Source: Acidimicrobiaceae bacterium
GTDB taxonomy: Bacteria > Actinomycetota > Acidimicrobiia > Acidimicrobiales > Palsa-688
Assembly: GCA_003166025.1 (NCBI GenBank)
Contig: PMWT01000073.1
Coordinates: forward strand, 8,657 to 72,656
Direction of reading: 5' to 3'
DNA length: 64,000 bases
In this document: positions 1 to 64,000 of the stretch, piece by piece
How positions within the stretch are numbered: position 1 is the first letter of the stretch
Layout of the letters: every line of letters starts with the position of its first letter
Program-made: the position numbers and the translations under genes
Notes under the pieces: generated by a model
The model's input: only the letters and a program-made list of their open reading frames with translations
Told to the model about the DNA's origin: nothing
Database searches by the model: none

Positions 1-1
1 C

Positions 2-460
2 GTGAGCCTCGTACGCGCCCAACGCCCGGACCTGGCCATCCTCGACATCAACCTGCCGGGGGGTGATGGGCTCACCGCGGCGGCCGAGATAACGGCCGAA
101 CGGCTGGCCGCGGTCCTGATCCTGACCGCTTTCAGCCAGCGCGAGCTCGTGGACCGGGCCCGGGAGGCCGGTGCGCTGGCTTACCTCGTCAAGCCGTTCC
201 AGCGCAACGACCTGGTCCCGGCCATGGAACTCGCCCTGGGCCGCTTCGAGGAGATGAAGGCGCTCGAGGAGGCCTACAAGGACCTCGAAGAGCGCATGGA
301 GGCACGCACCCTGGTCGAGCGGGCCAAAGGGGCCCTCATGGACGAGCTCGACATGAAAGAAAGCGAGGCCTTCCGCTGGATCCAGCGCCGCGCCATGGAC
401 GGGCGGACGACGATGAAGGAAGTGTCCCTCCAGGTGCTTTCAGGCGAGTTGCGGCCCTAG
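2..460 (+). CDS. pdtaR: ANTAR-output response regulator (PdtaR-like), 5' end cut by the window edge
   Basis: The tail of a receiver domain (DLAILDINLPGGDGL, LVKPF) is followed by an ANTAR helix region (LVERAKGALMDELDMKESEAFRWIQRRAMDGRTTMKEV). Confidence 0.85.
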   Translation: MSLVRAQRPDLAILDINLPGGDGLTAAAEITAERLAAVLILTAFSQRELVDRAREAGALAYLVKPFQRNDLVPAMELALGRFEEMKALEEAYKDLEERMEARTLVERAKGALMDELDMKESEAFRWIQRRAMDGRTTMKEVSLQVLSGELRP

Positions 461-463
461 ACC

Positions 464-1168
464 TTAGGGCCGGCCCCGCGCCGGGGGAGCGGAGGAGGCG
501 GGGGCGACATAGAGCAACGCGGCCAGGGAGGCCCCGAGGACGACGTTGTCCTCGCCCACTTCGAGCACCAGGCTGCCGTCCGGGCCGCGGGCGACGACGG
601 TGGCCTGGGCGCCGGGGATGAAGTTGTGCTGTTCGAGGTAGACCAAGGCGTTGAGGTCGAACTCGACCAGCTCCATCATCCGGCTCAGCCGCACCCGGTC
701 TCCCACCTTGGCTTTGGCCAGGACGGTGGCCGGCTCGGGCTGGGCGCCCGATCCCGGGATGGGGTTGCCGTGGGGGCAGGTCGGCGGGTTGCCCAGGATT
801 TCGACCAGCCGGCCCTCGACCTCGTCGGAGATGACGTGCTCCCAGCGGTCGGCTTCGGCGTGCACCTTGTGCCAGGGCAGGCCGATGATGTCGGTCAGAA
901 GTCGTTCCGCCAGGCGGTGCTTGCGTATGACGCTGGTCGCCAGGCGGCGCCCTGACGTGGTGAGGGAAAGCGAGCGTCCCCTGACCTCTATGAAGCCCTC
1001 CTCCCGCAGGCGGTGAACCATCTCCGAGACGGTGGGGGCGGAGTGGCCGACGCGCTCGGCCAGACGAGCCTGTATCACCTGGCTGCCCTCTTCCTCCAGG
1101 TTGAAGATCGCCTCGAGGTACTGCTCGTTGGGAGGGTGGGCGCCCGTCCGGCCGGCAACATTGCTCAT
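464..1168 (-). CDS. ideR: Iron-dependent repressor, DtxR/IdeR family
   Basis: It has an HTH (QARLAERVGHSAPTVSEMVHRLREEGFI), a metal-site region (HRLAERLL...WHKVHAEADRWEHVISDEVE...CPHGNPIPG) and a C-terminal SH3/FeoA-like domain. I took the start at ATG 1168 (MSNVAG), not the ORF-track 1207. Confidence 0.85.
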   Translation of the reverse strand: MSNVAGRTGAHPPNEQYLEAIFNLEEEGSQVIQARLAERVGHSAPTVSEMVHRLREEGFIEVRGRSLSLTTSGRRLATSVIRKHRLAERLLTDIIGLPWHKVHAEADRWEHVISDEVEGRLVEILGNPPTCPHGNPIPGSGAQPEPATVLAKAKVGDRVRLSRMMELVEFDLNALVYLEQHNFIPGAQATVVARGPDGSLVLEVGEDNVVLGASLAALLYVAPASSAPPARGRP

Positions 1169-1301
1169 GGCCCGAGCGTAGTTCTGCGTAGGGGCCGAGC
1201 CCCGCACCTAGTCGCGGGCGGCGGCTGGCGCTGGGAGTAAGGCAGACTCTAGGAGTGCAGAGGCGGTTGAAGGGGGCGCGGACGCCCGGGAAGGACCGGT
1301 C

Positions 1302-4046
1302 ATGGCTTTGTTGATGCTCCTCGACGGCAATTCCTTGACCTACCGGGCCTTTTTCGCCCTGCCCACGGACCTGGCCACGGCTTCGGGGCAAGTGACCAAC
1401 GCCGTTTACGGTTTCACCTCGATGCTTGTGAACCTGATCAAGGACCACAAGCCCGACTATCTGGCCGTGGCCTTCGACCGGCCCGAGCCGACCTTCCGCC
1501 ACGAGCTGGTGGAGGGCTATAAGGCGACCCGTTCGGCGGCACCCGACATACTGCGCCAGCAGATGGGCCTCGTGCGCCAGCTGGTGGAGACCATGCGCGT
1601 CCCGGTCGTCGAGGCCCCCGGCTACGAGGCCGACGACGTCCTGGCCACCCTGGCCACCAGGGCGGCGGCGGAGGGCAACGATGTGATCGTGGTCACGGGC
1701 GACCGCGACACCTACCAACTGGTCGAGGACCCCCATCTGAAGGTCCTTTACAACCGGCGGGGCGTCTCGGACTACGCGCTGTACGACGAGGCCGGCATCC
1801 TGGAACGCACGGGCGTGACGCCGGCCCAGTACCCGGACTTCGCCAGCCTGCGGGGCGACCCGTCCGACAACCTGCCCGGGGTCCCCGGCGTGGGCGAGAA
1901 GACGGCCGCCAAGTTGATAACCACCTACGGCGACCTCGACGGCGTGTACGCCCACCTCGACGAGCTCACGCCGCGACTGCGCGCCTCTCTCGTCGCCGGC
2001 GAAGGCTCCGTGCGCAGCAATGCCCGGGTCATACCACTGGTGCGCGACCTCGACGTGTCCCTCGTGCCGGCCGAGGCGGCCGTCGGGGGCTGGGACGTGG
2101 CCGAGCTGCGGCGGCTGTTCGAGTTCCTCGAGTTCCGCACCTTGTGGGACCGCTTCGTCGACGCCACCGGTACGGGGAAGGCCGATGCCGGTGCCGTGCC
2201 CGCGACCGGCGAGCCGTTGTCGGTGGCCGTCGAGCCCTGGGAGGGGCCGGCGGCGGTCGCCGGTGCCCTCGGGGAGTGGGCCAGTAGCGGCGCCGCCCTG
2301 GCTGTAGCCGGTTCGTGGGAGGGACGGGAAGGCCGCTCCCCCCTGAGAGGTCTCGCCTTCGCCCTTATCGGCCAGGACGCTCCGGCCGGCGACGGCGTGG
2401 CGGCCGGCTCCGGCGCGCCGGCGCCTGTCCAGGACCGCGCCTGGTGGCTCGAAGGGCGGCTCGTGGACGACGCCCGGGTGCGCTCCGCCCTGGACGGCGT
2501 GCTCGGCTCGGGCAGCCGCGCCCTGGTGTCCACCCACGACGCCAAGGCCCTCATGAGGAGCCTGGCCTTGCTGGGCGTCGACTTCTCCAACCTCGACCTG
2601 GACACGTCGATCGCCGCTTATCTGGTCGACCCGGCCGGCGACCAGTACCTGTTGGAAGATCTGGCGGCGCGCTTTGCCGGCGTGGCCATCGCCCCGGCGG
2701 GGACCACGCCGAGCGGCCAGCTCGACTTGTCCGGCGCCGCCGAGCCCGGGCGCATGGCTGCCGAGCGGGCTGTCGCCGTCGCCCGGCTCACCGGTCCGCT
2801 GTCGAGCGCCCTGGCCCACCGGGGGATGTCCCGCCTGTACGACGATGTGGAAAGGCCGTTGGTCAGGGTGCTGGCCCGCATGGAGCTCGTCGGCGTGCGG
2901 GTGGACTCGGTCGAGCTCGCCCGTCTGGGCCACCAGCTGGCTGACGAGGCCCGCGCCCTGGAGAGCCAGGTCCACGACCTGGCCGGCACCCAGTTCCTGG
3001 TCAACTCGGTGCAACAGCTGCGCGAAATCCTCTACAACAAGCTCGGGCTCACCCCGGGGAAGAAGACAAAGACGGGGTATTCCACCGACAACCAGACGTT
3101 GGAGAAACTGCGCGACGAGCACCCCATAATCCCGGCCATCCTGCGTTACCGGGAAATCGAAAAACTCCGTTCGACCTATACCGACGCCCTTTTGGCCGAA
3201 GTGGCGCCGGACGGGAGGATACACGCCACCTTCAACCAGACCGTGGCCCGCACCGGCCGGCTCTCCTCGGATGCGCCCAACCTGCACAACATCCCCGTGC
3301 GGACCGAGGAAGGGCGCCAGCTGCGGCGGGTGTTCGTGCCCGCCGAAGGGATGCGCTTCCTCGTGGCCGATTACAACCAGATCGAGCTCCGGGTCATAGC
3401 CCACTTGGCCCAGGACCCCGGTCTGATAGAAGCTTTCCGGACCGGGGCCGACATCCACCGCATGACGGCGGCGCGGATTTTCGGCGTGGACCCGGCCGAA
3501 GTGACGATCGGCATGCGGTCCCGGGCCAAGATGGTCTCCTACGGCCTGGCCTACGGGATGGAGGCCTACGGCTTGGCGCAGCGCCTCGCCATCGAGGTGG
3601 ACGAAGCGGCCGAGATCCTCAAGGCTTATTTCGACAGCTTCCCCCGGGTGCGGGCCTACATGGACGAGGTCGTGGCCGAGGCGCGTCACAAGGGGTACAC
3701 GGAGACGCTTTTTGGCCGACGCCGCCTCATACCCGAACTATCGAGCGAGCGCTACCAGGTCCGCACGGCGGGCGAGCGCCAGGCCATGAACGCCGGTATC
3801 CAGGGCTTGGCGGCCGACATCTTCAAGGTAGCCCTGGTCCGCCTGGACGCCCGCCTCGACGAGGAGGGGCTGCGCGGCCGGCTCGTGCTTCAGGTCCACG
3901 ACGAAGTCATCCTGGAGGTCCCCCCGGACGAGGAAGAAGCGGCGGCGAAGGCCGTGGTCGAAGCCATGCGGGGGGCGGCCGATCTCAGCGTCCCCCTGGA
4001 GGTCAACCTGTCCTGGGGGCGGAGCTGGGCGGACGCCAAGGCCTGA
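1302..4046 (+). CDS. polA: DNA polymerase I
   Basis: 914 aa. The N-terminus is a 5'-3' exonuclease (LLDGNSLTYRAFFAL, GDRDTYQL). The C-terminus carries family-A polymerase motifs (ADYNQIELRVIAHL, RSRAKMVSYGLAYG, LQVHDEVILE). Confidence 0.95.
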   Translation: MALLMLLDGNSLTYRAFFALPTDLATASGQVTNAVYGFTSMLVNLIKDHKPDYLAVAFDRPEPTFRHELVEGYKATRSAAPDILRQQMGLVRQLVETMRVPVVEAPGYEADDVLATLATRAAAEGNDVIVVTGDRDTYQLVEDPHLKVLYNRRGVSDYALYDEAGILERTGVTPAQYPDFASLRGDPSDNLPGVPGVGEKTAAKLITTYGDLDGVYAHLDELTPRLRASLVAGEGSVRSNARVIPLVRDLDVSLVPAEAAVGGWDVAELRRLFEFLEFRTLWDRFVDATGTGKADAGAVPATGEPLSVAVEPWEGPAAVAGALGEWASSGAALAVAGSWEGREGRSPLRGLAFALIGQDAPAGDGVAAGSGAPAPVQDRAWWLEGRLVDDARVRSALDGVLGSGSRALVSTHDAKALMRSLALLGVDFSNLDLDTSIAAYLVDPAGDQYLLEDLAARFAGVAIAPAGTTPSGQLDLSGAAEPGRMAAERAVAVARLTGPLSSALAHRGMSRLYDDVERPLVRVLARMELVGVRVDSVELARLGHQLADEARALESQVHDLAGTQFLVNSVQQLREILYNKLGLTPGKKTKTGYSTDNQTLEKLRDEHPIIPAILRYREIEKLRSTYTDALLAEVAPDGRIHATFNQTVARTGRLSSDAPNLHNIPVRTEEGRQLRRVFVPAEGMRFLVADYNQIELRVIAHLAQDPGLIEAFRTGADIHRMTAARIFGVDPAEVTIGMRSRAKMVSYGLAYGMEAYGLAQRLAIEVDEAAEILKAYFDSFPRVRAYMDEVVAEARHKGYTETLFGRRRLIPELSSERYQVRTAGERQAMNAGIQGLAADIFKVALVRLDARLDEEGLRGRLVLQVHDEVILEVPPDEEEAAAKAVVEAMRGAADLSVPLEVNLSWGRSWADAKA

Positions 4047-4072
4047 GGCACGCGTACGCGAGTTCTGACGGT

Positions 4073-4098
4073 CCTCCGGGCTAGTCCCGGCCCGGAGG
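4073..4098. terminator. Possible bidirectional stem-loop between the convergent polA and membrane-protein genes
   Basis: CCTCCGGG (4073-4080) pairs with CCCGGAGG (4091-4098). There is no T-tract, and it overlaps the last codons of the minus-strand gene. Confidence 0.25.
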
Positions 4099-6144
4099 GG
4101 GCTTGGTGCCGAGCACGATCTTCGGCACGTGGCCAGAAGCGATATCGCTGACGGGAGGAAGGTGCTTCCAGATATAGCTGATGTTGGAGTCCAGGGACTG
4201 CTGAGGGTCCTGGCCCAATAGTTGTTGTACCCAGACCACCACTTCGGCCTGGCCCTGGGGCGTCCACGGCGGGACGGCCGGTGCTTCCGGGCCCACCACG
4301 ATCTCTTTGATGTTCAACGCCTGGATGTCTGCGGCCGCCTCGGCTCGGACCGCCGGGGTTATGGCCGGCACGGGCGCGCCAGGGGCCCCCAGCTTCAGCA
4401 GGAAGCGCATCCGGCTCACATCCCCACCGTTGGTCCCCGTCATGCCCGTGTCGCTCGGCATCGCGTAGCAAAAACCCGATTCGGCCTGCCAGAGAAGGTT
4501 CAGTTCATTGGCCGCTGGCAACATGAGCACCACCGGGGGGCGGCCGGAGCCCCGGGGCCCTGAAGTGGCCTCCGGGCACGCCAAGCCGGCCTTGAAGGCA
4601 CTGTAGAGAGGGCTGGAAGACGCCGGGTAGTTGATGATGGGGCAGAAAAAAGCCAGGCCGACCACGGCTAAGGCGGCCCCGCCGACGCGCAGGGGCCATT
4701 GGAGGCGTTTGAGTTCCTCCAGGCCCAGCGCCAGCAGCAGCCCGACGCCCAGGAACATCATCGACGCGAACCGATCAGGTAGAAGGTTATGGAACAGGGG
4801 CAATTTCTGCAGAAGGTAATCGGGTAGACGAAGGAACGAGGAGAGCTCCCGGTGCCCGTCCACATGGAGCGTGGAGCCCATAGACAGCACGCCCGCGCCC
4901 AGGGCTATGGCGAGGGCCACCCAGGTGACCCGGCGCCGGCGGGCCAGGTATAGCGTGATGCCGACAAAGATGAGAAGGGGGATGCCTATGTAGGCGCCCT
5001 GCTCAGAACCGTTCCCGGTGAAATTCCGGCTCACAGCCAGGACCGAGGGGGGTGCCAGGCGTGTGATGTTGGTGGGGATGACGAAGTTCAACAGATCGCT
5101 CACGTATACGTCGGGAGGGTGCACGTTCTGGACGCGGGCAGGTCCGAAGTACTGGAACGCCAGAAAAGGTGCCGCCAGAACTATGAAAAGGCCGCCCGCC
5201 ACTTTCAGGCTCTTCCAGGCGTAGCCGAAGTGGGCGGCCAACGCGGCCCGGTTGAGCAGGCATAGCACGGCCACGGCTATGGCGGCCGTTACGGCCTCCA
5301 TGGCGAGGACTTCTTCGCCGGTGAGCAGCTGGGCCCAGGCCAACAGGCCCAGGGCCAGCCCTTCTCGCCACGGCTGGGCCGACTGGACCACCAGCAGGCG
5401 GTCGAACAGGATAAGGAAAAGAGGGGCACTGGCCATGAAAACCTGCGCCAAGTGACCGACGGCTTGGGAGGTAACGTAAGGCGAAAAGCCGACCACAAGG
5501 CCGCCGGCCAGCGAGGGTAGCCTTCCCGTCCAACGCCGAAAGGCCAGGTAGGAAAAGGTGCAGGCCAGGGCGGGGGCGAGCGTGAGTACGACGTTGTAAG
5601 AAAGCGCGGCCCCCCAAATGACCGTCACCGGTGCCATGAGGAAGCTCGGCAGTAGCACCGAAGTGTTCCACATCAGGTTTATCCCACTCGGGAAATTGAC
5701 GTAAGTGCTCACGAGCGGGTTGAGGCCGTGCCCGAGCGCGAAGGGCATCCAGGAAAAGAACCAGGAGTACTCGTCGGCGTCGCCGGCACCGCCGATCTGG
5801 TTACCCCGTGGGAACTCCCACGCCAGATGCCACCAGACCACGGCCAGGGCCAGGGTGATAACGAAGACCACGGCGAGTTCCCGGGCCGTTGCTTTACCCC
5901 GGGAGGGCCGGCGCGGGCCTGGTGCCAGCTCCGCGCCGGCCGACGCCGCGTCCGAAGGCGGGCCGGTCTTCGTGCTCGTATGCCGCGTCGGCGCCAGTAC
6001 TACCAAATTGGGCGCAACCGCTGTCCGGACCGATCCCGGTGGTAGGGGCGGTGCCGACGCCTCCAACTCGATGTCGGCGTCCTGCGAACTTGGCTCACTG
6101 CCACCAAGCCCATCGCCAGCAAGCCCTTGGGCAGCGGGGCCCAT
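4081..6144 (-). CDS. Polytopic integral membrane protein, GT-C-like (function unknown)
   Basis: There are many hydrophobic helices (VVFVITLALAVVWW, YSWFFSWMPFALGHGLNPL, FIVLAAPFLAFQYF) and a C-terminal soluble domain. The ORF-track 5' end (to 6390) overlaps prpC, so I placed the start at the internal ATG 6144 (MGPAAQ). This start is uncertain. Confidence 0.5.
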   Translation of the reverse strand: MGPAAQGLAGDGLGGSEPSSQDADIELEASAPPLPPGSVRTAVAPNLVVLAPTRHTSTKTGPPSDAASAGAELAPGPRRPSRGKATARELAVVFVITLALAVVWWHLAWEFPRGNQIGGAGDADEYSWFFSWMPFALGHGLNPLVSTYVNFPSGINLMWNTSVLLPSFLMAPVTVIWGAALSYNVVLTLAPALACTFSYLAFRRWTGRLPSLAGGLVVGFSPYVTSQAVGHLAQVFMASAPLFLILFDRLLVVQSAQPWREGLALGLLAWAQLLTGEEVLAMEAVTAAIAVAVLCLLNRAALAAHFGYAWKSLKVAGGLFIVLAAPFLAFQYFGPARVQNVHPPDVYVSDLLNFVIPTNITRLAPPSVLAVSRNFTGNGSEQGAYIGIPLLIFVGITLYLARRRRVTWVALAIALGAGVLSMGSTLHVDGHRELSSFLRLPDYLLQKLPLFHNLLPDRFASMMFLGVGLLLALGLEELKRLQWPLRVGGAALAVVGLAFFCPIINYPASSSPLYSAFKAGLACPEATSGPRGSGRPPVVLMLPAANELNLLWQAESGFCYAMPSDTGMTGTNGGDVSRMRFLLKLGAPGAPVPAITPAVRAEAAADIQALNIKEIVVGPEAPAVPPWTPQGQAEVVVWVQQLLGQDPQQSLDSNISYIWKHLPPVSDIASGHVPKIVLGTKPPPGRD

Positions 6145-6275
6145 GGGCCCCTGCTCCACCCCTGCCGTAGTCGCCGCGAAGCTGTGGTTCCCCGGGGGAG
6201 GGAAAAGGCGGGAGCGGCGCCGCCGGCTGTGGCGCGGCCCGCGAGCGGGGCTCGCCGGGACAGGCAGCTGTGGGC

Positions 6276-7445
6276 TCACTCGCCTCGAGGAGGCCTCTCC
6301 GGCACCGGGCGCCGGCCCACGCCCACGTAAGCCGACAAGGGCCGGATAAGGGCATTGTGGGCTTTTTGTTCGATTATGTGGGCCGTCCATCCGGTGACAC
6401 GGCTCATGACGAAGATGGGAGTGAACGTGGGCGTGTCGAACCCTGTCAGGTGGTAAACGGGCCCAGTGGCGTAGTCGAGGTTTGGGTAGAGGCCCTTCGA
6501 GTCGAGCATGGCCTGCTCCAGGCGGTCGTAAATGGCCATCAAACGGCGCCCTTCGTCGCTGCGGGCGGCGACCTCGGCCAAGGCGGTGTGCATCGTGGGT
6601 ACCCGGCTGTCGCCGTGCTTGTAGACACGGTGGCCGAAGCCCATGACCTTGCCCCCCTCGGCCAGCGTTGCCTCCAGCCAGCCCGGCACCGCCTCGGGAC
6701 CGGGCAGCGTATTGAATATGGCCATTACCGCCTCATTGGCTCCCCCGTGCAGCGGTCCCTTCAACGCTCCGATGGCACCGGTGACGGCGGAATAAAGGTC
6801 GGAGAGAGTCGAGGTTATGACGCGGGCAGTGAAGGTCGAGGCGTTGAAGCCGTGCTCGGCATAAAGGACCAGCGATATTTCAAAACAGCGCAGCACCTCG
6901 GGGCCGGGGACCGACCCAAAGCACATATGGAAGAAGTTCTCGACAAAAGAGAGAGCGGGGTCGGGCGCGATAGGAGCCTGGCCCCGGCGGCGCCGCTGCT
7001 CGGCGGCCACGATGGTGGGCAGTTGCGCCCACAGCCTGATGGACCGGCGGAGATCCGCCGCCTCGTCGGCGTCGGCATGTCGACTGTGCTCCTCGCCATG
7101 CTCGTCGACCGGATCGAGGGCGCCCAGATAGCTGACGGCGGTGCGCAGGAGGTCCATGGGGTCGCAGGTGAGGGGGAGCTTGGCCAGGGCGTCGGTCAGG
7201 TCCCGGGGCACGTCGCGCTCGGATCTCTCGGCCGCCGTGAACGCTTCGAGCTGCTCGGTGCTGGGGAGCTCGCCGTACCAGATGAGGTAGGCGACCTCTT
7301 CGAAGCTGCAGGACGCGGCCAGCCCGGGCACCGGGTAGCCACGGTACAAAAGGACGCCGGTCTCCTGGTCTATCACCGAGACCGCCGTCGTGTCGGCGAC
7401 GACCCCGGCCAGGCCCCGATGGGCCTCGGGCGTGCCCGCGCTCAT
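6276..7445 (-). CDS. prpC: 2-methylcitrate synthase (citrate synthase family)
   Basis: Citrate-synthase motifs are present (GALKGPLHGGANE, GFGHRVYK, LYPNLDY). The ATG at 7445 overlaps the prpB stop (ATGA), and the gene sits in the prpD-prpB-prpC order. Confidence 0.85.
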   Translation of the reverse strand: MSAGTPEAHRGLAGVVADTTAVSVIDQETGVLLYRGYPVPGLAASCSFEEVAYLIWYGELPSTEQLEAFTAAERSERDVPRDLTDALAKLPLTCDPMDLLRTAVSYLGALDPVDEHGEEHSRHADADEAADLRRSIRLWAQLPTIVAAEQRRRRGQAPIAPDPALSFVENFFHMCFGSVPGPEVLRCFEISLVLYAEHGFNASTFTARVITSTLSDLYSAVTGAIGALKGPLHGGANEAVMAIFNTLPGPEAVPGWLEATLAEGGKVMGFGHRVYKHGDSRVPTMHTALAEVAARSDEGRRLMAIYDRLEQAMLDSKGLYPNLDYATGPVYHLTGFDTPTFTPIFVMSRVTGWTAHIIEQKAHNALIRPLSAYVGVGRRPVPERPPRGE

Positions 7446-8329
7446 ACCTGGCCCAGTCGGGCGTCGAGGGCGCTGTAGTCGTCGTAACCGAGCAGGTCGT
7501 ACAGCTGGGCGCGAGTTTGCATTTGGTCCAACAGCTCCTTTTGCGTCCCATCGGCAGCGAGCACGGACAGCCCGCGTCCCACAGCCCCCATGGCCAGGCG
7601 TAACAGCGTAACCGGGTATATGACGACGTTCACGCCGAGGTCGGCCAGCGTCGTCTGGTCCAATAGTTGGGTCTTGCCGAACTCGGTCATATTGACCAGC
7701 AACGGGGCGTCGACGAGCTGGCGGAAGCGTCCGATCTCTGCCGCGTCGGCCAGGGCCTCGGCGAATATCATGTCCGCCCCGGCGTCCAGGTAGGACTTCG
7801 CCCGCTCCACGGCCGCGTTGAGGCCCTCGACGGCTCGGGCGTCGGTGCGGGCACATATGACAAAGGCCGTGTCGCGTCGCGCCTCCGCCGCCGCCTTGAC
7901 GCGCCGGCGCATGTCCGAGACGGCCACGATCTCTTTGCCGTCCAGATGGCCGCAGCGCTTCGGGTTGACCTGGTCCTCGATGTGGCAGCCGGAAACGCCC
8001 AGGTCCTCCAGGACGTGCACGGTGCGGGCGGCGCTCAAAGGCTCGCCGAAACCTGTGTCCGCGTCGACGAGCGTGGGCAGCCCCGTGGTGCGGGCGACCT
8101 CGTGACTGCGCGCCGCCACTTCGCTCAAGGTCGTCAGGCCGATGTCGGGCAGGGCCAGCGACGCCGCCACGACGGCGCCCGAGACGTACACCCCTTCGAA
8201 GCCCAGGCGCTCGATCAGCAGCGCGGAGAGGGGGTTGAAGGCGCCCGGGAAGCGCAGGAGCCGCCCCGAGGCCAACCCGGCCCGCAGGGCCAAGCGTTTC
8301 TCGGTCGCCGGGACAGGGGAGTGGAACAT
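7442..8329 (-). CDS. prpB: Methylisocitrate lyase
   Basis: PEP-mutase/isocitrate-lyase superfamily motifs are present (DADTGFG, KRCGHLDGK, ICARTDA). The ATG at 8329 shares one base with the prpD stop. Confidence 0.9.
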   Translation of the reverse strand: MFHSPVPATEKRLALRAGLASGRLLRFPGAFNPLSALLIERLGFEGVYVSGAVVAASLALPDIGLTTLSEVAARSHEVARTTGLPTLVDADTGFGEPLSAARTVHVLEDLGVSGCHIEDQVNPKRCGHLDGKEIVAVSDMRRRVKAAAEARRDTAFVICARTDARAVEGLNAAVERAKSYLDAGADMIFAEALADAAEIGRFRQLVDAPLLVNMTEFGKTQLLDQTTLADLGVNVVIYPVTLLRLAMGAVGRGLSVLAADGTQKELLDQMQTRAQLYDLLGYDDYSALDARLGQV

Positions 8330-9825
8330 CAGAACAAGCCCCCTTTTGGCGTCTTTGTCTCCAGGTCCGGGCAGGCAAAGGTGCATTCCCGGACCTCGTC
8401 CGGGGTCAGCGCCGGGAGCCGCTCGACAAGGTCCAAGAAGCGCTGTTGTTCGTCCGCCTCGATCGTGCCCTGCGCCAAACGGCGGAACTTGTCCACGTAG
8501 GCGGCGTGCCCGAAGGGCCGGGCACCCTGAGGATGGGCGTCGGCTACGGCTATCTCGTCCTCCACCGTGGTGCCGTCCATCAGTTCGACCACGACCCGGC
8601 CCCCGAAGGCCTCGCCGGCCAGGTAGCGCTCCGTCCAGGTGCGGTCCTCGGCCGTCGTGACCTTGCCCCACAGAGCCACGGTCTCGGGGCGGTGAGCCCT
8701 TTCCGCCAGGTAGGACGAACTGTGGTCCCATGTGCCGTCCTCCAGGGCAACGGCGAAGATGTAGGGCAGCGAATGGTCGAGAGTCTCGCGCGATGCGTCG
8801 GGGTCGAACTTCTGAGGGTCGCCCGACCCCGTGCCGATGACGTAGTGGGTGTGGTGGCTCGTGAGTATGGTTACCGAGCGCACCTGGGCCAGGTCAGGGA
8901 GCCTCCCCCGCAGGCGTCGGGCCAGGTCGATGAACGCCTGCGCCTGGTATTCGGCCGAATGCTCCTTTGTGTAGGTGGCGAGGATGGCGCGTTTCGGCTC
9001 GCCCGGCTCGGGCAGGGGGACATGGTATACAGCGTCGGGGCCGTCTAGCAGCCACGCGATCACGCCGTCCTCGCCCTCGTAGATGGGCGCCGGCGAGGTC
9101 TCGCCCCGCATGGCCCGGTCGACCGCCTCGATGGCGACCTTGGCGGCAAAGGCGGGAGCGTATGCCTTCCAGGACGAGATGTCGCCCTTTCGCGACTGAC
9201 GGGTGGCCGTAGTGGTGTGCAGGGCCTGCCCTATGGCCTGGTAAACGACCTCCGTGGGCAGGTGCAGCAGTGTCCCCAGACCGGCGGCCACCGACGGCCC
9301 TAGGTGGGCGACGTGGTCGATCTTGTGGGCGTGCAGGGAAATCCCCCGGGACAGGTCGACCTGGACCTCGTAGGCGGTGGCGACGGCCCTCACCAGGTCG
9401 CGGCCCGGGCAGCCGACGTGTTGGGCGACGGCCAGCAAGGGCGGGATGTTGTCGCCGGGGTGGGAGTACTCCGCGGCCAAGAACGTGTCGTGGAAGTCCA
9501 GTTCGCGCACGGCCACGCCGTTGGCCCACGCCGCCCATTCCGGAGCCACCCGGCGGCCCACGGACGCAGCCGGGTACCCCCAGACCGCGGCCCCGGGGAG
9601 GAGCTCGTGGCGGACCGCTTGAGCGCGGGCGTTGGCCACCGGCGGCCGGAACAGGGCGGCGGCGGCCACGCCGGCGTCGTCGATCAGCCGGTTGACCACC
9701 ATCTCGGCCACCGGGGCTTCGACGGGTACCAGGTCGGTGGCCAGCTCGGCCAGCTTCCAGGCCAGTTGCTGTGGGCGCGGCAGTCCTTCGGCGCTGGTGT
9801 ACGAACGGACCTCGTGCTGTCTCAT
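8329..9825 (-). CDS. prpD: 2-methylcitrate dehydratase
   Basis: The length (about 498 aa) and sequence fit the MmgE/PrpD family ([28 protein letters not shown]). I took the start at ATG 9825 (MRQHEV). Confidence 0.9.
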
Positions 9826-9884
9826 CCTCGTCCGGGATGCCCACGGCGGCGGTCGTCCGGCATTGCCAGAAACGATACCCGGCA

Positions 9885-9941
9885 TTGACGACGAGCCAGT
9901 GCCTTGACGACGAGCCAGTGCCTTGACGACGAGCCAGTGCC
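9885..9941. repeat. Three perfect tandem copies of the 19-bp unit TTGACGACGAGCCAGTGCC
   Basis: Read directly. The copies are at 9885-9903, 9904-9922 and 9923-9941, in the divergent region between prpD and the CHAP gene. Confidence 0.95.
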
Positions 9942-9996
9942 TTCGCGAGGTAGCGGTGCTGCGGCCCGCAGGACGGGCAGTGCTAGAAAGGTGACG

Positions 9997-11421
9997 ATGC
10001 GCGGCGCGGCGGGCCGTCCGGTCAAGTACGGCTGGCCGGGCGCGGTGGGGGCGGTTTTTTCAGTCCTGGTATTGATGATGACCTGGCTGTCGACGATCTC
10101 GCCGCCAGCCCTGGCGTCCTCCGCCCCCGGCACCAGGGCGACGGCCGGGTGGCGGGCGGAGGAGCACGGCGGGACCTTCAAGGACGGGGGCGTGATAACC
10201 CGCGGCGACGCGTCTTTCTTCGGCAGCCCGACAAATCTGGTCCTGGCGGCGCCGGTCGTGGCCATGGCGGCCGCGCCGGACGGAGAGGGCTATTGGCTCG
10301 TCGGCGCGGACGGGAGCGTGCTGAGCTACGGCGACGCCCGGTACTTCGGCGGGACCGGTGCCCGGCGCCTGGCTGCCCCGGTAGTGGCTATGGCGGCCAC
10401 GCCCGACGGTCAGGGGTACTGGCTGGTCGGTGCCAATGGCAGCGTCTACTCCTTCGGCGACGCCGTCTTCTACGGCCCGGCCCGTCACTTGTCGTTGCCC
10501 GAGCCCATTGTGGGGTTTGCCAGTACGCCCGACGGCCGGGGCTACTGGATGGTCTCGAGCCATGGTGCCGTTTACGCCTTTGGCGACGCCCGTTACTTCG
10601 GGTCCCTCGGTGCGACCGATCTGCACAACATCCCCGTGGTCGCCATCGCCCCCTCCTTCGACGGGGCCGGTTACTGGCTGGTACAGGGCGGGGGAGAGGT
10701 CGTGGCCTACGGGGACGCTCCGAGGTTGGGAGGGATGCGAGGCCACCCCCCGGTGGACGGTACCGCGGTGACGCCCGATGGCCACGGGTACTGGCTGGTA
10801 TGTGGGAACGGCGAGGTGGACGCCTTCGGTGACGCAACCCACCTCGGCGGCAACAATCGGGCCTTGCCTCGCCCGCCTATCGCCGGGATCGTCGCCGACC
10901 CGGCCGGGCGGGGTTACTGGCTCCTGGACGCCGAGGCCTTCAGGGTCAGGCTGGACAACCCAAGCTCCGGCCACGCCAGCCGTATCGTCAACGTGGCCAC
11001 CAGCCAAGTCGGCCCGAGCCCGGACGGCGGCAACTACTGCAACCCGTACGGGCCGTGCGAGGAATGGTGCTCCCTGTTTGCCACCTGGGTGTGGGAGAAG
11101 GCAGGCATCGGCATCCCTCGCTATGGCTTCGCCGGCGACGTTTATAGATGGGCGGCGCGCCACACCCGGGTCATGAGCGCCCGGGACAGGCCGGCCGCCG
11201 GCGACTTCGTGCTCTACGGCACCGGCCCGCAAAACGTCTGGACCTCTCCGCACATGGGCGTGGTGGCGCAGGTCTGGCCCGATGGGGAGATCGACACAGT
11301 CGAAGGCGATGCCGGCCCCGGCCCTGGCGGTTGGACGTCTGTCCTGGTGAACGGCCCTTTCCTGCCCTCCCAGTCCTACTTCGCCAACGGCCTGCCCATC
11401 TACGCCTTCGCCGTCCCTTGA
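9997..11421 (+). CDS. Secreted cell-wall hydrolase: signal peptide, six GYWLV-type (propeller-like) repeats and a C-terminal CHAP/NlpC-P60-like amidase domain
   Basis: ATG 9997 is preceded by AAAGG. The signal peptide reads [13 protein letters not shown]...PPALA-SS. There are six ~40-aa repeats (PDG.GYWLVG..G.V..FGDA.Y.G). The C-terminus has a Cys/His pair ([19 protein letters not shown]). The ORF-track start at 9904 is a TTG inside the tandem repeat. Confidence 0.75.
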
Positions 11422-11494
11422 GCGCTCTGGCGCCGCGGGCTGGGTGCCCAGTGGCCCCGGCCGGGACATAACCTGTCGCCCCTAGTCTCGTGCT

Positions 11495-12595
11495 ATGTCA
11501 ATGGCCGAGGACTTCGGGGCTCTTGCCGCCTCGCCCGTGGGCGGCACGTCCGTGGGCGGCACGTCCCTGAGCGCGGCCCCCGCCTGCAGCGACTGGGCCA
11601 GGAGCCAGGACTTGAGCCCCATCGGCTCGGCCGGCCACTACCAGGGCTACCTGTTGGTCGAAGTGCCGTTGCCATGGCCGCCTGACATCTCCGAGATCGC
11701 CGAGCTGACGGGCGTGGCTCAACTCGCGCTCCGGGCCGGCCTGCGCCTTCAGGCCATAGCGCCGGGCGCCACAGCCGTCGCGGGTACGGCCGGTGGAGCC
11801 GTCGACCAGCCACGGCGGCTCATTTATTACGGCCCGGCCCGGCCCGGACGGGCCGGCCCACTGCGCCGCCGCGAGCGCCTGGTCGGTCCCGAAGCTGAGG
11901 CCCTGGCCGAGGCCGCGGCCGAGCTGCTGGCCCCGCCGGACAGCGCACCAGACGGTCAGGTGGACGGTAGCGCGGACGATCAGGCAGCCGGCCAGGCGGA
12001 CGGCTCGGGCCCCGTGGACGTCCTCGTGTGCACGCACGGCCGGCGTGACGCCTGCTGCGGAGGACGGGGGACCGACCTCGTACGGGCGTTGGCCGAGACC
12101 ACTCTCAGCGGCGCCCGCACCTGGCCTTCACGTCTTGGACGTGACGGGCCCGCGCCCGAGGTCCGCGTGTGGCGCACCAGCCACACCGGGGGCCACCGCT
12201 TTGCCCCCACGGCGTTGGTGCTGCCCTCCGCCACCCTGTGGGCCTGGGCCGACGTGGCCCTGCTGGACCGGGTCGTCGGGGCCAGAGGGCCGGTCAGCGA
12301 GGTCGTGAGCCGCTACCGGGGTTGTGCCACGCTTGGGCCCCCGGCCCATCAGGCGGTGGAAAAGAGCGTCCTGGCCGAAGTGGGCTGGCCGCTGCTGAGC
12401 TCCTGGCGGCTGTCCTCCAGCCTGGGGGACGGTTGGGTGAGGTTGGCGACCGAGGTGGCCGGCACCTGGGAGGGGCGGGTGGCCGAGGGCCGCCACGTGC
12501 CCCAGCCCGAATGCCGGACGCCGCCGGAACTGGCCTCCAAGCAAGGCGTTGAGTGGGTCGTCGAGGAACTTCACCAGGTGGCGCCCGGGCCGTAA
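11495..12595 (+). CDS. Sucrase/ferredoxin-like (thioredoxin-like Fe-S) family protein
   Basis: Motifs GYLLVEVPLPWP and VCTHGRRDACCGGRG are present, with later HTGGHRFAP. The N-terminus contains a 15-bp in-frame tandem duplication. Confidence 0.6.
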   Translation: MSMAEDFGALAASPVGGTSVGGTSLSAAPACSDWARSQDLSPIGSAGHYQGYLLVEVPLPWPPDISEIAELTGVAQLALRAGLRLQAIAPGATAVAGTAGGAVDQPRRLIYYGPARPGRAGPLRRRERLVGPEAEALAEAAAELLAPPDSAPDGQVDGSADDQAAGQADGSGPVDVLVCTHGRRDACCGGRGTDLVRALAETTLSGARTWPSRLGRDGPAPEVRVWRTSHTGGHRFAPTALVLPSATLWAWADVALLDRVVGARGPVSEVVSRYRGCATLGPPAHQAVEKSVLAEVGWPLLSSWRLSSSLGDGWVRLATEVAGTWEGRVAEGRHVPQPECRTPPELASKQGVEWVVEELHQVAPGP

Positions 12596-12629
12596 TAGCG
12601 CCCCAGCCGGCCAAGCTACGCTCGGTGCC

Positions 12630-15600
12630 GTGCGCAAGGTTCTGGTCGCCAACCGTGGAGAGATCGCGATCAGGGCCTTTCGAGCCATCAACGAGCTCGG
12701 TTTCACGTCGGTGGCTGTCTTTCCCTACGAGGACCGCTACTCGCTCCATCGCCAGAAGGCGGACGAGAGCTACGAGATAGGCGAGCGCGGGCACCCGCTG
12801 CGGGCCTACCTGGACATTCCCGGTCTCATCGAGGTGGCCCAGGACTGCGGGGCTGACGCCATTTACCCGGGCTACGGGTTCCTGTCCGAGAACCCGGGCC
12901 TGGCCCGGGCCTGTGACGACGCCGGCATCACCTTCGTCGGCCCCCCGGCCGAGGTCCTGGCCCTGGCCGGGAGCAAGGTGAGGGCGAAGGAGGAAGCCGC
13001 CGCCGTCGGGATCCCCGTGCTGCGCAGCGTCGGGCCCCGTTCGAGTGTCGACGATCTCGTCCGTTCGGCCGGGGACGTCGGCTTCCCCCTGTTCGTAAAG
13101 GCGGCGGCGGGCGGTGGCGGCCGTGGCTTGCGGCGCGTCGAGACCGCCGACGAGCTCAGAGAGGCGGTCGAGGCGGCGGTGCGCGAAGCCGAGACTGCCT
13201 TCGGTGACCCGACCGTGTTCCTGGAGGCGGCGGTCACCCGTCCTCGGCATATCGAGGTCCAGGTGCTGGCCGACGCTACCGGCGAGGTCGTCCACCTCTA
13301 CGAGCGGGACTGCTCGGTCCAGCGCCGCCACCAAAAGGTGGTGGAGATCGCCCCGGCGCCCAACCTGCCGGCCGGGCTAGGGCCCCGGCTCTGGGCCGAC
13401 GCCATAGCTTTTGCCCGGGCCGTCGGCTACCTCAACGCCGGCACCGTCGAGTTCCTAGTGGACCAGTCGGGCCGCTACGTGTTCATAGAGATGAACCCCC
13501 GGATCCAGGTCGAGCACACCGTCACCGAAGAGGTCACGGCCATTGACCTTGTTCAGGCCCAGTTGCAGATCGCCGCCGGCGCCACCCTGGCCGACCTCGG
13601 CATCTCACAAGGGGAAATCGTAATGACCGGGGCCGCGCTGCAGTGCCGGATCACGACCGAAGACCCGTCTCAGGGCTTCCGGCCCGACACGGGCCGCATC
13701 ACGGCCTACCGTTCTCCGGGGGGCCATGGCGTGCGCCTCGACGGCTGCGCCTACCTGGGGGCCGATGTTTCGCCCCATTTCGATTCACTGCTCGTCAAGT
13801 TGACGTGCCGGGGGCGCACTTTCTCCGAGGCCGTCGCCCGCGCCCGGCGCGCCGTGGCCGAGTTCAGGGTACGGGGCGTGGCCACAAATATCCCGTTCTT
13901 ACAGGCGCTGCTGGCCGAGCCGGATTTCATTGCCGGCAACCTCACGACCGCCTTCATCGAGGAACGCCCAGGCTTGTTGAGCCGGGGCAGCGGCGCCGAC
14001 CGGGGTACCCGCCTGCTCAATTACATGGCCGACGTCACCGTCAACCGGCCCAACGGGCCGGCCCCGGTGGTCCAGAGCCCGAAAGAAAAACTGCCCGCCT
14101 ACGTCCTTACCGTGACCAAAGGCAGGGGCAAGCCGGGGGCGCCCGGCCCGGTCCCCGACGGCAGCCGCCAGTTGCTCGAGCGCCTCGGTCCCGACGGTTT
14201 CGCCCGTTGGCTGCGCCAGTTGGGCCCGGTGGCGGTCACGGACACTACGCTGCGCGACGCCCACCAGTCGCTCCTGGCCACCAGGTTGCGGACCCAGGAC
14301 ATGCTCCAGGCGGCACCGTACTTCGCCCGTATGCTGCCCGGGCTGCTGTCCCTCGAGGCTTGGGGCGGGGCGACTTTCGACGTGGCCCTGCGCTTTTTGA
14401 AAGAGGACCCGTGGGAGCGCCTGGCGGTACTGCACGACGCGGTGCCCAACATCTGCCTGCAGATGTTGATCAGGGGCCGCAACACCGTCGGGTACACCCC
14501 CTACCCCGACGAGGTGGCCTTAGCGTTCGTCAAAGAGGCGGCTCGGACCGGGGTCGATATCTTCAGGGTTTTCGACGCCCTGAACGATGTCGACCAAATG
14601 CTGCCCGCCATCCGCGCCGTGTTCGAGACCGGAAAGGTGGCCGAGGGGGCGGTCTGCTACACGGGCGACCTCGCCAGCCCGTCCGAGCGGCTCTACACGC
14701 TCGATTATTACTTGCGCAAAGCGGAACAACTCGTCCAAGCGGGAGTGCACGTCCTGTGCATAAAGGACATGGCGGGACTGTTGCGCGCCCCCGCCGCCCG
14801 CATCCTCATCGGCGCCCTGCGGGAAAGGTTCGACCAACCCGTCCACCTGCATACCCACGACACCGCCGGGGGCCAGTTGGCCACGTACCTGGCGGCCGTG
14901 GAGGCTGGTGTGGACGCCATAGACGGCGCCCTCGGGCCCTTGGCCGGTACGACCAGCCAGCCATCGCTGGGGGCCATCGTGGCCGCCACCGACCACACCG
15001 AAAAGGCGACGGGGCTTTCCCTGGAGGCCATCGAGGCGTTCGAACCTTACTGGGAGGCGGTCCGGCGCCTGTACAAGCCCTTCGACATCAATATGGGCGC
15101 GCCGACGACGCGCGTCTACCGCCACGAGATGCCGGGTGGCCAGATATCCAACCTCCGCCAGCAGGCGATCGCCCTGGGACTCGGGGAGCGCTACGAAATG
15201 GTGGAGGATCTTTACGCCGAGGCAAACCGGGTCCTCGGCAACATCGTGAAGGTGACGCCGAGCTCCAAAGTGGTGGGCGACCTCGCTTTGTACCTGTGCG
15301 GTTCCAACGCCGACATCGTTGAGTTCGAGCGCAACCCGGCCAGTTTCGACCTGCCGGACAGTGTTATAGGGTTCCTTTCGGGCGAGCTCGGCGTACCGGC
15401 GGGCGGGTGGCCGGAGCCTTTCCGGACCAGGGCCCTGGCCGGCAAAAAGCAGCCCGTACGCGTCCTGGACCTCCCGGCCGAGACGAAGTCGGCTCTCGCC
15501 GACGCGGACCGCTCTCCTCAGGAACTACGCCAGTTGCTCAACTCGCTTCTTTTCCCCGGCCCTACGCAGGAATTCGAAGAAGCCACCCGCCAGTTCGGGG

Positions 15601-16061
15601 AATTGTCCGTCCTACCCACCTCCACCTTTTTCTACGGCCTGTCTCCCGGGGACGAAGTCGAGGTCACCCTGGACGCCGGCCTTTCGTTGTACCTGGCGGT
15701 CGACGCCATCGGGGAGGCGGACGAGAGCGGTTTCCGGTCCGTGTTCTGCCGGCTCAACGGCCAGCCGCGTGTGGTGACGGTCCGGGACCGGTCCGTGAAG
15801 GACACCGCGGCCCGGGGCGAGCGAGCGCAGCCGGACAACCCTGCGCACGTGGCTGCCCCCTTTGCCGGGGCTGTGACACTGACCGTCGGCGTGGGCGACC
15901 AGGTCGATGCGGGCCAGACGGTGGCCACGATCGAGGCCATGAAGATGGAGGCCCCCATTACGACCTCGCTGGCCGGGACGGTCCAGCGCCTGGCCGTCCC
16001 CAAGGTGGCCTCAGTAGATGGGGGCGATCTGCTCATGGTCATCGCCCCGGAGGGGAACTGA
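12630..16061 (+). CDS. pyc: Pyruvate carboxylase
   Basis: It has a biotin carboxylase N-terminus (KVLVANRGEIAIRAFRA), a carboxyltransferase TIM domain (TTLRDAHQSL, HTHDTAGG) and a C-terminal biotinyl motif (EAMKME). I chose GTG 12630 as the start. The ORF-track start at 12549 overlaps the upstream gene. Confidence 0.92.
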   Translation: MRKVLVANRGEIAIRAFRAINELGFTSVAVFPYEDRYSLHRQKADESYEIGERGHPLRAYLDIPGLIEVAQDCGADAIYPGYGFLSENPGLARACDDAGITFVGPPAEVLALAGSKVRAKEEAAAVGIPVLRSVGPRSSVDDLVRSAGDVGFPLFVKAAAGGGGRGLRRVETADELREAVEAAVREAETAFGDPTVFLEAAVTRPRHIEVQVLADATGEVVHLYERDCSVQRRHQKVVEIAPAPNLPAGLGPRLWADAIAFARAVGYLNAGTVEFLVDQSGRYVFIEMNPRIQVEHTVTEEVTAIDLVQAQLQIAAGATLADLGISQGEIVMTGAALQCRITTEDPSQGFRPDTGRITAYRSPGGHGVRLDGCAYLGADVSPHFDSLLVKLTCRGRTFSEAVARARRAVAEFRVRGVATNIPFLQALLAEPDFIAGNLTTAFIEERPGLLSRGSGADRGTRLLNYMADVTVNRPNGPAPVVQSPKEKLPAYVLTVTKGRGKPGAPGPVPDGSRQLLERLGPDGFARWLRQLGPVAVTDTTLRDAHQSLLATRLRTQDMLQAAPYFARMLPGLLSLEAWGGATFDVALRFLKEDPWERLAVLHDAVPNICLQMLIRGRNTVGYTPYPDEVALAFVKEAARTGVDIFRVFDALNDVDQMLPAIRAVFETGKVAEGAVCYTGDLASPSERLYTLDYYLRKAEQLVQAGVHVLCIKDMAGLLRAPAARILIGALRERFDQPVHLHTHDTAGGQLATYLAAVEAGVDAIDGALGPLAGTTSQPSLGAIVAATDHTEKATGLSLEAIEAFEPYWEAVRRLYKPFDINMGAPTTRVYRHEMPGGQISNLRQQAIALGLGERYEMVEDLYAEANRVLGNIVKVTPSSKVVGDLALYLCGSNADIVEFERNPASFDLPDSVIGFLSGELGVPAGGWPEPFRTRALAGKKQPVRVLDLPAETKSALADADRSPQELRQLLNSLLFPGPTQEFEEATRQFGELSVLPTSTFFYGLSPGDEVEVTLDAGLSLYLAVDAIGEADESGFRSVFCRLNGQPRVVTVRDRSVKDTAARGERAQPDNPAHVAAPFAGAVTLTVGVGDQVDAGQTVATIEAMKMEAPITTSLAGTVQRLAVPKVASVDGGDLLMVIAPEGN

Positions 16062-16062
16062 T

Positions 16063-17163
16063 ATGCGCATCGGAGTTGTAAAAGAGATCAAGCCGGCCGA
16101 GCTGAGGGTGGCGCTAACGCCCGCGGGCACCGAGGAACTGGTGGACGCGGGCCACACGGTGCTGGTCGAACGCAGCGCCGGAGAGGGGTCGGGCTTCCCC
16201 GACGGTGCCTATGTCAACGCCGGGGCCGTCATCGTCGACGAGGCGGACAGGGTCTGGCAGGACGTCGAGGTCCTCGTAAAGGTCAAGGAGCCCGTCGGAG
16301 CCGAACTGGGGCGGCTGCGCGAGGGGCTCGTCCTGTTCACCTACCTGCACCTGGCGGCGGCGCCTGAGCTGACCCGGGCACTTGTCAAGGCGGGCACGAC
16401 CGGGGTGGGCTATGAGACGGTCGAGGGCTCCTCGGGCCACCTGCCCCTGCTGGCGCCCATGAGCGAGATCGCCGGCCGGCTGGCCGGCCAGGTCGTGGCC
16501 CACTACCTGACGGCGCCGGTGGGCGGCCGGGGGGTGCTGGCCGGCGGCGCCCCGGGGGTGGCCCCGGCGCGGGTGCTCGTGCTCGGGGGCGGTGTCGTCG
16601 GCATCTATGCGGCCCGCGTGGCCCGGGGCCTGGGCGCCGATGTGACAGTGCTGGAACGCTCGGACGACCGCCTCCGCTACCTCGACGACCGCTTCGAGGG
16701 CTCCGTGCACTGCCTGATGTCCGACGCTCACAGCGTGCTCGAACAGCTGTCCCTGAGCGATGCCGTGATCGGTGCGGTCCTGGTGCCGGGGGCGGTGGCG
16801 CCCCGGCTGGTCACCCGGGCCATGCTCTCGAGCATGCGGCCGCGAGCAGTGATCGTCGACGTTGCCATAGACCAGGGTGGTTGTTTCGAGACCTCCCGGC
16901 CCACGACCCACGAAGCGCCCACTTACGTGGTCGACGACGTTCTGCACTATTGCGTGGCCAACATGCCAGGTGCCGTCCCTGTCACATCGACGCGGGCCCT
17001 GACCAACGCCACTCTTCCTTACCTTCTCCGCCTGGCCGGCATGGGCCTTGACGCCCTATGCGAGAAAGATCCCGGCTTTGCCATGGGGGTCAATGTCCGC
17101 GACCACTGTTTGGTGCACCCGGCGGTGGCGGCCGCTTATGCCGGCGAGGGTGGTGGAAAATAG
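16063..17163 (+). CDS. ald: Alanine dehydrogenase
   Basis: MRIGVVKEIKPAELRVALTP, a Rossmann motif VLGGGVVG, and VDVAIDQGG. The ATG lies 1 nt after the pyc stop. Confidence 0.9.
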   Translation: MRIGVVKEIKPAELRVALTPAGTEELVDAGHTVLVERSAGEGSGFPDGAYVNAGAVIVDEADRVWQDVEVLVKVKEPVGAELGRLREGLVLFTYLHLAAAPELTRALVKAGTTGVGYETVEGSSGHLPLLAPMSEIAGRLAGQVVAHYLTAPVGGRGVLAGGAPGVAPARVLVLGGGVVGIYAARVARGLGADVTVLERSDDRLRYLDDRFEGSVHCLMSDAHSVLEQLSLSDAVIGAVLVPGAVAPRLVTRAMLSSMRPRAVIVDVAIDQGGCFETSRPTTHEAPTYVVDDVLHYCVANMPGAVPVTSTRALTNATLPYLLRLAGMGLDALCEKDPGFAMGVNVRDHCLVHPAVAAAYAGEGGGK

Positions 17164-17231
17164 GGAAAGCCCGGTACCCCGTGCTTAATCACGACTTCGT
17201 ATGGTGAGTTCGGGGCTTCTTTCTCAGGCTG

Positions 17232-18023
17232 GTGCGTCCGCATGCCGACGTCCCTGGAATGCGGGTGGAAAGGTATAAACAAGGCCTGACTTCGGGGAGG
17301 CCCATAGATCTCTCGTCGCCGTTGCCCGGGCCGGGCACGGGCAACGGGACCGTCATATCCGGTCGGTCGGGCATCCCCGGCCGGTCGGGCGGCTCGGGAG
17401 GAGTGGCGGGCCGGGAAGACATCGTCCGGGTACGCCTCCGGCTGCTCTTGACCGCGCTCGGGGAGCTCCCGGCGGACCGCCCGCCGGCGCCGGCGGACTG
17501 GCGGCCGGCGCTGCGGCGCTTCCTGGACGGGAGGTGCCCGCCGGGCACGCTGGTGATGCATGGGCGAAGTTTGCCCAACCGCCCGCTGGTGATCGAGCAC
17601 CTAATAGTTGCCCCTCGGGGCCTCGTGGTGGTGGGCTCGAGCTTCGGACAGGTCCTGCACGGTGGCTACAGCCACCGGGCGCCGGGGTGGCAGGCCAGAG
17701 GATCGGCCGCCCGCCTCAATATCGCTTTGGCCGTTGGGACGGCCGGGGACCGCCGGCCGGCTCTGGTCCGCGAGACGCTGCGCCGCTGCTATGCACTGAG
17801 GTCGTGGCTGGAGGGCGGGCCCTGGGACGGCGTGCCCGTGCTGGCGGCCGTGTGCGGGTGCCCGGCGGCCCGGCCCTCGGCGCCGCCGTGGTTGATGATC
17901 GATGGGCTGTGGTTGGGCACAGCTGACCAGCTGCCCGGCTGGCTCGTATCGGAGGAGCTCCTAGACCTGCCCACCCGTGTCGAGCTGCACCGGGCGCTAA
18001 GCGAGGAGCTGCCTATCGCCTGA
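17232..18023 (+). CDS. Hypothetical protein, possible NERD-like domain
   Basis: The central segment LVIEHLIVAPRGLVVVGS resembles the NERD core. The N-terminal ~90 aa are low-complexity, so the start is uncertain. Confidence 0.35.
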   Translation: MRPHADVPGMRVERYKQGLTSGRPIDLSSPLPGPGTGNGTVISGRSGIPGRSGGSGGVAGREDIVRVRLRLLLTALGELPADRPPAPADWRPALRRFLDGRCPPGTLVMHGRSLPNRPLVIEHLIVAPRGLVVVGSSFGQVLHGGYSHRAPGWQARGSAARLNIALAVGTAGDRRPALVRETLRRCYALRSWLEGGPWDGVPVLAAVCGCPAARPSAPPWLMIDGLWLGTADQLPGWLVSEELLDLPTRVELHRALSEELPIA

Positions 18024-18041
18024 GGACGGGAGCCCGCGGCC

Positions 18042-19661
18042 ATGCCCGAGGGCGGCCCCAGCGCCCGTCGCCCGGGGTGCCTGTCCCTGAGCCGTCCGGT
18101 GGGCCATGCTGGTGGTGTGACCCACGCCGAACGAGCTCCCGGTACCGCGTCTGGCCAGCCCGCCAACCATCCAGATGATCACTTCCTCGTCCCTCCCGAC
18201 GCCCTGCCGGGCCCATCTCGGCGCTGCCTCGGCGAGCAGGCCCGGCGCACGCGTGTCGTGGCCACGGTAGGCCCGGCCTCCGACGCACTTTCCACGCTGT
18301 CCGCCATGCGCGACGCTGGGATGGACGTCGCCCGCGTGCCTCTGGCCCACGGATCGATCCAGGAGGCCGTGTCGCGGTTGCGCCGGATCCGCCAGGCCGC
18401 ACCCGACGTCGGGATCCTCGTCGACCTCCCGGGGCCGAAGATCCGTACGACACCCTTCCCCGAAGGGGGAGTGGTGCTCGCTACGGGGAGCGAAGTCGTA
18501 CTTTCTCCCCACGGCCTCGCCCCGGCCAGCAGCGCTACCACGATCGGGGTGTCCGTGCCCGAGCTGGTCGAAACGCTGATAGAGGGCGACCGGATCGCCC
18601 TGGGCGACGGGGGCGTGGCGCTCCAGGCCGAGCAACGGGTGGGTTATTCCATGAAGGCCAGGGTCCTGGCGGGCGGAAAAGTCCAGGGCCGGCCGGGTGT
18701 GACCGGTCCGGCGTCCAGGCTCTCGCTCAAGACGCCCACGCCCGAAGACCTCGAGCGCTTGGAAGTCATGCTGGAAGAGGGCATCGAGAGCGTGGCCGTC
18801 TCGTTCGTGCGTTCGGCGGCCGACCTGGTGGCGGTCAAGGCGCTCGCCGGCAAGGGCGTGCTGGTGTGCGCCAAGATGGAGACGCCCGAAGCTCTGGAGG
18901 ACATCGACAACATCCTGCAGACGGCCGACACTTTGATGGTCGCCCGCGGGGACCTCGGGGTGCGCGTGGCGCTCGAAGAAGTGCCGCACATCCAGAAAAA
19001 GCTCATCCGTTCATCGGTGTCGTGGGGGCGTCCGGTAATAACCGCGACGCAGATGCTGGAGTCGATGATCAATTCCCCCGTGCCCACCCGAGCCGAGGTC
19101 ACCGACGTCGCCAACGCCGTTTTCGACGGCACCAGCGCCGTTATGCTCTCGGCCGAGACGGCTATCGGTATCGACCCGGTGAATGCGGTGGCGACCATGG
19201 CCCGTATCGCCCGCCGAGCCGATAGGGAGTTCGACAGCTACCAATGGGGGCGCCACCTCCCGGCTCAGAACTTCGGTGCTGAAGGGGCCATTGGGTCGCG
19301 CATCACCGCCGCCATCGGTGCCGCCGCCTGGCGCGCCGCCGTCGACGAGAGGGCCGCCGTCATCGTCGCCTGCACCAACAGCGGCGCCACGGCCCGGGCC
19401 ATCGCCCGTTTCCGGCCCGCCGCCCCGATCGTGGCCGCCACCCCGCACCCGGACACCGCCCGCCAGCTGACAGTCAGCTGGGGGGTGGACACCGTCCTGG
19501 TGCCCCAGGCCAAGACCACCGACGAGGCGGTCGGCTACGGGGTGCAAGCCGTACGGGCGGGGGGCTATGTCAAGCCCGGTGATGTCGTCGTGGTCCTGGC
19601 CGGTTCGCTCCATGACCCCGAACCCGTGACCGACACGCTCCGGCTCGTGCGTATCTACTAG
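18042..19661 (+). CDS. pyk: Pyruvate kinase
   Basis: RRTRVVATVGPAS, DLPGPKIRT, AKMETPEAL, MVARGDLGV, MLSAETA. The canonical PK core begins near 18245, and no ATG lies close to it. The true start is therefore somewhere between 18042 and about 18257. Confidence 0.85.
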   Translation: MPEGGPSARRPGCLSLSRPVGHAGGVTHAERAPGTASGQPANHPDDHFLVPPDALPGPSRRCLGEQARRTRVVATVGPASDALSTLSAMRDAGMDVARVPLAHGSIQEAVSRLRRIRQAAPDVGILVDLPGPKIRTTPFPEGGVVLATGSEVVLSPHGLAPASSATTIGVSVPELVETLIEGDRIALGDGGVALQAEQRVGYSMKARVLAGGKVQGRPGVTGPASRLSLKTPTPEDLERLEVMLEEGIESVAVSFVRSAADLVAVKALAGKGVLVCAKMETPEALEDIDNILQTADTLMVARGDLGVRVALEEVPHIQKKLIRSSVSWGRPVITATQMLESMINSPVPTRAEVTDVANAVFDGTSAVMLSAETAIGIDPVNAVATMARIARRADREFDSYQWGRHLPAQNFGAEGAIGSRITAAIGAAAWRAAVDERAAVIVACTNSGATARAIARFRPAAPIVAATPHPDTARQLTVSWGVDTVLVPQAKTTDEAVGYGVQAVRAGGYVKPGDVVVVLAGSLHDPEPVTDTLRLVRIY

Positions 19662-19689
19662 GGCTGGCGGGTCTACTAGGGCTGGCGGG
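19654..19689. repeat. Perfect 18-bp tandem duplication TCTACTAGGGCTGGCGGG x2 spanning two convergent stop codons
   Basis: Copy 1 is 19654-19671 and carries the pyk TAG at 19659-19661. Copy 2 is 19672-19689 and carries the desaturase stop (CTA on the plus strand, 19676-19678). Confidence 0.95.
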
Positions 19690-20719
19690 CCAGCCGCCCG
19701 ACGTCGCGTAGGTGGCGAAGGGACAAGGCGTACGAGCGGACCAGCGAAGTCTCGCAGTAATCGATGCCGTGGGCCGAGCAGTAGGTCCTCACCATCCCCT
19801 GGCACCGGCGAAGATTGGCCATCGGCATGGTCGGGAACAGGTGGTGTTCGATCTGGTAATTGAGGCCCCCCATGGCCACGTCAAGTGCCCTTCCACCTCT
19901 CACATTGCGAGAGGTGGTGACCTGGCGGTGCACGAAGTCGAGCTTCTGGCCCGGCGCCGGCATGGCCATCCCCTTGTGGTTGGGAGCAAAGGCGCAGGCC
20001 AGGTACAACCCGAAGACGCCCTGCTGCACGGCGATGAAGGCCAACGCGCGCCACGGCGACATGACCACGAAGACCACCCCTAGGTACACGGCGGCATGAG
20101 CGACGAGCAGGGCGGCCTCGGTGGGCGTGTGCCGCACCGGCTTGGTGCCCAGGGACCGAGCGCTCGAGACGTGCAGGCTCAGCGCCTCCAGGCACGCCAG
20201 GGGGAAGAACAGGGCGGCCTGGTGCCTGGCCACCACCCGGCCCAGGCCGGTCTTGGCGCCGGCCTGCTCGGCCGTCCAGGAGATCACGCCGGCACCGACA
20301 TCGGGGTCGGCCCCGATCTCGTTGGGGTGGCTGTGGTGACGGTTGTGCTTGTCGACCCAGTACCCGTAGCTGATGCCCGTGGCCAGATCGGCGCAGGCCA
20401 GCCCGGCGAAGTTGTTCCACCGGCGCGAAGCGAACACCTGGCGGTGGCCGATGTCGTGGCCCAGGAAACCGACCTGAGCGAACACGACGGCGAGGTAGGC
20501 GGCTATGAGCAGCTGGTACCACGAGTTGCCGACAAGGGCCAGGGCGGCCCAACCGGCAGCGTAGAGGCCGCACACCAGGGTCACTCTCACCCCGTCCCGC
20601 CAGGGGGAATGCTGGAACAGGCCGGCGGCGCGGACCTGGTGGGCCAGGTCTAGGTAACTGTCATTGCCCGCCCGCGGCGCCGAGGGGGGCGCAATGGACA
20701 TGGGGGCGGTCACGGGCAC
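19676..20719 (-). CDS. Membrane fatty-acid desaturase (three His-box family)
   Basis: The His boxes are HDIGHRQ, HNRHHSHPN and QIEHHLFP, with flanking hydrophobic segments. An alternative start is ATG 20701. Confidence 0.85.
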   Translation of the reverse strand: MPVTAPMSIAPPSAPRAGNDSYLDLAHQVRAAGLFQHSPWRDGVRVTLVCGLYAAGWAALALVGNSWYQLLIAAYLAVVFAQVGFLGHDIGHRQVFASRRWNNFAGLACADLATGISYGYWVDKHNRHHSHPNEIGADPDVGAGVISWTAEQAGAKTGLGRVVARHQAALFFPLACLEALSLHVSSARSLGTKPVRHTPTEAALLVAHAAVYLGVVFVVMSPWRALAFIAVQQGVFGLYLACAFAPNHKGMAMPAPGQKLDFVHRQVTTSRNVRGGRALDVAMGGLNYQIEHHLFPTMPMANLRRCQGMVRTYCSAHGIDYCETSLVRSYALSLRHLRDVGRLARQP

Positions 20720-20898
20720 ACCGTCAACAGACCGCGGTGAGCGAGGGCGGCGAAGCCAAGCCCGGTGACCGACTCAGGAAGCCTCCCGCACCACATGGTG
20801 TCCTTTACCGTCGCAACTGGCGACGTAGCCAGGAAGCCCTCTTGGTCGAAGGTTGGCTCCAATATACACGGGGCGCGAACGGAGTAGACCTAGTAGCG

Positions 20899-21654
20899 AT
20901 GGCCGCCAGCGAAGACGCCCCCGCCCGCCCCGCGGGGCCTGCCACGGATCTGATCGTCGACCTCACCCAGACGGCTCAGGGCCTTTTCCGGGCCGGGGGG
21001 GTCGAACTGACGCTCCAGGCCGTGGTCGACCTGGCCGTAGCCACCATCGAGGGCTGTGACTTTGCCGGCGTGTTCGTGCTCAAGGCCGGGAAGGTCACCA
21101 CCCCCGTGAAAACCGACGCAATGGTTGCTCAATTGGACGATTGCCAGATCGGCGGAAAGCAAGGGCCGTGCCTGGACTGCATGGCCGAAGGGACCGCCGT
21201 CTACGCCGAGGACCTGGCCAGGGATCCCAGATGGCCCAATTTCGGCCCGGAGGCCGCCGGGTCCGGCGTGCGCAGCGTCCTGGCCCTGTGCCTGGTGGGC
21301 GAGGGCACGGTGATCGGGGCGCTCAACCTCTACGCCCGCTTCCCCCTGGCCTTCGGGGCCGTGGACCGCGCCCGGGGCCTTGTCCTGGCCGGCTTGGCCG
21401 GCCTGGCCCTGTCCGTGGCGGAGGCCCACGACGAGGAACTGCGCCGGGCCGAGAACCTGCGCCAGGCGCTTGTCACGCGCCAGCTGATCGGCCAGGCGCA
21501 GGGGATCCTGATGGAGCGGGAGCGGATCACTGCCGGGCAGGCCTTCGACATCCTGCGCCGGGCTTCACAACATCTGAACACCAAGTTACGCGAGGTTGCC
21601 CAGGAACTGGTCGAGACCGGTGAACGGCCTTCGACCGGGAACCCTAGCCCCTAG
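20899..21654 (+). CDS. GAF-ANTAR RNA-binding antitermination-type regulator
   Basis: A GAF-like N-terminus (GCDFAGVFVL...GALNLY) is followed by ANTAR (LVTRQLIGQAQGILMERERITAGQAFDILRRASQHLNTKLREVA). I placed the start at ATG 20899. Confidence 0.8.
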   Translation: MAASEDAPARPAGPATDLIVDLTQTAQGLFRAGGVELTLQAVVDLAVATIEGCDFAGVFVLKAGKVTTPVKTDAMVAQLDDCQIGGKQGPCLDCMAEGTAVYAEDLARDPRWPNFGPEAAGSGVRSVLALCLVGEGTVIGALNLYARFPLAFGAVDRARGLVLAGLAGLALSVAEAHDEELRRAENLRQALVTRQLIGQAQGILMERERITAGQAFDILRRASQHLNTKLREVAQELVETGERPSTGNPSP

Positions 21655-21677
21655 TGCCCGGCGCCTAGTGCCCGGCC
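21650..21677. repeat. 14-bp tandem duplication CCTAGTGCCCGGC(G/C) x2 at the GAF-ANTAR stop codon
   Basis: The copies are 21650-21663 and 21664-21677, identical at 13 of 14 positions. The first copy contains the TAG stop at 21652-21654. Confidence 0.9.
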
Positions 21678-21688
21678 CCGGTTGGCGA

Positions 21689-22096
21689 TCAGTCCTTTCG
21701 GACCAGCTCGACGACCGGGATGACCCGCGTCGTCTTGGCCTCGTACTCGGCAAAGCCGGGGTAACGGCGAGCTTGCTCTGCGTAGATGCGGTCCCGCTCG
21801 GCCCGGTCGACGGGTTTTGCCTGCGCAGTGTAAGTCTCGGTGCCGACCTCCAGCTTGACCTCGGGATGGGCCACCAGGTTGCGGTACCAGTCCGGGTCGG
21901 TGTCCGCGCCGGCTTTGGAGGCGAAGACGAAACGGCGCCCGTCGAGGTCCAGGTACATCATGGGGTTGACCCGCGCGTGGCCCGTCTTCGCCCCCACCGT
22001 GTGCAGCAAAAGCAAGGGAGCCCCGTCGAACTGCCCGCCGACCCGGCCCTCGTTGGCCCGGAACTCCTCGATGATCTGGACGTTCCAATCGCTCAT
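21689..22096 (-). CDS. Deazaflavin (F420)-dependent nitroreductase-family protein (Ddn/DUF385-like)
   Basis: 135 aa: IIEEFRANEGRVGG, LLLLHTVGAKTGHARVNPMMY, DPDWYRNLVAHPEV. Confidence 0.75.
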   Translation of the reverse strand: MSDWNVQIIEEFRANEGRVGGQFDGAPLLLLHTVGAKTGHARVNPMMYLDLDGRRFVFASKAGADTDPDWYRNLVAHPEVKLEVGTETYTAQAKPVDRAERDRIYAEQARRYPGFAEYEAKTTRVIPVVELVRKD

Positions 22097-22113
22097 TATT
22101 CCTCCGTTTTTTC

Positions 22114-22950
22114 ATGCCAGAGCTTGGTCCTGCCAGGTTACCGATTTGTCCCAAGGGCGTGTGGTTAGGCTCAGTAGCCGTGCCCGCTGAGACTTGCTCC
22201 GTCTCTGTCGTCGTGCCGACGCGCAACGAGGCCGCCAACGTCGGCCCCCTGGCGGCACGCCTGGCCGAGACGCTGAAGGATGTCGAGGGGGGCTGGGAGC
22301 TGCTTTTCGTCGACGACTCCGACGACCCCACCCCCGGCGCGGTGGGGAGCTTGAGACGCCTCGGGTTGCCGGTCGAGCTTCTGCACCGGCCCCCTGGCGC
22401 CCGCCACGGCGGCCTTGGCGGCGCCGTCCAGGAGGGGTTCGCCAGGGTGAGGGGCACGGTCATCGTGGTGATGGACGCCGACCTGCAGCACCCCCCCGAG
22501 GTCGTGCCGGCCCTGGTGGCACCGGTCCTGGCCGGTGAGGCGGCCCTGGTCGCCGGGAGCCGCTATGTCTGGGCGGGCGGGGACGCCGGGTTGTCAGGGC
22601 CATGGCGCCACCTGGTGTCCCGGTCGTGCCGCATGCTCGTCCATCTTCTCGTACCGCCCAGCCGGCCGTTGCAGGATCCTCTGAGCGGCCTGTTCGCCCT
22701 ACAAAGATCGCTTTTGGACGGGGTGGCCCTGCGGCCAGAGGGCTACAAGATCCTCTTGGAAGTGGTCGTGCGGGCGCGGCCGGAACGGGTCGGCAACGTC
22801 GGTTTCGACTTTGCCCCCCGCCATGCCGGGAGCTCGAAGGCGACCGTACGCCAGGGCATGCTGTTCTTCAAGCACCTCGCCCGCCTGGTCGTGGCCGGCC
22901 GGCGCGCCGGGCCGGGCCAACCCGTTGCCCAGGTGCCGTTGTCGTCCTAG
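22114..22950 (+). CDS. GT2 glycosyltransferase, polyprenyl-phosphate sugar synthase (DPM1/Ppm1)-like
   Basis: VSVVVPTRNEAANV, FVDDSDD, VVMDADLQHPP. The start is uncertain: only 17 nt separate ATG 22114 from the divergent gene, and in-frame GTGs lie downstream. Confidence 0.75.
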   Translation: MPELGPARLPICPKGVWLGSVAVPAETCSVSVVVPTRNEAANVGPLAARLAETLKDVEGGWELLFVDDSDDPTPGAVGSLRRLGLPVELLHRPPGARHGGLGGAVQEGFARVRGTVIVVMDADLQHPPEVVPALVAPVLAGEAALVAGSRYVWAGGDAGLSGPWRHLVSRSCRMLVHLLVPPSRPLQDPLSGLFALQRSLLDGVALRPEGYKILLEVVVRARPERVGNVGFDFAPRHAGSSKATVRQGMLFFKHLARLVVAGRRAGPGQPVAQVPLSS

Positions 22951-24497
22951 CTCTTGCGCTGGTACAGCACGTAATTAGCGTTGCGAGCCACGACCTTGAA
23001 CTCCGGCACCAGCTCGTCGAAGGTCTCCACCCAGGGAGAAGAACCCTGGTTGCAGGAGATGCAGGCGGGGAGCACGAGGTACTGCACCTGCGACGAAAAG
23101 GGCCAGTCCGTGCCGTCGTACTTGGGGTTGCCGTAGTACGCCTGGTGGAACGGGTTGGGCCACATGTACACCCGGGTGCGGTGGTCCAAATCGGGCACGA
23201 ACTCTTCCACGGCGGACACGACCGCATTGGGCGGCACTTTGCTGAGCAACTGGCGGTCGCTCACGAACGTCGGCGAATTGGCGCTGGGGATACTGGGTTT
23301 TACGTCGGAGAAAGGAGACGCGCCCCACAGGATGCACGACCAGAGCGCGCACAATAACACGAGCGAGGTTGCGACCTGTCGCCACCAGAGGGTGCGCAAC
23401 CGCGATATGGCGTAGACGGTGCCACAGATGAGTATGGGGACGAGCGGCATCGTGTAGTGGTAGAGGATCTGGTGCTGGTAACCGAAGTCCGACACCACGT
23501 TGACGGCCAGTTGGAGGATGCAGATGGCGGCGATCTCCGGCGCAGCCAGGAACACCAAGCCCGTGCTGAAACCCATCTGCCACAAGTACCACGGCCGGTC
23601 CTGGGAGGTTATGTAGCTCCAAAACTGGCCCGGCGTACGCACGATTGCCCGCAGAGTGCCCCCGAACCCGCCGAAGGGGAGCCGCCCCCCGTGGGCACTC
23701 GCGTAGCCGATGAGCGCCGGCACGAGGATGACGTTGTCGAAGCCCGCCATGAGCGCCGACGCTCCGATAAGGGCCCCGCCCACCTTGCGGTCCCGTCGCA
23801 AGAGGGCCCACAGCGCGAGAGGGACCGTGTACAGCGCCGCGTCCTCCTTGCACATGAGCACCAGGACGACGCAGAGGATGAACAGGCGCGGCCTCCATAC
23901 GACGGCGGCATAGATGCCCAAAGCCAGCAGCGGGGTCTCGAAGCACTCCACGTGGAACTGTTCGAGGTTGGTCTGTTGCAACGCCGGGTTGAGCAGGTAG
24001 GCCGCCGCCAGACAGGTGGCCAGGGCCCAACTACGCAGAAGGTAACGGGCGAGCAGGTAGACGGGCACTGCGCCCAGCGCGATGAGCACCGATTGGACCA
24101 CGAGCAACGTCTCGGTATGAGGGAACACCCAGTACACCGGGACCAGGAGCAGGTATATGAACGAAGGGTGGTCGCCGAAAAGGTTGCGGCCGGCCACGGT
24201 GAGAAAAGGGTCGTGGAACCGGCTCAGTAGCCAAATGCCCTGGTCCGGTATGGCCATATCGAAGGCGGGTTGTTCGTAGGCGTGCAGCATGGCGACCGTG
24301 ATGGCGCTGAAGTGTTCGGCGTAGGCCACGACCAGGGCCACCAGGGGGACGTGTTGCAACCAGGCCGGGGCGGGGCGCCTGGTCGAGGCCGGGCCGGCGT
24401 TGGACGCCGGCGCGGGCGGTCCGAGCGGGACAGGAGCGCCGTCATCGCCGGCCCGCTCGGCCGGGGCCACGACCTGGTGCCCGTCGCTGTCAAGCAT
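22947..24497 (-). CDS. DUF2079-like polytopic membrane protein (putative GT-C-type transferase)
   Basis: There are about 12 hydrophobic helices and a soluble C-terminal domain, with motif-level resemblance to DUF2079 (GDHPSFIYLLLVPVYW, ILYHYTMPLVP). Candidate starts are ATG 24497 and GTG 24533. The 3' end overlaps the convergent GT2 by 4 nt. Confidence 0.6.
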   Translation of the reverse strand: MLDSDGHQVVAPAERAGDDGAPVPLGPPAPASNAGPASTRRPAPAWLQHVPLVALVVAYAEHFSAITVAMLHAYEQPAFDMAIPDQGIWLLSRFHDPFLTVAGRNLFGDHPSFIYLLLVPVYWVFPHTETLLVVQSVLIALGAVPVYLLARYLLRSWALATCLAAAYLLNPALQQTNLEQFHVECFETPLLALGIYAAVVWRPRLFILCVVLVLMCKEDAALYTVPLALWALLRRDRKVGGALIGASALMAGFDNVILVPALIGYASAHGGRLPFGGFGGTLRAIVRTPGQFWSYITSQDRPWYLWQMGFSTGLVFLAAPEIAAICILQLAVNVVSDFGYQHQILYHYTMPLVPILICGTVYAISRLRTLWWRQVATSLVLLCALWSCILWGASPFSDVKPSIPSANSPTFVSDRQLLSKVPPNAVVSAVEEFVPDLDHRTRVYMWPNPFHQAYYGNPKYDGTDWPFSSQVQYLVLPACISCNQGSSPWVETFDELVPEFKVVARNANYVLYQRKS

Positions 24498-24566
24498 CCT
24501 CAACCACTTTACGGGCCCGGCCGGGGCCCCCACCGCCCGCCGAACCTACGTTCGAACAGGCTTCAG

Positions 24567-25352
24567 CTATGCGCGCTTGCCATGCCCGCCGCCCAGCGCC
24601 CGGTACAGCCAGGGCCAGCCACCGTGGAGCCGGGCCGCCAGGGCCAGCCACGCCGGTATGACCACGTCTTCCCGGCGCGTTTCGATGGCCCGCACGATGG
24701 CCTTGGCGACCGTGGCCGCGGGGATGGGCCGAGGCCAGGAATGCGTGTAGGGCCGGTTGCGGCGGAGGTAAAAGGGCGTGTCGACGGGACCGGGGCTGAC
24801 CAGGGTGACCGTCACCTGGTCGCTCGTCCACTCCGCCCTCAGGCTGTCGGCTAGTCCCTGCAGGCCGGCTTTGGCCGTGCTGTAAGCGACCTCTTCGGCC
24901 ACCCCGACCAGGCCGGCGATGGAGCCGACGAGCACGAGCTGGCCTCCGGTAACGCTTTTTCGGAGGTAGGGGGAGGCGGCGTGGGCCAGGTGCATGGGGG
25001 CCCGAAGGTTGATGTCGAGCAGAGCGTCGATCTCGGCCGGGGGCATCTGTTCGAAAAAGCCCAGCCATCCGGCGCCGGCATTGGAGACCACGACGTCGAG
25101 CCCGTCCAGCGTGGCCGCCGCTTGTTCGACAACGTCGGTAGGGGCGCCCGGCTCGATCAGGTCGCGGGCCACGGTGGCCTCGAAGTGGCCTGGCCCCGCC
25201 ACGACCACCCGGGCCAGTGCTGACGCGTCCCTTCCGGTGCCCACCACCCGGGCGCCGCGCTGGGCCAACAGCGAGCTCACGGCGGCGCCGATGCCGCTCG
25301 AGGCACCTGTGACGAGCACCCGGAGCCCGTCCAGCGGCCGGGAAGGGGGCAA
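24567..25352 (-). CDS. Classical short-chain dehydrogenase/reductase, last gene of the hopanoid operon
   Basis: TGASSGIG, NAGAG, YSTAKAG, and a Trp-rich C-terminal helix. TTG 25352 lies 4 nt after the hpnH stop. An alternative start is GTG 25319. Confidence 0.8.
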   Translation of the reverse strand: MPPSRPLDGLRVLVTGASSGIGAAVSSLLAQRGARVVGTGRDASALARVVVAGPGHFEATVARDLIEPGAPTDVVEQAAATLDGLDVVVSNAGAGWLGFFEQMPPAEIDALLDINLRAPMHLAHAASPYLRKSVTGGQLVLVGSIAGLVGVAEEVAYSTAKAGLQGLADSLRAEWTSDQVTVTLVSPGPVDTPFYLRRNRPYTHSWPRPIPAATVAKAIVRAIETRREDVVIPAWLALAARLHGGWPWLYRALGGGHGKRA

Positions 25353-25356
25353 TTGA

Positions 25357-26361
25357 TCAGCGGGCGTTTACAAGAGCGCGCAGGGACTGGCGCAAACTGC
25401 CCGTAGTGGCCAGGACGGCGCTGGGCTCGAACCCGCAATGGGCCATGCAATTGTGGCAGCGGGGGTCGCGGCCCCGGCCGTACTTGGACCAGTCGGTGGT
25501 CTCGATGAGCTCCTTGTACGTCTCGGTGTAACCGTCGGCCAGCAGGTAGCACGGCCGCTGCCAGCCGAAGACCGAGTAGGAGGGCACGCCCCAGGGGGTG
25601 CACTCGAACTCGACCTTTCCTTCCAGGAAGTCAAGGAAAAGTGGGCTGTGGTTAAGCCGCCAGTTTTTGCGCTTGCCCGCGAAGGCCTCCCTGAACAGCT
25701 TGGTCGACTGGTTGACGCCGAGGAAGTGCACCTGGTCCGGGGCTTTTTCGTAGGCGTACCCCGGAGAGATCATCATGGTGTCCACCTCGAGCTCGTCGTT
25801 CAGGAAGTCGAGCACCTCCTGCACCGTCTTGGGCGAGTCGGTGTCGAAAAAAGTCGTGTTGGTGGCGACGCGGAAGCCCTTTTCCTTGGCCGCCTTTATG
25901 GCGGCGACAGCCTTTTCGAAAACACCTTCCCGGCTGACGGACTCGTCGTGGCGCTCTTTCAGGCCATCGATGTGGATAACCCACGAAAAGGCGGGATGGG
26001 GCTTGAACCGGTCGAGCTTGCGTTCCAGCAGCAGGGCGTTGGTGCACAGGTAGACGAAGCGCTTGCGCTCGAGCAGGGCCTCGGTCATTTTCTCGATCTG
26101 GGGGTGCAGCAACGGCTCGCCCCCGGCGATCGACACCATGGGGGCCCCGCACTCCTCGATGGCGGCCACGGCCTGTTCGACCGAGAGGCGCTGGCGTAGT
26201 ACGTCGGTCGGGTACTGGATCTTGCCGCAACCATTGCACTCGAGGTTGCAGGCGAACAGCGGTTCGAGCTCGACGATGAGGGGGAACTTTTCCCGGCCAG
26301 CCAGTTTCTGGCGGGCGATATAACTGCCCACCTTGACGCTTTGGCGCAAAGGCACACCCAT
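25357..26361 (-). CDS. hpnH: Hopanoid radical-SAM protein HpnH (adenosylhopane synthase)
   Basis: The radical-SAM motif CNLECNGCG is present, with full-length resemblance to HpnH (KFPLIVELEPLFACN...GWQRPCYLL...RCHNCMAHCGFE). The ATG directly abuts the upstream TAA. Confidence 0.88.
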   Translation of the reverse strand: MGVPLRQSVKVGSYIARQKLAGREKFPLIVELEPLFACNLECNGCGKIQYPTDVLRQRLSVEQAVAAIEECGAPMVSIAGGEPLLHPQIEKMTEALLERKRFVYLCTNALLLERKLDRFKPHPAFSWVIHIDGLKERHDESVSREGVFEKAVAAIKAAKEKGFRVATNTTFFDTDSPKTVQEVLDFLNDELEVDTMMISPGYAYEKAPDQVHFLGVNQSTKLFREAFAGKRKNWRLNHSPLFLDFLEGKVEFECTPWGVPSYSVFGWQRPCYLLADGYTETYKELIETTDWSKYGRGRDPRCHNCMAHCGFEPSAVLATTGSLRQSLRALVNAR

Positions 26362-27909
26362 TTATCGGACCTCCGGAGGAAGGGGAAAGGACACGTTCTC
26401 ATGGCCGGTCGAGCGCTCCTCGATGGATATGGAGCCCAGCCCGGCCAGGCAATCGACGACTTGCTGTACGAGCTCGGGGGGTGCCGACGCGCCCGCCGTC
26501 ACACCCACGCGGCGCGCCCCGGCGAGCCAGGAGAGGCGCAGGTCCGCCTGGTTGTCGACCAGATGGGCGCGGGCCCCACAACGTCTGGCGACCTCGACCA
26601 AGCGGTTGGAATTGGACGAGTTGTGCGAGCCCACAACGATGACGACGTCGCAGTCAGGAGCCATTTCCCGCACCGCTTCTTGACGGTTTTGGCTGGCGTA
26701 ACAGATGTCCGACGCCGCCGGCCGGGCGAGGTCGGTGAAGTGCTGCTCGAGCGCGCCGACCACCGTCTTCACTTCGTCGGTGGCGAGCGTGGTCTGGGTC
26801 ACGAAAGCGGTGGGCTTGGTCGCGTCGAGCTCGAGGTGATCGACGTCATCGGGGACGCTGACCAGTTTTGTGCCCGGTACGATGCCCATTGTCCCTTCGA
26901 CCTCATCGTGCCCAGCATGGCCGATGAGGACGAGTTGGCGGCCGGCCGCGGCGAAACGACGGGCCTCGTTGTGGACTTTGGTCACGAGGGGGCACGTGGC
27001 GTCGATGGTGGGCATCTGGCGCCGCCTCGCCTCGTCGTGGACGCTGTTGCCCACCCCGTGGGCGGAGAACACGACTCGGGCCCCGTCGGGCACTTCCGCC
27101 AGTTCCTCCACGAACACGGCGCCGGCGGATTCCAGGCGGGAGACAACGTGCGCATTGTGGACTATTTGGCGGCGCACGTAGATAGGCGCGCCGTAGCGCT
27201 GCAGAGCCCGCTCGACCGTCTCGATGGCGCGCTCCACTCCGGCGCAGAACGACCTCGGTTCGGCCAGCAGTACCTGCCTCGGCCCGGCCGCCGCCGCCCA
27301 GTCGGCCAGCGCTCGCCGGCAGCGGCGCAGGCTGTGCAGCCCCTTGAGGGCGCCCACGACGCCGGCGGGGGAGAACAGCTCGGCGCCCGGCGAGTCGGAC
27401 ACAGCCCTCAGCACGGCTAGGGGCGCCCCCCAGTCGGCCCCGGCCAGGGCGGTCGACTCCATGTCCACGACATCGGCGCCCAGGGCCGCCAGCGCGGCCC
27501 GTTGGCTCCCGCTGACGAGGTGGCCGGTGCTCAGCACCGCCCCCGTGCGGGCGCGCAGGCCGTCCCTCACCAGCTCGCCGACGAGCAGCGGAGCAGAGGC
27601 CAACCGGGCCACCTCGCGGCCCTGGTCGTCGAGGAGGCGGTCGGCCACCACCACGTCGCCCGGCACCAGGCCCGGTGCCAGCGCACCCCCGAGGCCGGCC
27701 ACCACCACGGCGGCAGGGGGGCCCGGTACGGCGCTCAAACGTCGTGCCGACGCACCGGCCCGGGCCAGGCCCATGCCCGTTCGCTCGACGACCAGGTCCG
27801 CCGGCCCGACCTTGCCGCTCGGGCCGAGGGCCATGGCCTCGAGCCTCAGCGGCGCCAGGACCAACAGACGAGGGGCGCCGGCCGTTGTCACCCGGTTATG
27901 GCTTTGCAC
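26362..27909 (-). CDS. ispH: Fusion protein: HpnG-like PNP/UDP-family nucleosidase (N-terminal ~195 aa) plus IspH/LytB HMBPP reductase (C-terminal ~320 aa)
   Basis: N-terminal part: LLVLAPLRLEA, VVVAGLGGALAPGLVPGDVVVADRL, GADVVDMESTALA. C-terminal part: FCAGVERAIE, FSAHGV, DATCPLVTKVH, GHAGHDEVEGT, GSHNSSNSNRL. Candidate starts are GTG 27909 and GTG 27891. Confidence 0.8.
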   Translation of the reverse strand: MQSHNRVTTAGAPRLLVLAPLRLEAMALGPSGKVGPADLVVERTGMGLARAGASARRLSAVPGPPAAVVVAGLGGALAPGLVPGDVVVADRLLDDQGREVARLASAPLLVGELVRDGLRARTGAVLSTGHLVSGSQRAALAALGADVVDMESTALAGADWGAPLAVLRAVSDSPGAELFSPAGVVGALKGLHSLRRCRRALADWAAAAGPRQVLLAEPRSFCAGVERAIETVERALQRYGAPIYVRRQIVHNAHVVSRLESAGAVFVEELAEVPDGARVVFSAHGVGNSVHDEARRRQMPTIDATCPLVTKVHNEARRFAAAGRQLVLIGHAGHDEVEGTMGIVPGTKLVSVPDDVDHLELDATKPTAFVTQTTLATDEVKTVVGALEQHFTDLARPAASDICYASQNRQEAVREMAPDCDVVIVVGSHNSSNSNRLVEVARRCGARAHLVDNQADLRLSWLAGARRVGVTAGASAPPELVQQVVDCLAGLGSISIEERSTGHENVSFPLPPEVR

Positions 27910-29887
27910 CCTTGGGGCGGGGGCCCGTACCTAAGTGGTAGCGGCCCAGCGCAGTGAGCGGGAAGACGTGGCGGTAAAGGTGGTAGTTCAGGGAAAAGTC
28001 CCACGGGAACCCGGTGCCGGTGAACCAGGGCTCGTCCCAGGTCCCGTCGGGGGTCTGGTTGCCCACGAGCCACTCGACACCGTTTTTGGTGGCCGGGTTT
28101 TCTCGTTCCCCGGCCGCCAGGAGGCCGAGCAGCGCCCAGGCGGTCTGGGAAGCGGTGGACGCCCCCCGGCCGTGCCAGCCCGGCTCGACGTAGGAGCGCA
28201 GGTCCTCGCCCCAGCCTCCGTCGGGGTTCTGGTGTTCGGTCAACCACCGCGCCCCGTCCGCCACTCGGGGATCTTTGGCCGGTACGCCGGCGGCGACGAG
28301 GGCCGGTAGGACCGCGCCCGTGCCGTATATGTAGTTGACGCCCCAGCGTCCCCAGTAGGAGCCGTCGGGCTCCTGGTGCCCTCCCAGCCAGTCGAGGCCC
28401 TTCTGCATGGCTTCGCGCCATTCCGGCGGCCTGTTCTCGACCGCCAGCATCTCGGCCGCCAGCATCTCGACCACGTGGGCGGTGACGTCCGCCGTCGGCG
28501 GGTCGGTGACGACCCCGAAGTCGAAGAACGGCAGCTGGGTAGGCAGCTCGGAGGTGTTGTCGGCGTCGAAGGCGGCCCAGCCCCCGTCCTTGCACTGCAT
28601 GCCGACGAGCCAGTTGACGGCGCGACGGCAGGCGCCCTCCCCGTCGGGGCCGCCGGCCCCCCGGCGCAGGGCGATGACGACTTCAGCGGTGTCGTCGATG
28701 TCGGGGTAATGGACGTTCTGGAACTCGAAAGCCCAGCCGCCGGGTGCCAGCCCCGGCCTCCTGACTGACCAGTCGCCGACGACGGTCACTTCTCTTTGCA
28801 CGAGCCAGTCCCGGGCCATCTTGATGGACGGGTCATCGTGGGCCGTACCCGCGTCCAATAGGGCGGTTACGGCCAGAGCGGTGTCCCAGACAGGGGACTG
28901 GCACGCCTCGATGCGCCGGCCGGACTCGTCGTCTACGGCGAAGGCGTCGAGGCCACGCAAAGCGGCGGCGATGACCGGGTGGTCGAGGGGATAGCCCTGC
29001 AGGACCAAGGCGATCGTGGAGTAGACCATCGGCGGCTGGATCCCGCCCCAGGAACCGTCCGCCTCCTGGCGGGCCACGATCCAGCGCTCGGCCTCGCGTA
29101 GGGCGGCACCCCTGATCACGCGCTTGGGCCACCACTGGTCGGAAAGTGACTCGTAGTAGTGAAGGGCCTTGTCGAGCGCCACCAGGGCCACGCCCAGGGC
29201 GTTCAAGCGCCGGCCCCGGGGTTGTTTGCCTGATTTGAGCTCTTCGATCTCGAACGGGAGCGGGTGCGCCGGCCGGTGCGCCGATATGACCGACAGGGCG
29301 ACGATCGTCTGGCGGGCCCAACAGGCGAAAGACCAGATGGACAGGGGCCAGTCCGAAGGTAGGAACACCAGCTCGGGCGGGATGGCGGGCAGCTTTTGCC
29401 AGTCCCAGCGGCCCACCATGGCCAGCCAGACATGGGTGAACATCCGGGCTGACTCGACACCACCGTGCCGGCGGGCCCACGCCGCCGCCTTGGCCATGTG
29501 CGGCTGGTCGGGGTCGTCACCGGCGAGGCGGAGGGCGACGTACGCCTCAATGGTGGCCGAAAGCTCGCCCGGGCCCCCGTAGAAGGTTGTCCAGGGCCCG
29601 TCCGGCCGTTGTTGCGACCGGATGCGGCCGGCGGCGGCGCCGACGATGTCGTCGTCCAGGATCCCGAGGAAATGACGCAGCAGGACGTCCTCGGCGTCCA
29701 TGGTGACGTTGGTCTCGAGTTCGCCCTTCCACCAGCCGTCGGGTTCCTGGCGGTCCTTCAGGTGGGCACTGGCCAGGGCGATGGCCTCGGCCACGCTCCT
29801 TTCGACCACCAGGGGATCTGTCTCGGTCACGCTGATGTCGGACGAGGTGCTCTCGTCTTCGCCGGGGGCACGGGCGAGCAGCGTCAT
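27896..29887 (-). CDS. shc: Squalene-hopene cyclase
   Basis: QW-type repeats are present (DGGWG, DGSWGG, DGWWKG), along with a DDTAEV catalytic motif and GWAFEF. ATG 29887 overlaps the upstream stop (ATGA). Confidence 0.92.
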   Translation of the reverse strand: MTLLARAPGEDESTSSDISVTETDPLVVERSVAEAIALASAHLKDRQEPDGWWKGELETNVTMDAEDVLLRHFLGILDDDIVGAAAGRIRSQQRPDGPWTTFYGGPGELSATIEAYVALRLAGDDPDQPHMAKAAAWARRHGGVESARMFTHVWLAMVGRWDWQKLPAIPPELVFLPSDWPLSIWSFACWARQTIVALSVISAHRPAHPLPFEIEELKSGKQPRGRRLNALGVALVALDKALHYYESLSDQWWPKRVIRGAALREAERWIVARQEADGSWGGIQPPMVYSTIALVLQGYPLDHPVIAAALRGLDAFAVDDESGRRIEACQSPVWDTALAVTALLDAGTAHDDPSIKMARDWLVQREVTVVGDWSVRRPGLAPGGWAFEFQNVHYPDIDDTAEVVIALRRGAGGPDGEGACRRAVNWLVGMQCKDGGWAAFDADNTSELPTQLPFFDFGVVTDPPTADVTAHVVEMLAAEMLAVENRPPEWREAMQKGLDWLGGHQEPDGSYWGRWGVNYIYGTGAVLPALVAAGVPAKDPRVADGARWLTEHQNPDGGWGEDLRSYVEPGWHGRGASTASQTAWALLGLLAAGERENPATKNGVEWLVGNQTPDGTWDEPWFTGTGFPWDFSLNYHLYRHVFPLTALGRYHLGTGPRPKGAKP

Positions 29888-31083
29888 GACTCGCGCTCCA
29901 CTGCGTAGACGGCCAGGTCGGCCAGTGCCCGTCGGGGCACGGCCGATAGGCGGGCCCGTTCGAGCGAGCCGAGGGCGGCGTCGAGGTGGGCCTTGGCCCG
30001 GGCGGCCGTCCATTCCCGGCCACCGCACGCCTCCACCAGCCACGTCGCCCGAGCCAGGTCCTCCGGGCTCAGGTACCGCAGCGGTGCCGGTGACCAGTCG
30101 GGGGTGGCCACCGTGACCTGGTCCGCCATGAGCATGGCACCGTTGTGGTGCCCGGCCCTCGGCTCCCGGCCATCAGGTATGGCCTCGCCCAGAATGATCC
30201 CGCCCGGGACAACTTCGCCCGAGATGGCGGGGCCCGAGATGGCGGGACCTGGTCTGGTGTCGAACAGCAGGCTCTCGAGTTCCCGGGCACCGTCGTCGCC
30301 GGCAGCCAGGGCGGCAACTATGGGCATCGACTTCTTCCGCTGGCGGATGTCGTTGCCGGCCGGCTTGCCCGTCGTCCGCGGGTCTCCCCATATCCCCAGC
30401 AGGTCGTCGACGGCCTGGAAGGCCACGCCCAGATGACGGCCGAAGTCCCGGAGGGCATACACCGTGGCCGGTGGTGCATCGGCCAGGACGGCCCCGATCG
30501 ACGCTGCGCACCCGAGCAGCGCGCCCGTCTTCGCCGTCGACATGGCCATGCACTCCTCGACACTGACCGAACGCCGTTTTTCGAACGCCAGGTCGTCGGC
30601 CTGGCCCGCGATCATCTCCGCGGTGGCCTCGCCGAGGGCCGCGGCGGCGGCCGCCCCGGCCGCGTTAGGGCTGCGGAGCAGGACATCGGTAGCCAGCGTG
30701 GCCAGGGCGTCCCCGACCAACAGGGCCACACAGGGGCCCCACAACGCCCAGACGGTAGGGCGGTGACGGCGCTCGATGTCGCCGTCCATCAGGTCGTCAT
30801 GCACGAGCGAAAAGTTGTGCACGAGCTCTATCGCCACCCCGCCGGGCGCCCCGACCTCGGCGCCGGCCCAGGTCGCCTCGGCCGACAGGACGGCCAGGGC
30901 GGCCCGGATCCCCTTGCCCCCGCGGGCTGGGGACGGCGTCCCGTCGGCCTCTGTCCAGCCCAGGTGGTAGCTCACCACTCCCGAGATGTTGGGAGACAGA
31001 CGTCCGACGGCGTCGCGCATAAGTGGCTGAGTCAGATCGCGTGCCCGTTCGAGCACTTCTACAACTGACGTGGTCGGCGTCAC
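29884..31083 (-). CDS. Polyprenyl diphosphate synthase (hopanoid-cluster FPP-synthase type)
   Basis: It has the first DDxxD motif (LVHDDLMD) and the second (FQAVDDLLG), followed by KPAGNDIRQRKKS. GTG 31083 overlaps the hpnE stop (GTGA). It contains an in-frame 15-bp duplication (GPAISGPAIS). Confidence 0.85.
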   Translation of the reverse strand: MTPTTSVVEVLERARDLTQPLMRDAVGRLSPNISGVVSYHLGWTEADGTPSPARGGKGIRAALAVLSAEATWAGAEVGAPGGVAIELVHNFSLVHDDLMDGDIERRHRPTVWALWGPCVALLVGDALATLATDVLLRSPNAAGAAAAAALGEATAEMIAGQADDLAFEKRRSVSVEECMAMSTAKTGALLGCAASIGAVLADAPPATVYALRDFGRHLGVAFQAVDDLLGIWGDPRTTGKPAGNDIRQRKKSMPIVAALAAGDDGARELESLLFDTRPGPAISGPAISGEVVPGGIILGEAIPDGREPRAGHHNGAMLMADQVTVATPDWSPAPLRYLSPEDLARATWLVEACGGREWTAARAKAHLDAALGSLERARLSAVPRRALADLAVYAVERES

Positions 31084-32711
31084 GTAACCTCCTGGAGCTG
31101 TTCAGGCTGTGGCCGGGCCCCCACCGCCGAGGGGGCTGTTGGCAACGGGCTGTTCGGGGACCGGGTGCTTGACAAATCGGTGTTCGACATATTCCTGTTC
31201 AACAGGGTGCCCGACAAATAGGCCCGGGGCAAAGACGCGCGACGCCCGGTGGCCGCCAGCACGGTGCGAGCGGCCGCCAGTCCGCTGCGGACAGCCCCTT
31301 CCATGGTCGGGGGCCAGCCCGTCGCCGTCCAGGCGCCCGCCACTGCGAGCCCGGGAGCCCGGGTACGGGCCGGGGCACGGTGCTGTGCGGAGCCCGGGGA
31401 CGCCCGGAAAGTGGCGTTGTGCTCACGGGTGACGAGGGTTTTCAGGACCTTCGCCTCCCGAGCCGCGGGGAAAAGGGCGCCTAGGGCTTCCACCATGTCG
31501 CTGCCGAGGTCCAAAGGGCGCGCCCCGATGTAATCGTCGGCGCCGGATATAGAGACGGCCAGGTACTGGCCCTGCCCAGCCCCCGAGGAGACAGTGCGGT
31601 CGAAAATCCACTGGGCCGGCGAGTCGAGGGCCGCGGCCAGACGAAGGTCGGTGACGCGGCGGTCGAAATGGACGTGCACGTTGACTATGGGCGAGCTGCC
31701 CAGCTCTGATGGCCGTATGCCGTCGGGCAGAGCGCCCGAAGGCAGCACGTCCTCGATCAGGTAGTGGGGGAGGGCCACGATGACGCCGTCGGCGGGCAGC
31801 TCCCCCTGGGAGGTGTGGACGACGAAGCGAGGGGTGCCCGCGACGCCGTCGGTGACCTCGCTCACGGGCCGGACCGCCGTGACCGCGTCCGACAGGTGCA
31901 CCTCCACGCCCGCCTTTCGTAGCGCGAGGGCTCCCTTTTCGCCGTGGAGGGCGCCCAGGGGCACGCGGCTCCAGCCGATGTCCCCGGCGCGACTGTCGGT
32001 CAGCAGTCCCGTTTGGAAGACCTTGGCCGCCATGGCCAAGGAGGCCCGGCGAGCCGGCAGGTTGACAGTGGGCAGGCAGATGAGGTCCCACAACGCCGAA
32101 ATGACGACCTCGCTCTGACCGTGCGCGCGCAGCCATTCCTCGAAGGTCTGCTGGTCCAGGGCGGGGTCGTCGAGGTCGAGGTGGGCGAGAGCGAGCGCGG
32201 CGGGGCCGAAGCGGGCCCGGTCGGCCCACGAGATCAGGCCGTAGCGCAGCAGCGATCGGGCCAGGTGCAGTGGGGCAGGCACTCGGTCTCGGCTCAGGCG
32301 GGCCGCGTCGACGCCGGCTGGCGGCACCCAGCTCCCGGGCCCGCCCGGGCGGCTCGGCCCGGCCCGGAGCACGGTGACGTCGAGGCGCTCCTGGAGCTCC
32401 ACGTCGCCGGCCGAGCCTATTCGGCCCAGGAAGTCGAGGTAGGCGGTGCAGCAGCGCAAGAAGACGTGCTGGCCGTTGTCGACCTGGAGGCCGTCGTGGG
32501 TGAACGACCATGTCAGCCCGCCCAGCCGGGAGCGCTTCTCCAGGAGCGTGACCCCGGCCCCGGCGTCCGCACAAGCGAGGGCGGCGGAGATCCCTGCCAG
32601 CCCGCCGCCGACGACGACGACGTGGGGCTGGCTGTCTGGGGCTCGGGCGCCTGGCGCCCCGCCGGCGCCAGGCCCGGGCTGTACGGCCAGTCCGGCTCCC
32701 GGGGCGCTCAT
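31080..32711 (-). CDS. hpnE: FAD-dependent hydroxysqualene dehydroxylase, HpnE-like (phytoene desaturase family)
   Basis: The dinucleotide fold is VVVVGGGLAGISAALACADAGAGVTLLEKRSRLGG. ATG 32711 overlaps the hpnD stop (ATGA). The ORF-track 5' extension lies in the upstream gene. Confidence 0.8.
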   Translation of the reverse strand: MSAPGAGLAVQPGPGAGGAPGARAPDSQPHVVVVGGGLAGISAALACADAGAGVTLLEKRSRLGGLTWSFTHDGLQVDNGQHVFLRCCTAYLDFLGRIGSAGDVELQERLDVTVLRAGPSRPGGPGSWVPPAGVDAARLSRDRVPAPLHLARSLLRYGLISWADRARFGPAALALAHLDLDDPALDQQTFEEWLRAHGQSEVVISALWDLICLPTVNLPARRASLAMAAKVFQTGLLTDSRAGDIGWSRVPLGALHGEKGALALRKAGVEVHLSDAVTAVRPVSEVTDGVAGTPRFVVHTSQGELPADGVIVALPHYLIEDVLPSGALPDGIRPSELGSSPIVNVHVHFDRRVTDLRLAAALDSPAQWIFDRTVSSGAGQGQYLAVSISGADDYIGARPLDLGSDMVEALGALFPAAREAKVLKTLVTREHNATFRASPGSAQHRAPARTRAPGLAVAGAWTATGWPPTMEGAVRSGLAAARTVLAATGRRASLPRAYLSGTLLNRNMSNTDLSSTRSPNSPLPTAPSAVGARPQPEQLQEVT

Positions 32712-33601
32712 GCCGTACCCGTTGTCATGGCCCGGGCCGCCACGACCAGCTTCTCGGCCGAGGACAGGCCGAGCCGCCCGTGGAGCACGGCCTCGGGGTC
32801 GACCCGGATCTTGTCCAGGAGCCGGCGGTATATCCCTGTCATGGCCGCGGTGCAGGCCCGGCTGCGTTTGTCCAGCAGGGGTAGCAGGGCCATCCCCCGC
32901 TCGTACCATTCGGCGGCCCGGCCTGTCTCGAAGCAGATGAGGGCCACGAGGTCGTCGCGCCGCCCCGTAAGGGCGGCGTCCACGCCGAAGCGGGCCAAGT
33001 CTTCGCTCGGCAGGTAAACCCGGCCCATCACGTCACGGTCCTCGATCAGGTCTCGCAGTATGTTCGTGAGCTGCAACCCTACGCCCAGGGCGTCCGCCAG
33101 GGGTTCGGCCGCCGGCCCGTCGCTGCTGCCGTAGACGGCCAGCGACAGGCGGCCGATCGTACCGGCTACCCGGCGACAGTACTCGACGAGCTCGGAGAAG
33201 CTCCCGTACCTCCGGCCGGCGATGTCCCACTCGCACCCCTCCACCAGGTCCAGGAAGGCGCCGATCGGTACCGGGAACTGCCGGGCCGTGTCGGCCAGCG
33301 CGGTCAGGACGGGGTCGCCCGGGGGGGCGGCGACCGCCGGGGTACCTTCGCCGGTCGCCTTGGCCAGCAACTCGAGCGACGTCCGTACCTCCTGCAGGGC
33401 ATGGAGCCTGTTGTCGGCCGCGCCAGCAGCACCGGGCCCGTCGCCGATGTCGTCGATGCGCCGGGCCATGGCGTAGAGGGCGCACATGGCAGAACGCTGG
33501 CGGGGCGGGAGCAGCCGGATCCCGTAATAGAAGTTCCGCGCTCGCGACCGGGTTATCCTCTCGCACTGCTTGTAGGCGAGGGCAACGGCGGCCGCGTTCA
33601 A
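32708..33601 (-). CDS. hpnD: Presqualene diphosphate synthase, HpnD-like (squalene/phytoene synthase family)
   Basis: SRARNFYYGIRLLP, YAMARRIDDIGD, NILRDLIEDRDVMGRVYLP. The start is TTG 33601, preceded by GGAGGAG, and it overlaps the hpnC stop (TTGA). Confidence 0.8.
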   Translation of the reverse strand: MNAAAVALAYKQCERITRSRARNFYYGIRLLPPRQRSAMCALYAMARRIDDIGDGPGAAGAADNRLHALQEVRTSLELLAKATGEGTPAVAAPPGDPVLTALADTARQFPVPIGAFLDLVEGCEWDIAGRRYGSFSELVEYCRRVAGTIGRLSLAVYGSSDGPAAEPLADALGVGLQLTNILRDLIEDRDVMGRVYLPSEDLARFGVDAALTGRRDDLVALICFETGRAAEWYERGMALLPLLDKRSRACTAAMTGIYRRLLDKIRVDPEAVLHGRLGLSSAEKLVVAARAMTTGTA

Positions 33602-34602
33602 ATTGTCTCCTCCCGCGTCCCGGCCCCGGGCCGGGCCGACCGGTAGGCATTCTGGAGCAGACGGGCCAGATGGGGCCCGAAGCGTCCGATCGTGGGCCGG
33701 GAGGGCTCGGCATAAATGTCGAAGTCGACGGCAGCCAGGCCGTCCAGGGCGGCGTGGCCACCGGCCGTGAAACTGGCGACCGCAATGCGGAGGCGGCCTT
33801 TGAGGCTGGCCACCAGGGGGCTCCCGTCGTCGAGCATCCGCCGTGCCCGGGCTACTTCGAAGGCCAGAAGGGCGCGGCAGGCCGGGCTCGCACCGCCGGC
33901 GGCGCCTCGCCGGCGACGGTCGACGTACCCGGCGGACGGGGGGACCAGCTCTTCGACGCTGACCCCGAAGCGTCTCATGTCTTCTAACGGCAGGTAGACC
34001 CGCCCGACGATGGCGTCCTCGGCCACGTCCTGCCAGTGCTCGACCAGTTGCAGAGCGGTACAGGTGCTGTCGGACCAGGTGTTGCGTTGCGGTGTGGCCA
34101 CGCCGAAGATGCCGAGCACCATGCGCCCGACCGGGTTGGCGGAGAGCCGGCAATAGCCGACCAGGTCCGCGAAGGTCTCATAACGAGAGACGACCTGGTC
34201 CTGGCGGTTGGCCTGGACCAGGTCGAAGAGAGGCTCCGTGGGCAGGTCGAGCCGGTGTACCGTTTCGGCCATCCTCTTGACCAGGGGGTGTACGTCGTCG
34301 TCCGGCCTGGGGCCGTCGGGGGAGCCCCCCTGTCCCGGCCCGGGGCCGAGGGCGAGCCGGAGCTGGTGCTCGACTTCGTCGAGGGCGGCCATACGGTCAC
34401 CGGCGTAGTCGTCGCCGATCTGGTCCACGAGCCGGGCCCAGCCGTAAAGAGCCATGAGGTCGGACCGCACAGCCGCCGGCAGCAGCCGCGAGGCGACAGG
34501 GAAGTTCTCGGTGCCGGCGCGGCCGAGGACGACGTACTCAGGAGGCAGGTCCGATTTGGCGCGAGCGGCCCGGGACGGTGCACGCATCGCCGCTGCCGTC
34601 AT
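33598..34602 (-). CDS. hpnC: Hydroxysqualene synthase, HpnC-like (squalene/phytoene synthase family)
   Basis: ENFPVASRLLP, YGWARLVDQIGDD, WQDVAEDAIVGRVYLP. It is the first gene of the operon, with an AGAGGGGA RBS. Confidence 0.8.
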   Translation of the reverse strand: MTAAAMRAPSRAARAKSDLPPEYVVLGRAGTENFPVASRLLPAAVRSDLMALYGWARLVDQIGDDYAGDRMAALDEVEHQLRLALGPGPGQGGSPDGPRPDDDVHPLVKRMAETVHRLDLPTEPLFDLVQANRQDQVVSRYETFADLVGYCRLSANPVGRMVLGIFGVATPQRNTWSDSTCTALQLVEHWQDVAEDAIVGRVYLPLEDMRRFGVSVEELVPPSAGYVDRRRRGAAGGASPACRALLAFEVARARRMLDDGSPLVASLKGRLRIAVASFTAGGHAALDGLAAVDFDIYAEPSRPTIGRFGPHLARLLQNAYRSARPGAGTREETI

Positions 34603-34624
34603 GTCAAGTCCCCTCTGTGCCCGG

Positions 34625-34663
34625 GGCGGGCACCGCCCGCCGTGAGTTGTGGTGCAAACTCAC
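34625..34663 (-). promoter_or_regulatory. Structured elements in the hpnC leader: a GC hairpin and a 7-bp-arm inverted repeat
   Basis: The hairpin is GGCGGGC-acc-GCCCGCC (34625-34641). The inverted repeat is GTGAGTT-N8-AACTCAC (34642-34663). Both lie 20-60 nt upstream of the hpnC ATG at 34602. Confidence 0.4.
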
Positions 34664-34727
34664 TGACCCGTCGGTCATCTTAGACACCGTGACGAACGGC
34701 GTTGCGGAGGCTTGACGTTGGCCATCA

Positions 34728-34739
34728 GGGAGATCTCCC
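34728..34739. promoter_or_regulatory. Perfect 12-bp palindrome GGGAGATCTCCC between the regulator gene and hpnC
   Basis: Read directly. It lies 55 nt downstream of the regulator stop and about 125 nt upstream of hpnC. Confidence 0.3.
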
Positions 34740-34793
34740 GCCGGAGGGGGGATCCGCACGGCGTCCGTCCCGTCCCCGGCCGCAGCCTCGGGC

Positions 34794-35639
34794 TCAGGGC
34801 GATGCCGGCCGTAGTGCCCAATCGGGCCCGACGGCCCACTGGAGCACGGTGGCGAACGCCGTCTCGATGACCTCGAGCCCGGCCGGGACCGGGTCGTCGG
34901 ACAACGGTCGCCCGGCTGCCTCCGCCAGGGTACGCAGGACCCGAGCAGCGAGGATCTGGCTGGGGAAGTCACCTCGGGCCGCCCGCGCGCCCAGTTCCAA
35001 GAGGATGGGCATGGCCCGGGTGATGAGCCGACCGAAGACGACTGCGGTCTTGCCCGGGTCGTGAGCCAGGCCCTCAGGGCCCCCGAGCTCGGCGACCGCT
35101 TGGGCGAAGCGCTCGGCGGTGTCCTGGCAGAGGCTCTCCACTACGGCGGTGAAAAGGGCCTCCTTGGAGGGGAAATGCCGGTAAACGGTCCCCTTGGCCA
35201 CACCTGCCGTGGCCGCGATCTCGCTTACGGTGACTGCAGCGTAGCCCTTGGGTTCGGAGAACAATTTGAACGCTGCGTCGACCAGGCGTTTCTGGGGTTC
35301 TTCGCTGCAGTCGGGCGTGGCCGGCGGCAGCGGGTGGCGGCCGTCCATGAGGTCGGGCAGGACCGCTTTGATCTGGCCCAGGCCCATGGCCCGTTCCTCG
35401 CGAAGCTCCCGGATGAGCTGCAGCGCGTGCAGGTGGACCTCGGAGTACACGTAGCGGCCCGGGCGGGTCAGCTCCGGCTCGGGCAGGAGGCCCAGGCGAC
35501 GGTAGTGGTGCACGGTGCTCGGGGGAACGCCGGATAGGGCGACGAGCCGGCCGAGCGAGATCGGCTCGCCGGCGCGACTACCAGGGCCGGCCCGGTCCGG
35601 GCCGCCTTGGCGGGCTGGTTGGGTTGCTCCTGAGGCCAT
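34794..35639 (-). CDS. Dual-HTH transcription regulator: MerR-type N-terminal HTH fused to a TetR-family regulator
   Basis: MerR-like part: ISLGRLVALSGVPPSTVHHYRRLGLLPEP...YVYSEVHLHALQLIRELRE. TetR-like part: RLVDAAFKLFSEPKGYAAVTVSEIAATAGVAKGTVYRHFPSKEALF. I prefer ATG 35639 over the ORF-track TTG 35675. Confidence 0.75.
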   Translation of the reverse strand: MASGATQPARQGGPDRAGPGSRAGEPISLGRLVALSGVPPSTVHHYRRLGLLPEPELTRPGRYVYSEVHLHALQLIRELREERAMGLGQIKAVLPDLMDGRHPLPPATPDCSEEPQKRLVDAAFKLFSEPKGYAAVTVSEIAATAGVAKGTVYRHFPSKEALFTAVVESLCQDTAERFAQAVAELGGPEGLAHDPGKTAVVFGRLITRAMPILLELGARAARGDFPSQILAARVLRTLAEAAGRPLSDDPVPAGLEVIETAFATVLQWAVGPDWALRPASP

Positions 35640-35687
35640 AGGCACCGTCCGTGCGGTTCTGCCACCCAGATTCAAGCACGGCCGCGC

Positions 35688-37121
35688 CTACAGCGCCCTG
35701 CGCAGTACCCACCGCTTGAAGCCGTTGTAGGGCGGGTAGACCAGCGGCACCTCACCGTGCGTGGGCCGGCGGAGGACGGACTTGGTGTGGCTGAAGGTAT
35801 CGAAGCCGGCCTTGCCGTGGTAGGCCCCCAGCCCGCTGGCACCCACGCCGCCGAAGGGTAGGCCCGGGACGCCCAGCTGGACGGCGTTGTGATTGGTGCA
35901 CACCGAACCCGACGAGGTACCGGCTATGACTTTTTCGACGAGGTTGTCGTCGTCCGAGTAGATGTAGAGGGCCAAAGGCTTGTCCCGTCGGTTCAGTTCG
36001 ACCAGAGCGTCGTCTATGTCGTCATAGGTGACAATGGGGAGGACAGGACCGAAGATCTCCTCCTGCATAAGCGGGTCGTCCCAGCTCACGTCGGCCACCA
36101 CCGTCGGAGCGAAGTAGCGGGACGGCCCGTCCCAGGTCCCGCCCACCACCACCCGGCCCTGCGTGGCCCTGACCAGGCCCACCAGCCTGTCCATATGGGC
36201 TTGGTTGACCACCCGGGCGAGGTCCGGGCTGGGCCCGGGGCCGTCGCCGTAAAACTTGGACAGCTGGCGCACCACCGCCTCGACCAGGGGGCGTTCGGCC
36301 GCCCGGGCGACAAGGGCATAGTCGGGGGCCACGCACGTCTGCCCGGCGTTGAGGAACTTCCCCCAGGTCAGGCGCCGGGCCACGACGTCCACATCTCTAG
36401 GAGAGCCGACGATGGCGGGGTTTTTTCCTCCGAGCTCGAGCGTTACCGGGGTCAGGTGCCGGGCCGCGGCCGTCATCACCAGACGGCCCACCCTCCCGCT
36501 CCCGGTAAAAAACACATGGTCCCAACGTTGCTCGAGCAGGCTCCGGGCTACGTCCGGGCCACCTTCGGCCACGCTCACGGCGGCATCGTCGAGGTAGGCG
36601 GGGAGCAACCTGGCCAGGACGGCCGACGTGGCCGGGGCCAGTTCCGAGGGCTTGACGGCGGCTGTGTTGCCCGCCGCCAAGGCGAAGGCGAGAGGAAGGA
36701 CCACGCAGCGGACTGGGTAGTTCCACGGCCCGATCACCAGGACGGCGCCAAGTGGCTCGGGCACGGTCTGCGCTCTTCCCGGCCATAGTGGCCATGGGAC
36801 AGGCACCGCCTGTGGCGCCGCCCAGCCATCGAGGTGGCGGGCAATGCCCTCGATGTCCCTGCGCACGGCGGCGACATCGGTCAACCAGGCCTCCAGTTCA
36901 GGTTTGCCCATGTCAGCCGCCATGGCGTCCGTGAGCGTCCCGGCATCGTGGCGCAGCATGAGCACCAGACGGTCGAGCTGCCGGCGGCGCCATTGGAGCG
37001 GGCGTGTCACGCCCGTGGCGAAGGTGGCCCGGAGCCGGTCGGCCAAGGCAAGTTGGGGAAGGGCAGCGCCGCTGAGTACCGGGCTGGTCATCAGGTACAT
37101 AGTGTGGCCCGCCCTGTCCAT
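35688..37121 (-). CDS. Aldehyde dehydrogenase, class-3-like
   Basis: ELGGKNP, FLNAGQTCVAPDY, EEIFGPVLP. I placed the start at ATG 37121, downstream of the XRE gene stop. Confidence 0.85.
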   Translation of the reverse strand: MDRAGHTMYLMTSPVLSGAALPQLALADRLRATFATGVTRPLQWRRRQLDRLVLMLRHDAGTLTDAMAADMGKPELEAWLTDVAAVRRDIEGIARHLDGWAAPQAVPVPWPLWPGRAQTVPEPLGAVLVIGPWNYPVRCVVLPLAFALAAGNTAAVKPSELAPATSAVLARLLPAYLDDAAVSVAEGGPDVARSLLEQRWDHVFFTGSGRVGRLVMTAAARHLTPVTLELGGKNPAIVGSPRDVDVVARRLTWGKFLNAGQTCVAPDYALVARAAERPLVEAVVRQLSKFYGDGPGPSPDLARVVNQAHMDRLVGLVRATQGRVVVGGTWDGPSRYFAPTVVADVSWDDPLMQEEIFGPVLPIVTYDDIDDALVELNRRDKPLALYIYSDDDNLVEKVIAGTSSGSVCTNHNAVQLGVPGLPFGGVGASGLGAYHGKAGFDTFSHTKSVLRRPTHGEVPLVYPPYNGFKRWVLRRAL

Positions 37122-37173
37122 GGTGCAACCGCCTTTTGGCCCGCCACCTCGGGGGTGGGCGGGCCGCACCGCG

Positions 37174-37683
37174 TTAGGTCCTGATGCCCAGCTCCTCGAT
37201 GCGGCTGCGCATGGCCTGTTCGTCCCGTTCAAAGACCCGGGCCAGTGCCCGTACGTCCTCGGCCCGGATGGTGATGAGGCGTCCGTTGAAGTCGCCCCGC
37301 TGGATCTGGATCATGCCTATATAGCGGCGCAGTACCTCCCGCTCGGGCGCGTCCAGGCGCTCGAGGCGGGAAAGGTCGATCGTTATCGGCCCTCCAGCGT
37401 GATTGGGCGTGGCCCGGCTTTCGGTGCCGTAGTCGGGGTCGGGTGACAACTTGGGGAGCAGCTGGTCTACAGGGACGCCGTACAGGCGAGCGAGGCGCTG
37501 CAAACGCAGGACCGAGATGATCCTCTCGCCGCGCTCGTAGGCCCCCAGGACGGAGGCCTTGAACTCCCGCTCGGACTGCTCTTCGACCGCTTGTAGTGAC
37601 AGACCCTGCTGGCGACGGATGTTCCGTAGCCGTTCGCCCACGTGACGGGCATATACAGGTGTCATCTCCTCCGTGACGCTCAT
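37174..37683 (-). CDS. XRE-family HTH transcriptional regulator with an uncharacterised C-terminal domain
   Basis: The HTH is GERLRNIRRQQGLSLQAVEEQSEREFKASVLGAYERGER. Candidate starts are ATG 37683 and ATG 37665. Confidence 0.7.
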   Translation of the reverse strand: MSVTEEMTPVYARHVGERLRNIRRQQGLSLQAVEEQSEREFKASVLGAYERGERIISVLRLQRLARLYGVPVDQLLPKLSPDPDYGTESRATPNHAGGPITIDLSRLERLDAPEREVLRRYIGMIQIQRGDFNGRLITIRAEDVRALARVFERDEQAMRSRIEELGIRT

Positions 37684-37814
37684 CGCTGTTGCTCCATTGG
37701 TCGGGGCTGTCTCCAGCTCGTTCGAACTGATAACACTAAGAGTAGCCAAAACTGGCTACGGAAAGTAGTAATACCTGTCCAAACAGGCCAGAACCGGCCA
37801 AACCGTCGGTCCGA

Positions 37815-39944
37815 TCAAGTCACGAACGACCGCTGCAACACCACGAAATGCTGGCCGAGCAGGGGCAATGGCTCACCGGCGGCGATGAGCGAGGGCTTGT
37901 AGACGGGCTTGTCGTCGGAGGTGTCGACGACCACCTGCCACGGGCCTCCCCATTTCGGGGCGGGGAGCCTGAAGGTGAGGGGCTTTTCCCAGGCGTTGAG
38001 CGCCAGGTAGAACGAGGCGTCAGGGGCGTGGCGGCCATGGCGGTCGGCGTCGGAGGGTGCCGAGCCGTTGGCCAGCACGGCGAGCGACTTGGCGTAGCCC
38101 ACCCGCCAGTCCTCGTCCGTCATGAGCTGCCCGTCGGGACGGAACCAGCCGATGTCCGCCGAGGCGGGGTCGATGTCCAGCTGGCGCAGGGACCGGCCCT
38201 GGAAGAAACGCCTGCGGCGGAAGACCGGATGGTCGTGCCGCAGCTTCAGCAGGGCCTGGGACCAGGCCAGCAGGTCGGTGTCGACGTTGGCCCAGTCGTA
38301 CCAGGAGAGCTCGTCGTCCTGGCAATACGCATTGTTGTTGCCCTCCTGCGTCCGCCCGAGCTCGTCGCCTCCCAGCAGCATGGGCACCCCGAGCGAAAGG
38401 GCCAGGGTCGTGAGGAAGTTCCGGACCTGGCGCTTGCGCAACGTGACTACGGCAGGGTCATCGGTCTGGCCCTCGACCCCGCAGTTCCAGGAGCGGTTGT
38501 CGTCGGTACCGTCTTTGTTCCCCTCACCGTTGGCCTCGTTGTGCTTGGCGTTGTAACTGACGAGGTCGGCGAGGGTGAAGCCGTCGTGGGCGGTGACGAA
38601 GTTGACGCTCGCCCAGGGGCGCCGGCCGGTGGCCTCGTAGAGGTCCGAGCTACCGGTCAGGCGGTGGGCCAGTTCTCCGATGGACGTGCTCTGCTGGCGC
38701 CAATAGTCCCGGACGTTGTCGCGGTAGCGGCCGTTCCATTCTGACCAGAGCACCGGGAAGTTGCCCACCTGGTACCCCCCCGTACCGAGGTCCCACGGCT
38801 CCGCGATGAGCTTGATCTGGCTGATCACCGGGTCCTGATGGATCAGGTCGAAGAAAGCGGAGAGCTTGTCGACCTCGTGGAACTGGCGGGCGAGACTGGC
38901 CGCGAGGTCGAAGCGGAAACCGTCCACGTGCATTTCCAGCACCCAGTAGCGCAGGGAGTCCATCATCAGCTGCAAGGTCTGGGGATTGCTCACATTGAGG
39001 GTGTTGCCGGTGCCCGTCGTGTCGTAGTAAAGGCGGGGGTCACCCGGGTTGAGGCGGTAATAGCTGGCGTTGTCGAGGCCGCGGAAGCTCAGGGTCGGCC
39101 CCAGGTGGTCGGACTCCGCCGTGTGGTTGTAGACGACGTCGAGGACCACCTCGATCTGGGCCGCGTGCAAAGCGCGCACCATGGCCTTGAACTCGTTGAC
39201 GACTCTTTGGACTCGGCGGGAGGCGTAGCCGTTGTGAGGGGCGAAGAAACCGATCGAGTTATAGCCCCAGTAGTTGCGTAGGCCTCTTTCCACCAGTTCG
39301 TGGTCGTCCACGAACTGGTGGACAGGCATCAGTTCGACGGCGGTGATGCCAAGGCGCTGGAAGTGCTCGATCATCTCGGGGTGCGCCACCCCGGCGTAGG
39401 TGCCCCGTTGGTGGGGCGGCACCTCGGGGTGACGCGCGGTGAGGCCACGCACGTGGGTCTCGTAAATCACCGTGTCGTGCCAGGGCGTCCGGGGACGGTG
39501 GTCGTCGGCCCAGTCGAAGGCCGTGTCCAGCACTATGGACTTGGGCATGGACGGGGCCGAATCGGTCTTGTCCAGGATGCGGTCGTCGCCGCTGGTCAGC
39601 GGGTAGCTGTAAACGGGCTGGCCCCAGTGCACTTCACCCGCTATCGCCCGGGCGTAGGGGTCGAGCAGGAGCTTGGCGTAATTGGCGCGCAGGCCCTGTG
39701 ACGGGTTGTAAGCCCCCCGGACGCGGTAGCCGTACAGCTGGCCGGGCTCGGCCTCTTCGAGGTAGCCGTGCCAGACATAAGCGTCCACCTCCGGCAGCTC
39801 GTAGCGGACCTCCTTGCCGGACGCGTCGAAAAGGCAGAGGTCCACCGATTCGGCGGCTTGCGAGTACACGGCGAAGTTGGTCCCCGAACCGTCCCAGGTC
39901 GCTCCGAGCGGGTACGGGTCGCCGGGGCTGATGGTCTCGGGCAT
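37815..39944 (-). CDS. glgX: Glycogen debranching enzyme
   Basis: 709 aa, GH13: YPLGATWDGSGTNFAVYS, GFRFDLA, EPWD, NFVTAHDGFTL. Confidence 0.92.
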   Translation of the reverse strand: MPETISPGDPYPLGATWDGSGTNFAVYSQAAESVDLCLFDASGKEVRYELPEVDAYVWHGYLEEAEPGQLYGYRVRGAYNPSQGLRANYAKLLLDPYARAIAGEVHWGQPVYSYPLTSGDDRILDKTDSAPSMPKSIVLDTAFDWADDHRPRTPWHDTVIYETHVRGLTARHPEVPPHQRGTYAGVAHPEMIEHFQRLGITAVELMPVHQFVDDHELVERGLRNYWGYNSIGFFAPHNGYASRRVQRVVNEFKAMVRALHAAQIEVVLDVVYNHTAESDHLGPTLSFRGLDNASYYRLNPGDPRLYYDTTGTGNTLNVSNPQTLQLMMDSLRYWVLEMHVDGFRFDLAASLARQFHEVDKLSAFFDLIHQDPVISQIKLIAEPWDLGTGGYQVGNFPVLWSEWNGRYRDNVRDYWRQQSTSIGELAHRLTGSSDLYEATGRRPWASVNFVTAHDGFTLADLVSYNAKHNEANGEGNKDGTDDNRSWNCGVEGQTDDPAVVTLRKRQVRNFLTTLALSLGVPMLLGGDELGRTQEGNNNAYCQDDELSWYDWANVDTDLLAWSQALLKLRHDHPVFRRRRFFQGRSLRQLDIDPASADIGWFRPDGQLMTDEDWRVGYAKSLAVLANGSAPSDADRHGRHAPDASFYLALNAWEKPLTFRLPAPKWGGPWQVVVDTSDDKPVYKPSLIAAGEPLPLLGQHFVVLQRSFVT

Positions 39945-39998
39945 GTGCGGCAGGCTACCTGGCGGTGGTCTCGCGCTACCAAGCCGCCGGGGCGCACC

Positions 39999-40041
39999 GG
40001 GCCCGCTCCCCGAGGCGGGCGCGGCCCGCTCCCCGAGGCGG
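39999..40041. repeat. 19-bp perfect direct repeat GGCCCGCTCCCCGAGGCGG x2 separated by 5 bp
   Basis: The copies are at 39999-40017 and 40023-40041, in the divergent region between glgX and the membrane-protein gene. Confidence 0.9.
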
Positions 40042-40064
40042 CGTGGCCTGGTTAAGCTGGCGCC

Positions 40065-42074
40065 GTGCTAGGCCGAACAAGCGTCTCCCGGCCGGCACCG
40101 GAGCAGATCAGCCCGTCGTTGTCATCGTCGCCCTCGCGAGCGGGCGCATCTTCGCCGTCACCGCCGCGACTGCCACGGTCGGTCGTCACTGTCCATGCCC
40201 TCACCCTGGTTTCGGCGTTCGCCGTATGGGCGTACCTTGACCGCAACCTGTGGTTCTTCGGCGACGAGTGGGACTTCCTCACCCGGCGCGGCCTCGACGG
40301 CGCTTACTTCAGCATTTGGGCGCCACATAACGAGCACTGGTCGGTCCTGCCCATATTGCTCTGGCGGGCCATCTATTCCCTCGAGCACCTCTCAACTTAC
40401 TGGGCCTACCTCATCCCACTGCTGCTCGTGCACGTGGCCGTTGTCCATCTCATCTGGCGCCGCTGCCTGCGGGAGGGGGCCGACGTCTGGCTGGCCACGG
40501 CCGTGGCCCTGCTGTTCGCACTGCTTGGTACGGGCGCCGAAAACCTGACGTGGGCCTTCCAGATCGGGTTCGTGTCGTCGTTGCTGTTCGGGTTCTTAGC
40601 CATGGAGGCTGCTGAAGGGCCTATGCGGGCCAGGGCGCCCCGGCTTACGGGCCCATGGGGACGCGACATGACGGCGGCGGCCCTGGCCCTGGCCGCGTTG
40701 ATGTGCTCGACCGTCGGGCTGGCGACCGCGCTGGCGCTCGGTGTGGTGGTCTTGTCACGTAGTGGCTGGAGGCGGACCGTCCGCACGCTGGCGGTGCCGC
40801 TCGGCGCCTTCGTCCTCTGGTTCGCCCTGGCTGGTCACACGGGGCTGAAGGACACCGGGGACACCGTCGACGCGTCCGTCTTCGCCAAAGCCCCCGAGTT
40901 CGTTGCCACCAATCTCTCCCAGGCCCTGGGCCACATCGCCGGTCGGGGCGCGTTGGGCGGCCCGCTGGCCCTCGTTGTGGCGGCCTGGCTGCTGTGGTGT
41001 TCGGTCAGCCTTTTCCGGCGCCATCCCGCCGCCCTGGGCGGGGCGGCCGGGGCGGTCCTGTTCTACCTGTTGGCGGCCGTCGGGCGTGACCGCATCAGTG
41101 CCACCGAGTCCCCCTCCCGCTATGCCTACGTCGGAGCGGCGCTTCTCATGCCCGCCCTCGCCCTTTTCATCTCGGCTGCCGTCTCGGCGCTGGCCCGCAG
41201 CCCGGCGGGGCCGCCACAGGCGTCGTCAAGGGGGGCAGCGGCCGCTGTCGCCCGGGTCGTGCTGGTGCTCCTGGTGGTGGCCGCCACCGCCGGCAACGTG
41301 GTCTCCGGGGCCCGCTTCGCCCGGAGCCGCACGATTTACGTCCGAGGTCTCGAGAACGAAATCGTCACGACCGGCGCCCTGCTCCAGTCGCATACGCAGT
41401 TGGCCCGGGCGATCAACACCTACCCCATCTGGGCGAGCGGCTTCGCGGCCGGGTACCTGACGCCGGGGTTGCTGGCCGACCTCTACCGTGAGCGACTACT
41501 GCCCCGGGCCCGGCCGGGGCTCATGACGACAGGTGAACTGTTGAACGACGAGTCTTGGCTGGACCTGACCGGAAAGGGTGGCCCGCTGTTCAAGGGGCGT
41601 TTCCAGCTCCTGGGCGTGGTCGGGCTGAGCGTGAGCCGGATCTCCGGCCTTCGGGGGCCCCACCGGTCCGTCCCGGGGGATTGGCCCACCGGCCCGGGCA
41701 ACTGCGTGTTCGTCACCTCGGCCGGTCGCTACCTCGCCCGCTCCTTCCCGTCCTCAGTTAGGTTTGGGCCGGCCGGCGCTGCTGTCCCCGCTACCTTCTG
41801 GGTGTCGCTGGGCGCCCCTGGAGGTCTGGTCCTCGTCTACCTGGCCCGACCCTGGGGGCTGGAGGGCCTGCCCGGCGGCACGGCCCTCGAGGGCCCCCAG
41901 GTGAGAGTGCCGTCCGGCGGCCACGTGTGGCTGAGCGACTCGGTCCCCGGGGAGGATTTGGTACTGCAACTGCCGGCGCGCTCGTCTGCCGAGCTCTGCG
42001 GGTTGTCGATGGCCGTCAGCCCTACCCTCCGAGGCGCTCAACCCCACCATAGGGAGGCGGCCACAATTACGTAG
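40065..42074 (+). CDS. Large polytopic membrane protein of unknown function with a C-terminal soluble domain
   Basis: The N-terminal ~430 aa contain many hydrophobic helices (WFFGDEWDFLTRRG, HWSVLPILLWRAIY), followed by ~200 aa that look soluble. The start is uncertain (GTG 40065 or later). Confidence 0.5.
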   Translation: MLGRTSVSRPAPEQISPSLSSSPSRAGASSPSPPRLPRSVVTVHALTLVSAFAVWAYLDRNLWFFGDEWDFLTRRGLDGAYFSIWAPHNEHWSVLPILLWRAIYSLEHLSTYWAYLIPLLLVHVAVVHLIWRRCLREGADVWLATAVALLFALLGTGAENLTWAFQIGFVSSLLFGFLAMEAAEGPMRARAPRLTGPWGRDMTAAALALAALMCSTVGLATALALGVVVLSRSGWRRTVRTLAVPLGAFVLWFALAGHTGLKDTGDTVDASVFAKAPEFVATNLSQALGHIAGRGALGGPLALVVAAWLLWCSVSLFRRHPAALGGAAGAVLFYLLAAVGRDRISATESPSRYAYVGAALLMPALALFISAAVSALARSPAGPPQASSRGAAAAVARVVLVLLVVAATAGNVVSGARFARSRTIYVRGLENEIVTTGALLQSHTQLARAINTYPIWASGFAAGYLTPGLLADLYRERLLPRARPGLMTTGELLNDESWLDLTGKGGPLFKGRFQLLGVVGLSVSRISGLRGPHRSVPGDWPTGPGNCVFVTSAGRYLARSFPSSVRFGPAGAAVPATFWVSLGAPGGLVLVYLARPWGLEGLPGGTALEGPQVRVPSGGHVWLSDSVPGEDLVLQLPARSSAELCGLSMAVSPTLRGAQPHHREAATIT

Positions 42075-43177
42075 AGCGCGATCAGGGCCACGCCTTCGAG
42101 CCACGAGTACTCGCCGTCGTACACCACGACGGCGACTACGACGACGGCGACGGCCAGGGCGACGACAAGGAGAGGCGGGAAGACCAGGGTGAGATGGGAC
42201 GGGCCGATCAAGGGGCTGACCAGTACGAGCACTGGTGTCAGCAACAGGGTGATCTGGAGAGGGCTGTTGAGGATGGTGCTGATGGCGTAGTCGGGGCGGG
42301 CCTTCCAAGCGAAGCGGATGCCTGCGGCGTTCTCGACGGCGTTGGACGCGAGCGCCACGATCACCAAGCCCGTGAACATGGGGGAGATGCCGAGGGACCG
42401 GGTCGCGGGCGTCAAGGCGGTGACGAACCAATCGGAAACCGCGCCCGAAGCCACGCCGGCGCCGGCCAGGAGGCCTACGGCCAGCCCGAAAGGCCATAGT
42501 GGGCGAGCCGCTGGAGCCGTCGACAACCACTTCGGGGCTTGCCGGGCGGGTGCCGCGTCGGGGGCCCCCGGCGCGGGCCGGGAGTCGGGGCTCATGTCCG
42601 GTCCGCCCCTCAACCAGAAAGGGATACTGATCACATAGACGGCTAGCAGGACGATGGCGGCGACGTCCGAAAGAGCGGCGGCGTGGTGAACAGCCGGGGT
42701 CTCGAGCCGTACGGCCAGCGTGGGGACCACGGTGGCGCCCACGGCCAGCGTGAGCAGCGTGACGAGCATCCGGGGGGCCTCGGGCCGGAACCTCTGCGTG
42801 CCGTGCCGCGCCCCTCCGCTCAGGAACGCTGCTCCCAGCACCAGCAGGACATTGCCCAGGACGGAACCCACCAACGCGGCCTGGACCACTGACGTGAGCC
42901 CCTTTCGCAGGGCGAAGATGGCCACCATGAGCTCGGGCAGGTTGCCGAGGCTGGACTGCAGGAGGCCGGTCGGGCCGGGACCGAGATGTTCACCGATCTG
43001 CTCGATCGCCTCGCCCACCAGGACCGCCAGCGCCGCCAGGGCGAGGCCGGCAACGACAAACCGGGCCACGTTGGGCGCGCCGGCACCGGCCATCGCCCCG
43101 GCCGCGGCGGTGAGGGCGGCCGCGGCGGCGATGGCCAGGCGTTGTTGCTTAGCGAGGGCGTTCACGGAGAGGGGCAT
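42038..43177 (-). CDS. chaA: Ca2+/H+ antiporter (CaCA/ChaA family)
   Basis: It has two alpha-repeat motifs (GNLPELMVAIFALRKG and ASNAVENAAGIRFAWK) and about 11 TM helices. The 3' end overlaps the convergent gene by 37 nt. Confidence 0.8.
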   Translation of the reverse strand: MPLSVNALAKQQRLAIAAAAALTAAAGAMAGAGAPNVARFVVAGLALAALAVLVGEAIEQIGEHLGPGPTGLLQSSLGNLPELMVAIFALRKGLTSVVQAALVGSVLGNVLLVLGAAFLSGGARHGTQRFRPEAPRMLVTLLTLAVGATVVPTLAVRLETPAVHHAAALSDVAAIVLLAVYVISIPFWLRGGPDMSPDSRPAPGAPDAAPARQAPKWLSTAPAARPLWPFGLAVGLLAGAGVASGAVSDWFVTALTPATRSLGISPMFTGLVIVALASNAVENAAGIRFAWKARPDYAISTILNSPLQITLLLTPVLVLVSPLIGPSHLTLVFPPLLVVALAVAVVVVAVVVYDGEYSWLEGVALIALYVIVAASLWWG

Positions 43178-43248
43178 GTCGTCGACCAGCGCCGACGTTA
43201 CAGCGGTGTTGCGGCAGGCTGTACAGTAAGTCCTTCGGTACAGCCCTG

Positions 43249-43320
43249 GGCGGCGTGGCCGAGTGGTTCAGGCAAGGGCCTGCAAAGCCCTCTACAGCGG
43301 TTCGATTCCGCTCGCCGCCT
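43249..43320 (+). tRNA. tRNA-Cys (anticodon GCA)
   Basis: I folded the cloverleaf by hand. The acceptor stem is GGCGGCG/CGCCGCC. The anticodon stem is AGGGC/GCCCT with loop CUGCAAA. The T arm is AGCGG-TTCGATT-CCGCT. The variable loop is 4 nt and the discriminator is U. CCA is not encoded. Confidence 0.9.
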
Positions 43321-43564
43321 CCCTGGTCAGAGGGCCTTTCCTCTCTGGAGGGGGACGGCCCATCCCGCGGGCTTCCCGCCCGGCTAGGCATTGGCCCACC
43401 CACTCACCAGGCAGACCAGATAAGCCCTGGTAAGGGCGGTGGGCGCAGGCGGACCACGGGCCCCCAGTTGGCAGCCAAGGGGCAGCCTCGGCGAGGCTGC
43501 ATTTGCCCTGGTGGGTAACGGCAGCCGGGGGCATGCCGAGCCCGAGCTCGTCCAAACAGTCCGC

Positions 43565-43613
43565 TTGCGCTCGGCCCTCGCCGCCATTAGCCTACACGTC
43601 ATATGGCATACCA
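43565..43613 (+). promoter_or_regulatory. Class A promoter-operator module: TTGCGC-N17-TAGCCT-N4-GTCATATGGCATACCA
   Basis: Read directly. It lies about 45 nt upstream of ATG 43659 and has a near-identical counterpart at 49783-49831. Confidence 0.6.
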
Positions 43614-43658
43614 TAGACAGGGCCTACTGGCGCCGGGGCTACGGGAAGGTTGACACCC

Positions 43659-44705
43659 ATGGGCCACCCGCTGCGGTTCGCCATCTTTGGCGCTGGGTTC
43701 TGGTCCCGGTTCCAGCTGGGGGCCTGGCGTGAGCTCGAGGGGGCCGAGTGTGTGGCGGTGTACAACCGGACTCGCTCGAAAGCCGAGGCCCTGGCCAGGG
43801 AGTTCGGCATCCCCGCCGTTTACGACGACCCAAAGGCTCTGCTGGCCAGTGAACGTCTTGACTTCGTCGACATCGTGACCGGTGTCGAGAGCCATGAGGA
43901 GCTGACCTGTCTGGCCGCCGCCGACGGGATAGCCGTGATCTGCCAGAAACCGATGGCACCCTCGGCAGCCGGCGCCGAGGCCATGGTGGCCGAGTGCCAC
44001 GCCGCGGGCGTGCCCCTGCTGGTCCACGAGAACTGGCGCTGGCAAGTCCCGATCAGATATGTGTCCCAGGTGCTCTCCGAGGGCACGATAGGCAAGCCCT
44101 TCCGGGCGCGGGTCGACATGATCTCAGGCCACCCGGTGTTCAAGAACCAACCGTTCTTGCGTGAGCTTGACCAGTTTATCCTGATGGATCTGGGAAGCCA
44201 CATCCTGGACGTGGGCCGGTTCCTGTTCGGTGAGCCCACAAGCGTGTATTGCCAGCACCGGCGGGTGCGCGATGATATCAAAGGCGAAAACGTGGCGACG
44301 GTAATGATGAATACCGAGCGTGATGTCACCGTGCTGTGCGAAATGGCTTATGCCGAGAACCACCTCGAGAGGGAGTGCTTCCCGCAAACGCTCATTTTTG
44401 TCGAGGGCGACCGGGGATCGGTCGAAGTAACGCCTGATTACTGGGTGCGGGTGACAACCGAGGCGGGCACGCTGGCCCGTCGTTGCCCGCCCCCGCGCTA
44501 CCCGTGGGCCGACCCCGGCCACGATATTGTCCACGCCAGCATCGTCCCGTGCCAAGCCAACCTCTTGGCTGCCTTGCGGGACGGCCAGCCGGCGGAAACC
44601 ACAGGTGATGACAATCTGAAGACAGTGCGGCTCGTTTTCGCCGCCTACGCCTCGGCCGGGCTCGACGCCGTGCTCAAGAAGGGCCCGGCCGGCCGGTGGC
44701 TGTGA
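43659..44705 (+). CDS. Gfo/Idh/MocA-family NAD(P)-dependent sugar oxidoreductase
   Basis: LRFAIFGAGFWSRF is the Rossmann motif, followed by ICQKPMA and ENWRW. ATG 43659 is preceded by GGGAAGG. Confidence 0.8.
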   Translation: MGHPLRFAIFGAGFWSRFQLGAWRELEGAECVAVYNRTRSKAEALAREFGIPAVYDDPKALLASERLDFVDIVTGVESHEELTCLAAADGIAVICQKPMAPSAAGAEAMVAECHAAGVPLLVHENWRWQVPIRYVSQVLSEGTIGKPFRARVDMISGHPVFKNQPFLRELDQFILMDLGSHILDVGRFLFGEPTSVYCQHRRVRDDIKGENVATVMMNTERDVTVLCEMAYAENHLERECFPQTLIFVEGDRGSVEVTPDYWVRVTTEAGTLARRCPPPRYPWADPGHDIVHASIVPCQANLLAALRDGQPAETTGDDNLKTVRLVFAAYASAGLDAVLKKGPAGRWL

Positions 44706-44733
44706 GGGAGCCAAAGCAGCGAGGAGGTCGCAA

Positions 44734-45525
44734 ATGGAGACGACAGGCACACTAGAACGTTTTTTCGGCTTGAAGGGTAAGACCGCGCTGGTGACCGGTG
44801 CCGGGGGCGGCCTGGGCTCGGCGCTGGCGGAGGGACTGGCGGGAGCGGGTGCCGCAGTGGCTCTTGCCGATCTACCCGGCTCAGCGGGCCTGCGTGAAGT
44901 GCACGCCCGGCTTGAGCAGGAGGGCTATGCCGTATCCACCGTGGAGGCCGACGTTTCCGACGTGCCGGCTGCGCCGTCGATGGTCCAGCAGGTCGTCGAC
45001 GACCATGGTTCGATCGACATTTTAGTCAATTGTGCCGGCATTAACCGCCGTGAGCCGATCCTTGAGGTCACGCCGGAGATTTTCGACCGGATTACCGGGG
45101 TCAACCTGCGCGGCTTATATTTTTTGAGCCAGGCGGCAGCCCGGGTAATGAAAGACAATGGAGGCGGGAAAATAATTAACATCGGCTCCCTGACTTCGAC
45201 CATCGCATTGTCGGAAGTCTCGGTCTACGGCTGCACCAAGTCGGCTGTGGCGCAGCTGACCAAGACCATGGCCGTCGAGTGGGCGCAATACAACATACAG
45301 GTCAACGCTATTGGACCTGGCTTCATGCGCACCGCTTTGTCGGTCCCGGTGTGGGACAACCCAGCTCGTCGTAGTTGGATGGAGGGCAGGATCCCCATGC
45401 GTAGAGGGGGGCAGCCGGACGAGCTCGTCGCTACAGCCATCCTTCTCGCCAGCCAGGCATCGTCGTACATAAGCGGGCAGATAATCTTCGTCGACGGGGG
45501 TTTCCTGTCAGGCAGCCCCTGGTAG
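44734..45525 (+). CDS. SDR oxidoreductase (gluconate 5-dehydrogenase / KduD-like)
   Basis: TGAGGGLG, NCAG, YGCTKSA, with a GAGGAGG RBS. Confidence 0.8.
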   Translation: METTGTLERFFGLKGKTALVTGAGGGLGSALAEGLAGAGAAVALADLPGSAGLREVHARLEQEGYAVSTVEADVSDVPAAPSMVQQVVDDHGSIDILVNCAGINRREPILEVTPEIFDRITGVNLRGLYFLSQAAARVMKDNGGGKIINIGSLTSTIALSEVSVYGCTKSAVAQLTKTMAVEWAQYNIQVNAIGPGFMRTALSVPVWDNPARRSWMEGRIPMRRGGQPDELVATAILLASQASSYISGQIIFVDGGFLSGSPW

Positions 45526-45565
45526 GACTGAGGTCGGCCCGCAGCCGTGCGGGCTGTCCGCCCGG

Positions 45566-47482
45566 TTATCCCCGGCGAGCCGTGATCACCGCGATTTCGT
45601 GAGGCTGCAACTGGACAGTCCCCGTCAAGGGCCGCCCTTGCTCGGGAACCCCGGCGTGGTCCCCCAGCATCCGCTCGGCCGCGGCAACGTCGAGCAGTTC
45701 GTAGCGGAAGGAAAGGCTGTTCCCCTCGATCTTGAACTCGGTGGCGCTGGGGCGAAGGTTGCCGACAAAGACGGTGACGTCGCCCTCGTCAGCAAGGCCA
45801 AGGACGGTCAGGGCGTTGTCATCGGTCGTTTCGAGATGAACCAATCTGGACCGGCGATGATGAGCCAGGTGGCGGAACACCTCGTAAACCGGGTATAACC
45901 CGAGCGGTGAGGGCGAACCCTCCCCTCCGGGGCTCATCACTCCCCGGGGCCCCACCGTCTCGAAGTAGGTAAGGACCTTCGCCCCTGCCCTGGCCAACGC
46001 GCTTACGCTGCCGAGAGCCCAGCACGCCGCCCACAAGGAGTTCTGGCGAGGGTCCGTCTCCGGTCCGGTTGCCCTCACCTTGTCTGTGGCCACCGGGTTG
46101 AACCGCTGAAGCAGTGTCACCGGTCCTACGTGCAGGGGCAGGCCCTCCGCCATCGAGATCGCTTGGCGGGCGACGATTTCCTGCACGGGGAGGGTCTGGA
46201 GGATTTCCTCGTTGCTGAAGGCGTGCACCTGGGGGTTGACGGCGAAGGTGACGCCGGCAAGGAGGCCGTACGGAGGCTGGGCCCGGTTGAGCTCGACGAA
46301 GTTGGCCCGGCTCCCCCCGAAGATTTCGGGGGTGAGCCGGAGCTCGTCGGCCAGCGACTGCCAGGTTGCCACTAGGGCCGGTGTCGTCACCGACGTGGTC
46401 TTGTCGAACAGCATCAACCGGGCCAGGTTGACGGGCGGGTCGCCCACGGCCTCCGCCAGCGCGCGGGCCACATCGCTCAGCTGGTCGACGTCGTCCACTA
46501 CCACTTCGCACTGGAGCTGGGCACCCACCTCCAGGGCAGTGCCGGCGGCTCGACGAAGGCCTTGCTCCCAGAGCGGTTGGCTGGGTTCTACCACGGCGTG
46601 GAGATGGGCCGGCCCTAATCGGCGCAGGGCTTGTCTGACGTCACCTCGAGCCTCATCATCGCCAACGGTGTTAGCGCCCAAGCCGAGCGCCGGCACCCGG
46701 GCGGCGCTCGCGCTGCCGACGCGGATCTCAATGGGAGCAGAGCGGGCCGGGGCCGCGTGGGAAGGCGTGTGGCCCGAAGCGAGCCGGACGACGACCCGCT
46801 GGCTCAGCTCCTCGCCGGCCTCGAAGGGACGGGGATAGGGCAGGCGCAAGGGCGGGCAATAGGTCTTGAAGGACGCATCGGTCCAGTTGCGCTGGTCCTC
46901 GGTCTCGAACACGTCCCCTTCGAACGAGATGTCCACCTTGGCGTCGCCAACTGAATATGCCATGCCCGTCAGGTCGAAGAACGGCTGCCACGGAGAAACC
47001 TCGGCTGGGAACACGCTTTTCGAAACCCCCGACGTTGACCTCAAGGACAGCGGTTGGCCGGCCACGGCCAGGGGGTGGAGCAGGACCAGGCCTACCCGAT
47101 TGCTCAAAAAGGCCCTCGTGGCGTGGCCGGTCATGGCGTACGTCATCACAGTGGTCCCTTGGTCCAGGGCCCGGACCGCTATTTGGCCGTCCCAGACGAA
47201 GCCGACATCGTCGTTGTCATGCGTGCAACAAAACCGGACCATGGTCTTCCCGGGGGAGATATCGCGGTCGATGCGGCTCAGCGTGGCCGGGACTGTACCC
47301 CAGTTGCGGTCCCTGACCGCCACCAGGACAGCCTGGATGACTTCGGAGCCGGCGCAGCTAACGGCGCGGACCGCCGGCAGCTCCAGGCGCGCCGTCACCT
47401 GGCCGAGCTGCAGGATCTCCGGCGCCCCACCCGCAGTGCCTAGCCCCAGGATCTCTTCGGGTGACTGTGACGGCCCTACCAC
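45566..47482 (-). CDS. Conserved-looking 638-aa protein of unknown function (N-terminal beta-rich part plus C-terminal barrel-like part)
   Basis: It is a long clean ORF with balanced amino-acid composition and a GTG start, and it is the last gene of a three-gene minus-strand operon. I recognise no family motif with confidence. Confidence 0.6.
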   Translation of the reverse strand: MVGPSQSPEEILGLGTAGGAPEILQLGQVTARLELPAVRAVSCAGSEVIQAVLVAVRDRNWGTVPATLSRIDRDISPGKTMVRFCCTHDNDDVGFVWDGQIAVRALDQGTTVMTYAMTGHATRAFLSNRVGLVLLHPLAVAGQPLSLRSTSGVSKSVFPAEVSPWQPFFDLTGMAYSVGDAKVDISFEGDVFETEDQRNWTDASFKTYCPPLRLPYPRPFEAGEELSQRVVVRLASGHTPSHAAPARSAPIEIRVGSASAARVPALGLGANTVGDDEARGDVRQALRRLGPAHLHAVVEPSQPLWEQGLRRAAGTALEVGAQLQCEVVVDDVDQLSDVARALAEAVGDPPVNLARLMLFDKTTSVTTPALVATWQSLADELRLTPEIFGGSRANFVELNRAQPPYGLLAGVTFAVNPQVHAFSNEEILQTLPVQEIVARQAISMAEGLPLHVGPVTLLQRFNPVATDKVRATGPETDPRQNSLWAACWALGSVSALARAGAKVLTYFETVGPRGVMSPGGEGSPSPLGLYPVYEVFRHLAHHRRSRLVHLETTDDNALTVLGLADEGDVTVFVGNLRPSATEFKIEGNSLSFRYELLDVAAAERMLGDHAGVPEQGRPLTGTVQLQPHEIAVITARRG

Positions 47483-47534
47483 GTGACGACCTGGCCTTCA
47501 AAAAGGGCGCCCCGACCTAGTGCTTGAGCCGGCA

Positions 47535-48353
47535 TCAGCTTTGAACGCACAGCAGCTTTTTCAAGTTGTGGACGCTCCGCTCGGCCCATTCGCCTTCGGT
47601 GGCGATGGTCGCTTCAAGGGTCGGGCCTGGCGGCGTCCACAGCTCGATTATGGCGCTCAGGTTGCGGTCACGGGCGCCGAGCTTGTCCAAGAGCCAGGTG
47701 ACGTTCAGCTGTCCTTCGCCGGCCGGCCGCCCCTCGATCTCAAAACCCATCATGTGCCCGGCCCGCCGCACGGCGAAGTCCTTCACGTGCAGGTTGACGG
47801 CGAAGGGGCCAAGCTTGTCGACAACGACACCAGGGCCCTCGAGAGCGCCGAACGAGTTCACCGTGTCCAGGCATATACCGGCCCAGTCGGTCCCGAGCTC
47901 CTGGACCACATGGACCAGCTCGTCGGTTGAGAACTTGTCGTGGTTCTCAATGGCCAGAGTTACCCCCGCGCTTTCGAAGGCGTCTTGTTGGGGCTTCAAG
48001 ATGGAGATGGCTTCGTCCGGGGTGAGCTCACGGCCCTTCTGGGCGATTATGACCCGCAACAAGGGAGAGCCCAGAAGCTGGGCCAGTGAGAGGTACCGGG
48101 CGATGTAGTCGGCGTCGATGCCCCGGGTACCGATTTCTATCGAGACGCCCAAGGCACGTGCACGCGCGGCCAAGGCGTTGAGGTCGTCTTCGGGTAGCTG
48201 GTCGAGGGGCAGGTTGTCCGCCACCTGGAGCACGGGCACACCTAGGGAATGAGCACGCTCGACCAAGTCGAGCACGCCCAAGGTCTGCGCCGGGAGGTGG
48301 CCGGGAACGCCGACGGCCCACGTGTAGGTGTAGGACGAGATCCCGATCCTCAT
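47535..48353 (-). CDS. Sugar(-phosphate) isomerase/epimerase, xylose-isomerase-like TIM barrel
   Basis: MRIGISSYTYTW, LAIENHD, HVKDF, LSAIIELW. Confidence 0.75.
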   Translation of the reverse strand: MRIGISSYTYTWAVGVPGHLPAQTLGVLDLVERAHSLGVPVLQVADNLPLDQLPEDDLNALAARARALGVSIEIGTRGIDADYIARYLSLAQLLGSPLLRVIIAQKGRELTPDEAISILKPQQDAFESAGVTLAIENHDKFSTDELVHVVQELGTDWAGICLDTVNSFGALEGPGVVVDKLGPFAVNLHVKDFAVRRAGHMMGFEIEGRPAGEGQLNVTWLLDKLGARDRNLSAIIELWTPPGPTLEATIATEGEWAERSVHNLKKLLCVQS

Positions 48354-48371
48354 CGGCCCGTACTCGATGGG

Positions 48372-49214
48372 TCAGTCGCCGCCGGTTATCTCCCGAACGC
48401 TTTGCATGATCGACTCGCGCTCGAAGATCTTGAACCAGTCATCCTTGAACAGAGCGCTGCGGGCTTTGTCCAACGCCATCTGAGCGCCGGCCGAGAGCTT
48501 CCAATTGAGCTGCTCGAAGATGATGGCGGTACCGATCTGGAAGTGCCCCATGAGGAAGTCACGCGCTGCCTCTTCGGGGATCCCGGCCTCCACCACACGG
48601 GACAAGCCCTCCCGGATGATGGCGATGCAACCGTTGGTGAGGGTCTCGCTGAGGGCGGGCTCGAGCATCGCCATCTGGTCGACGGTTATCCGGTGCGAGC
48701 GCGTGACGGGGGCGAACATCGTCATGGCCAGCTTCTCCACCTGGTCGGAAATGGGCCCGGCGTCTCCCCAGGCGACGGCGAAGACGATGGCCTGGCGTGC
48801 CAGCCCACCGCCCCAGTAGTCGGCCCGGGCCTCTGGCTCGGTCTCGCTCAGCAGGCTGTAGAGGGGCGGGTGTGTGGGGTGGGTGACATAGCAATTGATA
48901 TCGGAGCGATGCGGTATCCGGTCGGCGGCAATGGCGGCGGGGTCGAGGAACAGCATGCTCGTGCCCCGGTCCAGCTTGGGCACGATGTCCGCTGCCACAT
49001 CGCGCACGATGAAATCGGGAACGGCGAAGATAACGACCTCGGCGCCCTCGAGGCCGGGCTCCGGGTCGACCACCGACAGGCCCATCTCGGCCAGCAAACC
49101 GCGGCCGCGTTCGCCGGGCTCGATCAGGCGGAGCTTGTAAGAGTCGTCGCCCTGCAGGGCCCCGCTGATCCGCCGGCCCATGTTCCCGCCCGCTCCAAGT
49201 ATTGCCACCTGCAT
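48372..49214 (-). CDS. NAD(P)-binding oxidoreductase (Rossmann N-terminus plus helical C-terminal domain, 6PGDH-C-like)
   Basis: MQVAILGAGGNMG is at the N-terminus. ATG 49214 is preceded by GGGAG. The ORF-track GTG 49223 is an alternative start. Confidence 0.65.
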   Translation of the reverse strand: MQVAILGAGGNMGRRISGALQGDDSYKLRLIEPGERGRGLLAEMGLSVVDPEPGLEGAEVVIFAVPDFIVRDVAADIVPKLDRGTSMLFLDPAAIAADRIPHRSDINCYVTHPTHPPLYSLLSETEPEARADYWGGGLARQAIVFAVAWGDAGPISDQVEKLAMTMFAPVTRSHRITVDQMAMLEPALSETLTNGCIAIIREGLSRVVEAGIPEEAARDFLMGHFQIGTAIIFEQLNWKLSAGAQMALDKARSALFKDDWFKIFERESIMQSVREITGGD

Positions 49215-49782
49215 GTTCGTCACTCCCTATGCCGCTGGGCGGGCGTTTGGCCCGCGGGCTCGTCGAAAAGCTATGATCGGACGATCAGTCGGCATGCAGC
49301 ATACCAAAACCTGCTTCCTTAGGTCAAATCACCGGGCCGGCGATTGGTTACCGGCGCCGTCGGCGCGCTTACGCCAGGGCCACGATGACCTCGTCCCGCA
49401 ACAGTTCGAGGGTGCCTCAATTTCTGGCCCCAGCAGCTTGGGCGCTGCCCGTAGGGGAAAGGGCGGCGGTGACCTGTTGCCCAGGATCCTGGAAGAGAAC
49501 TCAAAATGGTGCCCTCGGTACCGTCATTTACTATCGCATCTTCCTTCGTCGACCGGTACTGGCGACATAACCCCGCGACGAGCGACCGTCGACGCTCGGG
49601 GACACCCCGGCCGGGTGCGCGTAGCCGGTACCGGCAACTCCGAGCGTTCCTGTGGTGCGCAGACGGCCGGGCGGTCGCCCGCGCTTAGAAGTCCGAGCGC
49701 CCCGCCTGTAAGGCGCTGGCTGTGGGTGCTGACCGACTGCTGGACCTCAGCCCCGACTAGGTGCGCTAGCGGCTAGCTGCAC

Positions 49783-49831
49783 TTGCGCTTGCTCGGACCG
49801 GGAGATAGTCTAAGTGTCATATGGCATGCCA
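49783..49831 (+). promoter_or_regulatory. Class A promoter-operator module: TTGCGC-N17-TAGTCT-N4-GTCATATGGCATGCCA
   Basis: Read directly. It ends 31 nt upstream of GTG 49863. The core TGGCATGCCA is a perfect 10-bp palindrome. Confidence 0.6.
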
Positions 49832-49862
49832 GCTGCCCAGGCGCTGAGCCGGGAAAACCTGC

Positions 49863-50903
49863 GTGACCGAGGCGGTAGCATCCTCACCCGGCAAGGTGAT
49901 CCTTTTTGGGGAGCACGGCGTTCACCGGGGACAGGCCAACATAACGACCGCGGTGGATTTGCGGACCTGGTGCCGCGTGACCGTGCGGCCGGACAGTGGC
50001 TACAGCCTGGCCTCCGGCGCCCTTTGCGAAGAGGGCAGCCGTGAGAGGTTGGCCGCTTTCAAGGCTCAGGTCGACGCTCTGCGGGAGGCAAACGCGCTCA
50101 GCGAACTGGCCGCGCTGACCAAGGACTTCTTTGTCCCGGCGCGTTACGTCATGGCCACCCTGGCCCATAACCCACAGGTCCCAGGGCTCGACGTTGAGTG
50201 GCGTTCGACGTCGCCGATCGGGTCGGGGCTCGGCTCAGGTGCCGCCGCCTTTACCTCGATGGTCCTGGCCGCGGCCCAGGCGTCGGGGCTAGACCTGTCG
50301 GCTGAGGAAGTTATCTTCACCGCCTGGCAGGGCGATGTCATCGCTCATGGCGGCTACGGCTCCAGCCTGGACAGCAGCACGTGCACCTATGGAGGCTTGA
50401 TCAGCTACACCCTCGACGATGGTGCCGTGCGACTGCCATACGATGTGCCTCTCCCTTTGGTTGTCGGCGACACCCTTATCGAGCACAAGACCTCGAAAGT
50501 AAACACTCACCTGCGATTGTGGCTGCAAGAACGCCCGTCGCGCATGCATATTTTCAGCGATATGGGCTATCTGGTAGAGCGGTTCATGGCCGGCCTTGAG
50601 GACGCGGACTTGGTTAGCCTGGGCCGGCTGATGAACATTCACCAATTGCTCCAGGAAAAGATGGGCACCTCTTGTCCCGAAAGCGACGTCCTGGTCGAGG
50701 CGGCCATAGCGGGGGGAGCATTGGGCGCCAAAATCTCGGGCTCAGGTTGTGGCGGGATCGTGATCGCCTTGTGCCAACCGGGGCACGAGGAGCAGGTTGC
50801 CGCGTCCATGGAGGCGGCGGGGGGCAAGAGTTACGTTGTCCGCACCGGCGAAGCCGGTGCGCGTTCGGAGCCCGCCGGTGCATGGAGCGCGTCGGTTGGC
50901 TGA
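49863..50903 (+). CDS. GHMP-family kinase, mevalonate-kinase-like
   Basis: PGKVILFGEHGV, SPIGSGLGSGAAA (the GHMP ATP motif), GAKISGSGCGG. Confidence 0.8.
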   Translation: MTEAVASSPGKVILFGEHGVHRGQANITTAVDLRTWCRVTVRPDSGYSLASGALCEEGSRERLAAFKAQVDALREANALSELAALTKDFFVPARYVMATLAHNPQVPGLDVEWRSTSPIGSGLGSGAAAFTSMVLAAAQASGLDLSAEEVIFTAWQGDVIAHGGYGSSLDSSTCTYGGLISYTLDDGAVRLPYDVPLPLVVGDTLIEHKTSKVNTHLRLWLQERPSRMHIFSDMGYLVERFMAGLEDADLVSLGRLMNIHQLLQEKMGTSCPESDVLVEAAIAGGALGAKISGSGCGGIVIALCQPGHEEQVAASMEAAGGKSYVVRTGEAGARSEPAGAWSASVG

Positions 50904-50939
50904 AGGCCGCATGACCCTAGTTGCAAAGGAGAAGGATCT

Positions 50940-51632
50940 ATGGCAAATGCAGTAGGCGAGACGAAACCGACCGACTTTATGGTCAGCATCCCGAAAGGTC
51001 GGGTTGTCGACCTGAGCCACCGGCTTTACCCGGGTGCCGAGCAGTACACGCTCGAGGTAACCCACCGTGGCGACCGCAACACGCCTGAAGGCGACATTAT
51101 GAGCAGCGTCTACATGTGGTCGCACGTGGGCACCCACGTAGAAGCCATGCTCCACTTTTTGTGGGATGGCACTGATGCCGCCGGCTTGGCCATCGACCGC
51201 CTGATGGGGCCGGCCATCGTGCTTGACTTCCGGGACAAGGGCGTCAATGAGCCGATCAGCCTGGAGGAAATGAAAAAGGCGGGCGACATCGAAGTGGGCG
51301 ACCGGGTACTGGTCATGACGGGACGGCACGTCCAGTACCGCACACCGCAGTCGCATGACCGGCCGTACATCACCGAAGAGGCCACTCGATGGCTCGTCGA
51401 TGACAGGAAGATCAACTGCCTGGGCACGGACAGCTCGGGTTTCGAAGTGCGGGGAGTGAGCCACCATCCCAACCACCAGATCCTCAACTACGCCGGCGTG
51501 CCGGTCATCGAATGTATGAACAACTTGGTAGAGCTGCGCAGCAAGCGCGTCTACCTGATCGCCTTGCCGCTGCCGATCACCGAACTGGACGCCAGCCCGG
51601 TGCGGGCTATTGCCATTGACCCAGAGGAGTAA
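50940..51632 (+). CDS. Cyclase-family metal-dependent hydrolase (kynurenine formamidase / isatin hydrolase fold)
   Basis: WSHVGTHVEA matches the HxGTHxDA-type motif. There is a strong AAGGAGAAGG RBS. Confidence 0.7.
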   Translation: MANAVGETKPTDFMVSIPKGRVVDLSHRLYPGAEQYTLEVTHRGDRNTPEGDIMSSVYMWSHVGTHVEAMLHFLWDGTDAAGLAIDRLMGPAIVLDFRDKGVNEPISLEEMKKAGDIEVGDRVLVMTGRHVQYRTPQSHDRPYITEEATRWLVDDRKINCLGTDSSGFEVRGVSHHPNHQILNYAGVPVIECMNNLVELRSKRVYLIALPLPITELDASPVRAIAIDPEE

Positions 51633-51637
51633 CCGTT

Positions 51638-52351
51638 ATGCCCGGGCCCTCGGCCGTAAGCCCCCGCCCCCAAGGCGTACGGCTAGGGGCGGCCCTCTAC
51701 AACGGTGACCACAGTCGTTTGGGAGACGAGATCGGCCGGCTGGAGCCCGCCGGTTTGGATTTTGTCCACATCGACGTCTTCGACGGCCATTTCGTCCCTG
51801 ACATCGGTTTCGCGCCCCGCACGATTGCCGCCCTGCGCCCGCTGACCAAGCTGCCTTTCGAAGTGCACCTGGGAGCGGCGGAGCCGTTGCGCATGGTGCC
51901 CTCCCTGGTGGACGCGGGGGTGGACCTTGTGCTCATCCATATCGAATGCCTGCCGTTGCCCTACGAGGCTCTGAGGCTGGCCCGGACGTATGGTTGCAAG
52001 ATCGGTCTGGCATTAACCTTGGGCACGCCCATAAGCCACCTGGGCCCGGTTGTCAGCCTTGTCGATTCGGTCCTTCTGCTGTCACGGGTGACCGGCGAGG
52101 GAGCCCAGGGGTCGTTTGACCCTCTGGTCCTGGCGCGCCTGCGTGCCGTACGGGAAATGGTAGACGCCATTGCGGGCGAAGTCGACATCCAGGCCGCTGG
52201 GGGTGTCAGGCGCCAACACGTGAGCGATCTGGTGGCGGCGGGCGCGGCGACCATTTCTATAGGTGGCGGCATTTACGGTGCCGCCGACATGGCGGAGGCG
52301 ATAGCCGAAATGCGTATAGCGGCCGCGGGCGAGGCGGGGGACCATGGCTGA
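51638..52351 (+). CDS. Ribulose-phosphate 3-epimerase-family protein
   Basis: [27 protein letters not shown]. The GAGGAG RBS lies inside the end of the upstream gene. Confidence 0.8.
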
Positions 52352-52985
52352 GGCGCCAATGGGGAGCGCGGACATCCTGCGGGAAGCCCGGGCCTTGGTG
52401 CGGGCCGAAGGCGGGGCTGTGACGGCCGTGGCCGAGCAGTTGGGCGAGACCTTCGTGCAGGCCGTCCAGCTGGTAGCGGGGTGCACCGGCCGCATCTTCG
52501 TGACCGGGTCAGGGACCTCGGGCGCCATGGCCTACCGCCTGGCACACCTCCTGGCCACGTGCGGGATGCCAGCTTTTTTCATTCCTCCCAGCGATGCCCT
52601 CCACGGTGAATCGGCGATGGTGGCGCCCGGCGACGTGATGATCGCCCTGTCCAAAGCGGGCAAGAGCGCCGATATCAACGAGTTCGCCGCCATCGCCGCC
52701 CAGCGCGGTTGTGCGGTAATGGCGTGGACCGCCGACGCTACGTCGGAGCTGGCGCGTTTGAGCCAACTCGTTGTTGTGATCGAGACGGACCAGGCCGGCG
52801 AAGGTGAGGGCGTGCTCCCCTTCGGTAGCACTCTGGCGCACGGCGCCGTCGGTGACGCCTTGTGCCTACTGACCAAGCGCTGGCGTGGCTTCAACCTGGC
52901 CGAGCTGGCCCAGACGCACCCGCTCGGAGGCGCGGCGCAACTGCTGACGAGGCCGGCGGACAACCCACGGCGGGCGACGCAATGA
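52344..52985 (+). CDS. SIS-domain sugar-phosphate isomerase (KpsF/GutQ- or PHI-like, single domain)
   Basis: [15 protein letters not shown] and [11 protein letters not shown]. It overlaps the upstream gene by 8 nt. Confidence 0.75.
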
Positions 52986-53980
52986 ACGCGCAACCCGGGC
53001 CCCAGTCTGGGGGGATCCCTCCGGTGCCGCCCCGGTGGACAGTGCTGATCGGCTCCCGGTCGTTCGGCCAGCTGTTCCCCGAGCACATCACTGAGCTGGA
53101 GCGGGCGGGTTGTGCCGTGGTCCCCAACCCGATTGGCCGCGCTCTCAACGAGAACGAGCTCCTTCGGGCCTTGGACGGGGTCGACGCCATCATCACCGGG
53201 ACAGACGAGCTGACCGCACGCGTCATAGAGTCGGCTTCCCAATTAAAGACGATCGTCAAACACGGTGTCGGGTTGGAAACCATAGACCTGGCCGCGGCCC
53301 GGGCCCGAGGCATCGTCGTCTCCTTCACCCCGGGCACGATCCACGACTCGGTTGCTGACTTGACGATGGCGCTGTTGTTGGCGCTGGCGCGCAAGATCGT
53401 GCCTGCTCACCTCAGCACCCGGCTGGGTTCGTGGAAGCCCTTTTTCGGCATGGAGCTGAGGGACGCCACCCTTGGGCTGGTGGGGCTGGGCCGGATCGGC
53501 CAGGCGGTCTGTGTCCGTGCCCGAGCCTTCGGCATGGGCGTCCTCGCCTGCGACCCGTACCCCAATGAGGGTTTCGCAGCTGAGCACGACGTTACCTTCG
53601 TGTCTTTGGCCGAGCTGTTGAAGGCGTCCGATGTCGTGTCGTTGCACGCCGCCGCCGAACAAGTGCCGGGGGCCCTCATCGGGCACGACGAGCTGCGGCT
53701 CATGAAGCCGGGGGCTCTGCTCATCAACACGGCACGAGGGCAGCTCGTCGACGAAGCCGCACTGGCCGCGGCATTGCGCGACAACCGCTTGGGTGGGGCG
53801 GGTATTGACGCATTCGTCAATGAGCCGCCCGTGGGCAGCCCATTGTTGGGCCTCGACAATGTAGTGCTGACGCCTCACCTCGGTGGTCGCACCCAGGGGG
53901 GACAGCGCCGGATGGGCGAGATGGCCATCGAGAATTGCCTGCGGGCGCTCCGGGGCGAAATGCCGTTGTACGCCGTCTGA
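52982..53980 (+). CDS. D-isomer-specific 2-hydroxyacid dehydrogenase (PGDH/GyaR-like)
   Basis: [17 protein letters not shown], and DAF...EP motifs. ATG 52982 overlaps the upstream stop (ATGA). Confidence 0.8.
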
Positions 53981-54069
53981 AAGTCACACCACCTTAGCTG
54001 TACTCATTGTCGCGAACTGTTCCGGCCCAGCGCGACAGGCGGGAACGCCGAGTTGTCAGCGCGGTGGAC

Positions 54070-54098
54070 TTGCACACGATCTGATGGTATGCCAAGCT
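54070..54098 (+). promoter_or_regulatory. Class B promoter-operator module: TTGCAC-ACGATCTGATGGTATGC-CAAGCT
   Basis: Read directly. 23 of 29 positions match 60965-60993. The TGGTATGCCA core sits across the spacer/-10 junction. It lies about 250 nt upstream of the ABC binding-protein start. Confidence 0.5.
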
Positions 54099-54299
54099 GG
54101 GGCAACTGTCCTGGGGGGCATATGCCGCTTGTATTGAGGTCGTTGGGCCCAACGAGGGCTGCGGCGACGGGAACATCTCGAGCTTGTCTTCGCTTCGCCG
54201 CGGGCGGAGGCACCGATCGGTACGGCTGCAATGGCCGAGAGCGGCACTAAGCAGAAAAACAGGGCGTCGTCTTGCAAACGCCGACGCGGTACTCGGGTA

Positions 54300-54327
54300 T
54301 TGCAACAATGCATTACCTCGATATACA
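54300..54327 (+). promoter_or_regulatory. Candidate proximal promoter TTGCAA-N16-TATACA
   Basis: Read directly. It lies 18 nt upstream of GTG 54346, and the GGAGGGGAG RBS falls in between. Confidence 0.35.
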
Positions 54328-54345
54328 AAACGGAGGGGAGCTCAA

Positions 54346-55437
54346 GTGAAAAGACATTGGTTCACTAGATTGTCCGGCCTCGTTGTTGCCGCCGCACTGC
54401 TCGGGTCGGGCGGCTCGATCGCTTCGACGGCGGCAGGTGCGGCACCGGCCGGTGCCAGCGGTAAATACGTCATCGCTCTCAGCAACTCGTTTTTGGGCAA
54501 CACATGGCGCCAGACGATGGTGAACATCTTCGAGCAGACGGCCAAGACCGCCGAGAGCCAAGGCCTCATCTCGGGCTACAAGGTTGAGAACACTTCAGAC
54601 AATGATGCCACGACTCAGATTTCACAGATCAAGAGCCTTATTCTCGAACATGTCAACGCTCTGTTGATCGATGCCGCGTCACCCACGGCCCTGAACTCGA
54701 CCATCAAGGAGGCGTGCCAGGCCGGCATAACCGTCCTGGTGTTCGACTCGCTGGCCTCGGCCCCTTGCGAGTACAACCTCGCCGATAACTTCAGCCTCTA
54801 CGGCCAAGAGGAGGCGCAGCTGGTCGGGTCGTGCATGCACGGCACCGGCAACGTCATCGTGGCCCAGGGCGTGGTCGGCTCGGCGCCGTCGGAGGAGATC
54901 TACCACCAGCAGCTGGCCGAGCTGAAGATGTTCCCCAAGATCAAAATCGCATCGACGGTGGTGGGCGAGGCGGACAATTCCACGACCGAGCAGGCCATCG
55001 CTAGTGTGTTGCCGAGCCTCCCGACCGTACAGGGGGTGATCACCGGCGGCAGCTCTTACGGCGCCGTGGAGGCGTTCCTCAACGCCAAGCGTCCCCTGCC
55101 TTGCGCCGTGTACGACAATACGGGGCTGGCTCTGCGGTTCTGGATGGCCCAGCACCAAAAGGACGGGTACAACGCCTACTCCTACCGCACCGAGCCCGGG
55201 CAGGCGGCAGCGGCGTTCTGGGAGGCTTTGCAGCTTCTCCAGGGCAAGCACTTCGCCAGGAACCTGACCTTCCCGAACATCGAGGTCACGCCGAGCACGC
55301 TCACCCAGTGGATCAAGGTCGTGCCGTCACAGCAGGTTTGCGCCTGGCTGTGGACTGAAGCACAGTTCAACCAGGAGATAACGGCGATCGCCGCGCACCA
55401 CCTCTACTACCCGCCGATCTCCACATCGACCGTTTGA
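54346..55437 (+). CDS. ABC transporter periplasmic monosaccharide/polyol-binding protein (CUT2, PBP type I)
   Basis: GTG 54346 follows a GGAGGGGAG RBS. The signal peptide is VKRHWFTRLSGLVVAAALLGSGGSIAS. The body is ribose-binding-protein-like (KYVIALSNSFLGNTW). Confidence 0.8.
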   Translation: MKRHWFTRLSGLVVAAALLGSGGSIASTAAGAAPAGASGKYVIALSNSFLGNTWRQTMVNIFEQTAKTAESQGLISGYKVENTSDNDATTQISQIKSLILEHVNALLIDAASPTALNSTIKEACQAGITVLVFDSLASAPCEYNLADNFSLYGQEEAQLVGSCMHGTGNVIVAQGVVGSAPSEEIYHQQLAELKMFPKIKIASTVVGEADNSTTEQAIASVLPSLPTVQGVITGGSSYGAVEAFLNAKRPLPCAVYDNTGLALRFWMAQHQKDGYNAYSYRTEPGQAAAAFWEALQLLQGKHFARNLTFPNIEVTPSTLTQWIKVVPSQQVCAWLWTEAQFNQEITAIAAHHLYYPPISTSTV

Positions 55438-55460
55438 ACAGGCGGGACAACAAGGGCTAA

Positions 55461-57002
55461 GTGAGGCCGCGGCACGTGAGCAAACAGACGGCGAAACGAT
55501 GCCCCTCCGAGGCAGAGGAGGGAGAAGCCCGTGGGGGCGGTTCCCTCCTCTGCCTCAGCGCCATTACCAAGCGCTATGGCAGTACCCAGGCCTTGGACGG
55601 GGTGGACCTTGTGGTCAGGCGGGGCGAAATCCTCGGTATTGTCGGTCACAACGGAGCCGGGAAGAGCACGCTCATGCGGGTCGTGCTCGGTATCACGCGG
55701 TGCGATTCAGGGACCATCGAGTTCAACCACGAGCGCGCCGGCCCGGGCTACTCACTGGCCCAGGCCTACGCCCGGGGCGTCCGCATAGTCTTCCAAGAGC
55801 TCGCCCTGTGCCCATCGCTGCGCGTTTTCGAGAACGTCTACGTGGCCCGGCCCGCGCTCCGGGGCCGGGGCTGGCGCCGTCGCTCTCGCCAGGCGATCGT
55901 CCAAAGTCTTCAGAACGTCTTTCCTGGCAGTCGTATTTCCGCCCGGGCCGGGATCGGCCGCCTTCCTCTCGCTCAGCGCCAAATGGTCGAGATCGCTCAG
56001 GCCGTGATCGGCGGCGAAGAAGAAGTCAGCCTCCTCGTCCTCGACGAACCGACCTCGGCCCTCAGCCGCGAGGCGGCCGAGCAACTCTACGACTTCCTCC
56101 GCCGTCTGCGCGCCGGAGGCGTCTCGACGATAGTCATTTCCCATCGCATGCAGGAGGTGCTCAACAACACGGACCGCACCGTCGTCATGCGTGACGGCCG
56201 CGTGGTCGGCGAGCGGATATCGGCTGAGACAAGCTATGACGAAGTGCTGGCCCTGATGGGAGCGGCGCCGGTCGACGCCGCGGAGGCCTCAAAGGGCAGC
56301 CTGCGACCGGTCGGCGAGCAGATCCTGAGCGTGAGCGTGCTGTCGACGCACCGGCTGTTCGACGTTTCGTTTTCCGTTCGCCGAGGCGAGGTGGTCGGCA
56401 TCGCCGGTCTCGACGGTCAGGGGCAGCAGGACCTGCTGCTCGAACTGTGGAGGTGCCGACGGCGCTGGCGCAGCCGCTCCGTTCGTTGCAGCGGGGAAAT
56501 GGCGTTTGTGACGGGGGACCGCCAGAGGGCAGGTGTTTTTTCTCTTTGGGATCTCAAGCGCAACGCCTCGGCGTCGGCCATGAGCGAGATCAGCTCGCTG
56601 GGCGTCCTGAACGCGCCCAAAGAGCTCGCGCTTGTAGATCGCTGGATCGCCCGCTTGGCTATCCGGGGTCAGCGCTCCTCAGGCATCGACGAGCTCAGCG
56701 GCGGTACGCAGCAAAAAGTCCTGGTAGCCCGGGCGCTGGCCAGCCAGGCCGACCTGGTATTGCTCGATGACCCGTTCCGCGGCGTGGACGTGGCCACCAA
56801 GCACGACACTTACGGCCTGATCCACGAGGAGGCGGACCGGGGACGGGCCTTTGTCTGGTTTTCGACCGAGAACGCTGAGTTCGAGGAATGTGACCGGATC
56901 TACGTCCTACGAGGGGGCCGCATCGCGGCCGAGCTAGCCGGCGCCGAGGCCACCGAGGACAAGCTGATCGCCGCCTCGTTCGGTTCGGGGAAACCGTCAT
57001 GA
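55461..57002 (+). CDS. ABC transporter ATPase, duplicated cassette (CUT2 type)
   Basis: The first cassette has GHNGAGKST, LVLDEPTSAL and ISHR. The second has LSGGTQQKV and LLDDPFRGVD. Candidate starts are GTG 55461 and GTG 55476. Confidence 0.85.
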   Translation: MRPRHVSKQTAKRCPSEAEEGEARGGGSLLCLSAITKRYGSTQALDGVDLVVRRGEILGIVGHNGAGKSTLMRVVLGITRCDSGTIEFNHERAGPGYSLAQAYARGVRIVFQELALCPSLRVFENVYVARPALRGRGWRRRSRQAIVQSLQNVFPGSRISARAGIGRLPLAQRQMVEIAQAVIGGEEEVSLLVLDEPTSALSREAAEQLYDFLRRLRAGGVSTIVISHRMQEVLNNTDRTVVMRDGRVVGERISAETSYDEVLALMGAAPVDAAEASKGSLRPVGEQILSVSVLSTHRLFDVSFSVRRGEVVGIAGLDGQGQQDLLLELWRCRRRWRSRSVRCSGEMAFVTGDRQRAGVFSLWDLKRNASASAMSEISSLGVLNAPKELALVDRWIARLAIRGQRSSGIDELSGGTQQKVLVARALASQADLVLLDDPFRGVDVATKHDTYGLIHEEADRGRAFVWFSTENAEFEECDRIYVLRGGRIAAELAGAEATEDKLIAASFGSGKPS

Positions 57003-57976
57003 TCGTCCCCGCGCCCCGAGAGCGGTTGCGTCACCGGCGCCTGCACGAGCTGGACGACTGGCGACAAACGACGTCGGACGCCCTACCCGCCTTCGCTTTG
57101 GTCGGGATGCTGGTCTGCACCCTCGTCCTCGTCCCCGGGGCTCGCAGTGTGAGCGGCCTGGAGCTGCTCCTTTCCTCGGCTATCCCTCTTGTTATCGCGT
57201 CACTGTCGCAGATGTTCGTTATCGTGCTGGGGGACATCGACCTCGGCACGGGCTACCTCGTGGGCTTGGCCAACGTGATCTCGGCCCGCTTCCTGGAGTC
57301 GAGCCCGGAGGTCGCCGTTGGCTTGTTAATTTTGGTCGTGCTTGCCTACATGGCCGCCGGCGCCCTCATCCATCTCCGCAAGATCCCATCGATAATTGTC
57401 ACTCTCGGAGCGTCGTTCATCTGGCTCGGTTGGGCTCTGGTGATCTTCCCCATACCCGGAGGGGATTCCCCGGGATGGCTGTCGTCCTTGATGAGCTGGG
57501 AACCCTCCTTCGTTCCGGCCGCAGTCGTGTTCGCCTTGGTGATCGCCGCCGTCGGGTACCTCATCACCAATCGCACGGCCTATGGCACGGTGATGCGCGG
57601 CGCCGGTTCCAACCGCCTGGCGGTCACTCGCTACGGCTGGTCGATGCTGCGGGTACGGGTCGTTTGTTACGGCTTGGCCGCGGTGTTCGGCATCATCGCC
57701 GGGCTCGCCCTGACGGGGATCACGTCCTCCGGCGACCCCAACGCGTCGGCCAACTACACCCTGCTCGCCATCGCTTCGGTGATCCTGGGCGGGGGCGAGT
57801 TCGCCGGCGGGCGGGCGCTCCCCGTCGGCACCGTTATGGGGGCGTTCTCCATCTCCCTCGTCGGGCAGCTTCTCGTCTTCTTCAACGTCTCGTCCGCCTA
57901 CCAGGCCGGTGCCCAAGGAATGATCCTCGTCGCCGTCCTGGCCGGGCGAGCGCTGTTGCGGATCGGGGTGCGATGA
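56999..57976 (+). CDS. ABC transporter permease (CUT2, RbsC-like)
   Basis: It is multi-TM (IDLGTGYLVGL). It overlaps the upstream stop by 4 nt. Confidence 0.8.
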   Translation: MIVPAPRERLRHRRLHELDDWRQTTSDALPAFALVGMLVCTLVLVPGARSVSGLELLLSSAIPLVIASLSQMFVIVLGDIDLGTGYLVGLANVISARFLESSPEVAVGLLILVVLAYMAAGALIHLRKIPSIIVTLGASFIWLGWALVIFPIPGGDSPGWLSSLMSWEPSFVPAAVVFALVIAAVGYLITNRTAYGTVMRGAGSNRLAVTRYGWSMLRVRVVCYGLAAVFGIIAGLALTGITSSGDPNASANYTLLAIASVILGGGEFAGGRALPVGTVMGAFSISLVGQLLVFFNVSSAYQAGAQGMILVAVLAGRALLRIGVR

Positions 57977-58962
57977 CGGCGGCCGAGCTCGGGGTGCCCG
58001 CCCCGCATAAACGCAGGGCCTGGGCCACGGCCAAGTCGCTGGCCGTCGAGTTGCCCTGGATATGGGTGTTCCTCGCCGTCGTTGCCATGTGGGCCGGTAT
58101 CGTAGCCGTCTCCGGGCGTGGGCTCCTAGGGACGATGACGGCGGCCATAGCGCTGGCTCCTTTCCTGGTGATCGTCGGTATCGGCCAGATGTTCGTGATT
58201 ACCAGCGGCAATGGCAATATCGACCTTTCCGTCCAGTACACAATGCCGTTGGCGGGTTTTGTCGGCATAAGCGTTATGAGCGGCGGGAGCGGCCGGGCTG
58301 CTCTCGGGGCTCTGGCCGCCATAGGGGTAGGTACCGCCGTTGCCGCCGCCAATCTCTTTTGCATCCTGGTGCTCGCTATCCCGCCCATTGTGGCCACCCT
58401 CAGCGTTGGCCTTATGGCGTACTCGGCCTCCTCGCTCCAGGCCCAGAGTTTCTCGGCCCTACCCGACCCGGGGTTGCACGCCTTCACGGTGAGCAGCGTC
58501 GGGGGCGTTTCCTGGCTTGCCATAGCCTGTGTCGGGCTCGCCCTGGTCGCCGGCGGAGCGCTTCACCGCATGACCTACGGGCGAGCGCTGCAGGCCGTGG
58601 GCCAGAACCGGCGCGCTGCCAGCCTGGCCGGCCTGCCCGTGACAAGGGTCATCATCATCTCTTACGTCGTATGCGGGGTGCTCGCCGCTATCTCGGGCCT
58701 TCTCTTGGCCACTTACGTGTCCCCGTCGGTCTCGATCGGCCAGCCCTACCTGTTGAACTCGATCGCCGTGGTCGTGCTCGGTGGCTCGTTGGTTTCCGGC
58801 GGCCGCTCCAATGTCGTCGGAGTGTGGGGCGGGGCCCTGTTCCTGCTCCTGCTCACGACCCTTCTGAACGTCATGAACATCGCCGTCGCGACCCAGGACA
58901 TCGTCAAGGGTGCTTTGATCATTCTTGTGCTTGCCCTTGTGGGCACGGACCAGGGCTCCTGA
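57973..58962 (+). CDS. ABC transporter permease (CUT2, RbsC-like), second subunit
   Basis: ATG 57973 overlaps the upstream stop (ATGA). It contains NGNIDLSVQYTMPLAG and multiple TM helices. Confidence 0.8.
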   Translation: MTAAELGVPAPHKRRAWATAKSLAVELPWIWVFLAVVAMWAGIVAVSGRGLLGTMTAAIALAPFLVIVGIGQMFVITSGNGNIDLSVQYTMPLAGFVGISVMSGGSGRAALGALAAIGVGTAVAAANLFCILVLAIPPIVATLSVGLMAYSASSLQAQSFSALPDPGLHAFTVSSVGGVSWLAIACVGLALVAGGALHRMTYGRALQAVGQNRRAASLAGLPVTRVIIISYVVCGVLAAISGLLLATYVSPSVSIGQPYLLNSIAVVVLGGSLVSGGRSNVVGVWGGALFLLLLTTLLNVMNIAVATQDIVKGALIILVLALVGTDQGS

Positions 58963-58987
58963 GGGAGCCAGAACGGAGGACGCAGTC

Positions 58988-60022
58988 ATGCGAGCAGCCT
59001 TGACAACGGGGCCGGGGCAGATGGGCCTCTATGACCTGCCGGCCCCCGAGGCTGGTCCTGGGCAGGTGCGGGTCTCGGTCGGCGTCGTAGGCCTGTGCGG
59101 AGGGGACATCCACATATACCGGGGGCAACATCCCTATGCCACCTACCCCCTGGTGCAGGGCCACGAGTTCTGCGGGACAGTGCTTTCGTTCGGGCCCGGT
59201 TACACGGGCGCCCTGCGTCCTGGCGAGCTCGTCGCCATCGAACCTTTGTTGCCCTGCGGCACCTGTTTCGCCTGCCGGCGCCGTCACCCGAACTGTTGTT
59301 CGGAGCTCAAGGTCATGGGCGCGCATGTTGATGGGGCATTGGCGGAGGAAGTCGTGGTGCCTGTCTCTTGTTGCTACCCGGTGGGGGACTTGCCCGCTGA
59401 GCTCGCCGCCCTGGTGGAGCCGGTCTCGATCGGGCTCCAGGCGGTCGTACGCTCGGGCGCGGCGGCCGGGGACCAGGTGCTCGTGCTTGGTGCCGGCCCC
59501 ATCGGGCAGGCCGTCACGATCTGTGCCGCTGACCGGGGCGCTGAGGTGATGGTGGTAGACAAGCTTGCCAACCGACTGGAGCTAGCCTCCCATCTCGGTG
59601 CCAGCCGCGTGGTCGACGTGTCCCACGAGTCGGTCGAAGGGGCGGTCAAGAGCTGGACCTCGGGTGACGGCCCCGCGGTGGTGGTTGAAGCTACGGGTGT
59701 ACCCGCCCTTATCCGCCAGGCGGCCGACGTCGTCGCCCCCTCGGGCACCGTCGTCGTTGTCGGCATATCCATGGAGGACGTGGCCCTCTCCGTCCTCGAC
59801 TTCACTCGTAAGGAGCTCAACATCCTCGGCTCGCGCAATAACGCCGGCCTGTTCGCCGAGGCCGTGGAGACGGTGCGGCGTAGCCCGAAGCGCGTGGCGC
59901 AGCTCATAACCCACCGCTTTCCCTTTGAGGAAGCCCCACGCGCCATGGAGCTACTCCGCGACCACCCCGAGAAAGCCGAAAAGGTGCTGGTGACCTTGGG
60001 CGAGCGGGCCGAAGCCCACTAG
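58988..60022 (+). CDS. Zn-dependent medium-chain alcohol/polyol dehydrogenase
   Basis: GLCGGDIHIY, GHEFCG, CGTCFACRRRHPNCC (structural Zn site), VLGAGPIG. The RBS is GGAGGA. Confidence 0.85.
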   Translation: MRAALTTGPGQMGLYDLPAPEAGPGQVRVSVGVVGLCGGDIHIYRGQHPYATYPLVQGHEFCGTVLSFGPGYTGALRPGELVAIEPLLPCGTCFACRRRHPNCCSELKVMGAHVDGALAEEVVVPVSCCYPVGDLPAELAALVEPVSIGLQAVVRSGAAAGDQVLVLGAGPIGQAVTICAADRGAEVMVVDKLANRLELASHLGASRVVDVSHESVEGAVKSWTSGDGPAVVVEATGVPALIRQAADVVAPSGTVVVVGISMEDVALSVLDFTRKELNILGSRNNAGLFAEAVETVRRSPKRVAQLITHRFPFEEAPRAMELLRDHPEKAEKVLVTLGERAEAH

Positions 60023-60035
60023 GCGCGGCCCTCGC

Positions 60036-60842
60036 TCAGGGACGGGTTGCCTCGATTGGTGGTGCCGGCCGTCGGCTCCGGCCGCTGGCCGCCCGCCGGG
60101 CCGCCCCGATGGAGCGCCACATGTCGGCCGAGTCATCGAGGTGGTCGGACATCGCCCGCCGCGCCCCGTCGCTGTCGCCGCGCTCTATGGCGTCCAGTAT
60201 GCGCTTGTGAAACTCGAGCACGAAGCGCCGTCGTTCCTTTTTCACCAGGGTCTCCCGCCTGACCTCCAGGAGCACGTGGCGGATCGAGTCCAGCATGATC
60301 AGGTACATGTCGTTGTGGGTGATCTTGGCTATTGTCCGATGGAACTCGACGTCCTTGACCGACGAGAGCTCGACGGAGTCGGCGGCATCGGCCAACTCTT
60401 GGAACGCGGTGCGAAGCGCATCGAGATCTTCCGGCGTGGCCCGCTCGGCGGCGACGCCGGCGACACGAACCTCGAGCATCTCCCTGACCTCGTGGACCTT
60501 CTCGTAGGAAAAGGGCCCGTCTACGTCATGGCCGCCGCGCGTCTGGATGAAGAGCCGCATGGTCTCGGCTACGTTCTCCTGGCCGATCTGGGTGACTACC
60601 ACACCGCTGCCCGACTTGACCCCCAGCACGCCCTTGCCGCTCAGGACGCGAATAGCCTCCCTCACCACCGTCCTGGACACGCCGAGCTCCTGGCCGATCT
60701 CACGCTCGGGTGGGAGGCGGTCACCAGGCCGGAACTGCTGGGACACGATCATCTCGAGGAGTTGGCTGGCCACGCGGTCAGCCAGCCCGGGATCCCGCTC
60801 AACCCGGGTGAACTGGACTTTGCGCTCGTTGGGTTCAAGCAA
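60036..60842 (-). CDS. GntR-family transcriptional regulator, FadR subfamily (FCD C-terminal domain)
   Basis: LPPEREIGQELGVSRTVVREAIRVLSGKGVL is the winged HTH, followed by a helical FCD-like C-terminus. The start is TTG 60842. Confidence 0.85.
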   Translation of the reverse strand: MLEPNERKVQFTRVERDPGLADRVASQLLEMIVSQQFRPGDRLPPEREIGQELGVSRTVVREAIRVLSGKGVLGVKSGSGVVVTQIGQENVAETMRLFIQTRGGHDVDGPFSYEKVHEVREMLEVRVAGVAAERATPEDLDALRTAFQELADAADSVELSSVKDVEFHRTIAKITHNDMYLIMLDSIRHVLLEVRRETLVKKERRRFVLEFHKRILDAIERGDSDGARRAMSDHLDDSADMWRSIGAARRAASGRSRRPAPPIEATRP

Positions 60843-60964
60843 GTCGGCTGGTCACTCCTGCCTGCACAATAGCGCGCCGGGTGCCCGGCGCGCGGCCTGG
60901 CCCGGCCATGACGTCCACCAACGTCGGTCCGACCCTGTACGAGTCCTACATTCGACCGGCTGGC

Positions 60965-61010
60965 TTGCAGACGGTCTGATGGAATGCCAGAATGCCTCTG
61001 ATGAATGGCA
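60965..61010 (+). promoter_or_regulatory. Class B promoter-operator module TTGCAG-ACGGTCTGATGGAATGC-CAGAAT plus an adjacent degenerate half-copy TCTGATGAATGGCA
   Basis: Read directly. It lies in the divergent region between the GntR gene and the DUF4038-like gene. Confidence 0.5.
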
Positions 61011-61077
61011 ACGGCGTGGCTCGCTTCGGGCGCAGTCGCCTCCTATGAGCGGGCCAAGGCTTCCGGGGGGACGAGGC

Positions 61078-62382
61078 ATGGACATTCGGGCCGTTGGAAG
61101 AGCCCTGTCGATGGACGGCCAGTCCTTCTTCTACCTGGGTGACACGGCGTGGAGCGCGTTTGCCGACGCCAGAGCGGACGAGTGGAGCTATTACCTCGAC
61201 TACCGCCGTCGCCAGGGGTTCAACGCCGTGCAGGTTTCGCTCCTACCCATATTGCACGATCGCTCACTGAACCCGGATAGTGACCCTGCCTTCGATATCG
61301 ACCAAGTCCAGGAGCACTCCCGCTGGCAGTTCAACGACCGCTACTTCTCCCGGGCGGCCCGGATGGTGGATGAGGCGGCCGAACAAGGAATGATCTGCAC
61401 CCTCGTTGTCGTCTGGTGCTCATACGTGGCCGGCACCTGGGCGTCGGCCCGGTCGCCCCAGTTTGTCATGTCCAACGAGGTGCTGGGCGACTACATGGCC
61501 CGTTGCCAAGAACTGCTCTTGCGTCCCAATGTGGTCTTGGTGGCCAGCGGTGACTCGGGTTTCGTGGCTCCCGAGGAGGAGCCCTTCTACGCAGAGTTGA
61601 TCGAGGGGATGAGGAAGGTCAACCCCCGAGCGGTGATCGGCTGCCACCTTCAGCCTCGAGCCCTCCTGCCGGCTGCGCTGGACAAGCTTGTAGACGTGCT
61701 CATGTACCAGTCGGGGCACCACTTCGAGGAGCAGTCTCTTGGGTGGCGTTTGGCTCAGTACTACTCGTCCTGCCCGCCGCCGCGCCCGACGATCGACATG
61801 GAGCCCTGCTACGAAGGGCACGCCTTGGGGGGCCGGAAGCGTCGCTACCGGGCTGAGGACGTTCGTCGCGTAGTGTGGCAGAGCGTCGTCGCCGGAGCCA
61901 CGGCCGGCGCCGGGTATGCCGCTCATGGCGTGTGGTCATGGCACCGCACGGGCAGTACCTTCACCAACCCGCAGTTCTCCGGCGAGCCCGCCGACTGGCG
62001 TGAAGCTCTGTCGTTCGAGGGAGCACGTGACATGGCCGTGTGCCGCGGCGTCATGGAAGCGGAGCGCCTGGTGGGGACCGAGAATGTCCTGCGCGGCTTG
62101 GTCACGCCGGTGCCGGTGGTGCAAGGCGTGAACACGCACCGTGAGGGCGAAGACGACGTCATGGTCGCCACCAACGGCCAACAAGGGGCCGGTGGTATGG
62201 CTTATCTCGCCCCCGGCCAGGAGGCGCGCCTACCGGTTGCCGCCTCAGAGATCTCCGACATCCGGGCTATCGACCTGCGCACAAGAGCACCAGCAGAGGT
62301 CTCCGCCCGGGGTTCGGCCCCCCGAGAAACACTTGTCACGGCCGGGCCGGCCAGCGGGGATGTTGTCATCGTCTGGAAATAA
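61078..62382 (+). CDS. DUF4038/GH140-like TIM-barrel glycoside hydrolase (putative)
   Basis: The N-terminus GQSFFYLGDTAWSAF...YLDYRRRQGFNAVQV is as I remember for DUF4038. I placed the start at ATG 61078. The ORF-track 5' extension is antisense to the GntR gene. Confidence 0.55.
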   Translation: MDIRAVGRALSMDGQSFFYLGDTAWSAFADARADEWSYYLDYRRRQGFNAVQVSLLPILHDRSLNPDSDPAFDIDQVQEHSRWQFNDRYFSRAARMVDEAAEQGMICTLVVVWCSYVAGTWASARSPQFVMSNEVLGDYMARCQELLLRPNVVLVASGDSGFVAPEEEPFYAELIEGMRKVNPRAVIGCHLQPRALLPAALDKLVDVLMYQSGHHFEEQSLGWRLAQYYSSCPPPRPTIDMEPCYEGHALGGRKRRYRAEDVRRVVWQSVVAGATAGAGYAAHGVWSWHRTGSTFTNPQFSGEPADWREALSFEGARDMAVCRGVMEAERLVGTENVLRGLVTPVPVVQGVNTHREGEDDVMVATNGQQGAGGMAYLAPGQEARLPVAASEISDIRAIDLRTRAPAEVSARGSAPRETLVTAGPASGDVVIVWK

Positions 62383-62485
62383 GCCTGCAAGGGAGGGCAG
62401 GCATGAGCGCAGTTGATGTCCACTTCCGTCACGGACAGTTGCTTCATCTAACAACGTCATCAGTCGCACACAGAAGGGAGACCGA

Positions 62486-63787
62486 ATGAAATCACTTATA
62501 CGCAACAAATGGTTGAGCGTATTGGTCGCCGGCGTCACCGCGGGTGGCCTGATCGGGGGCGTGACCAGCGTCCCTGCGGCGTCAGCCGGAACTGCACCGG
62601 TCACGATCCAGTACTGGACCAACGACACCAACCCGGTCGAGGCCCAGATCGTCAGTTCGTTCGAGAAGGCATACCCGAACATCACCGTCAAGCTCACTCA
62701 GTACCAGACGGACACCTACCTGGCTGCCTTGGCCACTGGGGCCAGCAACAGATCGCTGCCTGACGTGTTCTTCGAGGGGCTAGGCGACACCCTGGCCCAC
62801 GAGTACGAGGACGCCGGCCTGATCATGAACCTCACCCCTTACGCAGTGCAGGGGGACTGGGCCAAGAAGTTCTCTCCGTTAGCCATCAAGTTGCTCACCT
62901 ATAAGAACAAGTGGTGGGAAGAGCCGCTCTACAACATCGGGATGGGCATCTGGTACCGCAAGGACATCTTCACCAAGTTGCACATCGGTGTGCCTACCAC
63001 CTTCGCTCAATTCACCACTGATTTGGGGATAATTAAGAAGGCCGGCTACACGCCGATCTCGCTTGGTGGCCAGGACTATTGGATGCCCATGCGGTTCTTC
63101 GACGGGCTGCTGCAGTATTACGGCAAGAACAGCTTCTACACCGCGCTTGCTGACCGCAAGGTGTCGTGGGACTCCCCGCAGGTGATCCAGGCTTTCACCA
63201 CGCTGCACCAGTGGACCGTCGATGACTACTTCACTCCCGGTTTCATGTCGATCAACCCCAACAACGACTACATACCGTGGTTCCAGGGATCGGCGACGAT
63301 GGTGCTAGAGGGCCCGTGGGAAGATGCCACGATCAACTCCAACAAACAGGCGATGGCCGACTATGGTTTCTTCCCCTTCCCGGCCGATGAGAGCCCCAAC
63401 CTGTTGAGCACCTTCTCGCAGGGGATAATGATCGCGGCCAATACCAAGCACGTTCAGGCTGCTCTGACGTTCGTGAACTACTACGACGGCAAAACGAACT
63501 TGACGCAGTTCGCCAGCACGTTGACCCAGCCCGACGCCCTGCTGAGCGTCTCGCCGCCGGCGTCGCAACCGCACGCACAGGCCATTGCCGCCCTGATCAA
63601 CAAGGAGGGCGTGGGCTATCTTCCCACGGACCAAATCCTGCCGCAGCCCCTGGTCAACTCCTTCTCCAAGGCCCAGGCTGGCGTGATCACGGGCACCATG
63701 ACGCCCACCGCAGCGGCGCAGTTCCTCGCCAGCGCAGTCGCAGGTTACAAAGGCGCCTGGCCCTGGGGCAATCAACCGGTGCCATGA
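62486..63787 (+). CDS. ABC transporter extracellular solute-binding protein (CUT1, oligosaccharide type)
   Basis: An AAGGGAG RBS precedes it. The signal peptide is MKSLIRNKWLSVLVAGVTAGG...PAASA. It is 433 aa with a family-1 SBP-like sequence (ITVKLTQYQTD, LPDVFF). Confidence 0.8.
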   Translation: MKSLIRNKWLSVLVAGVTAGGLIGGVTSVPAASAGTAPVTIQYWTNDTNPVEAQIVSSFEKAYPNITVKLTQYQTDTYLAALATGASNRSLPDVFFEGLGDTLAHEYEDAGLIMNLTPYAVQGDWAKKFSPLAIKLLTYKNKWWEEPLYNIGMGIWYRKDIFTKLHIGVPTTFAQFTTDLGIIKKAGYTPISLGGQDYWMPMRFFDGLLQYYGKNSFYTALADRKVSWDSPQVIQAFTTLHQWTVDDYFTPGFMSINPNNDYIPWFQGSATMVLEGPWEDATINSNKQAMADYGFFPFPADESPNLLSTFSQGIMIAANTKHVQAALTFVNYYDGKTNLTQFASTLTQPDALLSVSPPASQPHAQAIAALINKEGVGYLPTDQILPQPLVNSFSKAQAGVITGTMTPTAAAQFLASAVAGYKGAWPWGNQPVP

Positions 63788-63833
63788 GACCGACCTGCCT
63801 CACCCGGCCTAGCTAGTTGTCTTTCATGCTCAC

Positions 63834-63871
63834 GTCGCCCGCCGCAACGCCTTATCGGTGCGGCGGGCGAC
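63834..63871 (+). terminator. Perfect 13-bp stem-loop downstream of the CUT1 binding-protein gene
   Basis: GTCGCCCGCCGCA (63834-63846) pairs with TGCGGCGGGCGAC (63859-63871) around a 12-nt loop. No T-tract follows. Confidence 0.4.
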
Positions 63872-64000
63872 GACGCGAGGTAGCGCCTCGTGCGGAGGAC
63901 GCCAAGGGTACCTGGTTCCTGGAGGCCCAGGCGGACGGAGGCAAGCGCACGGCGAGCCCGTCCACGGTGGACTAGGTGGGTCGCCATGGGGACCACAGGC

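What the first reader, a model, noticed from the sequence alone, without database searches (positions are those of the whole stretch)
24567..25352. A classical SDR coupled directly behind hpnH may be the unassigned ribosylhopane reductase
Seen in the sequence: the hpnH stop (25357-25359) is followed 4 nt later by a same-strand 261-aa ORF (TTG 25352, alternative GTG 25319). It carries classical SDR motifs (TGASSGIG, NAG, YSTAK). Its Trp-rich amphipathic C-terminus (PAWLALAARLHGGWPWLYRAL) would suit a membrane-lipid substrate. It is the last gene of the tightly packed run hpnC-hpnD-hpnE-prenyl synthase-shc-hpnG::ispH-hpnH.

Established knowledge: HpnH makes adenosylhopane and HpnG removes adenine to give ribosylhopane. 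The NAD(P)H-dependent reduction of ribosylhopane to bacteriohopanetetrol has been observed biochemically. To my knowledge no gene has been assigned to that step. HpnA is an extended, epimerase-like SDR and is a different type. No hpnO-type aminotransferase is visible in this window.

Inference: this SDR is a candidate for the missing reductase.
Basis: partly seen in the sequence, partly recalled or inferred. Interest (0 to 1): 0.8.

Follow-up and report, generated by a model that had tools for sequence, protein, structure and literature searches.

The report
Hopanoid-linked SDR, candidate ribosylhopane reductase
A small NADPH-type reductase gene sits directly behind the hopanoid side-chain genes in this Acidimicrobiales genome, and its relatives sit next to hopanoid genes in several different arrangements, which makes it a testable but unproven candidate for the missing enzyme that makes bacteriohopanetetrol.

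Summary
Window 24567-25352(-) encodes a 261-aa classical SDR that starts 4 nt after hpnH. It follows hpnC-hpnD-hpnE-prenyl synthase-shc-hpnG::ispH-hpnH.

A motif-based metagenome scan gave 56 non-redundant family members. 21 lie directly downstream of hpnH, 10 lie tail-to-tail with hpnH in a different lineage, and 7 lie directly downstream of hpnJ-hpnR. Most of the other 18 are on contigs too short to judge.

A glycosyltransferase is a recurrent partner of the family: GT28-like, GT1, or the pair DUF2079 plus GT2.

The protein is 11beta-HSD1-like. It has an intact N-S-Y-K tetrad and an invariant NADP-type arginine.

Reviews from 2025 and 2026 still list ribosylhopane to BHT as unassigned, and databases call this protein only "SDR family oxidoreductase".

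A role in C35 hopanoid tailoring is well supported (about 0.75). The specific reaction, reduction of the C-35 aldehyde of ribosylhopane, is the most parsimonious reading but is untested (about 0.4).

The family was seen only in Actinomycetota, and some members are unlinked to hopanoid genes. It is therefore not the universal reductase.

The parts
24567..25352 (-). Classical SDR, 261 aa, TTG start (alternative GTG at 25319): the hopanoid-linked SDR
   Evidence: ORF and translation. Pfam adh_short 4e-41. No NCBIfam equivalog reaches its cut-off. N-terminal conservation favours the TTG start.
25287..25310 (-). Gly-rich dinucleotide-binding motif TGASSGIG (residues 15-22)
   Evidence: Invariant in alignments A1 and A3.
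25230..25232 (-). Arg41, directly after strand beta2 (GTGR). This is the NADP(H)-type position and aligns with Arg66 of human 11beta-HSD1.
   Evidence: Invariant G-R in 40 aligned family members. BLASTP alignment to 11beta-HSD1. The cofactor preference itself is inferred.
24870..25010 (-). Catalytic tetrad Asn115, Ser144, Tyr157, Lys161
   Evidence: Positions. Invariant columns.
24594..24776 (-). Family-specific substrate loop and C-terminal region (PF[FY]xRRNRPYxxSWPRP ... PxWLxxxARLxGGxPxLY), residues 193-253
   Evidence: Conserved in A1, A2 and A3. The PDB profile matches printed in full (best two) stop near profile position 197, and listed matches reach at most about 223. This region was used as the search pattern.
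25357..26361 (-). hpnH, adenosylhopane synthase (radical SAM + DUF3463)
   Evidence: TIGR03470 522 bits against a cut-off of 225. Pfam.
26362..27909 (-). hpnG-like nucleoside phosphorylase domain fused to IspH/LytB
   Evidence: PNP_UDP_1 at residues 32-175 plus LYTB at 213-488. HpnG TIGR03468 scores 58 bits, below its cut-off; the IspH models score about 400 bits.
27896..30043 (-). shc, squalene-hopene cyclase (true start probably downstream of the ORF's first start codon)
   Evidence: TIGR01507 714 bits.
29884..31083 (-). Polyprenyl diphosphate synthase
   Evidence: Pfam polyprenyl_synt 1e-51.
31080..32909 (-). hpnE, hydroxysqualene dehydroxylase
   Evidence: TIGR03467 370 bits against a cut-off of 283.
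32708..33601 (-). hpnD-like presqualene diphosphate synthase. The ORF runs on to 34153, but the domain starts at residue 202.
   Evidence: TIGR03465 257 bits against a cut-off of 279; Pfam SQS_PSY.
33598..34602 (-). hpnC, squalene synthase
   Evidence: TIGR03464 274 bits against a cut-off of 250.
34794..35675 (-). MerR_1 + TetR_N fusion regulator upstream of hpnC
   Evidence: Pfam. Same gene in the same position in L001, L002 and L004-6.
22947..24533 (-). DUF2079 membrane protein, same strand, directly after the SDR. It is a possible further member of the transcription unit.
   Evidence: Pfam DUF2079 2e-51. Conserved downstream of the SDR in many clade-A loci. No terminator-like site in between.
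22114..22950 (+). GT2 glycosyltransferase (polyprenyl-phosphate sugar synthase-like), convergent with the DUF2079 gene
   Evidence: Pfam Glycos_transf_2. Weak NCBIfam hits to ArnC, AglJ and PpgS-type enzymes. Co-conserved with DUF2079.

Best explanation
The gene encodes a soluble or peripheral, 11beta-HSD1-like classical SDR. It most likely uses NADPH and belongs to a previously undescribed SDR family of Actinomycetota that is genomically tied to C35 (extended) hopanoid biosynthesis.

In this Acidimicrobiales operon each gene accounts for one step. HpnC, HpnD and HpnE make squalene, Shc makes diploptene, HpnH makes adenosylhopane, and the HpnG domain removes adenine to give ribosylhopane. The SDR fits the one step that has no gene. 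It would reduce the C-35 aldehyde of open-chain ribosylhopane to the primary alcohol of bacteriohopanetetrol (BHT). That alcohol is the position that hopanoid glycosyltransferases then use.

**Shown here:** gene, motifs, fold class, conserved linkage.

**Inferred:** cofactor, substrate, reaction, direction.

I put a role in C35 hopanoid tailoring at about 0.75. The confidence given below is for the specific reaction.
For: 1. **Tight coupling.** The gene starts 4 nt behind hpnH, with no terminator-like site.
2. **Unbiased scan by the family's C-terminal motif.** Of 56 clusters at 90% identity, 21 are co-directional directly after hpnH, 10 are convergent with hpnH in a lineage whose HpnH is only 67-72% identical, and 7 lie directly after hpnJ-hpnR. 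These two genes scored 769 bits (TIGR03471) and 847 bits (TIGR04367), both above their cut-offs. Only one cluster with at least 1.2 kb on both sides shows no hopanoid gene.
3. **The hpnH-SDR pair persists while the downstream flank changes.** Neighbours include DUF2079 in either orientation, His_Phos_1 and others.
4. **Recurrent partners use or need a lipid alcohol.** These are a GT28/MGDG-synthase-like GT, a GT1, a polysaccharide deacetylase (analogous to HpnI/HpnK), HpnJ and WS/DGAT. Locus L124 carries hpnH followed by the SDR, together with the GT28 and deacetylase module that accompanies the SDR in Streptomyces.
5. **Enzyme features.** The N115-S144-Y157-K161 tetrad is intact. G40-R41 after beta2 is invariant and aligns with R66 of NADP-dependent 11beta-HSD1.
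6. **Structure.** The AF2 model has pLDDT 85. The best PDB fold matches are 11beta-HSD1 (TM 0.83), a reductase of a polycyclic lipid carbonyl. The NADPH-dependent clavaldehyde reductase 2jah is also among the top hits.
[quoted passage not shown] A cell-free reduction has been published (Bodlenner 2015, cited); its NADPH dependence is from my own knowledge.
8. **No competing aminotransferase.** No hpnO-type gene was found in the window.
Against: - There is no biochemical or genetic datum, so guilt by association cannot name the reaction.
- The family was seen only in Actinomycetota. The activity was measured in Methylobacterium, and alphaproteobacterial hpn clusters show no comparable candidate. 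At best this is a lineage-specific solution.
- Some members are clearly not next to hopanoid genes: L133/L136, L172/173, L176/177, L007-L009 and L170. I could not check whether those genomes make hopanoids.
- Aldehyde reduction could be done by unspecific reductases.
- HpnG is a phosphorylase-type enzyme, so the true intermediate may be phosphorylated and not directly reducible.
- Linked loci are related by descent. SDR and HpnH identities correlate with rho 0.89, so the number of independent events is about 3-5, not 38.
Confidence: 0.4

Rival explanations
1. The SDR acts in extended-hopanoid tailoring but on a different step. Options are:
- reduction of a 2'-keto intermediate in a DprE1/DprE2-like epimerisation of the ribosyl or polyol side chain, giving C-34 epimers of BHT;
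- oxidation of the ribosylhopane lactol to the lactone (ribonylhopane);
- a redox step in the glycoside or cyclitol-ether branch, working with the glycosyltransferase, the deacetylase and HpnJ.
For: - The same linkage data apply.
- In clade B the gene sits with hpnJ, hpnR and a GT rather than with hpnH.
- In L167-169 it is divergent from a GT1 plus a DAO-type FAD oxidoreductase, with a PQQ-type sugar dehydrogenase next to hpnH. That is the kind of oxidase partner an epimerisation would need.
- In Streptomyces it lies with a GT, a deacetylase and a DMT transporter, and no hpn gene.
- Ribonylhopane has been reported in mutants.
Against: - In the window's clade the SDR stands alone with hpnH and hpnG. 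There is no oxidase partner, and no hpnJ in 64 kb.
- An NADP-type classical SDR usually works as a reductase.
- In Proteobacteria, genetics assign the cyclitol branch to hpnI, hpnJ and hpnK only.
- No DprE2 model appears among the 25 best NCBIfam hits, the only ones shown.
Confidence: 0.3
2. It is a broader lipid carbonyl reductase that is co-regulated with hopanoid genes as part of membrane remodelling, not a hopanoid enzyme. Possible substrates are fatty aldehydes, prenyl aldehydes or ketones.
For: - Some members are unlinked to hopanoid genes.
- A WS/DGAT wax-ester-type acyltransferase lies directly upstream in L145/146.
- A DMT transporter and MGDG-synthase-like GTs also suit ordinary glycolipid pathways.
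- Farnesol dehydrogenase is among the PDB sequence hits.
Against: Adjacency is specifically to hpnH, or to hpnJ/hpnR, in at least three arrangements, and it survives turnover of all other neighbours. In L124 the GT and deacetylase module is itself attached to the hpn cluster.
Confidence: 0.2
3. There is no functional connection. The SDR is a passenger gene whose position next to hpnH is inherited synteny within one bacterial lineage.
For: Most linked loci come from related high-GC Actinomycetota. SDR and HpnH divergence track each other (rho 0.89), as expected for vertical co-inheritance.
Against: - There are two different orientations relative to hpnH, and a third arrangement behind hpnJ-hpnR.
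- The pair is conserved at HpnH identities down to 67% while flanking genes change.
- Spacing is 4 nt with no terminator.
Confidence: 0.07

Closest known systems
11beta-hydroxysteroid dehydrogenase type 1-like classical SDRs (human HSD11B1; NCBIfam PRK06181-type bacterial SDRs)
   Same: - Best fold match: TM 0.83, rmsd about 2 A over about 235 residues.
- 31% identity over 250 residues, including the C-terminal extension.
- Same N-S-Y-K tetrad and same Arg after beta2, which binds the 2'-phosphate of NADP in 11beta-HSD1.
- It is a carbonyl reductase for a polycyclic lipid.
- PRK06181 is the best NCBIfam hit.
   Different: - No N-terminal membrane anchor; the most hydrophobic stretch is the core strand.
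- Its own conserved substrate-loop and C-terminal motif (RRNRPY..SWPRP, PxWL..ARLxGG.P.LY).
- The score of 139 bits is far below the PRK06181 cut-off of 215.
- Hopanoid gene context.
HpnA (TIGR03466, hopanoid-associated sugar epimerase)
   Same: It is a Rossmann-fold NAD(P) enzyme found inside hpn clusters with no assigned reaction. It could conceivably be the proteobacterial counterpart; this is an untested idea.
   Different: HpnA is an extended, epimerase-type SDR. The window protein is a classical SDR: Pfam Epimerase scores only 20.0 bits against a cut-off of 20.9, and no HpnA model is among its 25 best NCBIfam hits, the only ones shown.
Clavaldehyde (clavulanate) dehydrogenase CAD of Streptomyces clavuligerus (PDB 2jah)
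   Same: It is a classical SDR that reduces an aldehyde to a primary alcohol as the last step of a pathway; its NADPH dependence is from my own knowledge. It is among the best PDB hits by sequence profile (4e-32) and by fold, with 30% identity.
   Different: Its substrate is small and soluble. It lacks the family's C-terminal motif, and the match is to the generic core only.
DprE2 (decaprenylphosphoryl-2-keto-ribose reductase of mycobacteria)
   Same: It is a classical SDR of about 250 aa that acts on a lipid-linked ribose (own knowledge). It is the model for the epimerisation rival.
   Different: DprE2 works with the FAD oxidase DprE1. No such partner is present in the window, and no DprE2 model is among the 25 best NCBIfam hits, the only ones shown.
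HpnO (aminotransferase that makes aminobacteriohopanetriol)
   Same: It would use the same intermediate, the aldehyde form of ribosylhopane. In Streptomyces hopanoid clusters it is a terminal tailoring gene (cluster layout from own knowledge).
   Different: It is a PLP transaminase, an unrelated fold. It is absent from this window.

Membership tests
Classical short-chain dehydrogenase/reductase (Pfam PF00106 adh_short) | Profile score above the curated cut-off; length about 250 aa | tested here: met
   141 bits against a cut-off of 26.6, over residues 12-194; the protein is 261 aa.
Classical short-chain dehydrogenase/reductase (Pfam PF00106 adh_short) | TGxxxGxG cofactor motif, NNAG-type motif, catalytic Asn-Ser-Tyr-Lys | tested here: met
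   TGASSGIG at 15-22; SNAGAG at 90-95; N115, S144, Y157, K161. Invariant in 40 relatives.
NADP(H)-preferring classical SDR (type cP2 in the Kallberg/Persson scheme) | A basic residue directly after strand beta2, and no acidic residue at the preceding key position | tested here: met
   G40-R41 is invariant. R41 aligns with R66 of 11beta-HSD1. Actual cofactor use is not testable here.
Any curated NCBIfam SDR equivalog (for example PRK06181, FabG, 3-hydroxybutyrate dehydrogenase) | Whole-protein score at or above the model's cut-off | tested here: not met
   The best is PRK06181 at 139 bits against 215. None of the 25 best of 212 hits reaches its cut-off; the other 187 hits were not displayed.
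HpnA (hopanoid-associated extended SDR, TIGR03466) | Extended or epimerase-type SDR architecture and a match to the HpnA model | tested here: not met
   Pfam Epimerase scores 20.0 bits, below its cut-off. No HpnA model appears among the 25 best NCBIfam hits, the only ones shown.
Hopanoid-linked SDR family of Actinomycetota (defined here) | Conserved loop and C-terminal signature: VSPG.V.T.F, RRN.PY..(S/R)(W/F)P, P.W(L/M)...(A)R(L/F).G..P.(L)Y | tested here: met
   Window residues 185-253. Invariant columns in A1, A2 and A3.
Hopanoid-linked SDR family of Actinomycetota (defined here) | Neighbourhood with C35 hopanoid genes (hpnH/hpnG or hpnJ/hpnR) | tested here: met
   In the window the gene starts 4 nt after hpnH. 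In the family, 38 of 56 clusters are linked and 17 of the rest have short flanks. The linkage is not universal.
Ribosylhopane reductase (the activity described by Bodlenner et al. 2015; no gene known) | NAD(P)H-dependent conversion of ribosylhopane to bacteriohopanetetrol | not testable with these tools
   This needs an enzyme assay or in vivo reconstitution.
Ribosylhopane reductase (the activity described by Bodlenner et al. 2015; no gene known) | Presence in all BHT producers, including Methylobacterium and other Proteobacteria | tested here: inconclusive
   The genome scan returned only generic SDRs (36% identity or less) from Methylobacterium and Bradyrhizobium, none near hpn genes, but the scan was saturated. 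The literature reports no candidate near alphaproteobacterial hpn clusters.

The most novel reading that the evidence does not exclude
This SDR family is the long-sought BHT-forming ribosylhopane reductase of Actinomycetota. It would be the entry point of an undescribed actinobacterial route from ribosylhopane to BHT glycosides and cyclitol ethers. The later steps would use a GT28-like or GT1 glycosyltransferase, a polysaccharide-deacetylase-type enzyme and HpnJ (in this genome perhaps DUF2079 plus GT2) in place of the proteobacterial HpnI and HpnK.
Probability: 0.35. Interest if true: 0.75.

Novelty: new member of a known kind. Interest (0 to 1): 0.62.

Why it matters
Bacteriohopanepolyols are major membrane lipids and the source of the geohopane biomarker record. 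The step that turns ribosylhopane into BHT, the parent of most extended hopanoids, has had no gene since the intermediate was found, and 2025-2026 reviews still say so.

A concrete candidate would make that question directly testable with one co-expression experiment or one enzyme assay. This candidate is cheap to synthesise and has strong comparative-genomic backing.

It would also improve prediction of which uncultured Actinomycetota make BHT-type lipids. A recent survey describes some of them as stopping at ribosylhopane.

It points as well to further unassigned hopanoid tailoring genes: GT28-like and GT1 glycosyltransferases, a deacetylase, a DMT transporter and DUF2079.

Tried and rejected
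- **Genome scan with the full-length alignment.** It returned only generic SDRs at 45% identity or less, none near hpn genes.
- **PDB search by sequence profile.** It gave only generic SDR core matches.
- **Amphipathic membrane helix at the C-terminus.** The hydrophobic moment is unremarkable and there is no transmembrane segment.
- **Apparent 795-aa WS/DGAT-SDR fusion in L145.** Rejected: the two genes are in different frames and are merely adjacent.
- **"Clade B is unlinked to hopanoids."** Rejected after its upstream genes scored as HpnJ and HpnR.
- **HpnA membership.** Rejected.
- **Search of the window for hpnO-like, hpnJ and hpnR genes.** Negative.
- **Promoter and terminator scan.** It showed only chance-level intragenic matches.
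- **DUF2079.** No PDB relative, no paper and no weak GT-C Pfam hit, so its role stays open.
- **Literature searches for an SDR assigned to hopanoid or BHT synthesis.** They found nothing.
- **Liu et al. 2014 (PMC4245026).** The paper is not held in the library.
Full report
**1. Observation**

The ORF at 24567-25352 on the minus strand is real. It has 261 codons from a TTG. The hpnH stop codon TGA lies at 25357-25359, and four bases (tcaa) separate it from the TTG. An in-frame GTG lies at 25319.

- TGASSGIG at residues 15-22
- NAGAG at 91-95
- YSTAK at 157-161
- PAWLALAARLHGGWPWLYRAL at 233-253

Pfam adh_short matches at 4e-41.

The upstream run on the same strand is confirmed with curated models:
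- hpnC: TIGR03464, 274 bits
- an hpnD-like gene: 257 bits, just under its cut-off
- hpnE: 370 bits
- a polyprenyl synthase
- shc: 714 bits
- a fusion of an HpnG-like PNP domain with IspH
- hpnH: TIGR03470, 522 bits

Three details need correction.
- The TTG start is preferable to the GTG. The residues before the GTG (xRxLxGLRVLVTG) are conserved in homologues down to 58% identity. Public gene calls are split between 250 and 261 aa.
- A same-strand DUF2079 membrane-protein ORF can begin 33 nt after the SDR stop. No terminator-like site lies between hpnH, the SDR and this gene. The SDR is therefore not certainly the last gene of the unit.
- The C-terminal segment is Trp-rich but only weakly amphipathic, and the protein has no transmembrane stretch.

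**2. What kind of protein it is**

It is a classical SDR with the full catalytic tetrad N115, S144, Y157 and K161. No curated NCBIfam equivalog among the 25 best hits shown reaches its cut-off. The best is PRK06181 at 139 bits against 215. Public databases call it only [quoted passage not shown].

G40-R41, directly after strand beta2, is invariant in 40 aligned relatives. In the Kallberg/Persson scheme this is the NADP(H)-preferring type. The cofactor preference is an inference.

An AlphaFold model built on 20 sequences has mean pLDDT 85. Its best PDB fold matches are 11beta-HSD1 structures (TM 0.83, rmsd about 2 A). A Streptomyces avermitilis SDR and clavaldehyde dehydrogenase are also among the top 50.

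In a sequence-profile search of the PDB, the two matches printed in full stop near profile position 197, and the listed best stretches reach at most about 223. The substrate loop and C-terminal 60 residues form a family signature that is highly conserved: PFFxRRNRPYxRSWPRP ... PxWLxxxARLxGGxPxLY.

**3. The linkage test**

The first homology search gave 120 listed relatives at 50% identity or more. Look-ups at 88%, 70% and 59% identity all showed the same hpn operon with the SDR directly after hpnH. In the 59% case the downstream flank was completely different.

A genome-collection scan with the full-length alignment was saturated by the generic Gly motif and gave only unrelated SDRs.

A metagenome scan seeded with the family-specific C-terminal region gave 80 loci, chosen without regard to context. 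Comparing them with the window's Hpn proteins, a neighbour-joining tree and family searches on neighbours gave this picture:
- **Clade A** contains the window. The SDR is co-directional, 4 to about 190 nt after hpnH, in every locus with enough upstream sequence to check except the short contig L099.
- **L118 and L124** have the same arrangement, with HpnH only 74-76% identical.
- **Clade C**, together with L145/146, has the SDR tail-to-tail with hpnH (HpnH 67-72% identical). One or two genes sometimes lie in between: a PQQ-type sugar dehydrogenase, or DUF2330 plus a methyltransferase.
- **Clade B** first looked unlinked. There the SDR lies 15-100 nt after hpnR, in the order GT28-like glycosyltransferase, HpnJ (769 bits against a cut-off of 578), HpnR (847 against 650), SDR, a VC0807-family membrane protein, and a DMT transporter.

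After clustering at 90% identity there are 56 clusters:

| Context | Clusters |
|---|---|
| Co-directional after hpnH | 21 |
| Convergent with hpnH | 10 |
| After hpnJ/hpnR | 7 |
| No hopanoid gene seen | 18 |

Of the 18 with no hopanoid gene, 17 have less than 1.2 kb of sequence on at least one side.

Clear unlinked cases do exist:
- L133/136 and L172/173, which lie behind a DsbH-like gene near heme genes
- L176/177
- L009
- some Streptomyces loci

The linked loci are not independent. SDR and HpnH identities to the window correlate with rho 0.89. The honest count is three to five independent arrangements, not 38 events.

**4. Recurrent partners**

Besides hpn genes, the SDR keeps company with enzymes that use a lipid hydroxyl:
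- a GT28/MGDG-synthase-like GT in clade B, L124, L137 and Streptomyces
- a GT1 divergent from the SDR in L161-169
- a polysaccharide deacetylase in Streptomyces L170/L008 and in L124
- a WS/DGAT acyltransferase directly upstream in L145/146
- in the window's clade, DUF2079 plus a polyprenyl-phosphate-sugar-synthase-like GT2

L124 is a useful bridge. It carries hpnH followed by the SDR, and 2.5-3.5 kb further on it has homologues of the GT28 and deacetylase genes that accompany the SDR in Streptomyces.

In Proteobacteria, BHT is glycosylated at C-35 by HpnI, deacetylated by HpnK and rearranged by HpnJ. The actinobacterial GT, deacetylase and HpnJ look like a functional counterpart. This is an inference.

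**5. Most likely mechanism**

The operon encodes, one gene per step, the route from farnesyl diphosphate to ribosylhopane. The one downstream step without a gene is reduction of the open-chain C-35 aldehyde to the primary alcohol of BHT.

A stand-alone, NADP-type, 11beta-HSD1-like reductase that is translationally coupled to hpnH fits that step. Its relatives travel with hpnH/hpnG on one side and with BHT-consuming enzymes on the other. The alcohol it would create is the very position that the partner glycosyltransferases need.

I rate involvement in C35 hopanoid tailoring at about 0.75 and this particular reaction at about 0.4.

**6. Rivals**

- **Another redox step on the side chain or head group (0.3).** Options are a DprE2-like keto reduction giving C-34 epimers, lactol-to-lactone oxidation, or a step in the cyclitol branch. 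The DAO and PQQ dehydrogenase neighbours in L167-169 and the hpnJ linkage in clade B speak for it. The lone SDR in the window's operon and the absence of hpnJ in 64 kb speak against it.
- **A general lipid-aldehyde reductase co-regulated with hopanoids (0.2).** It is supported by the unlinked members and the WS/DGAT neighbour.
- **Mere inherited synteny (0.07).** It is contradicted by the different arrangements and by flank turnover.

**7. Comparison with what is known, and novelty**

The step is still open. [quoted passage not shown] A 2026 review depicts it as non-enzymatic. A 2025 preprint states that some Actinomycetota seem to reach ribosylhopane but lack downstream enzymes.

Full-text searches for an SDR assigned to hopanoid or BHT synthesis found nothing.

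The protein is an ordinary member of a very well-known superfamily. What is new is the hopanoid-linked family and the proposed role.

It is not HpnA, which is an extended SDR. It was not seen outside Actinomycetota, and alphaproteobacterial hpn clusters offer no comparable candidate.

**8. Limits**

- There is no experiment.
- There was no whole-genome access, so I could not ask whether unlinked members sit in hopanoid producers, or how many actinobacterial hpnH loci lack the SDR.
- The genome-collection scan was wasted on a generic motif.
- The tree is a simple neighbour-joining tree.
- Gene starts in these 70% GC contigs are uncertain.
- The NADPH dependence of the published cell-free activity, the S. 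coelicolor cluster layout and the properties of DprE2 are from my own knowledge.

Noticed in passing
window 22114-24533: A DUF2079 membrane protein lies on the same strand, 33 to about 190 nt after the SDR. A convergent GT2, resembling a polyprenyl-phosphate sugar synthase, faces it. The pair follows the SDR in at least 11 related loci. DUF2079 has no PDB relative, no paper and no weak GT-C Pfam hit. It may be a lipid-linked-sugar glycosylation system tied to the hopanoid operon.
   Followed up: partly
window 34794-35675 (-): A regulator that fuses MerR_1 and TetR_N DNA-binding domains sits just upstream of hpnC. It is conserved in the same position in L001, L002 and L004-6.
   Followed up: partly
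window 35688-37232 (-): An aldehyde dehydrogenase (Pfam Aldedh 6e-85) lies immediately beyond the regulator. A 30%-identical Aldedh also lies near the SDR, GT1 and DAO genes in L167-169. A link to an aldehyde intermediate of the side chain was not examined.
   Followed up: no
L150 5273-12263 (also L151, L152, L157, L165, L166, L171): These high-GC contigs, probably actinobacterial, carry in order a GT28-like glycosyltransferase, HpnJ, HpnR, the SDR, a VC0807-family membrane protein and a DMT transporter. HpnJ and HpnR both score above their curated cut-offs. A recent survey says Actinomycetota lack enzymes for downstream C35 modification.
   Followed up: partly
L170 10001-13721; L008 9884-14005: In Streptomyces the family member heads a module of SDR, DMT-type transporter, polysaccharide deacetylase and MGDG-synthase-like GT, with no hpn gene within 10 kb. 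Homologues of the same GT and deacetylase lie 2.5-3.5 kb after hpnH and the SDR in L124.
   Followed up: partly
L145 1524-3907; L146: A WS/DGAT (wax ester synthase/acyltransferase) gene ends about 20 nt before the SDR, and the pair is convergent with hpnH. At first it looked like a fusion, but the two genes are in different frames.
   Followed up: yes
L168 10736-12124; L169; L167: A PQQ-type glucose/sorbosone dehydrogenase (GSDH) lies between hpnH and the convergent SDR. A DAO-type FAD oxidoreductase and a GT1 lie on the other side of the SDR. These could be partners for an oxidation and reduction (epimerisation) of the side chain.
   Followed up: no
L004-L006 11031-11474: A small histidine-phosphatase-family gene (His_Phos_1) is convergent directly after the SDR. 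This is of interest because HpnG is a phosphorylase-type enzyme whose expected product, phosphoribosylhopane, has never been observed.
   Followed up: no
P0035, P0045, P0077, P0089 (alignment A1, columns about 180-265): Some orthologues carry low-complexity insertions of 20-60 residues between helix alphaF and strand beta6. The window protein has none.
   Followed up: no
window 26362-27909 and all related loci: The HpnG-like phosphorylase domain is fused to IspH in the window and in most related clusters. It scores only 58 bits on the HpnG model (cut-off 187). L113, L124 and L145/146 showed no match to the fusion protein, and the gaps there would fit at most a short stand-alone gene.
   Followed up: partly

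What the first reader, a model, noticed from the sequence alone, without database searches (positions are those of the whole stretch)
26362..27909. One ORF fuses an HpnG-like nucleosidase to a complete IspH
Seen in the sequence: a single uninterrupted 515-aa ORF. Residues ~1-195 carry PNP/UDP-type nucleosidase motifs (VVVAGLGGALAPGLVPGDVVVADRL, GADVVDMESTALA). Residues ~200-515 are a full IspH/LytB (CAGVERAIE, SAHGV, DATCPLVTKVH, GHAGHDEVEG, SSNSNRL).

Established knowledge: the hopanoid nucleosidase HpnG belongs to the PNP/UDP family. Actinobacterial hopanoid clusters such as the Streptomyces type carry an extra ispH copy near hpnH as a separate gene.

Inference: the last MEP-pathway enzyme is physically fused to the hopanoid side-chain nucleosidase. 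This could couple precursor supply to C35 processing, or it could simply reflect co-expression pressure.
Basis: partly seen in the sequence, partly recalled or inferred. Interest (0 to 1): 0.65.

Follow-up and report, generated by a model that had tools for sequence, protein, structure and literature searches.

The report
HpnG nucleosidase fused to IspH
A hopanoid-lipid gene cluster of an Acidimicrobiales bacterium encodes one protein that joins the adenosylhopane nucleosidase HpnG to a complete IspH; the fusion is real and occurs in over a hundred actinobacterial genomes, but databases name it only as IspH.

Summary
ORF 26362..27909 (- strand, 515 aa; more likely 509 aa from GTG 27891) has a PNP_UDP/MTAN-type nucleosidase half and a full IspH half. 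It lies between shc and hpnH in a canonical hopanoid operon.

It is not a sequencing artefact. The same single frame is kept in all 80 best genome loci, and 103 distinct assemblies carry both halves adjacent. They span Acidimicrobiia, Thermoleophilia and Actinomycetes, including cultured Pseudonocardia, Amycolatopsis, Dactylosporangium, Rhodococcus and Phytohabitans.

Both halves keep their catalytic residues and are under purifying selection. The N-half belongs to the actinobacterial HpnG subfamily: it is 42% identical to the stand-alone Streptomyces gene at the hpnG position. That whole subfamily scores far below NCBIfam's HpnG cut-off.

The IspH half sits in an actinobacterial clade of terpenoid-cluster IspH copies, separate from the xseA-linked housekeeping type.

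My best reading is a bifunctional enzyme made by fusing neighbouring operon genes, selected for co-expression. Substrate channelling is not indicated.

No paper in the searched library describes the fusion. One side effect: a RefSeq Streptomyces record gives the stand-alone HpnG the IspH name. I could not establish whether these genomes carry a second ispH.

Interest is moderate to low.

The parts
26362..27909 (-). Whole fused ORF hpnG-ispH (515 aa from GTG 27909; probable true start GTG 27891 gives 509 aa; stop TAA 26362-26364)
27370..27870 (-). N-terminal nucleosidase domain (res 14-180), MTAN/PNP fold, actinobacterial HpnG subfamily. Invariant E24, D149, E151, R168 and D172; M150 nearly invariant
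   Evidence: Pfam PF01048 at 49.9 bits. Best NCBIfam match is HpnG TIGR03468 at 57.8-61.6 bits. Foldseek TMt about 0.70 to MTAN structures. Invariant residues. dN/dS 0.18-0.30
27274..27369 (-). Two connecting helices (res 181-207) that run straight into IspH strand 1, with invariant W204. The junction has fixed length and no flexible linker
   Evidence: AF2 secondary structure, with block-mean pLDDT of about 98 over res 181-210 and 92 over 211-220. No gaps across 79 fused sequences. W204 is invariant
26365..27273 (-). IspH/LytB domain (res 213-515). Cluster ligands C222, C306 and C403; H251, H284, H334, E336, T373, S431, S432, N433 and S475 correspond to E. coli C12/C96/C197, H41, H74, H124, E126, T167, S225-N227 and S269
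   Evidence: PF02401 at 304.6 bits. TIGR00216 at 299.9 bits against a 187.85 cut-off. 324.8 bits (E 5e-96) by sequence to E. coli IspH PDB entries, aligned end to end, with 52-53% identity in the Foldseek alignment. TMt 0.90. Conserved residues. dN/dS 0.07-0.12
27896..30043 (-). shc, squalene-hopene cyclase, immediately upstream
   Evidence: TIGR01507 at 713.7 bits against a 431.1 cut-off
25357..26361 (-). hpnH, adenosylhopane synthase (radical SAM), immediately downstream; its ATG abuts the fusion's TAA
   Evidence: TIGR03470 at 522 bits against a 225 cut-off; sequence
24567..25352 (-). SDR-family oxidoreductase, 4 nt after hpnH, same strand
   Evidence: Syntenic in the Acidimicrobiales and closely related loci L001-L006
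29884..31083 (-). Polyprenyl diphosphate synthase
31080..32909 (-). hpnE, hydroxysqualene dehydroxylase
   Evidence: TIGR03467 at 369.9 bits against a 283 cut-off
32708..33583 (-). hpnD, presqualene diphosphate synthase (exact start uncertain)
   Evidence: TIGR03465 at 257.4 bits, just below the 278.6 cut-off
33598..34602 (-). hpnC, squalene synthase
   Evidence: TIGR03464 at 274.5 bits against a 250.45 cut-off
34794..35675 (-). TetR-family regulator at the head of the cluster

Best explanation
The ORF encodes a bifunctional polypeptide, and I take both halves to carry out their canonical reactions independently.

The N-half is the actinobacterial form of HpnG. It removes adenine from adenosylhopane, the product of the downstream-encoded HpnH, to give ribosylhopane. 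The mechanism is probably MTAN-like hydrolysis.

The C-half is a genuine [4Fe-4S] IspH that reduces HMBPP to IPP and DMAPP. It belongs to a clade of IspH copies embedded in actinobacterial terpenoid clusters, and it raises C5 precursor supply for squalene and hopanoid synthesis.

The fusion arose when two adjacent genes of a hopanoid operon (shc-hpnG-ispH-hpnH) lost the stop between them. It spread or was inherited across Actinomycetota and is kept because it guarantees co-expression at a 1:1 ratio. It is not kept because an intermediate passes from one active site to the other.

Shown here: domain identity, intact catalytic residues, purifying selection, conserved synteny, the wide distribution, and the existence of natural split forms. 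Inferred: the two enzyme activities, hydrolysis rather than phosphorolysis, the precursor-supply role, and the absence of channelling.
For: Domains and fold: (pLDDT 93.7, pTM 0.89; TMt 0.90 to E. coli IspH and about 0.70 to MTAN).

All E. coli IspH cluster ligands and HMBPP or diphosphate-binding residues are invariant or nearly invariant in 66 fused proteins. The substrate is therefore still a small diphosphate.

The MTAN catalytic equivalents are invariant in 30 N-domains that are 38-73% identical to the window's. These are E24 for E12, D149-M150-E151 for E172-M173-E174, R168 for R193 and D172 for D197.

dN/dS is 0.18-0.30 for the N-half and 0.07-0.12 for the IspH half.

A single open frame spans both domains in 80 of 80 loci, always followed directly by hpnH with a median gap of 3 nt. 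Another 23 assemblies have both halves adjacent next to hpnH.

The N-half occupies the hpnG slot between shc and hpnH. It is 42% identical (E 1e-17) to the stand-alone Streptomyces gene in that slot. HpnG is the best NCBIfam match for all 30 N-domains tested.

Natural split forms exist. In L097 (Thermoleophilaceae) the order is ispH, shc, hpnG, hpnH.

In an NJ tree the fused IspH domains form one clade. That clade also holds solo copies next to a 2-methylisoborneol-type cluster, next to polyprenyl synthase or next to dxs. It excludes the xseA-linked housekeeping type.

IspH is also fused to Dxs, to polyprenyl synthase and to squalene/phytoene synthase in other proteins. ispH sits beside hpnH or shc as a separate gene in Burkholderiaceae, in Bryobacterales and in Acidobacteria SD1 (PMC5462960).

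Precedents: M. tuberculosis LytB1 in the isotuberculosinol operon (PMC8837944), and the IspDF fusion of non-consecutive steps (PMC13001223).
Against: No enzyme activity was measured.

The N-half scores only 57.8-61.6 bits against the curated HpnG model TIGR03468, whose cut-off is 187.1.

The junction is not a loose linker. It is a fixed-length, confidently modelled helical connector with an invariant Trp, and pTM is 0.89. That would also fit a functional interdomain interface.

I could not show that any fusion-bearing genome has a second, housekeeping ispH. In Acidimicrobiia the fused protein could therefore be the only IspH rather than an extra copy.

The NJ tree is a simple distance tree without support values.
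Confidence: 0.7

Rival explanations
1. This is a functionally coupled two-domain machine. The rigid connector makes an interface through which hopanoid side-chain processing and precursor supply regulate each other, for example adenosylhopane or adenine binding modulating IspH. Alternatively, it docks the protein into a complex with the [4Fe-4S] radical-SAM enzyme HpnH and a shared reductant.
For: The junction has fixed length with no gaps in 79 sequences. W204 is invariant in the connecting helix, including in stand-alone HpnG proteins. The two-domain model is confident, with pTM 0.89. The split IspH of L097 and the solo IspH of L227 keep a remnant of the Trp-containing helix. The fusion has persisted across three classes.
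Against: HpnG and IspH share no intermediate. IspH fuses with several different terpenoid enzymes. Streptomyces does without ispH in the cluster and uses ispG plus dxs. Split forms exist. W204 is also present in unfused HpnG, so it may simply belong to the HpnG fold. I could not inspect predicted aligned error.
Confidence: 0.15
2. The N-half is a general 5'-deoxyadenosine/MTA/SAH nucleosidase, not an adenosylhopane nucleosidase. It would clear inhibitory by-products of the neighbouring radical-SAM enzyme HpnH.
For: The closest solved structures and the second-best profiles are MTA/SAH nucleosidases. All MTAN catalytic residues are conserved. The HpnG trusted cut-off is not reached.
Against: HpnG is the best-scoring family for all 30 N-domains tested. 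The domain is syntenic with, and 42% identical to, the Streptomyces gene in the hpnG slot. According to Liu et al. 2014, as cited in PMC12583986, HpnG is responsible for adenine removal in S. coelicolor. No other HpnG candidate exists in the cluster or the window.
Confidence: 0.08
3. The IspH half has been recruited to a new reduction in hopanoid side-chain maturation, for example the still unassigned ribosylhopane-to-bacteriohopanetetrol step, and no longer serves the MEP pathway.
For: The enzyme for that step has not been established (PMC12583986). ispH is linked to hpnH or shc in several phyla.
Against: Every residue that binds the HMBPP diphosphate and hydroxyl in E. coli IspH is invariant or nearly invariant. 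Foldseek-aligned identity to E. coli IspH is 52-53% over the full length. The same clade sits next to non-hopanoid terpenoid genes.
Confidence: 0.04
4. The fusion is an assembly or sequencing artefact: a frameshift or missed stop has joined two genes.
For: None beyond the general possibility in a single window.
Against: At least 119 clusters at 90% identity from JGI, ENA, NCBI and Logan have the same two-domain architecture. All 80 genome loci examined keep a single open frame, and they include isolate genomes and long-read MAGs. There is no in-frame start codon between residue 186 and C222 from which a separate IspH could begin.
Confidence: 0.01

Closest known systems
Stand-alone actinobacterial HpnG (Streptomyces SCO6765-type gene between shc and hpnH)
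   Same: It has the same position in the operon. It is 42% identical over 144 aa to the N-half, has the same best profile (HpnG) and the same sub-threshold score (70.9 bits against 61.6 bits), and the catalytic E, DME, R and D residues are conserved.
   Different: It is a separate 213-aa protein. In Streptomyces the cluster's MEP genes are ispG and dxs, placed after hpnH, with no ispH (PMC3610822).
Proteobacterial HpnG (TIGR03468; e.g. the Mycetohabitans/Burkholderia nucleosidase next to shc)
   Same: It belongs to the PNP_UDP superfamily, is hopanoid-cluster associated and has the same presumed reaction.
   Different: Similarity to the window's N-half is only marginal (BLASTP E 0.005). It passes the HpnG cut-off (191.5 bits) whereas the N-half does not. 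It is not fused; there ispH is a separate gene directly upstream of hpnH.
E. coli IspH/LytB (PDB 3F7T, 3KE8) and M. tuberculosis LytB1, a terpenoid-operon paralogue
   Same: The C-half aligns end to end with E. coli IspH. Foldseek-aligned identity is 52-53% and TMt is 0.90, and all cluster ligands and substrate-binding residues are present. Like LytB1, it sits in a terpenoid operon (PMC8837944).
   Different: It carries a roughly 210-aa nucleosidase at its N-terminus. It lies in a clade separate from the xseA-linked housekeeping actinobacterial IspH.
Other MEP-pathway fusion proteins: IspDF, IspH-ribosomal protein S1 (NCBIfam NF000907), and Dxs-IspH, IspH-polyprenyl synthase and SQS_PSY-IspH in metagenomic proteins
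   Same: In each case one polypeptide joins enzymes of the same pathway neighbourhood that do not catalyse consecutive steps.
   Different: The partner here is a hopanoid side-chain enzyme far downstream of IspH. I found no description of this particular pair in the paper library.
MTA/SAH nucleosidase (MtnN/Pfs) and futalosine hydrolase
   Same: The fold and the catalytic residues are shared.
   Different: Sequence identity is low, 16-22% in the Foldseek alignments. The genomic context is different, and the N-half's best profile is HpnG.

Membership tests
IspH/LytB (PF02401, TIGR00216) | Profile score above the curated cut-off | tested here: met
   PF02401 scores 304.6 bits against 24.5. TIGR00216 scores 299.9 against 187.85. 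NF002190 scores 399.2 against 389. The narrower equivalogs NF002189 (419.2 against 444) and NF002188 (418.4 against 420) are just missed.
IspH/LytB (PF02401, TIGR00216) | Three Cys ligands of the [4Fe-4S] cluster, plus the H41, H74, H124, E126, T167, S225-S226-N227 and S269 equivalents | tested here: met
   C222, C306, C403, H251, H284, E336, T373, S431, S432, N433 and S475 are invariant in 66 fused proteins. H334 is at least 90% conserved.
IspH/LytB (PF02401, TIGR00216) | Trefoil three-domain IspH fold | tested here: met
   Foldseek E 1e-30 and TMt 0.90 to E. coli IspH structures; model pLDDT 93.7.
IspH/LytB (PF02401, TIGR00216) | HMBPP reductase activity or complementation of ispH | not testable with these tools
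   Needs an experiment.
HpnG, hopanoid-associated nucleosidase/phosphorylase (TIGR03468) | Score above the NCBIfam trusted cut-off (187.1 bits) | tested here: not met
   The score is 57.8 bits for the whole protein and 61.6 for the N-half alone. All 30 N-domains tested are far below the cut-off, with a best E-value of 6.8e-28. The stand-alone Streptomyces gene at the hpnG position also fails, at 70.9 bits, while a proteobacterial HpnG passes at 191.5 bits. The model therefore does not cover the actinobacterial subfamily.
HpnG, hopanoid-associated nucleosidase/phosphorylase (TIGR03468) | HpnG is the best-matching nucleosidase family | tested here: met
   In the window's N-half and in three other N-domains scanned individually, TIGR03468 outranks the MTAN, futalosine hydrolase and PNP models. 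All 30 members of alignment A2 match it, and it gives the best E-value of any family.
HpnG, hopanoid-associated nucleosidase/phosphorylase (TIGR03468) | Encoded in a hopanoid cluster next to shc and hpnH, and homologous to the gene in the hpnG slot of Streptomyces | tested here: met
   The window and all 80 loci have hpnH immediately downstream, with shc or hpnE upstream. The N-half is 42% identical (E 1e-17) to the Streptomyces fungicidicus gene between shc and hpnH.
HpnG, hopanoid-associated nucleosidase/phosphorylase (TIGR03468) | Cleaves adenine from adenosylhopane; loss of the gene accumulates adenosylhopane | not testable with these tools
   Genetic evidence exists for other organisms only (PMC13459092; PMC12583986).
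PNP_UDP_1 superfamily / MTAN-type nucleosidases | Pfam score above the gathering threshold, and the alpha/beta MTAN fold | tested here: met
   PF01048 scores 49.9 bits against 25.1. Foldseek E about 5e-9 and TMt about 0.70 to S. aureus, Salmonella and H. pylori MTAN.
PNP_UDP_1 superfamily / MTAN-type nucleosidases | Catalytic Glu12, Glu174, Arg193 and Asp197 (E. coli MTAN numbering) | tested here: met
   E24, E151, R168 and D172 are invariant in alignment A2. The DMES and RAVSD motifs align with EMEAT and RAISD in HMMER alignments. The E24-to-E12 match rests on an ungapped alignment of strand 1 made by eye.
Hopanoid biosynthesis gene cluster | Presence of hpnC, hpnD, hpnE, shc and hpnH | tested here: met
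   HpnC, HpnE, SHC and HpnH are above their NCBIfam cut-offs. HpnD is just below, at 257.4 bits against 278.6.

The most novel reading that the evidence does not exclude
The fused protein is a true functional unit rather than two beads on a string. In Acidimicrobiia it would be the cell's only IspH. Its rigid, Trp-anchored connector would let occupancy of the hopanoid nucleosidase site tune the last MEP step, or tether IspH to the HpnH and membrane-hopanoid machinery. Essential isoprenoid supply would then be wired to hopanoid side-chain maturation.
Probability: 0.1. Interest if true: 0.7.

Novelty: new variant of a known kind. Interest (0 to 1): 0.38.

Why it matters
First, annotation. In at least 103 actinobacterial genomes the only HpnG is hidden inside a protein named only 'IspH', and it scores far below the TIGR03468 cut-off. 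Surveys that infer C35 bacteriohopanepolyol capacity from HpnG, TIGR03468 or IPR017831 hits (as in PMC12324291) are therefore likely to undercount Actinomycetota. The converse error also occurs: a stand-alone Streptomyces HpnG carries the IspH name.

Second, biology. The fusion is a Rosetta-stone type link showing that an IspH copy is dedicated to hopanoid and other terpenoid clusters across Actinomycetota. That is useful when interpreting MEP-gene copy number and when engineering terpenoid flux.

Third, experiment. It provides a naturally soluble-tagged actinobacterial HpnG for settling the open question of hydrolysis against phosphorolysis of adenosylhopane (PMC13459092).

The fusion does not by itself reveal new chemistry.

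Tried and rejected
1. Sequencing artefact. Rejected by the comparative data.

2. Searching for a second, housekeeping ispH in a fusion-bearing genome. I tried three routes:
- A scan with a stand-alone representative (P0164).
- A scan with a Thermoleophilia solo IspH.
- A DNA pattern for the housekeeping-clade motif GHEGHEEVVGTTGQAP.
None returned a second locus from any of the 103 fusion-bearing assemblies. All four genome scans are used, and the question stays open.

3. Protein search with the N-half alone. It found only 37 proteins, mostly fragments of fused proteins. The word index handles this Ala/Gly-rich domain poorly, so the result says little about stand-alone HpnG.

4. tblastn of the N-half against plasmids. 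No match. The Streptomyces comparator was reached through hpnH instead.

5. Literature. Six searches and seven papers read found no mention of a HpnG-IspH fusion. Liu et al. 2014 (PMC4245026) is not held in the library. A table in the Frankia paper that might have given lytB copy number could not be interpreted.

6. Internal translation start for a separate IspH. Rejected: there is no in-frame ATG, GTG or TTG between residue 186 and C222.

7. Neofunctionalised IspH. Judged unlikely because all HMBPP-binding residues are conserved.
Full report
**Observation.** The window holds one uninterrupted ORF on the minus strand, 26362..27909, 515 aa, with a GTG start. Pfam finds PNP_UDP_1 at residues 32-175 (49.9 bits, cut-off 25.1) and LYTB at residues 213-488 (304.6 bits). 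NCBIfam gives IspH models at about 419 bits and TIGR00216 at 299.9 bits (cut-off 187.85). For the N-half, HpnG (TIGR03468) is the best nucleosidase family, but at only 57.8 bits against a cut-off of 187.1.

The annotated GTG at 27909 overlaps the shc stop. A second in-frame GTG at 27891 lies 4 nt after that stop and gives 509 aa, which is exactly the length of the nearest homologues. It is the more likely start. The stop TAA abuts the ATG of hpnH.

**Context.** All genes are on the minus strand. The order is: TetR regulator, hpnC, hpnD, hpnE, polyprenyl synthase, shc, the fused gene, hpnH, an SDR oxidoreductase, and a DUF2079 membrane protein. This is a canonical actinobacterial hopanoid operon, and the fused gene occupies the hpnG slot. 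The window has no other copy of either domain.

**Not an artefact.**
- The protein database returns at least 119 clusters (at 90% identity) with the same two Pfam domains. They are 54-100% identical, come from JGI, ENA, NCBI and Logan, and every named one is called only '4-hydroxy-3-methylbut-2-enyl diphosphate reductase'.
- In GTDB species genomes at least 402 stretches encode a relative. In all 80 best loci both domains lie in one open frame, and hpnH follows with a median gap of 3 nt.
- Later scans added 23 further assemblies in which the two halves are adjacent next to hpnH, giving 103 in all.
- The carriers span Acidimicrobiales, Thermoleophilia (Solirubrobacterales, Thermoleophilaceae, Conexibacteraceae) and Actinomycetes. 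They include cultured Pseudonocardia (five species), Amycolatopsis (four), Dactylosporangium, Phytohabitans and Rhodococcus sp. HNM0569.
- Two gene orders occur. One is hpnC-D-E, polyprenyl synthase, shc, fusion, hpnH. In Thermoleophilia the order is shc, hpnC-D-E, fusion, hpnH.
- The nearest relatives of the window are peat and fen Acidimicrobiales MAGs (L001, L136, L152).

**The IspH half.**
- It aligns end to end with E. coli IspH at 324.8 bits.
- With the offset read from that alignment, every functional residue of the E. coli enzyme has an equivalent: C222, C306 and C403 for C12, C96 and C197; H251, H284 and H334 for H41, H74 and H124; E336 for E126; T373 for T167; S431-S432-N433 for S225-S226-N227; and S475 for S269. 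All are invariant in 66 fused proteins except H334, which is at least 90% conserved. The functional roles of these residues are established knowledge from the E. coli IspH:HMBPP structures.
- The AlphaFold model (pLDDT 93.7, pTM 0.89) superposes on E. coli IspH with TMt 0.90 and 52-53% aligned identity.
- dN/dS against close relatives is 0.07-0.12.
- Because the diphosphate-binding residues are kept, the substrate is almost certainly still HMBPP.

**The nucleosidase half.**
- The closest solved structures are MTA/SAH nucleosidases.
- I aligned 28 fused N-domains with two stand-alone relatives (alignment A2, 38-73% identical to the window). E24, D149, E151, R168, D172 and W204 are invariant. 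They correspond to MTAN E12, E172, E174, R193 and D197. The MTAN roles are known from the literature, and the Glu12Gln and Asp197Asn mutant entries appear. The E24-to-E12 match is my own ungapped alignment of strand 1.
- dN/dS is 0.18-0.30, so the domain is maintained.

**Membership in HpnG.**
- The curated cut-off is not met. Two further results qualify that.
- All 30 N-domains have HpnG as their best family (best E 6.8e-28), and none is near the cut-off.
- The Streptomyces fungicidicus cluster is hpnC, hpnD, hpnE, polyprenyl synthase, shc, X, hpnH, ispG, dxs, aminotransferase. Its 213-aa gene X is 42% identical to the window's N-half and scores only 70.9 bits on TIGR03468. A proteobacterial HpnG scores 191.5 bits.
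- That gene order matches S. coelicolor SCO6760-6769 (PMC3610822). According to papers citing Liu et al. 2014, HpnG there removes adenine from adenosylhopane (PMC12583986).
- So the N-half belongs to an actinobacterial HpnG subfamily that the curated model does not reach.
- Conservation of the water-activating MTAN residues favours hydrolysis over phosphorolysis. This is inference. It fits the remark that phosphoribohopane has never been observed (PMC13459092).

**The junction.** The HpnG C-terminal helices (res 181-207) run directly into IspH strand 1. The region has no gaps in 79 fused sequences and is modelled with high confidence. No in-frame start codon lies between residue 186 and C222, so a separate IspH cannot be made by internal initiation.

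**Relatives that are not fused.**
- L097 (Thermoleophilaceae) has ispH, shc, a stand-alone hpnG and hpnH as four genes. Its IspH keeps a remnant of the Trp-containing helix.
- An NJ tree of 264 IspH domains puts all fused domains in one clade of 122 tips. Thirteen solo members are nested inside it. They include Actinoplanes copies beside a methyltransferase, terpene synthase and cNMP-binding protein cluster and a Stackebrandtia copy after a polyprenyl synthase.
- An Amycolatopsis thailandensis solo IspH (L227), which was not part of that tree, has a degenerate N-extension and is followed by dxs.
- Outside the clade lie Bryobacterales copies (ispH-shc), Planctomycetota copies and a second actinobacterial group. 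That group contains Mycolicibacterium P0172 and Gaiellales copies.
- Frankia-type solo copies, also not in the tree, share P0172's distinctive motifs GHEGHEEVVGT and NSSNSVRL. The Frankia copy is next to xseA, the housekeeping context. My identification of that context with M. tuberculosis lytB2 is from memory.
- The fused IspH therefore belongs to a terpenoid-cluster-associated actinobacterial clade. This parallels M. tuberculosis LytB1 (PMC8837944).

**Why fused.** HpnG and IspH do not share an intermediate. IspH is found fused to Dxs (P0175), polyprenyl synthase (P0178), squalene/phytoene synthase (P0193) and FBPase-like domains, and to ribosomal protein S1 (NCBIfam NF000907). IspDF is a known fusion of non-consecutive steps (PMC13001223). 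ispH lies next to hpnH or shc as a separate gene in Burkholderiaceae, Bryobacterales and Acidobacteria SD1 (PMC5462960).

The simplest account is a fusion of neighbouring operon genes, kept for co-expression. A functional interface remains possible, given the rigid connector and invariant W204. I rate it at about 0.15.

**Open point.** I could not determine whether fusion-bearing genomes also have a housekeeping ispH. Three scans found no second locus in any of the 103 assemblies, but each scan shows only a capped sample. For Actinomycetes a second copy is likely. For Acidimicrobiia it is unknown.

**Novelty and literature.** Six full-text searches and seven papers gave no description of this fusion. 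The architecture is, however, abundant in public sequence data, and both parts are well-known families. I class it as a new variant of a known kind, with moderate to low interest.

Its main practical value is in correcting annotation. HpnG is hidden under the IspH name in these genomes, and the curated HpnG model does not reach it, so profile-based surveys such as the one in PMC12324291 are likely to overlook it. In the other direction, the stand-alone HpnG in a Streptomyces RefSeq record carries the IspH name.

Noticed in passing
L237 8354-8995 (Streptomyces fungicidicus NZ_CP023408.1, WP_121548882.1): A 213-aa stand-alone HpnG-type nucleosidase lies between shc and hpnH. RefSeq names it '1-hydroxy-2-methyl-2-butenyl 4-diphosphate reductase', which is the IspH name, although LytB/IspH is not among its NCBIfam matches and its best family is HpnG. 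This is probably name transfer from the fused HpnG-IspH proteins.
   Followed up: partly
window 24567-25352 (-): An SDR-family oxidoreductase lies 4 nt downstream of hpnH in the same operon, and is syntenic in the Acidimicrobiales and closely related loci L001-L006. The enzyme that reduces ribosylhopane to bacteriohopanetetrol has not been established (PMC12583986), so this is a candidate worth testing. The link is pure speculation from position.
   Followed up: partly
L097 28-1101 and about 2980-3558 (Thermoleophilaceae MAG JAICJR010000169): This is a natural split arrangement: ispH, shc, stand-alone hpnG, hpnH. The solo IspH has a roughly 45-aa N-extension that still contains the Trp-bearing connector motif (ATWVLDRWAHTVAPRRVLL). 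That suggests a fission or rearrangement of a formerly fused gene.
   Followed up: partly
L227 2527-5753 (Amycolatopsis thailandensis NZ_NMQT01000077): A solo IspH that resembles the fused type (58% identical to the window's IspH half) has a roughly 160-aa N-extension that gave no match to the nucleosidase query. The extension keeps the connector motif (VVATWSAVTAPRRVLL). The gene is followed directly by dxs, so an IspH-Dxs supply pair sits outside the hopanoid cluster.
   Followed up: no
L090 2366-6915 (Actinoplanes sp. NPDC051851): A solo IspH of the fused clade sits beside genes that I judged by eye, without profile scans, to be a SAM methyltransferase, a terpene synthase and a cNMP-binding protein. 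The arrangement looks like a 2-methylisoborneol-type cluster, so this IspH clade also serves other terpenoid clusters.
   Followed up: no
P0175, P0178, P0193, P0220, P0227 (representative proteins): Other IspH fusions exist in public metagenomic proteins: Dxs-IspH (931 aa), IspH-polyprenyl synthase (671 aa), squalene/phytoene synthase-IspH (623 aa) and FBPase-like-IspH (609 and 709 aa). I did not check whether these are real or gene-calling artefacts.
   Followed up: no
window 32708-34153 (-): The hpnD ORF as listed is 481 aa and overlaps hpnC. The HpnD match covers only residues 201-476, so the real start is probably near 33583. The HpnD score (257.4 bits) is slightly below the NCBIfam cut-off (278.6).
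   Followed up: no
window 19676-20719 (-) and 20737-21654 (+): A fatty-acid desaturase family gene and a GAF-ANTAR regulator lie a few kb downstream of the hopanoid operon. I did not examine whether they relate to membrane-lipid remodelling.
   Followed up: no

What the first reader, a model, noticed from the sequence alone, without database searches (positions are those of the whole stretch)
34794..35639. A MerR-HTH plus TetR-HTH fusion regulator sits immediately upstream of the hopanoid operon
Seen in the sequence: one ORF carries two different DNA-binding modules. The first is a MerR-type HTH (LGRLVALSGVPPSTVHHYRRLGLLPEP...YSEVHLHALQLIRELRE). The second is a full TetR-type regulator (RLVDAAFKLFSEPKGYAAVTVSEIAATAGVAKGTVYRHFPSKEALF plus a ligand-domain-length C-terminus). 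It is on the same strand as hpnC, 190 bp upstream.

Established knowledge: MerR proteins usually activate by distorting the promoter spacer. TetR proteins usually repress by occluding an operator and respond to lipophilic ligands.

Inference: this may be a lipid- or membrane-stress-responsive switch for hopanoid synthesis that combines both mechanisms. Dedicated regulators of hopanoid operons are poorly described.
Basis: partly seen in the sequence, partly recalled or inferred. Interest (0 to 1): 0.6.

Follow-up and report, generated by a model that had tools for sequence, protein, structure and literature searches.

The report
Two-headed MerR-TetR repressor of hopanoid operon
This gene encodes a regulator with two different DNA-binding heads that travels with the hopanoid (bacterial "sterol-like" lipid) operon across Acidimicrobiales and most likely switches it off by sitting on a conserved palindrome over the operon's promoter.

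Summary
ORF 34794-35639 (-) carries a MerR-type winged HTH (aa 27-98), a 16-residue linker and a complete TetR regulator (aa 115-281). Both heads are strongly conserved.

- Link to hopanoid genes: relatives at 28-99% identity lie directly upstream of hpnC (or dxs-hpnC), even where all other synteny is lost. In 301 genomes of the order, 36 of the 38 that carry the fusion also carry shc.
- Operator: TGAC(C/T)-N4-(A/G)GTCA follows the regulator gene in 46-53 of 59 loci. It is found upstream of hpnC in only 1 of 10 hopanoid loci that lack the regulator. It occurs once in this genome in its extended form.
- Position: the site overlaps the -10 hexamer and the inferred transcription start. In many clades it is flanked by outer arms (ACAA/TTGT), giving a 34-36 bp nested palindrome.
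- No MerR mechanism: the MerR part has no coiled-coil helix, and the site is not in the promoter spacer. Promoter twisting is therefore unlikely; ligand-released repression is the best model.

Which head reads which arm, and what the ligand is, are inferred only. The scan found the same architecture before on other DNA (e1-3894291 and others). I found no paper describing it.

The parts
34794..35639 (-). Regulator gene (281 aa), a MerR-head/TetR-body fusion. An alternative TTG start lies at 35675.
   Evidence: ORF list; Pfam MerR_1 plus TetR_N; conserved family
35346..35561 (-). MerR-type winged HTH, aa 27-98 (a1, a2, beta-hairpin wing, a3, a4). No a5 coiled coil follows.
   Evidence: Pfam PF13411 aa 28-95; AF2 secondary structure; nearly invariant L32, P39, Y46, G50, L51, P53, R62, Y65, H69, R77, L79, R80, L87, L94, P95
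35298..35345 (-). Inter-domain linker, aa 99-114, Pro-rich, lower pLDDT. Shorter than in most relatives.
   Evidence: AF2; alignment gaps; linker length table
35142..35297 (-). TetR-type HTH, aa 115-166
   Evidence: Pfam PF00440 aa 119-166; invariant Y153 and K159, nearly invariant K149, G150, R154, F163
34797..35141 (-). TetR C-terminal helical domain, aa 167-281 (presumed dimerisation and ligand pocket)
   Evidence: AF2 helices 159-276; Foldseek hits to KstR, FadR, EthR2 and FasR, probability 1.00, TM 0.5-0.6 normalised to target
34652..34685 (-). Proposed 34-bp operator. On the minus strand: GTCTAA-GA-TGACC-GACG-GGTCA-GTGAGT-TTGCAC.
   Evidence: Conserved block in all 21 close relatives while the rest of the spacer diverges. 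A weight matrix built from relatives finds only this site in the 5.33-Mb genome, 61.2 of 65.1 bits.
34664..34677 (.). Inner palindrome TGACC-N4-GGTCA, the universal core of the operator
   Evidence: Strict form within 330 nt after the regulator stop in 46 of 59 loci, loose form in 53 of 59. Arms invariant and N4 variable. Same half-site and spacing as the RutR box TTGACCAnnTGGTCAA.
34652..34657 (-). Right outer arm TTGCAC
   Evidence: Conserved in the window clade. Matches TT(A/G)CAC and TTGT(A/T) arms in other clades. Kept in L014 and L017, where it lies inside the hpnC coding sequence.
34677..34682 (-). -10 hexamer TAAGAT. It overlaps the left arm and the first base of the inner palindrome.
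   Evidence: Invariant or TAAAAT/TATGAT in relatives. In L014 and L017 the hpnC GTG start lies 7 nt after it, the geometry of a leaderless mRNA.
34683..34688 (-). Conserved GGTGTC block next to the -10 hexamer, function unassigned. Its 3' end overlaps the proposed left arm GTCTAA (34680-34685).
   Evidence: Consensus gGTGtC in 21 sites
34702..34707 (-). -35 position. Reads CCGCAA in the window, but TTGC(G/A)(T/C) in nearly all close relatives, always 19 nt from TAAGAT.
33598..34602 (-). hpnC, first gene of the regulated operon (hpnC-hpnD-hpnE-prenyl synthase-shc ...)
   Evidence: NCBIfam TIGR03464, TIGR03465, TIGR03467 and TIGR01507

Best explanation
The gene encodes the dedicated local repressor of the hopanoid operon.

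Architecture and binding (partly inferred). The protein dimerises through its TetR body (inferred). It binds a nested palindrome that covers the -10 hexamer, the transcription start and about 25 bp downstream of the hpnC promoter, which would block RNA polymerase.
- The two TetR heads most likely read the inner dyad TGACC-N4-GGTCA.
- The two MerR-type winged-HTH heads are tethered by flexible linkers. They most likely read the outer arms one helical turn away on each side (ACAA/TTGT in most clades; GTCTAA and TTGCAC in this genome).
- The extra heads would lengthen the footprint and add affinity or specificity.

Release (inferred). A small, probably lipophilic ligand bound in the TetR pocket would release the protein. 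Its identity is unknown; candidates are pathway intermediates or products.

Shown here: the domain architecture, conservation of both heads, linkage to hpn genes, the operator and its position, and co-occurrence of operator and regulator.

Inferred: dimer formation, repression rather than activation, which head reads which arm, and the ligand.
For: 1. Architecture and conservation.
2. Adjacency. All 20 close loci, 19 of 20 distant loci of other families at 33-51% identity, 10 of 16 further loci with most of the rest cut by contig ends, and 3 loci outside the order have the regulator upstream of and co-directional with hpnC-hpnD-hpnE-ids-shc. The aldh/bldD/glgX synteny is lost outside the window's own family. 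Where dxs is inserted, the operator sits in front of dxs.
3. Phyletic pattern in 301 genomes of the order: shc in 48, two-domain regulator in 38, both in 36.
4. Operator. The strict core follows the regulator gene in 46 of 59 loci and the loose core in 53 of 59, against about 0.001 expected per locus for the strict form. It lies upstream of hpnC in 1 of 10 hopanoid loci without the regulator. There is a single site in this genome.
5. Position. TTGACA-N17/18-TACAA(C/A) promoters have the left arm as the -10 hexamer in distant clades. In L014 and L017 the hpnC GTG start lies 7 nt after TAAGAT.
6. Nested palindromes. Twelve of 30 distant sites have at least 9 of 14 complementary outer pairs (about 3.5-4 expected) and 13 have at least 8. 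L039 reaches 14 of 14.
7. TetR precedent. RutR has the same inner half-site and spacing.
8. The hopanoid-linked proteins are separated from non-hpn paralogs by a branch with 100/100 support.
Against: - No binding, expression or ligand data exist.
- In the window's own clade the flanks are conserved but not palindromic at symmetric spacing (mean 2.3 of 14 complementary pairs). The arm assignment there needs a 2-bp off-centre shift.
- Comparing recognition-helix residues with arm sequences gave no clear assignment of heads to arms.
- Twelve of 48 shc-bearing genomes lack the regulator, so it is not obligatory for the pathway.
- One genome (G262) keeps the regulator without hpn genes. One (G292) keeps an operator-like site without the regulator.
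- The window's -35 hexamer is degenerate (CCGCAA), and the 19-nt spacer in this clade is unexplained.
Confidence: 0.65

Rival explanations
1. Dimer-of-dimers TetR binding. The long palindrome is covered by two TetR dimers, as in QacR-type operators. The MerR head then does something else, such as contacting another DNA site, looping, or contacting a protein.
For: Long operators bound by two TetR dimers are established for some family members (my own knowledge, not checked here). In the window clade the flanks are not symmetric.
Against: Outer arms (ACAA/TTGT) differ in sequence from inner arms (TGACC/GGTCA), so one kind of head would have to read two unrelated half-sites. The MerR head is as conserved as the TetR head, including its recognition helix and wing, which argues that it binds DNA.
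Confidence: 0.15
2. Swapped assignment. The MerR heads read the inner dyad, whose 5-4-5 layout resembles mer-type operators, and the TetR heads read the outer arms.
For: MerR-family operators are often dyads with a 4-bp centre (my own knowledge). The core dyad is conserved even in distant paralogs (L067, L070), as is the MerR a2 motif.
Against: Without the a5 coiled coil the MerR heads have no fixed spacing of their own. TetR heads are held about one turn apart by the dimer and match the RutR precedent. N-terminal additions to TetR proteins reach the outside of the operator (SimR, my own knowledge).
Confidence: 0.12
3. MerR-like activator. The protein binds the promoter and activates the suboptimal 19-nt-spacer promoter by DNA distortion.
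For: The window clade keeps an exact 19-nt distance between TTGCxx and TAAGAT, with a conserved GGTGTC in the spacer.
Against: There is no coiled coil. The dyad centre lies downstream of the -10 hexamer. In other clades the same operator accompanies ordinary TTGACA-N17/18 promoters.
Confidence: 0.06
4. The adjacency is incidental. The regulator controls the upstream aldehyde dehydrogenase gene or distant targets.
For: Only 48 nt separate aldh from the regulator gene in this window, so the two may be co-transcribed.
Against: aldh is absent from the neighbourhood outside the window's family, while hpnC adjacency persists. The only operator in the genome is in front of hpnC.
Confidence: 0.02

Closest known systems
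Lipid- or steroid-sensing TetR-family repressors (M. tuberculosis KstR 3mnl/5cw8/5fmp, B. subtilis FadR 3whb/3whc, FasR 6o6n, EthR2)
   Same: TetR HTH plus an all-helical C-terminal domain. These are the nearest folds (Foldseek probability 1.00, TM 0.5-0.6 normalised to target) and are among the sequence-profile hits. Shared features are a palindromic operator over a promoter next to the regulated lipid genes and presumed release by a ligand.
   Different: This protein has an extra N-terminal MerR-type winged HTH on each subunit, a 34-36 bp nested operator, and the hopanoid/squalene operon as target. The ligand is unknown. Sequence identity to these proteins is only 15-26%.
MerR family (MerR, CueR, CadR, BmrR, HspR)
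   Same: The N-terminal domain is a bona fide MerR-type head: a1, a2, beta-hairpin wing, a3 and a4.
   Different: There is no a5 antiparallel coiled coil and no MerR-type effector domain. The operator is not in the -35/-10 spacer. The protein is therefore not a mechanistic member of the family.
E. coli RutR (TetR family) and its box TTGACCAnnTGGTCAA
   Same: Same half-site and spacing as the inner dyad TGACC-N4-GGTCA (PMC2475637).
   Different: RutR is a plain TetR protein that senses uracil. There is no close sequence relationship beyond the HTH (NCBIfam E about 1e-5).
CarH/LitR-type regulators (MerR-type head fused to a B12-binding module, controlling carotenoid genes). Recalled from my own knowledge, not tested here.
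   Same: A MerR-type head without the canonical coiled coil serves as a portable DNA-binding module on a foreign sensor and oligomerisation domain. The targets are isoprenoid-lipid genes.
   Different: Here the partner is a TetR regulator that carries its own HTH, so each chain has two DNA-binding heads.
Mce3R (PDB 9b7y), a TetR regulator with two TetR repeats in one chain
   Same: Two HTH modules per polypeptide. It is the best PDB sequence hit to the family profile (E 8e-25).
   Different: Both modules are TetR-type and form a pseudo-dimer. There is no MerR head.

Membership tests
TetR family regulators | N-terminal three-helix HTH matching PF00440 above the gathering score | tested here: met
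   69.6 bits against 24, aa 119-166
TetR family regulators | All-helical C-terminal domain (a4-a9/10) with a TetR fold | tested here: met
   AF2 helices 159-276 at pLDDT above 90; Foldseek hits to KstR, FadR, EthR2 and FasR over 160-185 columns
TetR family regulators | Palindromic operator at the promoter of an adjacent gene | tested here: met
   TGACC-N4-GGTCA over the -10 hexamer and +1 of hpnC. Conserved in 46-53 of 59 loci and unique in the genome.
TetR family regulators | Homodimer whose DNA binding is released by a small ligand | not testable with these tools
   Needs biochemistry
MerR family regulators | N-terminal winged HTH (PF13411/PF00376) | tested here: met
   PF13411 56 bits against 21.6; PF00376 28.6 bits against 28.2
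MerR family regulators | Long a5 helix forming the antiparallel coiled-coil dimer | tested here: not met
   After a4 (aa 87-98) comes a 16-residue non-helical linker and then TetR a1. Full-length MerR-type models match only over their first 54-65 of 124-127 positions, and HspR over positions 11-70 of 92.
MerR family regulators | C-terminal MerR-type effector-binding region | tested here: not met
   The C-terminal part is a TetR body
MerR family regulators | Operator dyad inside an over-long (19-20 bp) -35/-10 spacer | tested here: not met
   The dyad centre lies about 7 bp downstream of the -10 hexamer. A 19-nt spacer exists in the window clade but carries no conserved dyad.
Hopanoid-linked MerR-TetR fusion subfamily (defined here and in earlier scan notes) | Two-domain protein placed on the hopanoid-linked side of the branch that separates it from non-hpn paralogs | tested here: met
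   Tree of 72 proteins: 59 hopanoid-linked rows against 13 paralogs, branch support 100/100
Hopanoid-linked MerR-TetR fusion subfamily (defined here and in earlier scan notes) | Gene directly upstream of and co-directional with hpnC (or dxs-hpnC), with the core dyad in between | tested here: met
   for the window; for relatives

The most novel reading that the evidence does not exclude
One dimer reads a four-part operator with two different kinds of DNA-binding head per subunit: TetR heads on the inner dyad and MerR heads on the outer arms. It is released by a hopanoid-pathway lipid such as squalene, hydroxysqualene or a hopanoid. If so, this would be the first dedicated feedback repressor described for bacterial sterol-surrogate synthesis, and a new way of building a long operator footprint from two old transcription-factor families.
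Probability: 0.3. Interest if true: 0.75.

Novelty: new variant of a known kind. Interest (0 to 1): 0.62.

Why it matters
Hopanoids are major bacterial membrane lipids and geological biomarkers. I found no paper in the held library that describes a DNA-binding regulator dedicated to their biosynthetic operon.

This work gives a concrete, testable regulator-operator pair: a 281-aa protein and a 34-bp site, with natural variants from about 60 genomes. It applies to a widespread soil and peat lineage that cannot be studied genetically.

It also shows a MerR-type head reused as an accessory DNA-binding module on a TetR scaffold. Current annotation hides this design, because all sources name these proteins simply TetR or AcrR. 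Relatives of the design appear to control other isoprenoid-type oxidoreductases.

Tried and rejected
I used the genome search instead.
- The strict sigma-70 promoter and terminator scan found nothing in 34400-35900. The promoter was defined by phylogenetic footprinting.
- RNA-element reading of the conserved block: rejected. There is no Rfam match. The arms are invariant while the 4-nt centre varies, so there is no covariation.
- Leader-peptide reading of the ATG inside TAAGATGACC (a 24-codon uORF ending 1 nt before the hpnC ATG): rejected. Length and sequence are not conserved, and conservation follows the palindrome rather than codon positions.
GGGAGATCTCCC (34728-34739) is not conserved even in the 99% twin L001. 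GTGAGTT-N8-AACTCAC is kept only in the five closest relatives.
- Assigning heads to arms by co-variation of recognition-helix residues with arm sequences gave only a weak, phylogeny-confounded trend: MerR a2 HHY to R(H/Y)Y goes with altered outer arms.
- A search for long palindromes next to non-hpn paralogs found none reaching 14 of 20 pairs.

Full report
**1. Observation**

The ORF on the minus strand from 35639 (ATG) to 34794 encodes 281 aa.
- Pfam finds MerR_1 at aa 28-95 (E 4.2e-15) and TetR_N at aa 119-166 (E 1.9e-19). Both are far above their gathering scores.
- NCBIfam matches are all partial. TetR-type models hit only the HTH. Full-length MerR/CadR models match only over their first 54-65 of 124-127 positions, and HspR over positions 11-70 of 92.
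- An AlphaFold2 model built on a 53-sequence family alignment has mean pLDDT 90.4. It shows a complete MerR winged HTH: a1 29-36, a2 40-48, hairpin 56-65, a3 67-83, a4 87-98. A non-helical linker follows at 99-114, then a TetR body with helices from 115 to 276. There is no long a5 helix.
- The genes downstream on the same strand are hpnC, hpnD, hpnE, a prenyl diphosphate synthase and squalene-hopene cyclase. The gap to hpnC is 191 bp.

**2. The fusion is a conserved family**

- A search of 5.8 billion proteins returned more than 100 two-domain relatives at 56-99% identity. All that carry a name come from Acidimicrobiales metagenome bins and are named only "TetR" or "AcrR family".
- An exhaustive HMMER search of 1.84 billion representatives gave 422 hits at E up to 1e-10. 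Most of the best 150 span both domains.
- In the 53-sequence alignment the MerR head carries as many nearly invariant positions as the TetR head. For the MerR head these are L32, P39, Y46, G50, L51, P53, R62, Y65, H69, R77, L79, R80, L87, L94 and P95. For the TetR head they are F127, V136, A145, K149, G150, Y153, R154, K159 and F163.
- No PDB entry matches both domains.
- The TetR body's nearest folds are KstR, FadR, EthR2 and FasR, which bind lipids or steroid-CoA. This is only a resemblance.

**3. Link to hopanoid genes**

- All 20 close loci keep glgX-bldD-aldh-regulator-hpnCDE-ids-shc. That could be mere relatedness.
- I therefore sampled 301 genomes of the order and fetched 36 more distant loci.
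- In 19 of the first 20 (33-51% identity, many GTDB families) the regulator is still directly upstream of and co-directional with hpnC-hpnD-hpnE-ids-shc, although aldh, bldD and glgX are gone.
- Ten of the next 16 show the same arrangement. Most of the others are cut by contig ends.
- In several families a dxs gene lies between the regulator and hpnC.
- Three loci from outside the order also keep the arrangement.
- Phyletic pattern: shc is present in 48 of 301 genomes and the two-domain regulator in 38; 36 genomes have both.
- The two exceptions among regulator-bearing genomes are G031, where hpnC follows the regulator on a 2-kb contig, and G262, which has an orphan copy.
- Twelve shc-bearing genomes lack the regulator. 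This was confirmed by exhaustive scoring.
- A maximum-likelihood tree separates the 59 hopanoid-linked proteins from 13 paralogs of other classes with 100/100 support.
- Those paralogs occur at up to six per genome and are not next to hpn genes. Five or six of them sit beside CrtI/HpnE-like flavin oxidoreductases.

**4. The operator**

Close relatives. Aligning the regulator-hpnC spacers shows one block conserved against an otherwise diverged background. The consensus is gGTGtCTAAgA-TGACC-N4-GGTCA-N6-TTGcAC.

More distant loci. The same core dyad TGAC(C/T)-N4-(A/G)GTCA lies just after the regulator's stop codon.
- It is often inside a longer palindrome, TACAA-N4/5-TGACC-N4-GGTCA-N4/5-TTGTA.
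  - L030: TACAACTGTGCGACCGATCGGTCGCATACTTGTA.
  - L024: GCGAACAATCAGATGACCTCATGGTCACTTTGTTGTTCGC.
  - L039: 42 bp, perfect.
- Twelve of 30 distant sites have at least 9 of 14 complementary outer pairs, and 13 have at least 8. About 3.5-4 pairs are expected by chance.

Counts.
- Among 59 regulator-bearing loci with enough downstream sequence, the strict core is present in 46 and the loose core in 53. Three more have versions with one or two mismatches. The chance expectation for the strict core is about 0.001 per locus.
- Among 10 hopanoid loci without the regulator, only one (G292) has such a site upstream of hpnC.
- In this genome, TGACC-N4-GGTCA occurs 11 times against 5.5 expected, but only the hpnC copy has the conserved flanks.
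- A weight matrix built from relatives alone finds that single site, 61.2 of 65.1 bits, with nothing else above 12 bits in 5.33 Mb.

Regulator and operator thus appear and disappear together, and the regulon here looks like one promoter.

**5. Position relative to the promoter**

- In distant clades the left outer arm is itself a -10 hexamer (TACAAC, TACAAA). It lies 17-18 nt downstream of TTGACA.
- In the window clade the -10 hexamer is TAAGAT, whose last T is the first base of TGACC. A TTGC(G/A)(T/C) hexamer lies exactly 19 nt upstream in nearly all relatives. The window itself has the weaker CCGCAA.
- Independent support comes from L014 and L017. There the only in-frame hpnC start is a GTG inside the palindrome, 7 nt after TAAGAT/TAAAAT. 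This is the geometry of a leaderless mRNA. In both, the right arm TTGCAC is retained inside the coding sequence.
- The dyad therefore spans roughly -7 to +7, and the whole operator roughly -15 to +25. That position fits a repressor, not a MerR-type activator.

**6. Which head reads what (inference)**

- The inner dyad has the half-site and spacing of the box of RutR, a TetR-family protein: TTGACCAnnTGGTCAA (PMC2475637).
- The outer arms lie about one helical turn outside the inner half-sites and have an unrelated sequence. This suits a second kind of head.
- N-terminal extensions of TetR proteins reach the outer flanks of the operator (SimR, my own knowledge).
- In the window clade the arms are best read as GTCTAA at N2 and TTGCAC at N6. 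The total length of 34 bp is the same as elsewhere, but the inner dyad sits 2 bp off centre. This clade also has a linker about 11 residues shorter.
- Co-variation of recognition helices with arm sequences was not decisive.

**7. What it is not**

- It is not a mechanistic MerR. It has no coiled coil and no MerR effector domain, and the dyad is not in the spacer.
- It is not an RNA element.
- It is not a leader peptide.

**8. Novelty and limits**

- I found no paper in the held library on MerR-TetR fusions or on a dedicated DNA-binding regulator of a hopanoid operon.
- Earlier notes of this scan describe the same architecture in front of hopanoid operons in other genomes, and a wider two-headed family. 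I read them after my own analysis, and they agree with it.
- My estimates: about 0.8 that this is the local regulator binding the dyad, about 0.7 that it represses, and about 0.45 for the head-to-arm assignment.

Noticed in passing
L014 6830-6880 and L017 6860-6900: In two related genomes the hpnC start codon is a GTG inside the operator palindrome, 7 nt after the -10 hexamer. hpnC is probably translated from a leaderless mRNA there, whereas most relatives have a leader of about 60-70 nt.
   Followed up: partly
window 34610-34650 (minus strand), and the same place in L001-L008: A short GC-rich hairpin lies about 10 nt upstream of the hpnC ribosome-binding site. The window has GGCGGG-CGGTGC-CCGCCC. 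Relatives have different stem sequences at the same place (for example GCTCG...CGAGC, GGGC...GCCC), which hints at a structure-conserved 5'-UTR element. Covariation was not tested.
   Followed up: no
L062, L066, L067, L069, L070 (genomes of other classes of the phylum): Paralogous MerR-TetR fusions, up to six per genome, sit next to about 500-aa PF01593 flavin oxidoreductases of the CrtI/HpnE type. L067 and L070 have TATAAT followed directly by TGACT-N4-GGTCA or AGACC-N4-AGTCA. The core dyad may therefore be older than the hopanoid-linked branch.
   Followed up: partly
L033, L034, L036, L039, L044, L052, L054: In several families a dxs gene (TIGR00204, E about 1e-172) is inserted between the regulator and hpnC. 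In most of these loci the operator then lies in front of dxs (no site was found in L044), which would bring the first MEP-pathway step under the same control.
   Followed up: partly
L076 (G292) about 6525; L029 (G262): One genome keeps an operator-like site (GAACAATCGGGTGACCATTGAGTCA) upstream of hpnC but has no detectable regulator. Another keeps the regulator but has no shc or hpn genes nearby. These may be decay intermediates.
   Followed up: partly
window 37174-37749 (-): A BldD-like regulator gene (NF050110, E 1.8e-44, below its cut-off) lies between glgX and the aldehyde dehydrogenase gene. It is conserved at this place throughout the window's family.
   Followed up: no
window 34728-34739 and 34642-34663: The perfect 12-bp palindrome GGGAGATCTCCC is not conserved even in the 99%-identical relative L001. 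The repeat GTGAGTT-N8-AACTCAC is kept only in the five closest relatives and overlaps the right operator arm.
   Followed up: yes
window 34603-34682 (minus strand): The ATG inside TAAGATGACC opens a 24-codon uORF whose TGA stop lies 1 nt before the hpnC ATG. In L002 the two overlap as ATGA. The length is not conserved in other relatives, so this is probably chance in GC-rich DNA.
   Followed up: partly
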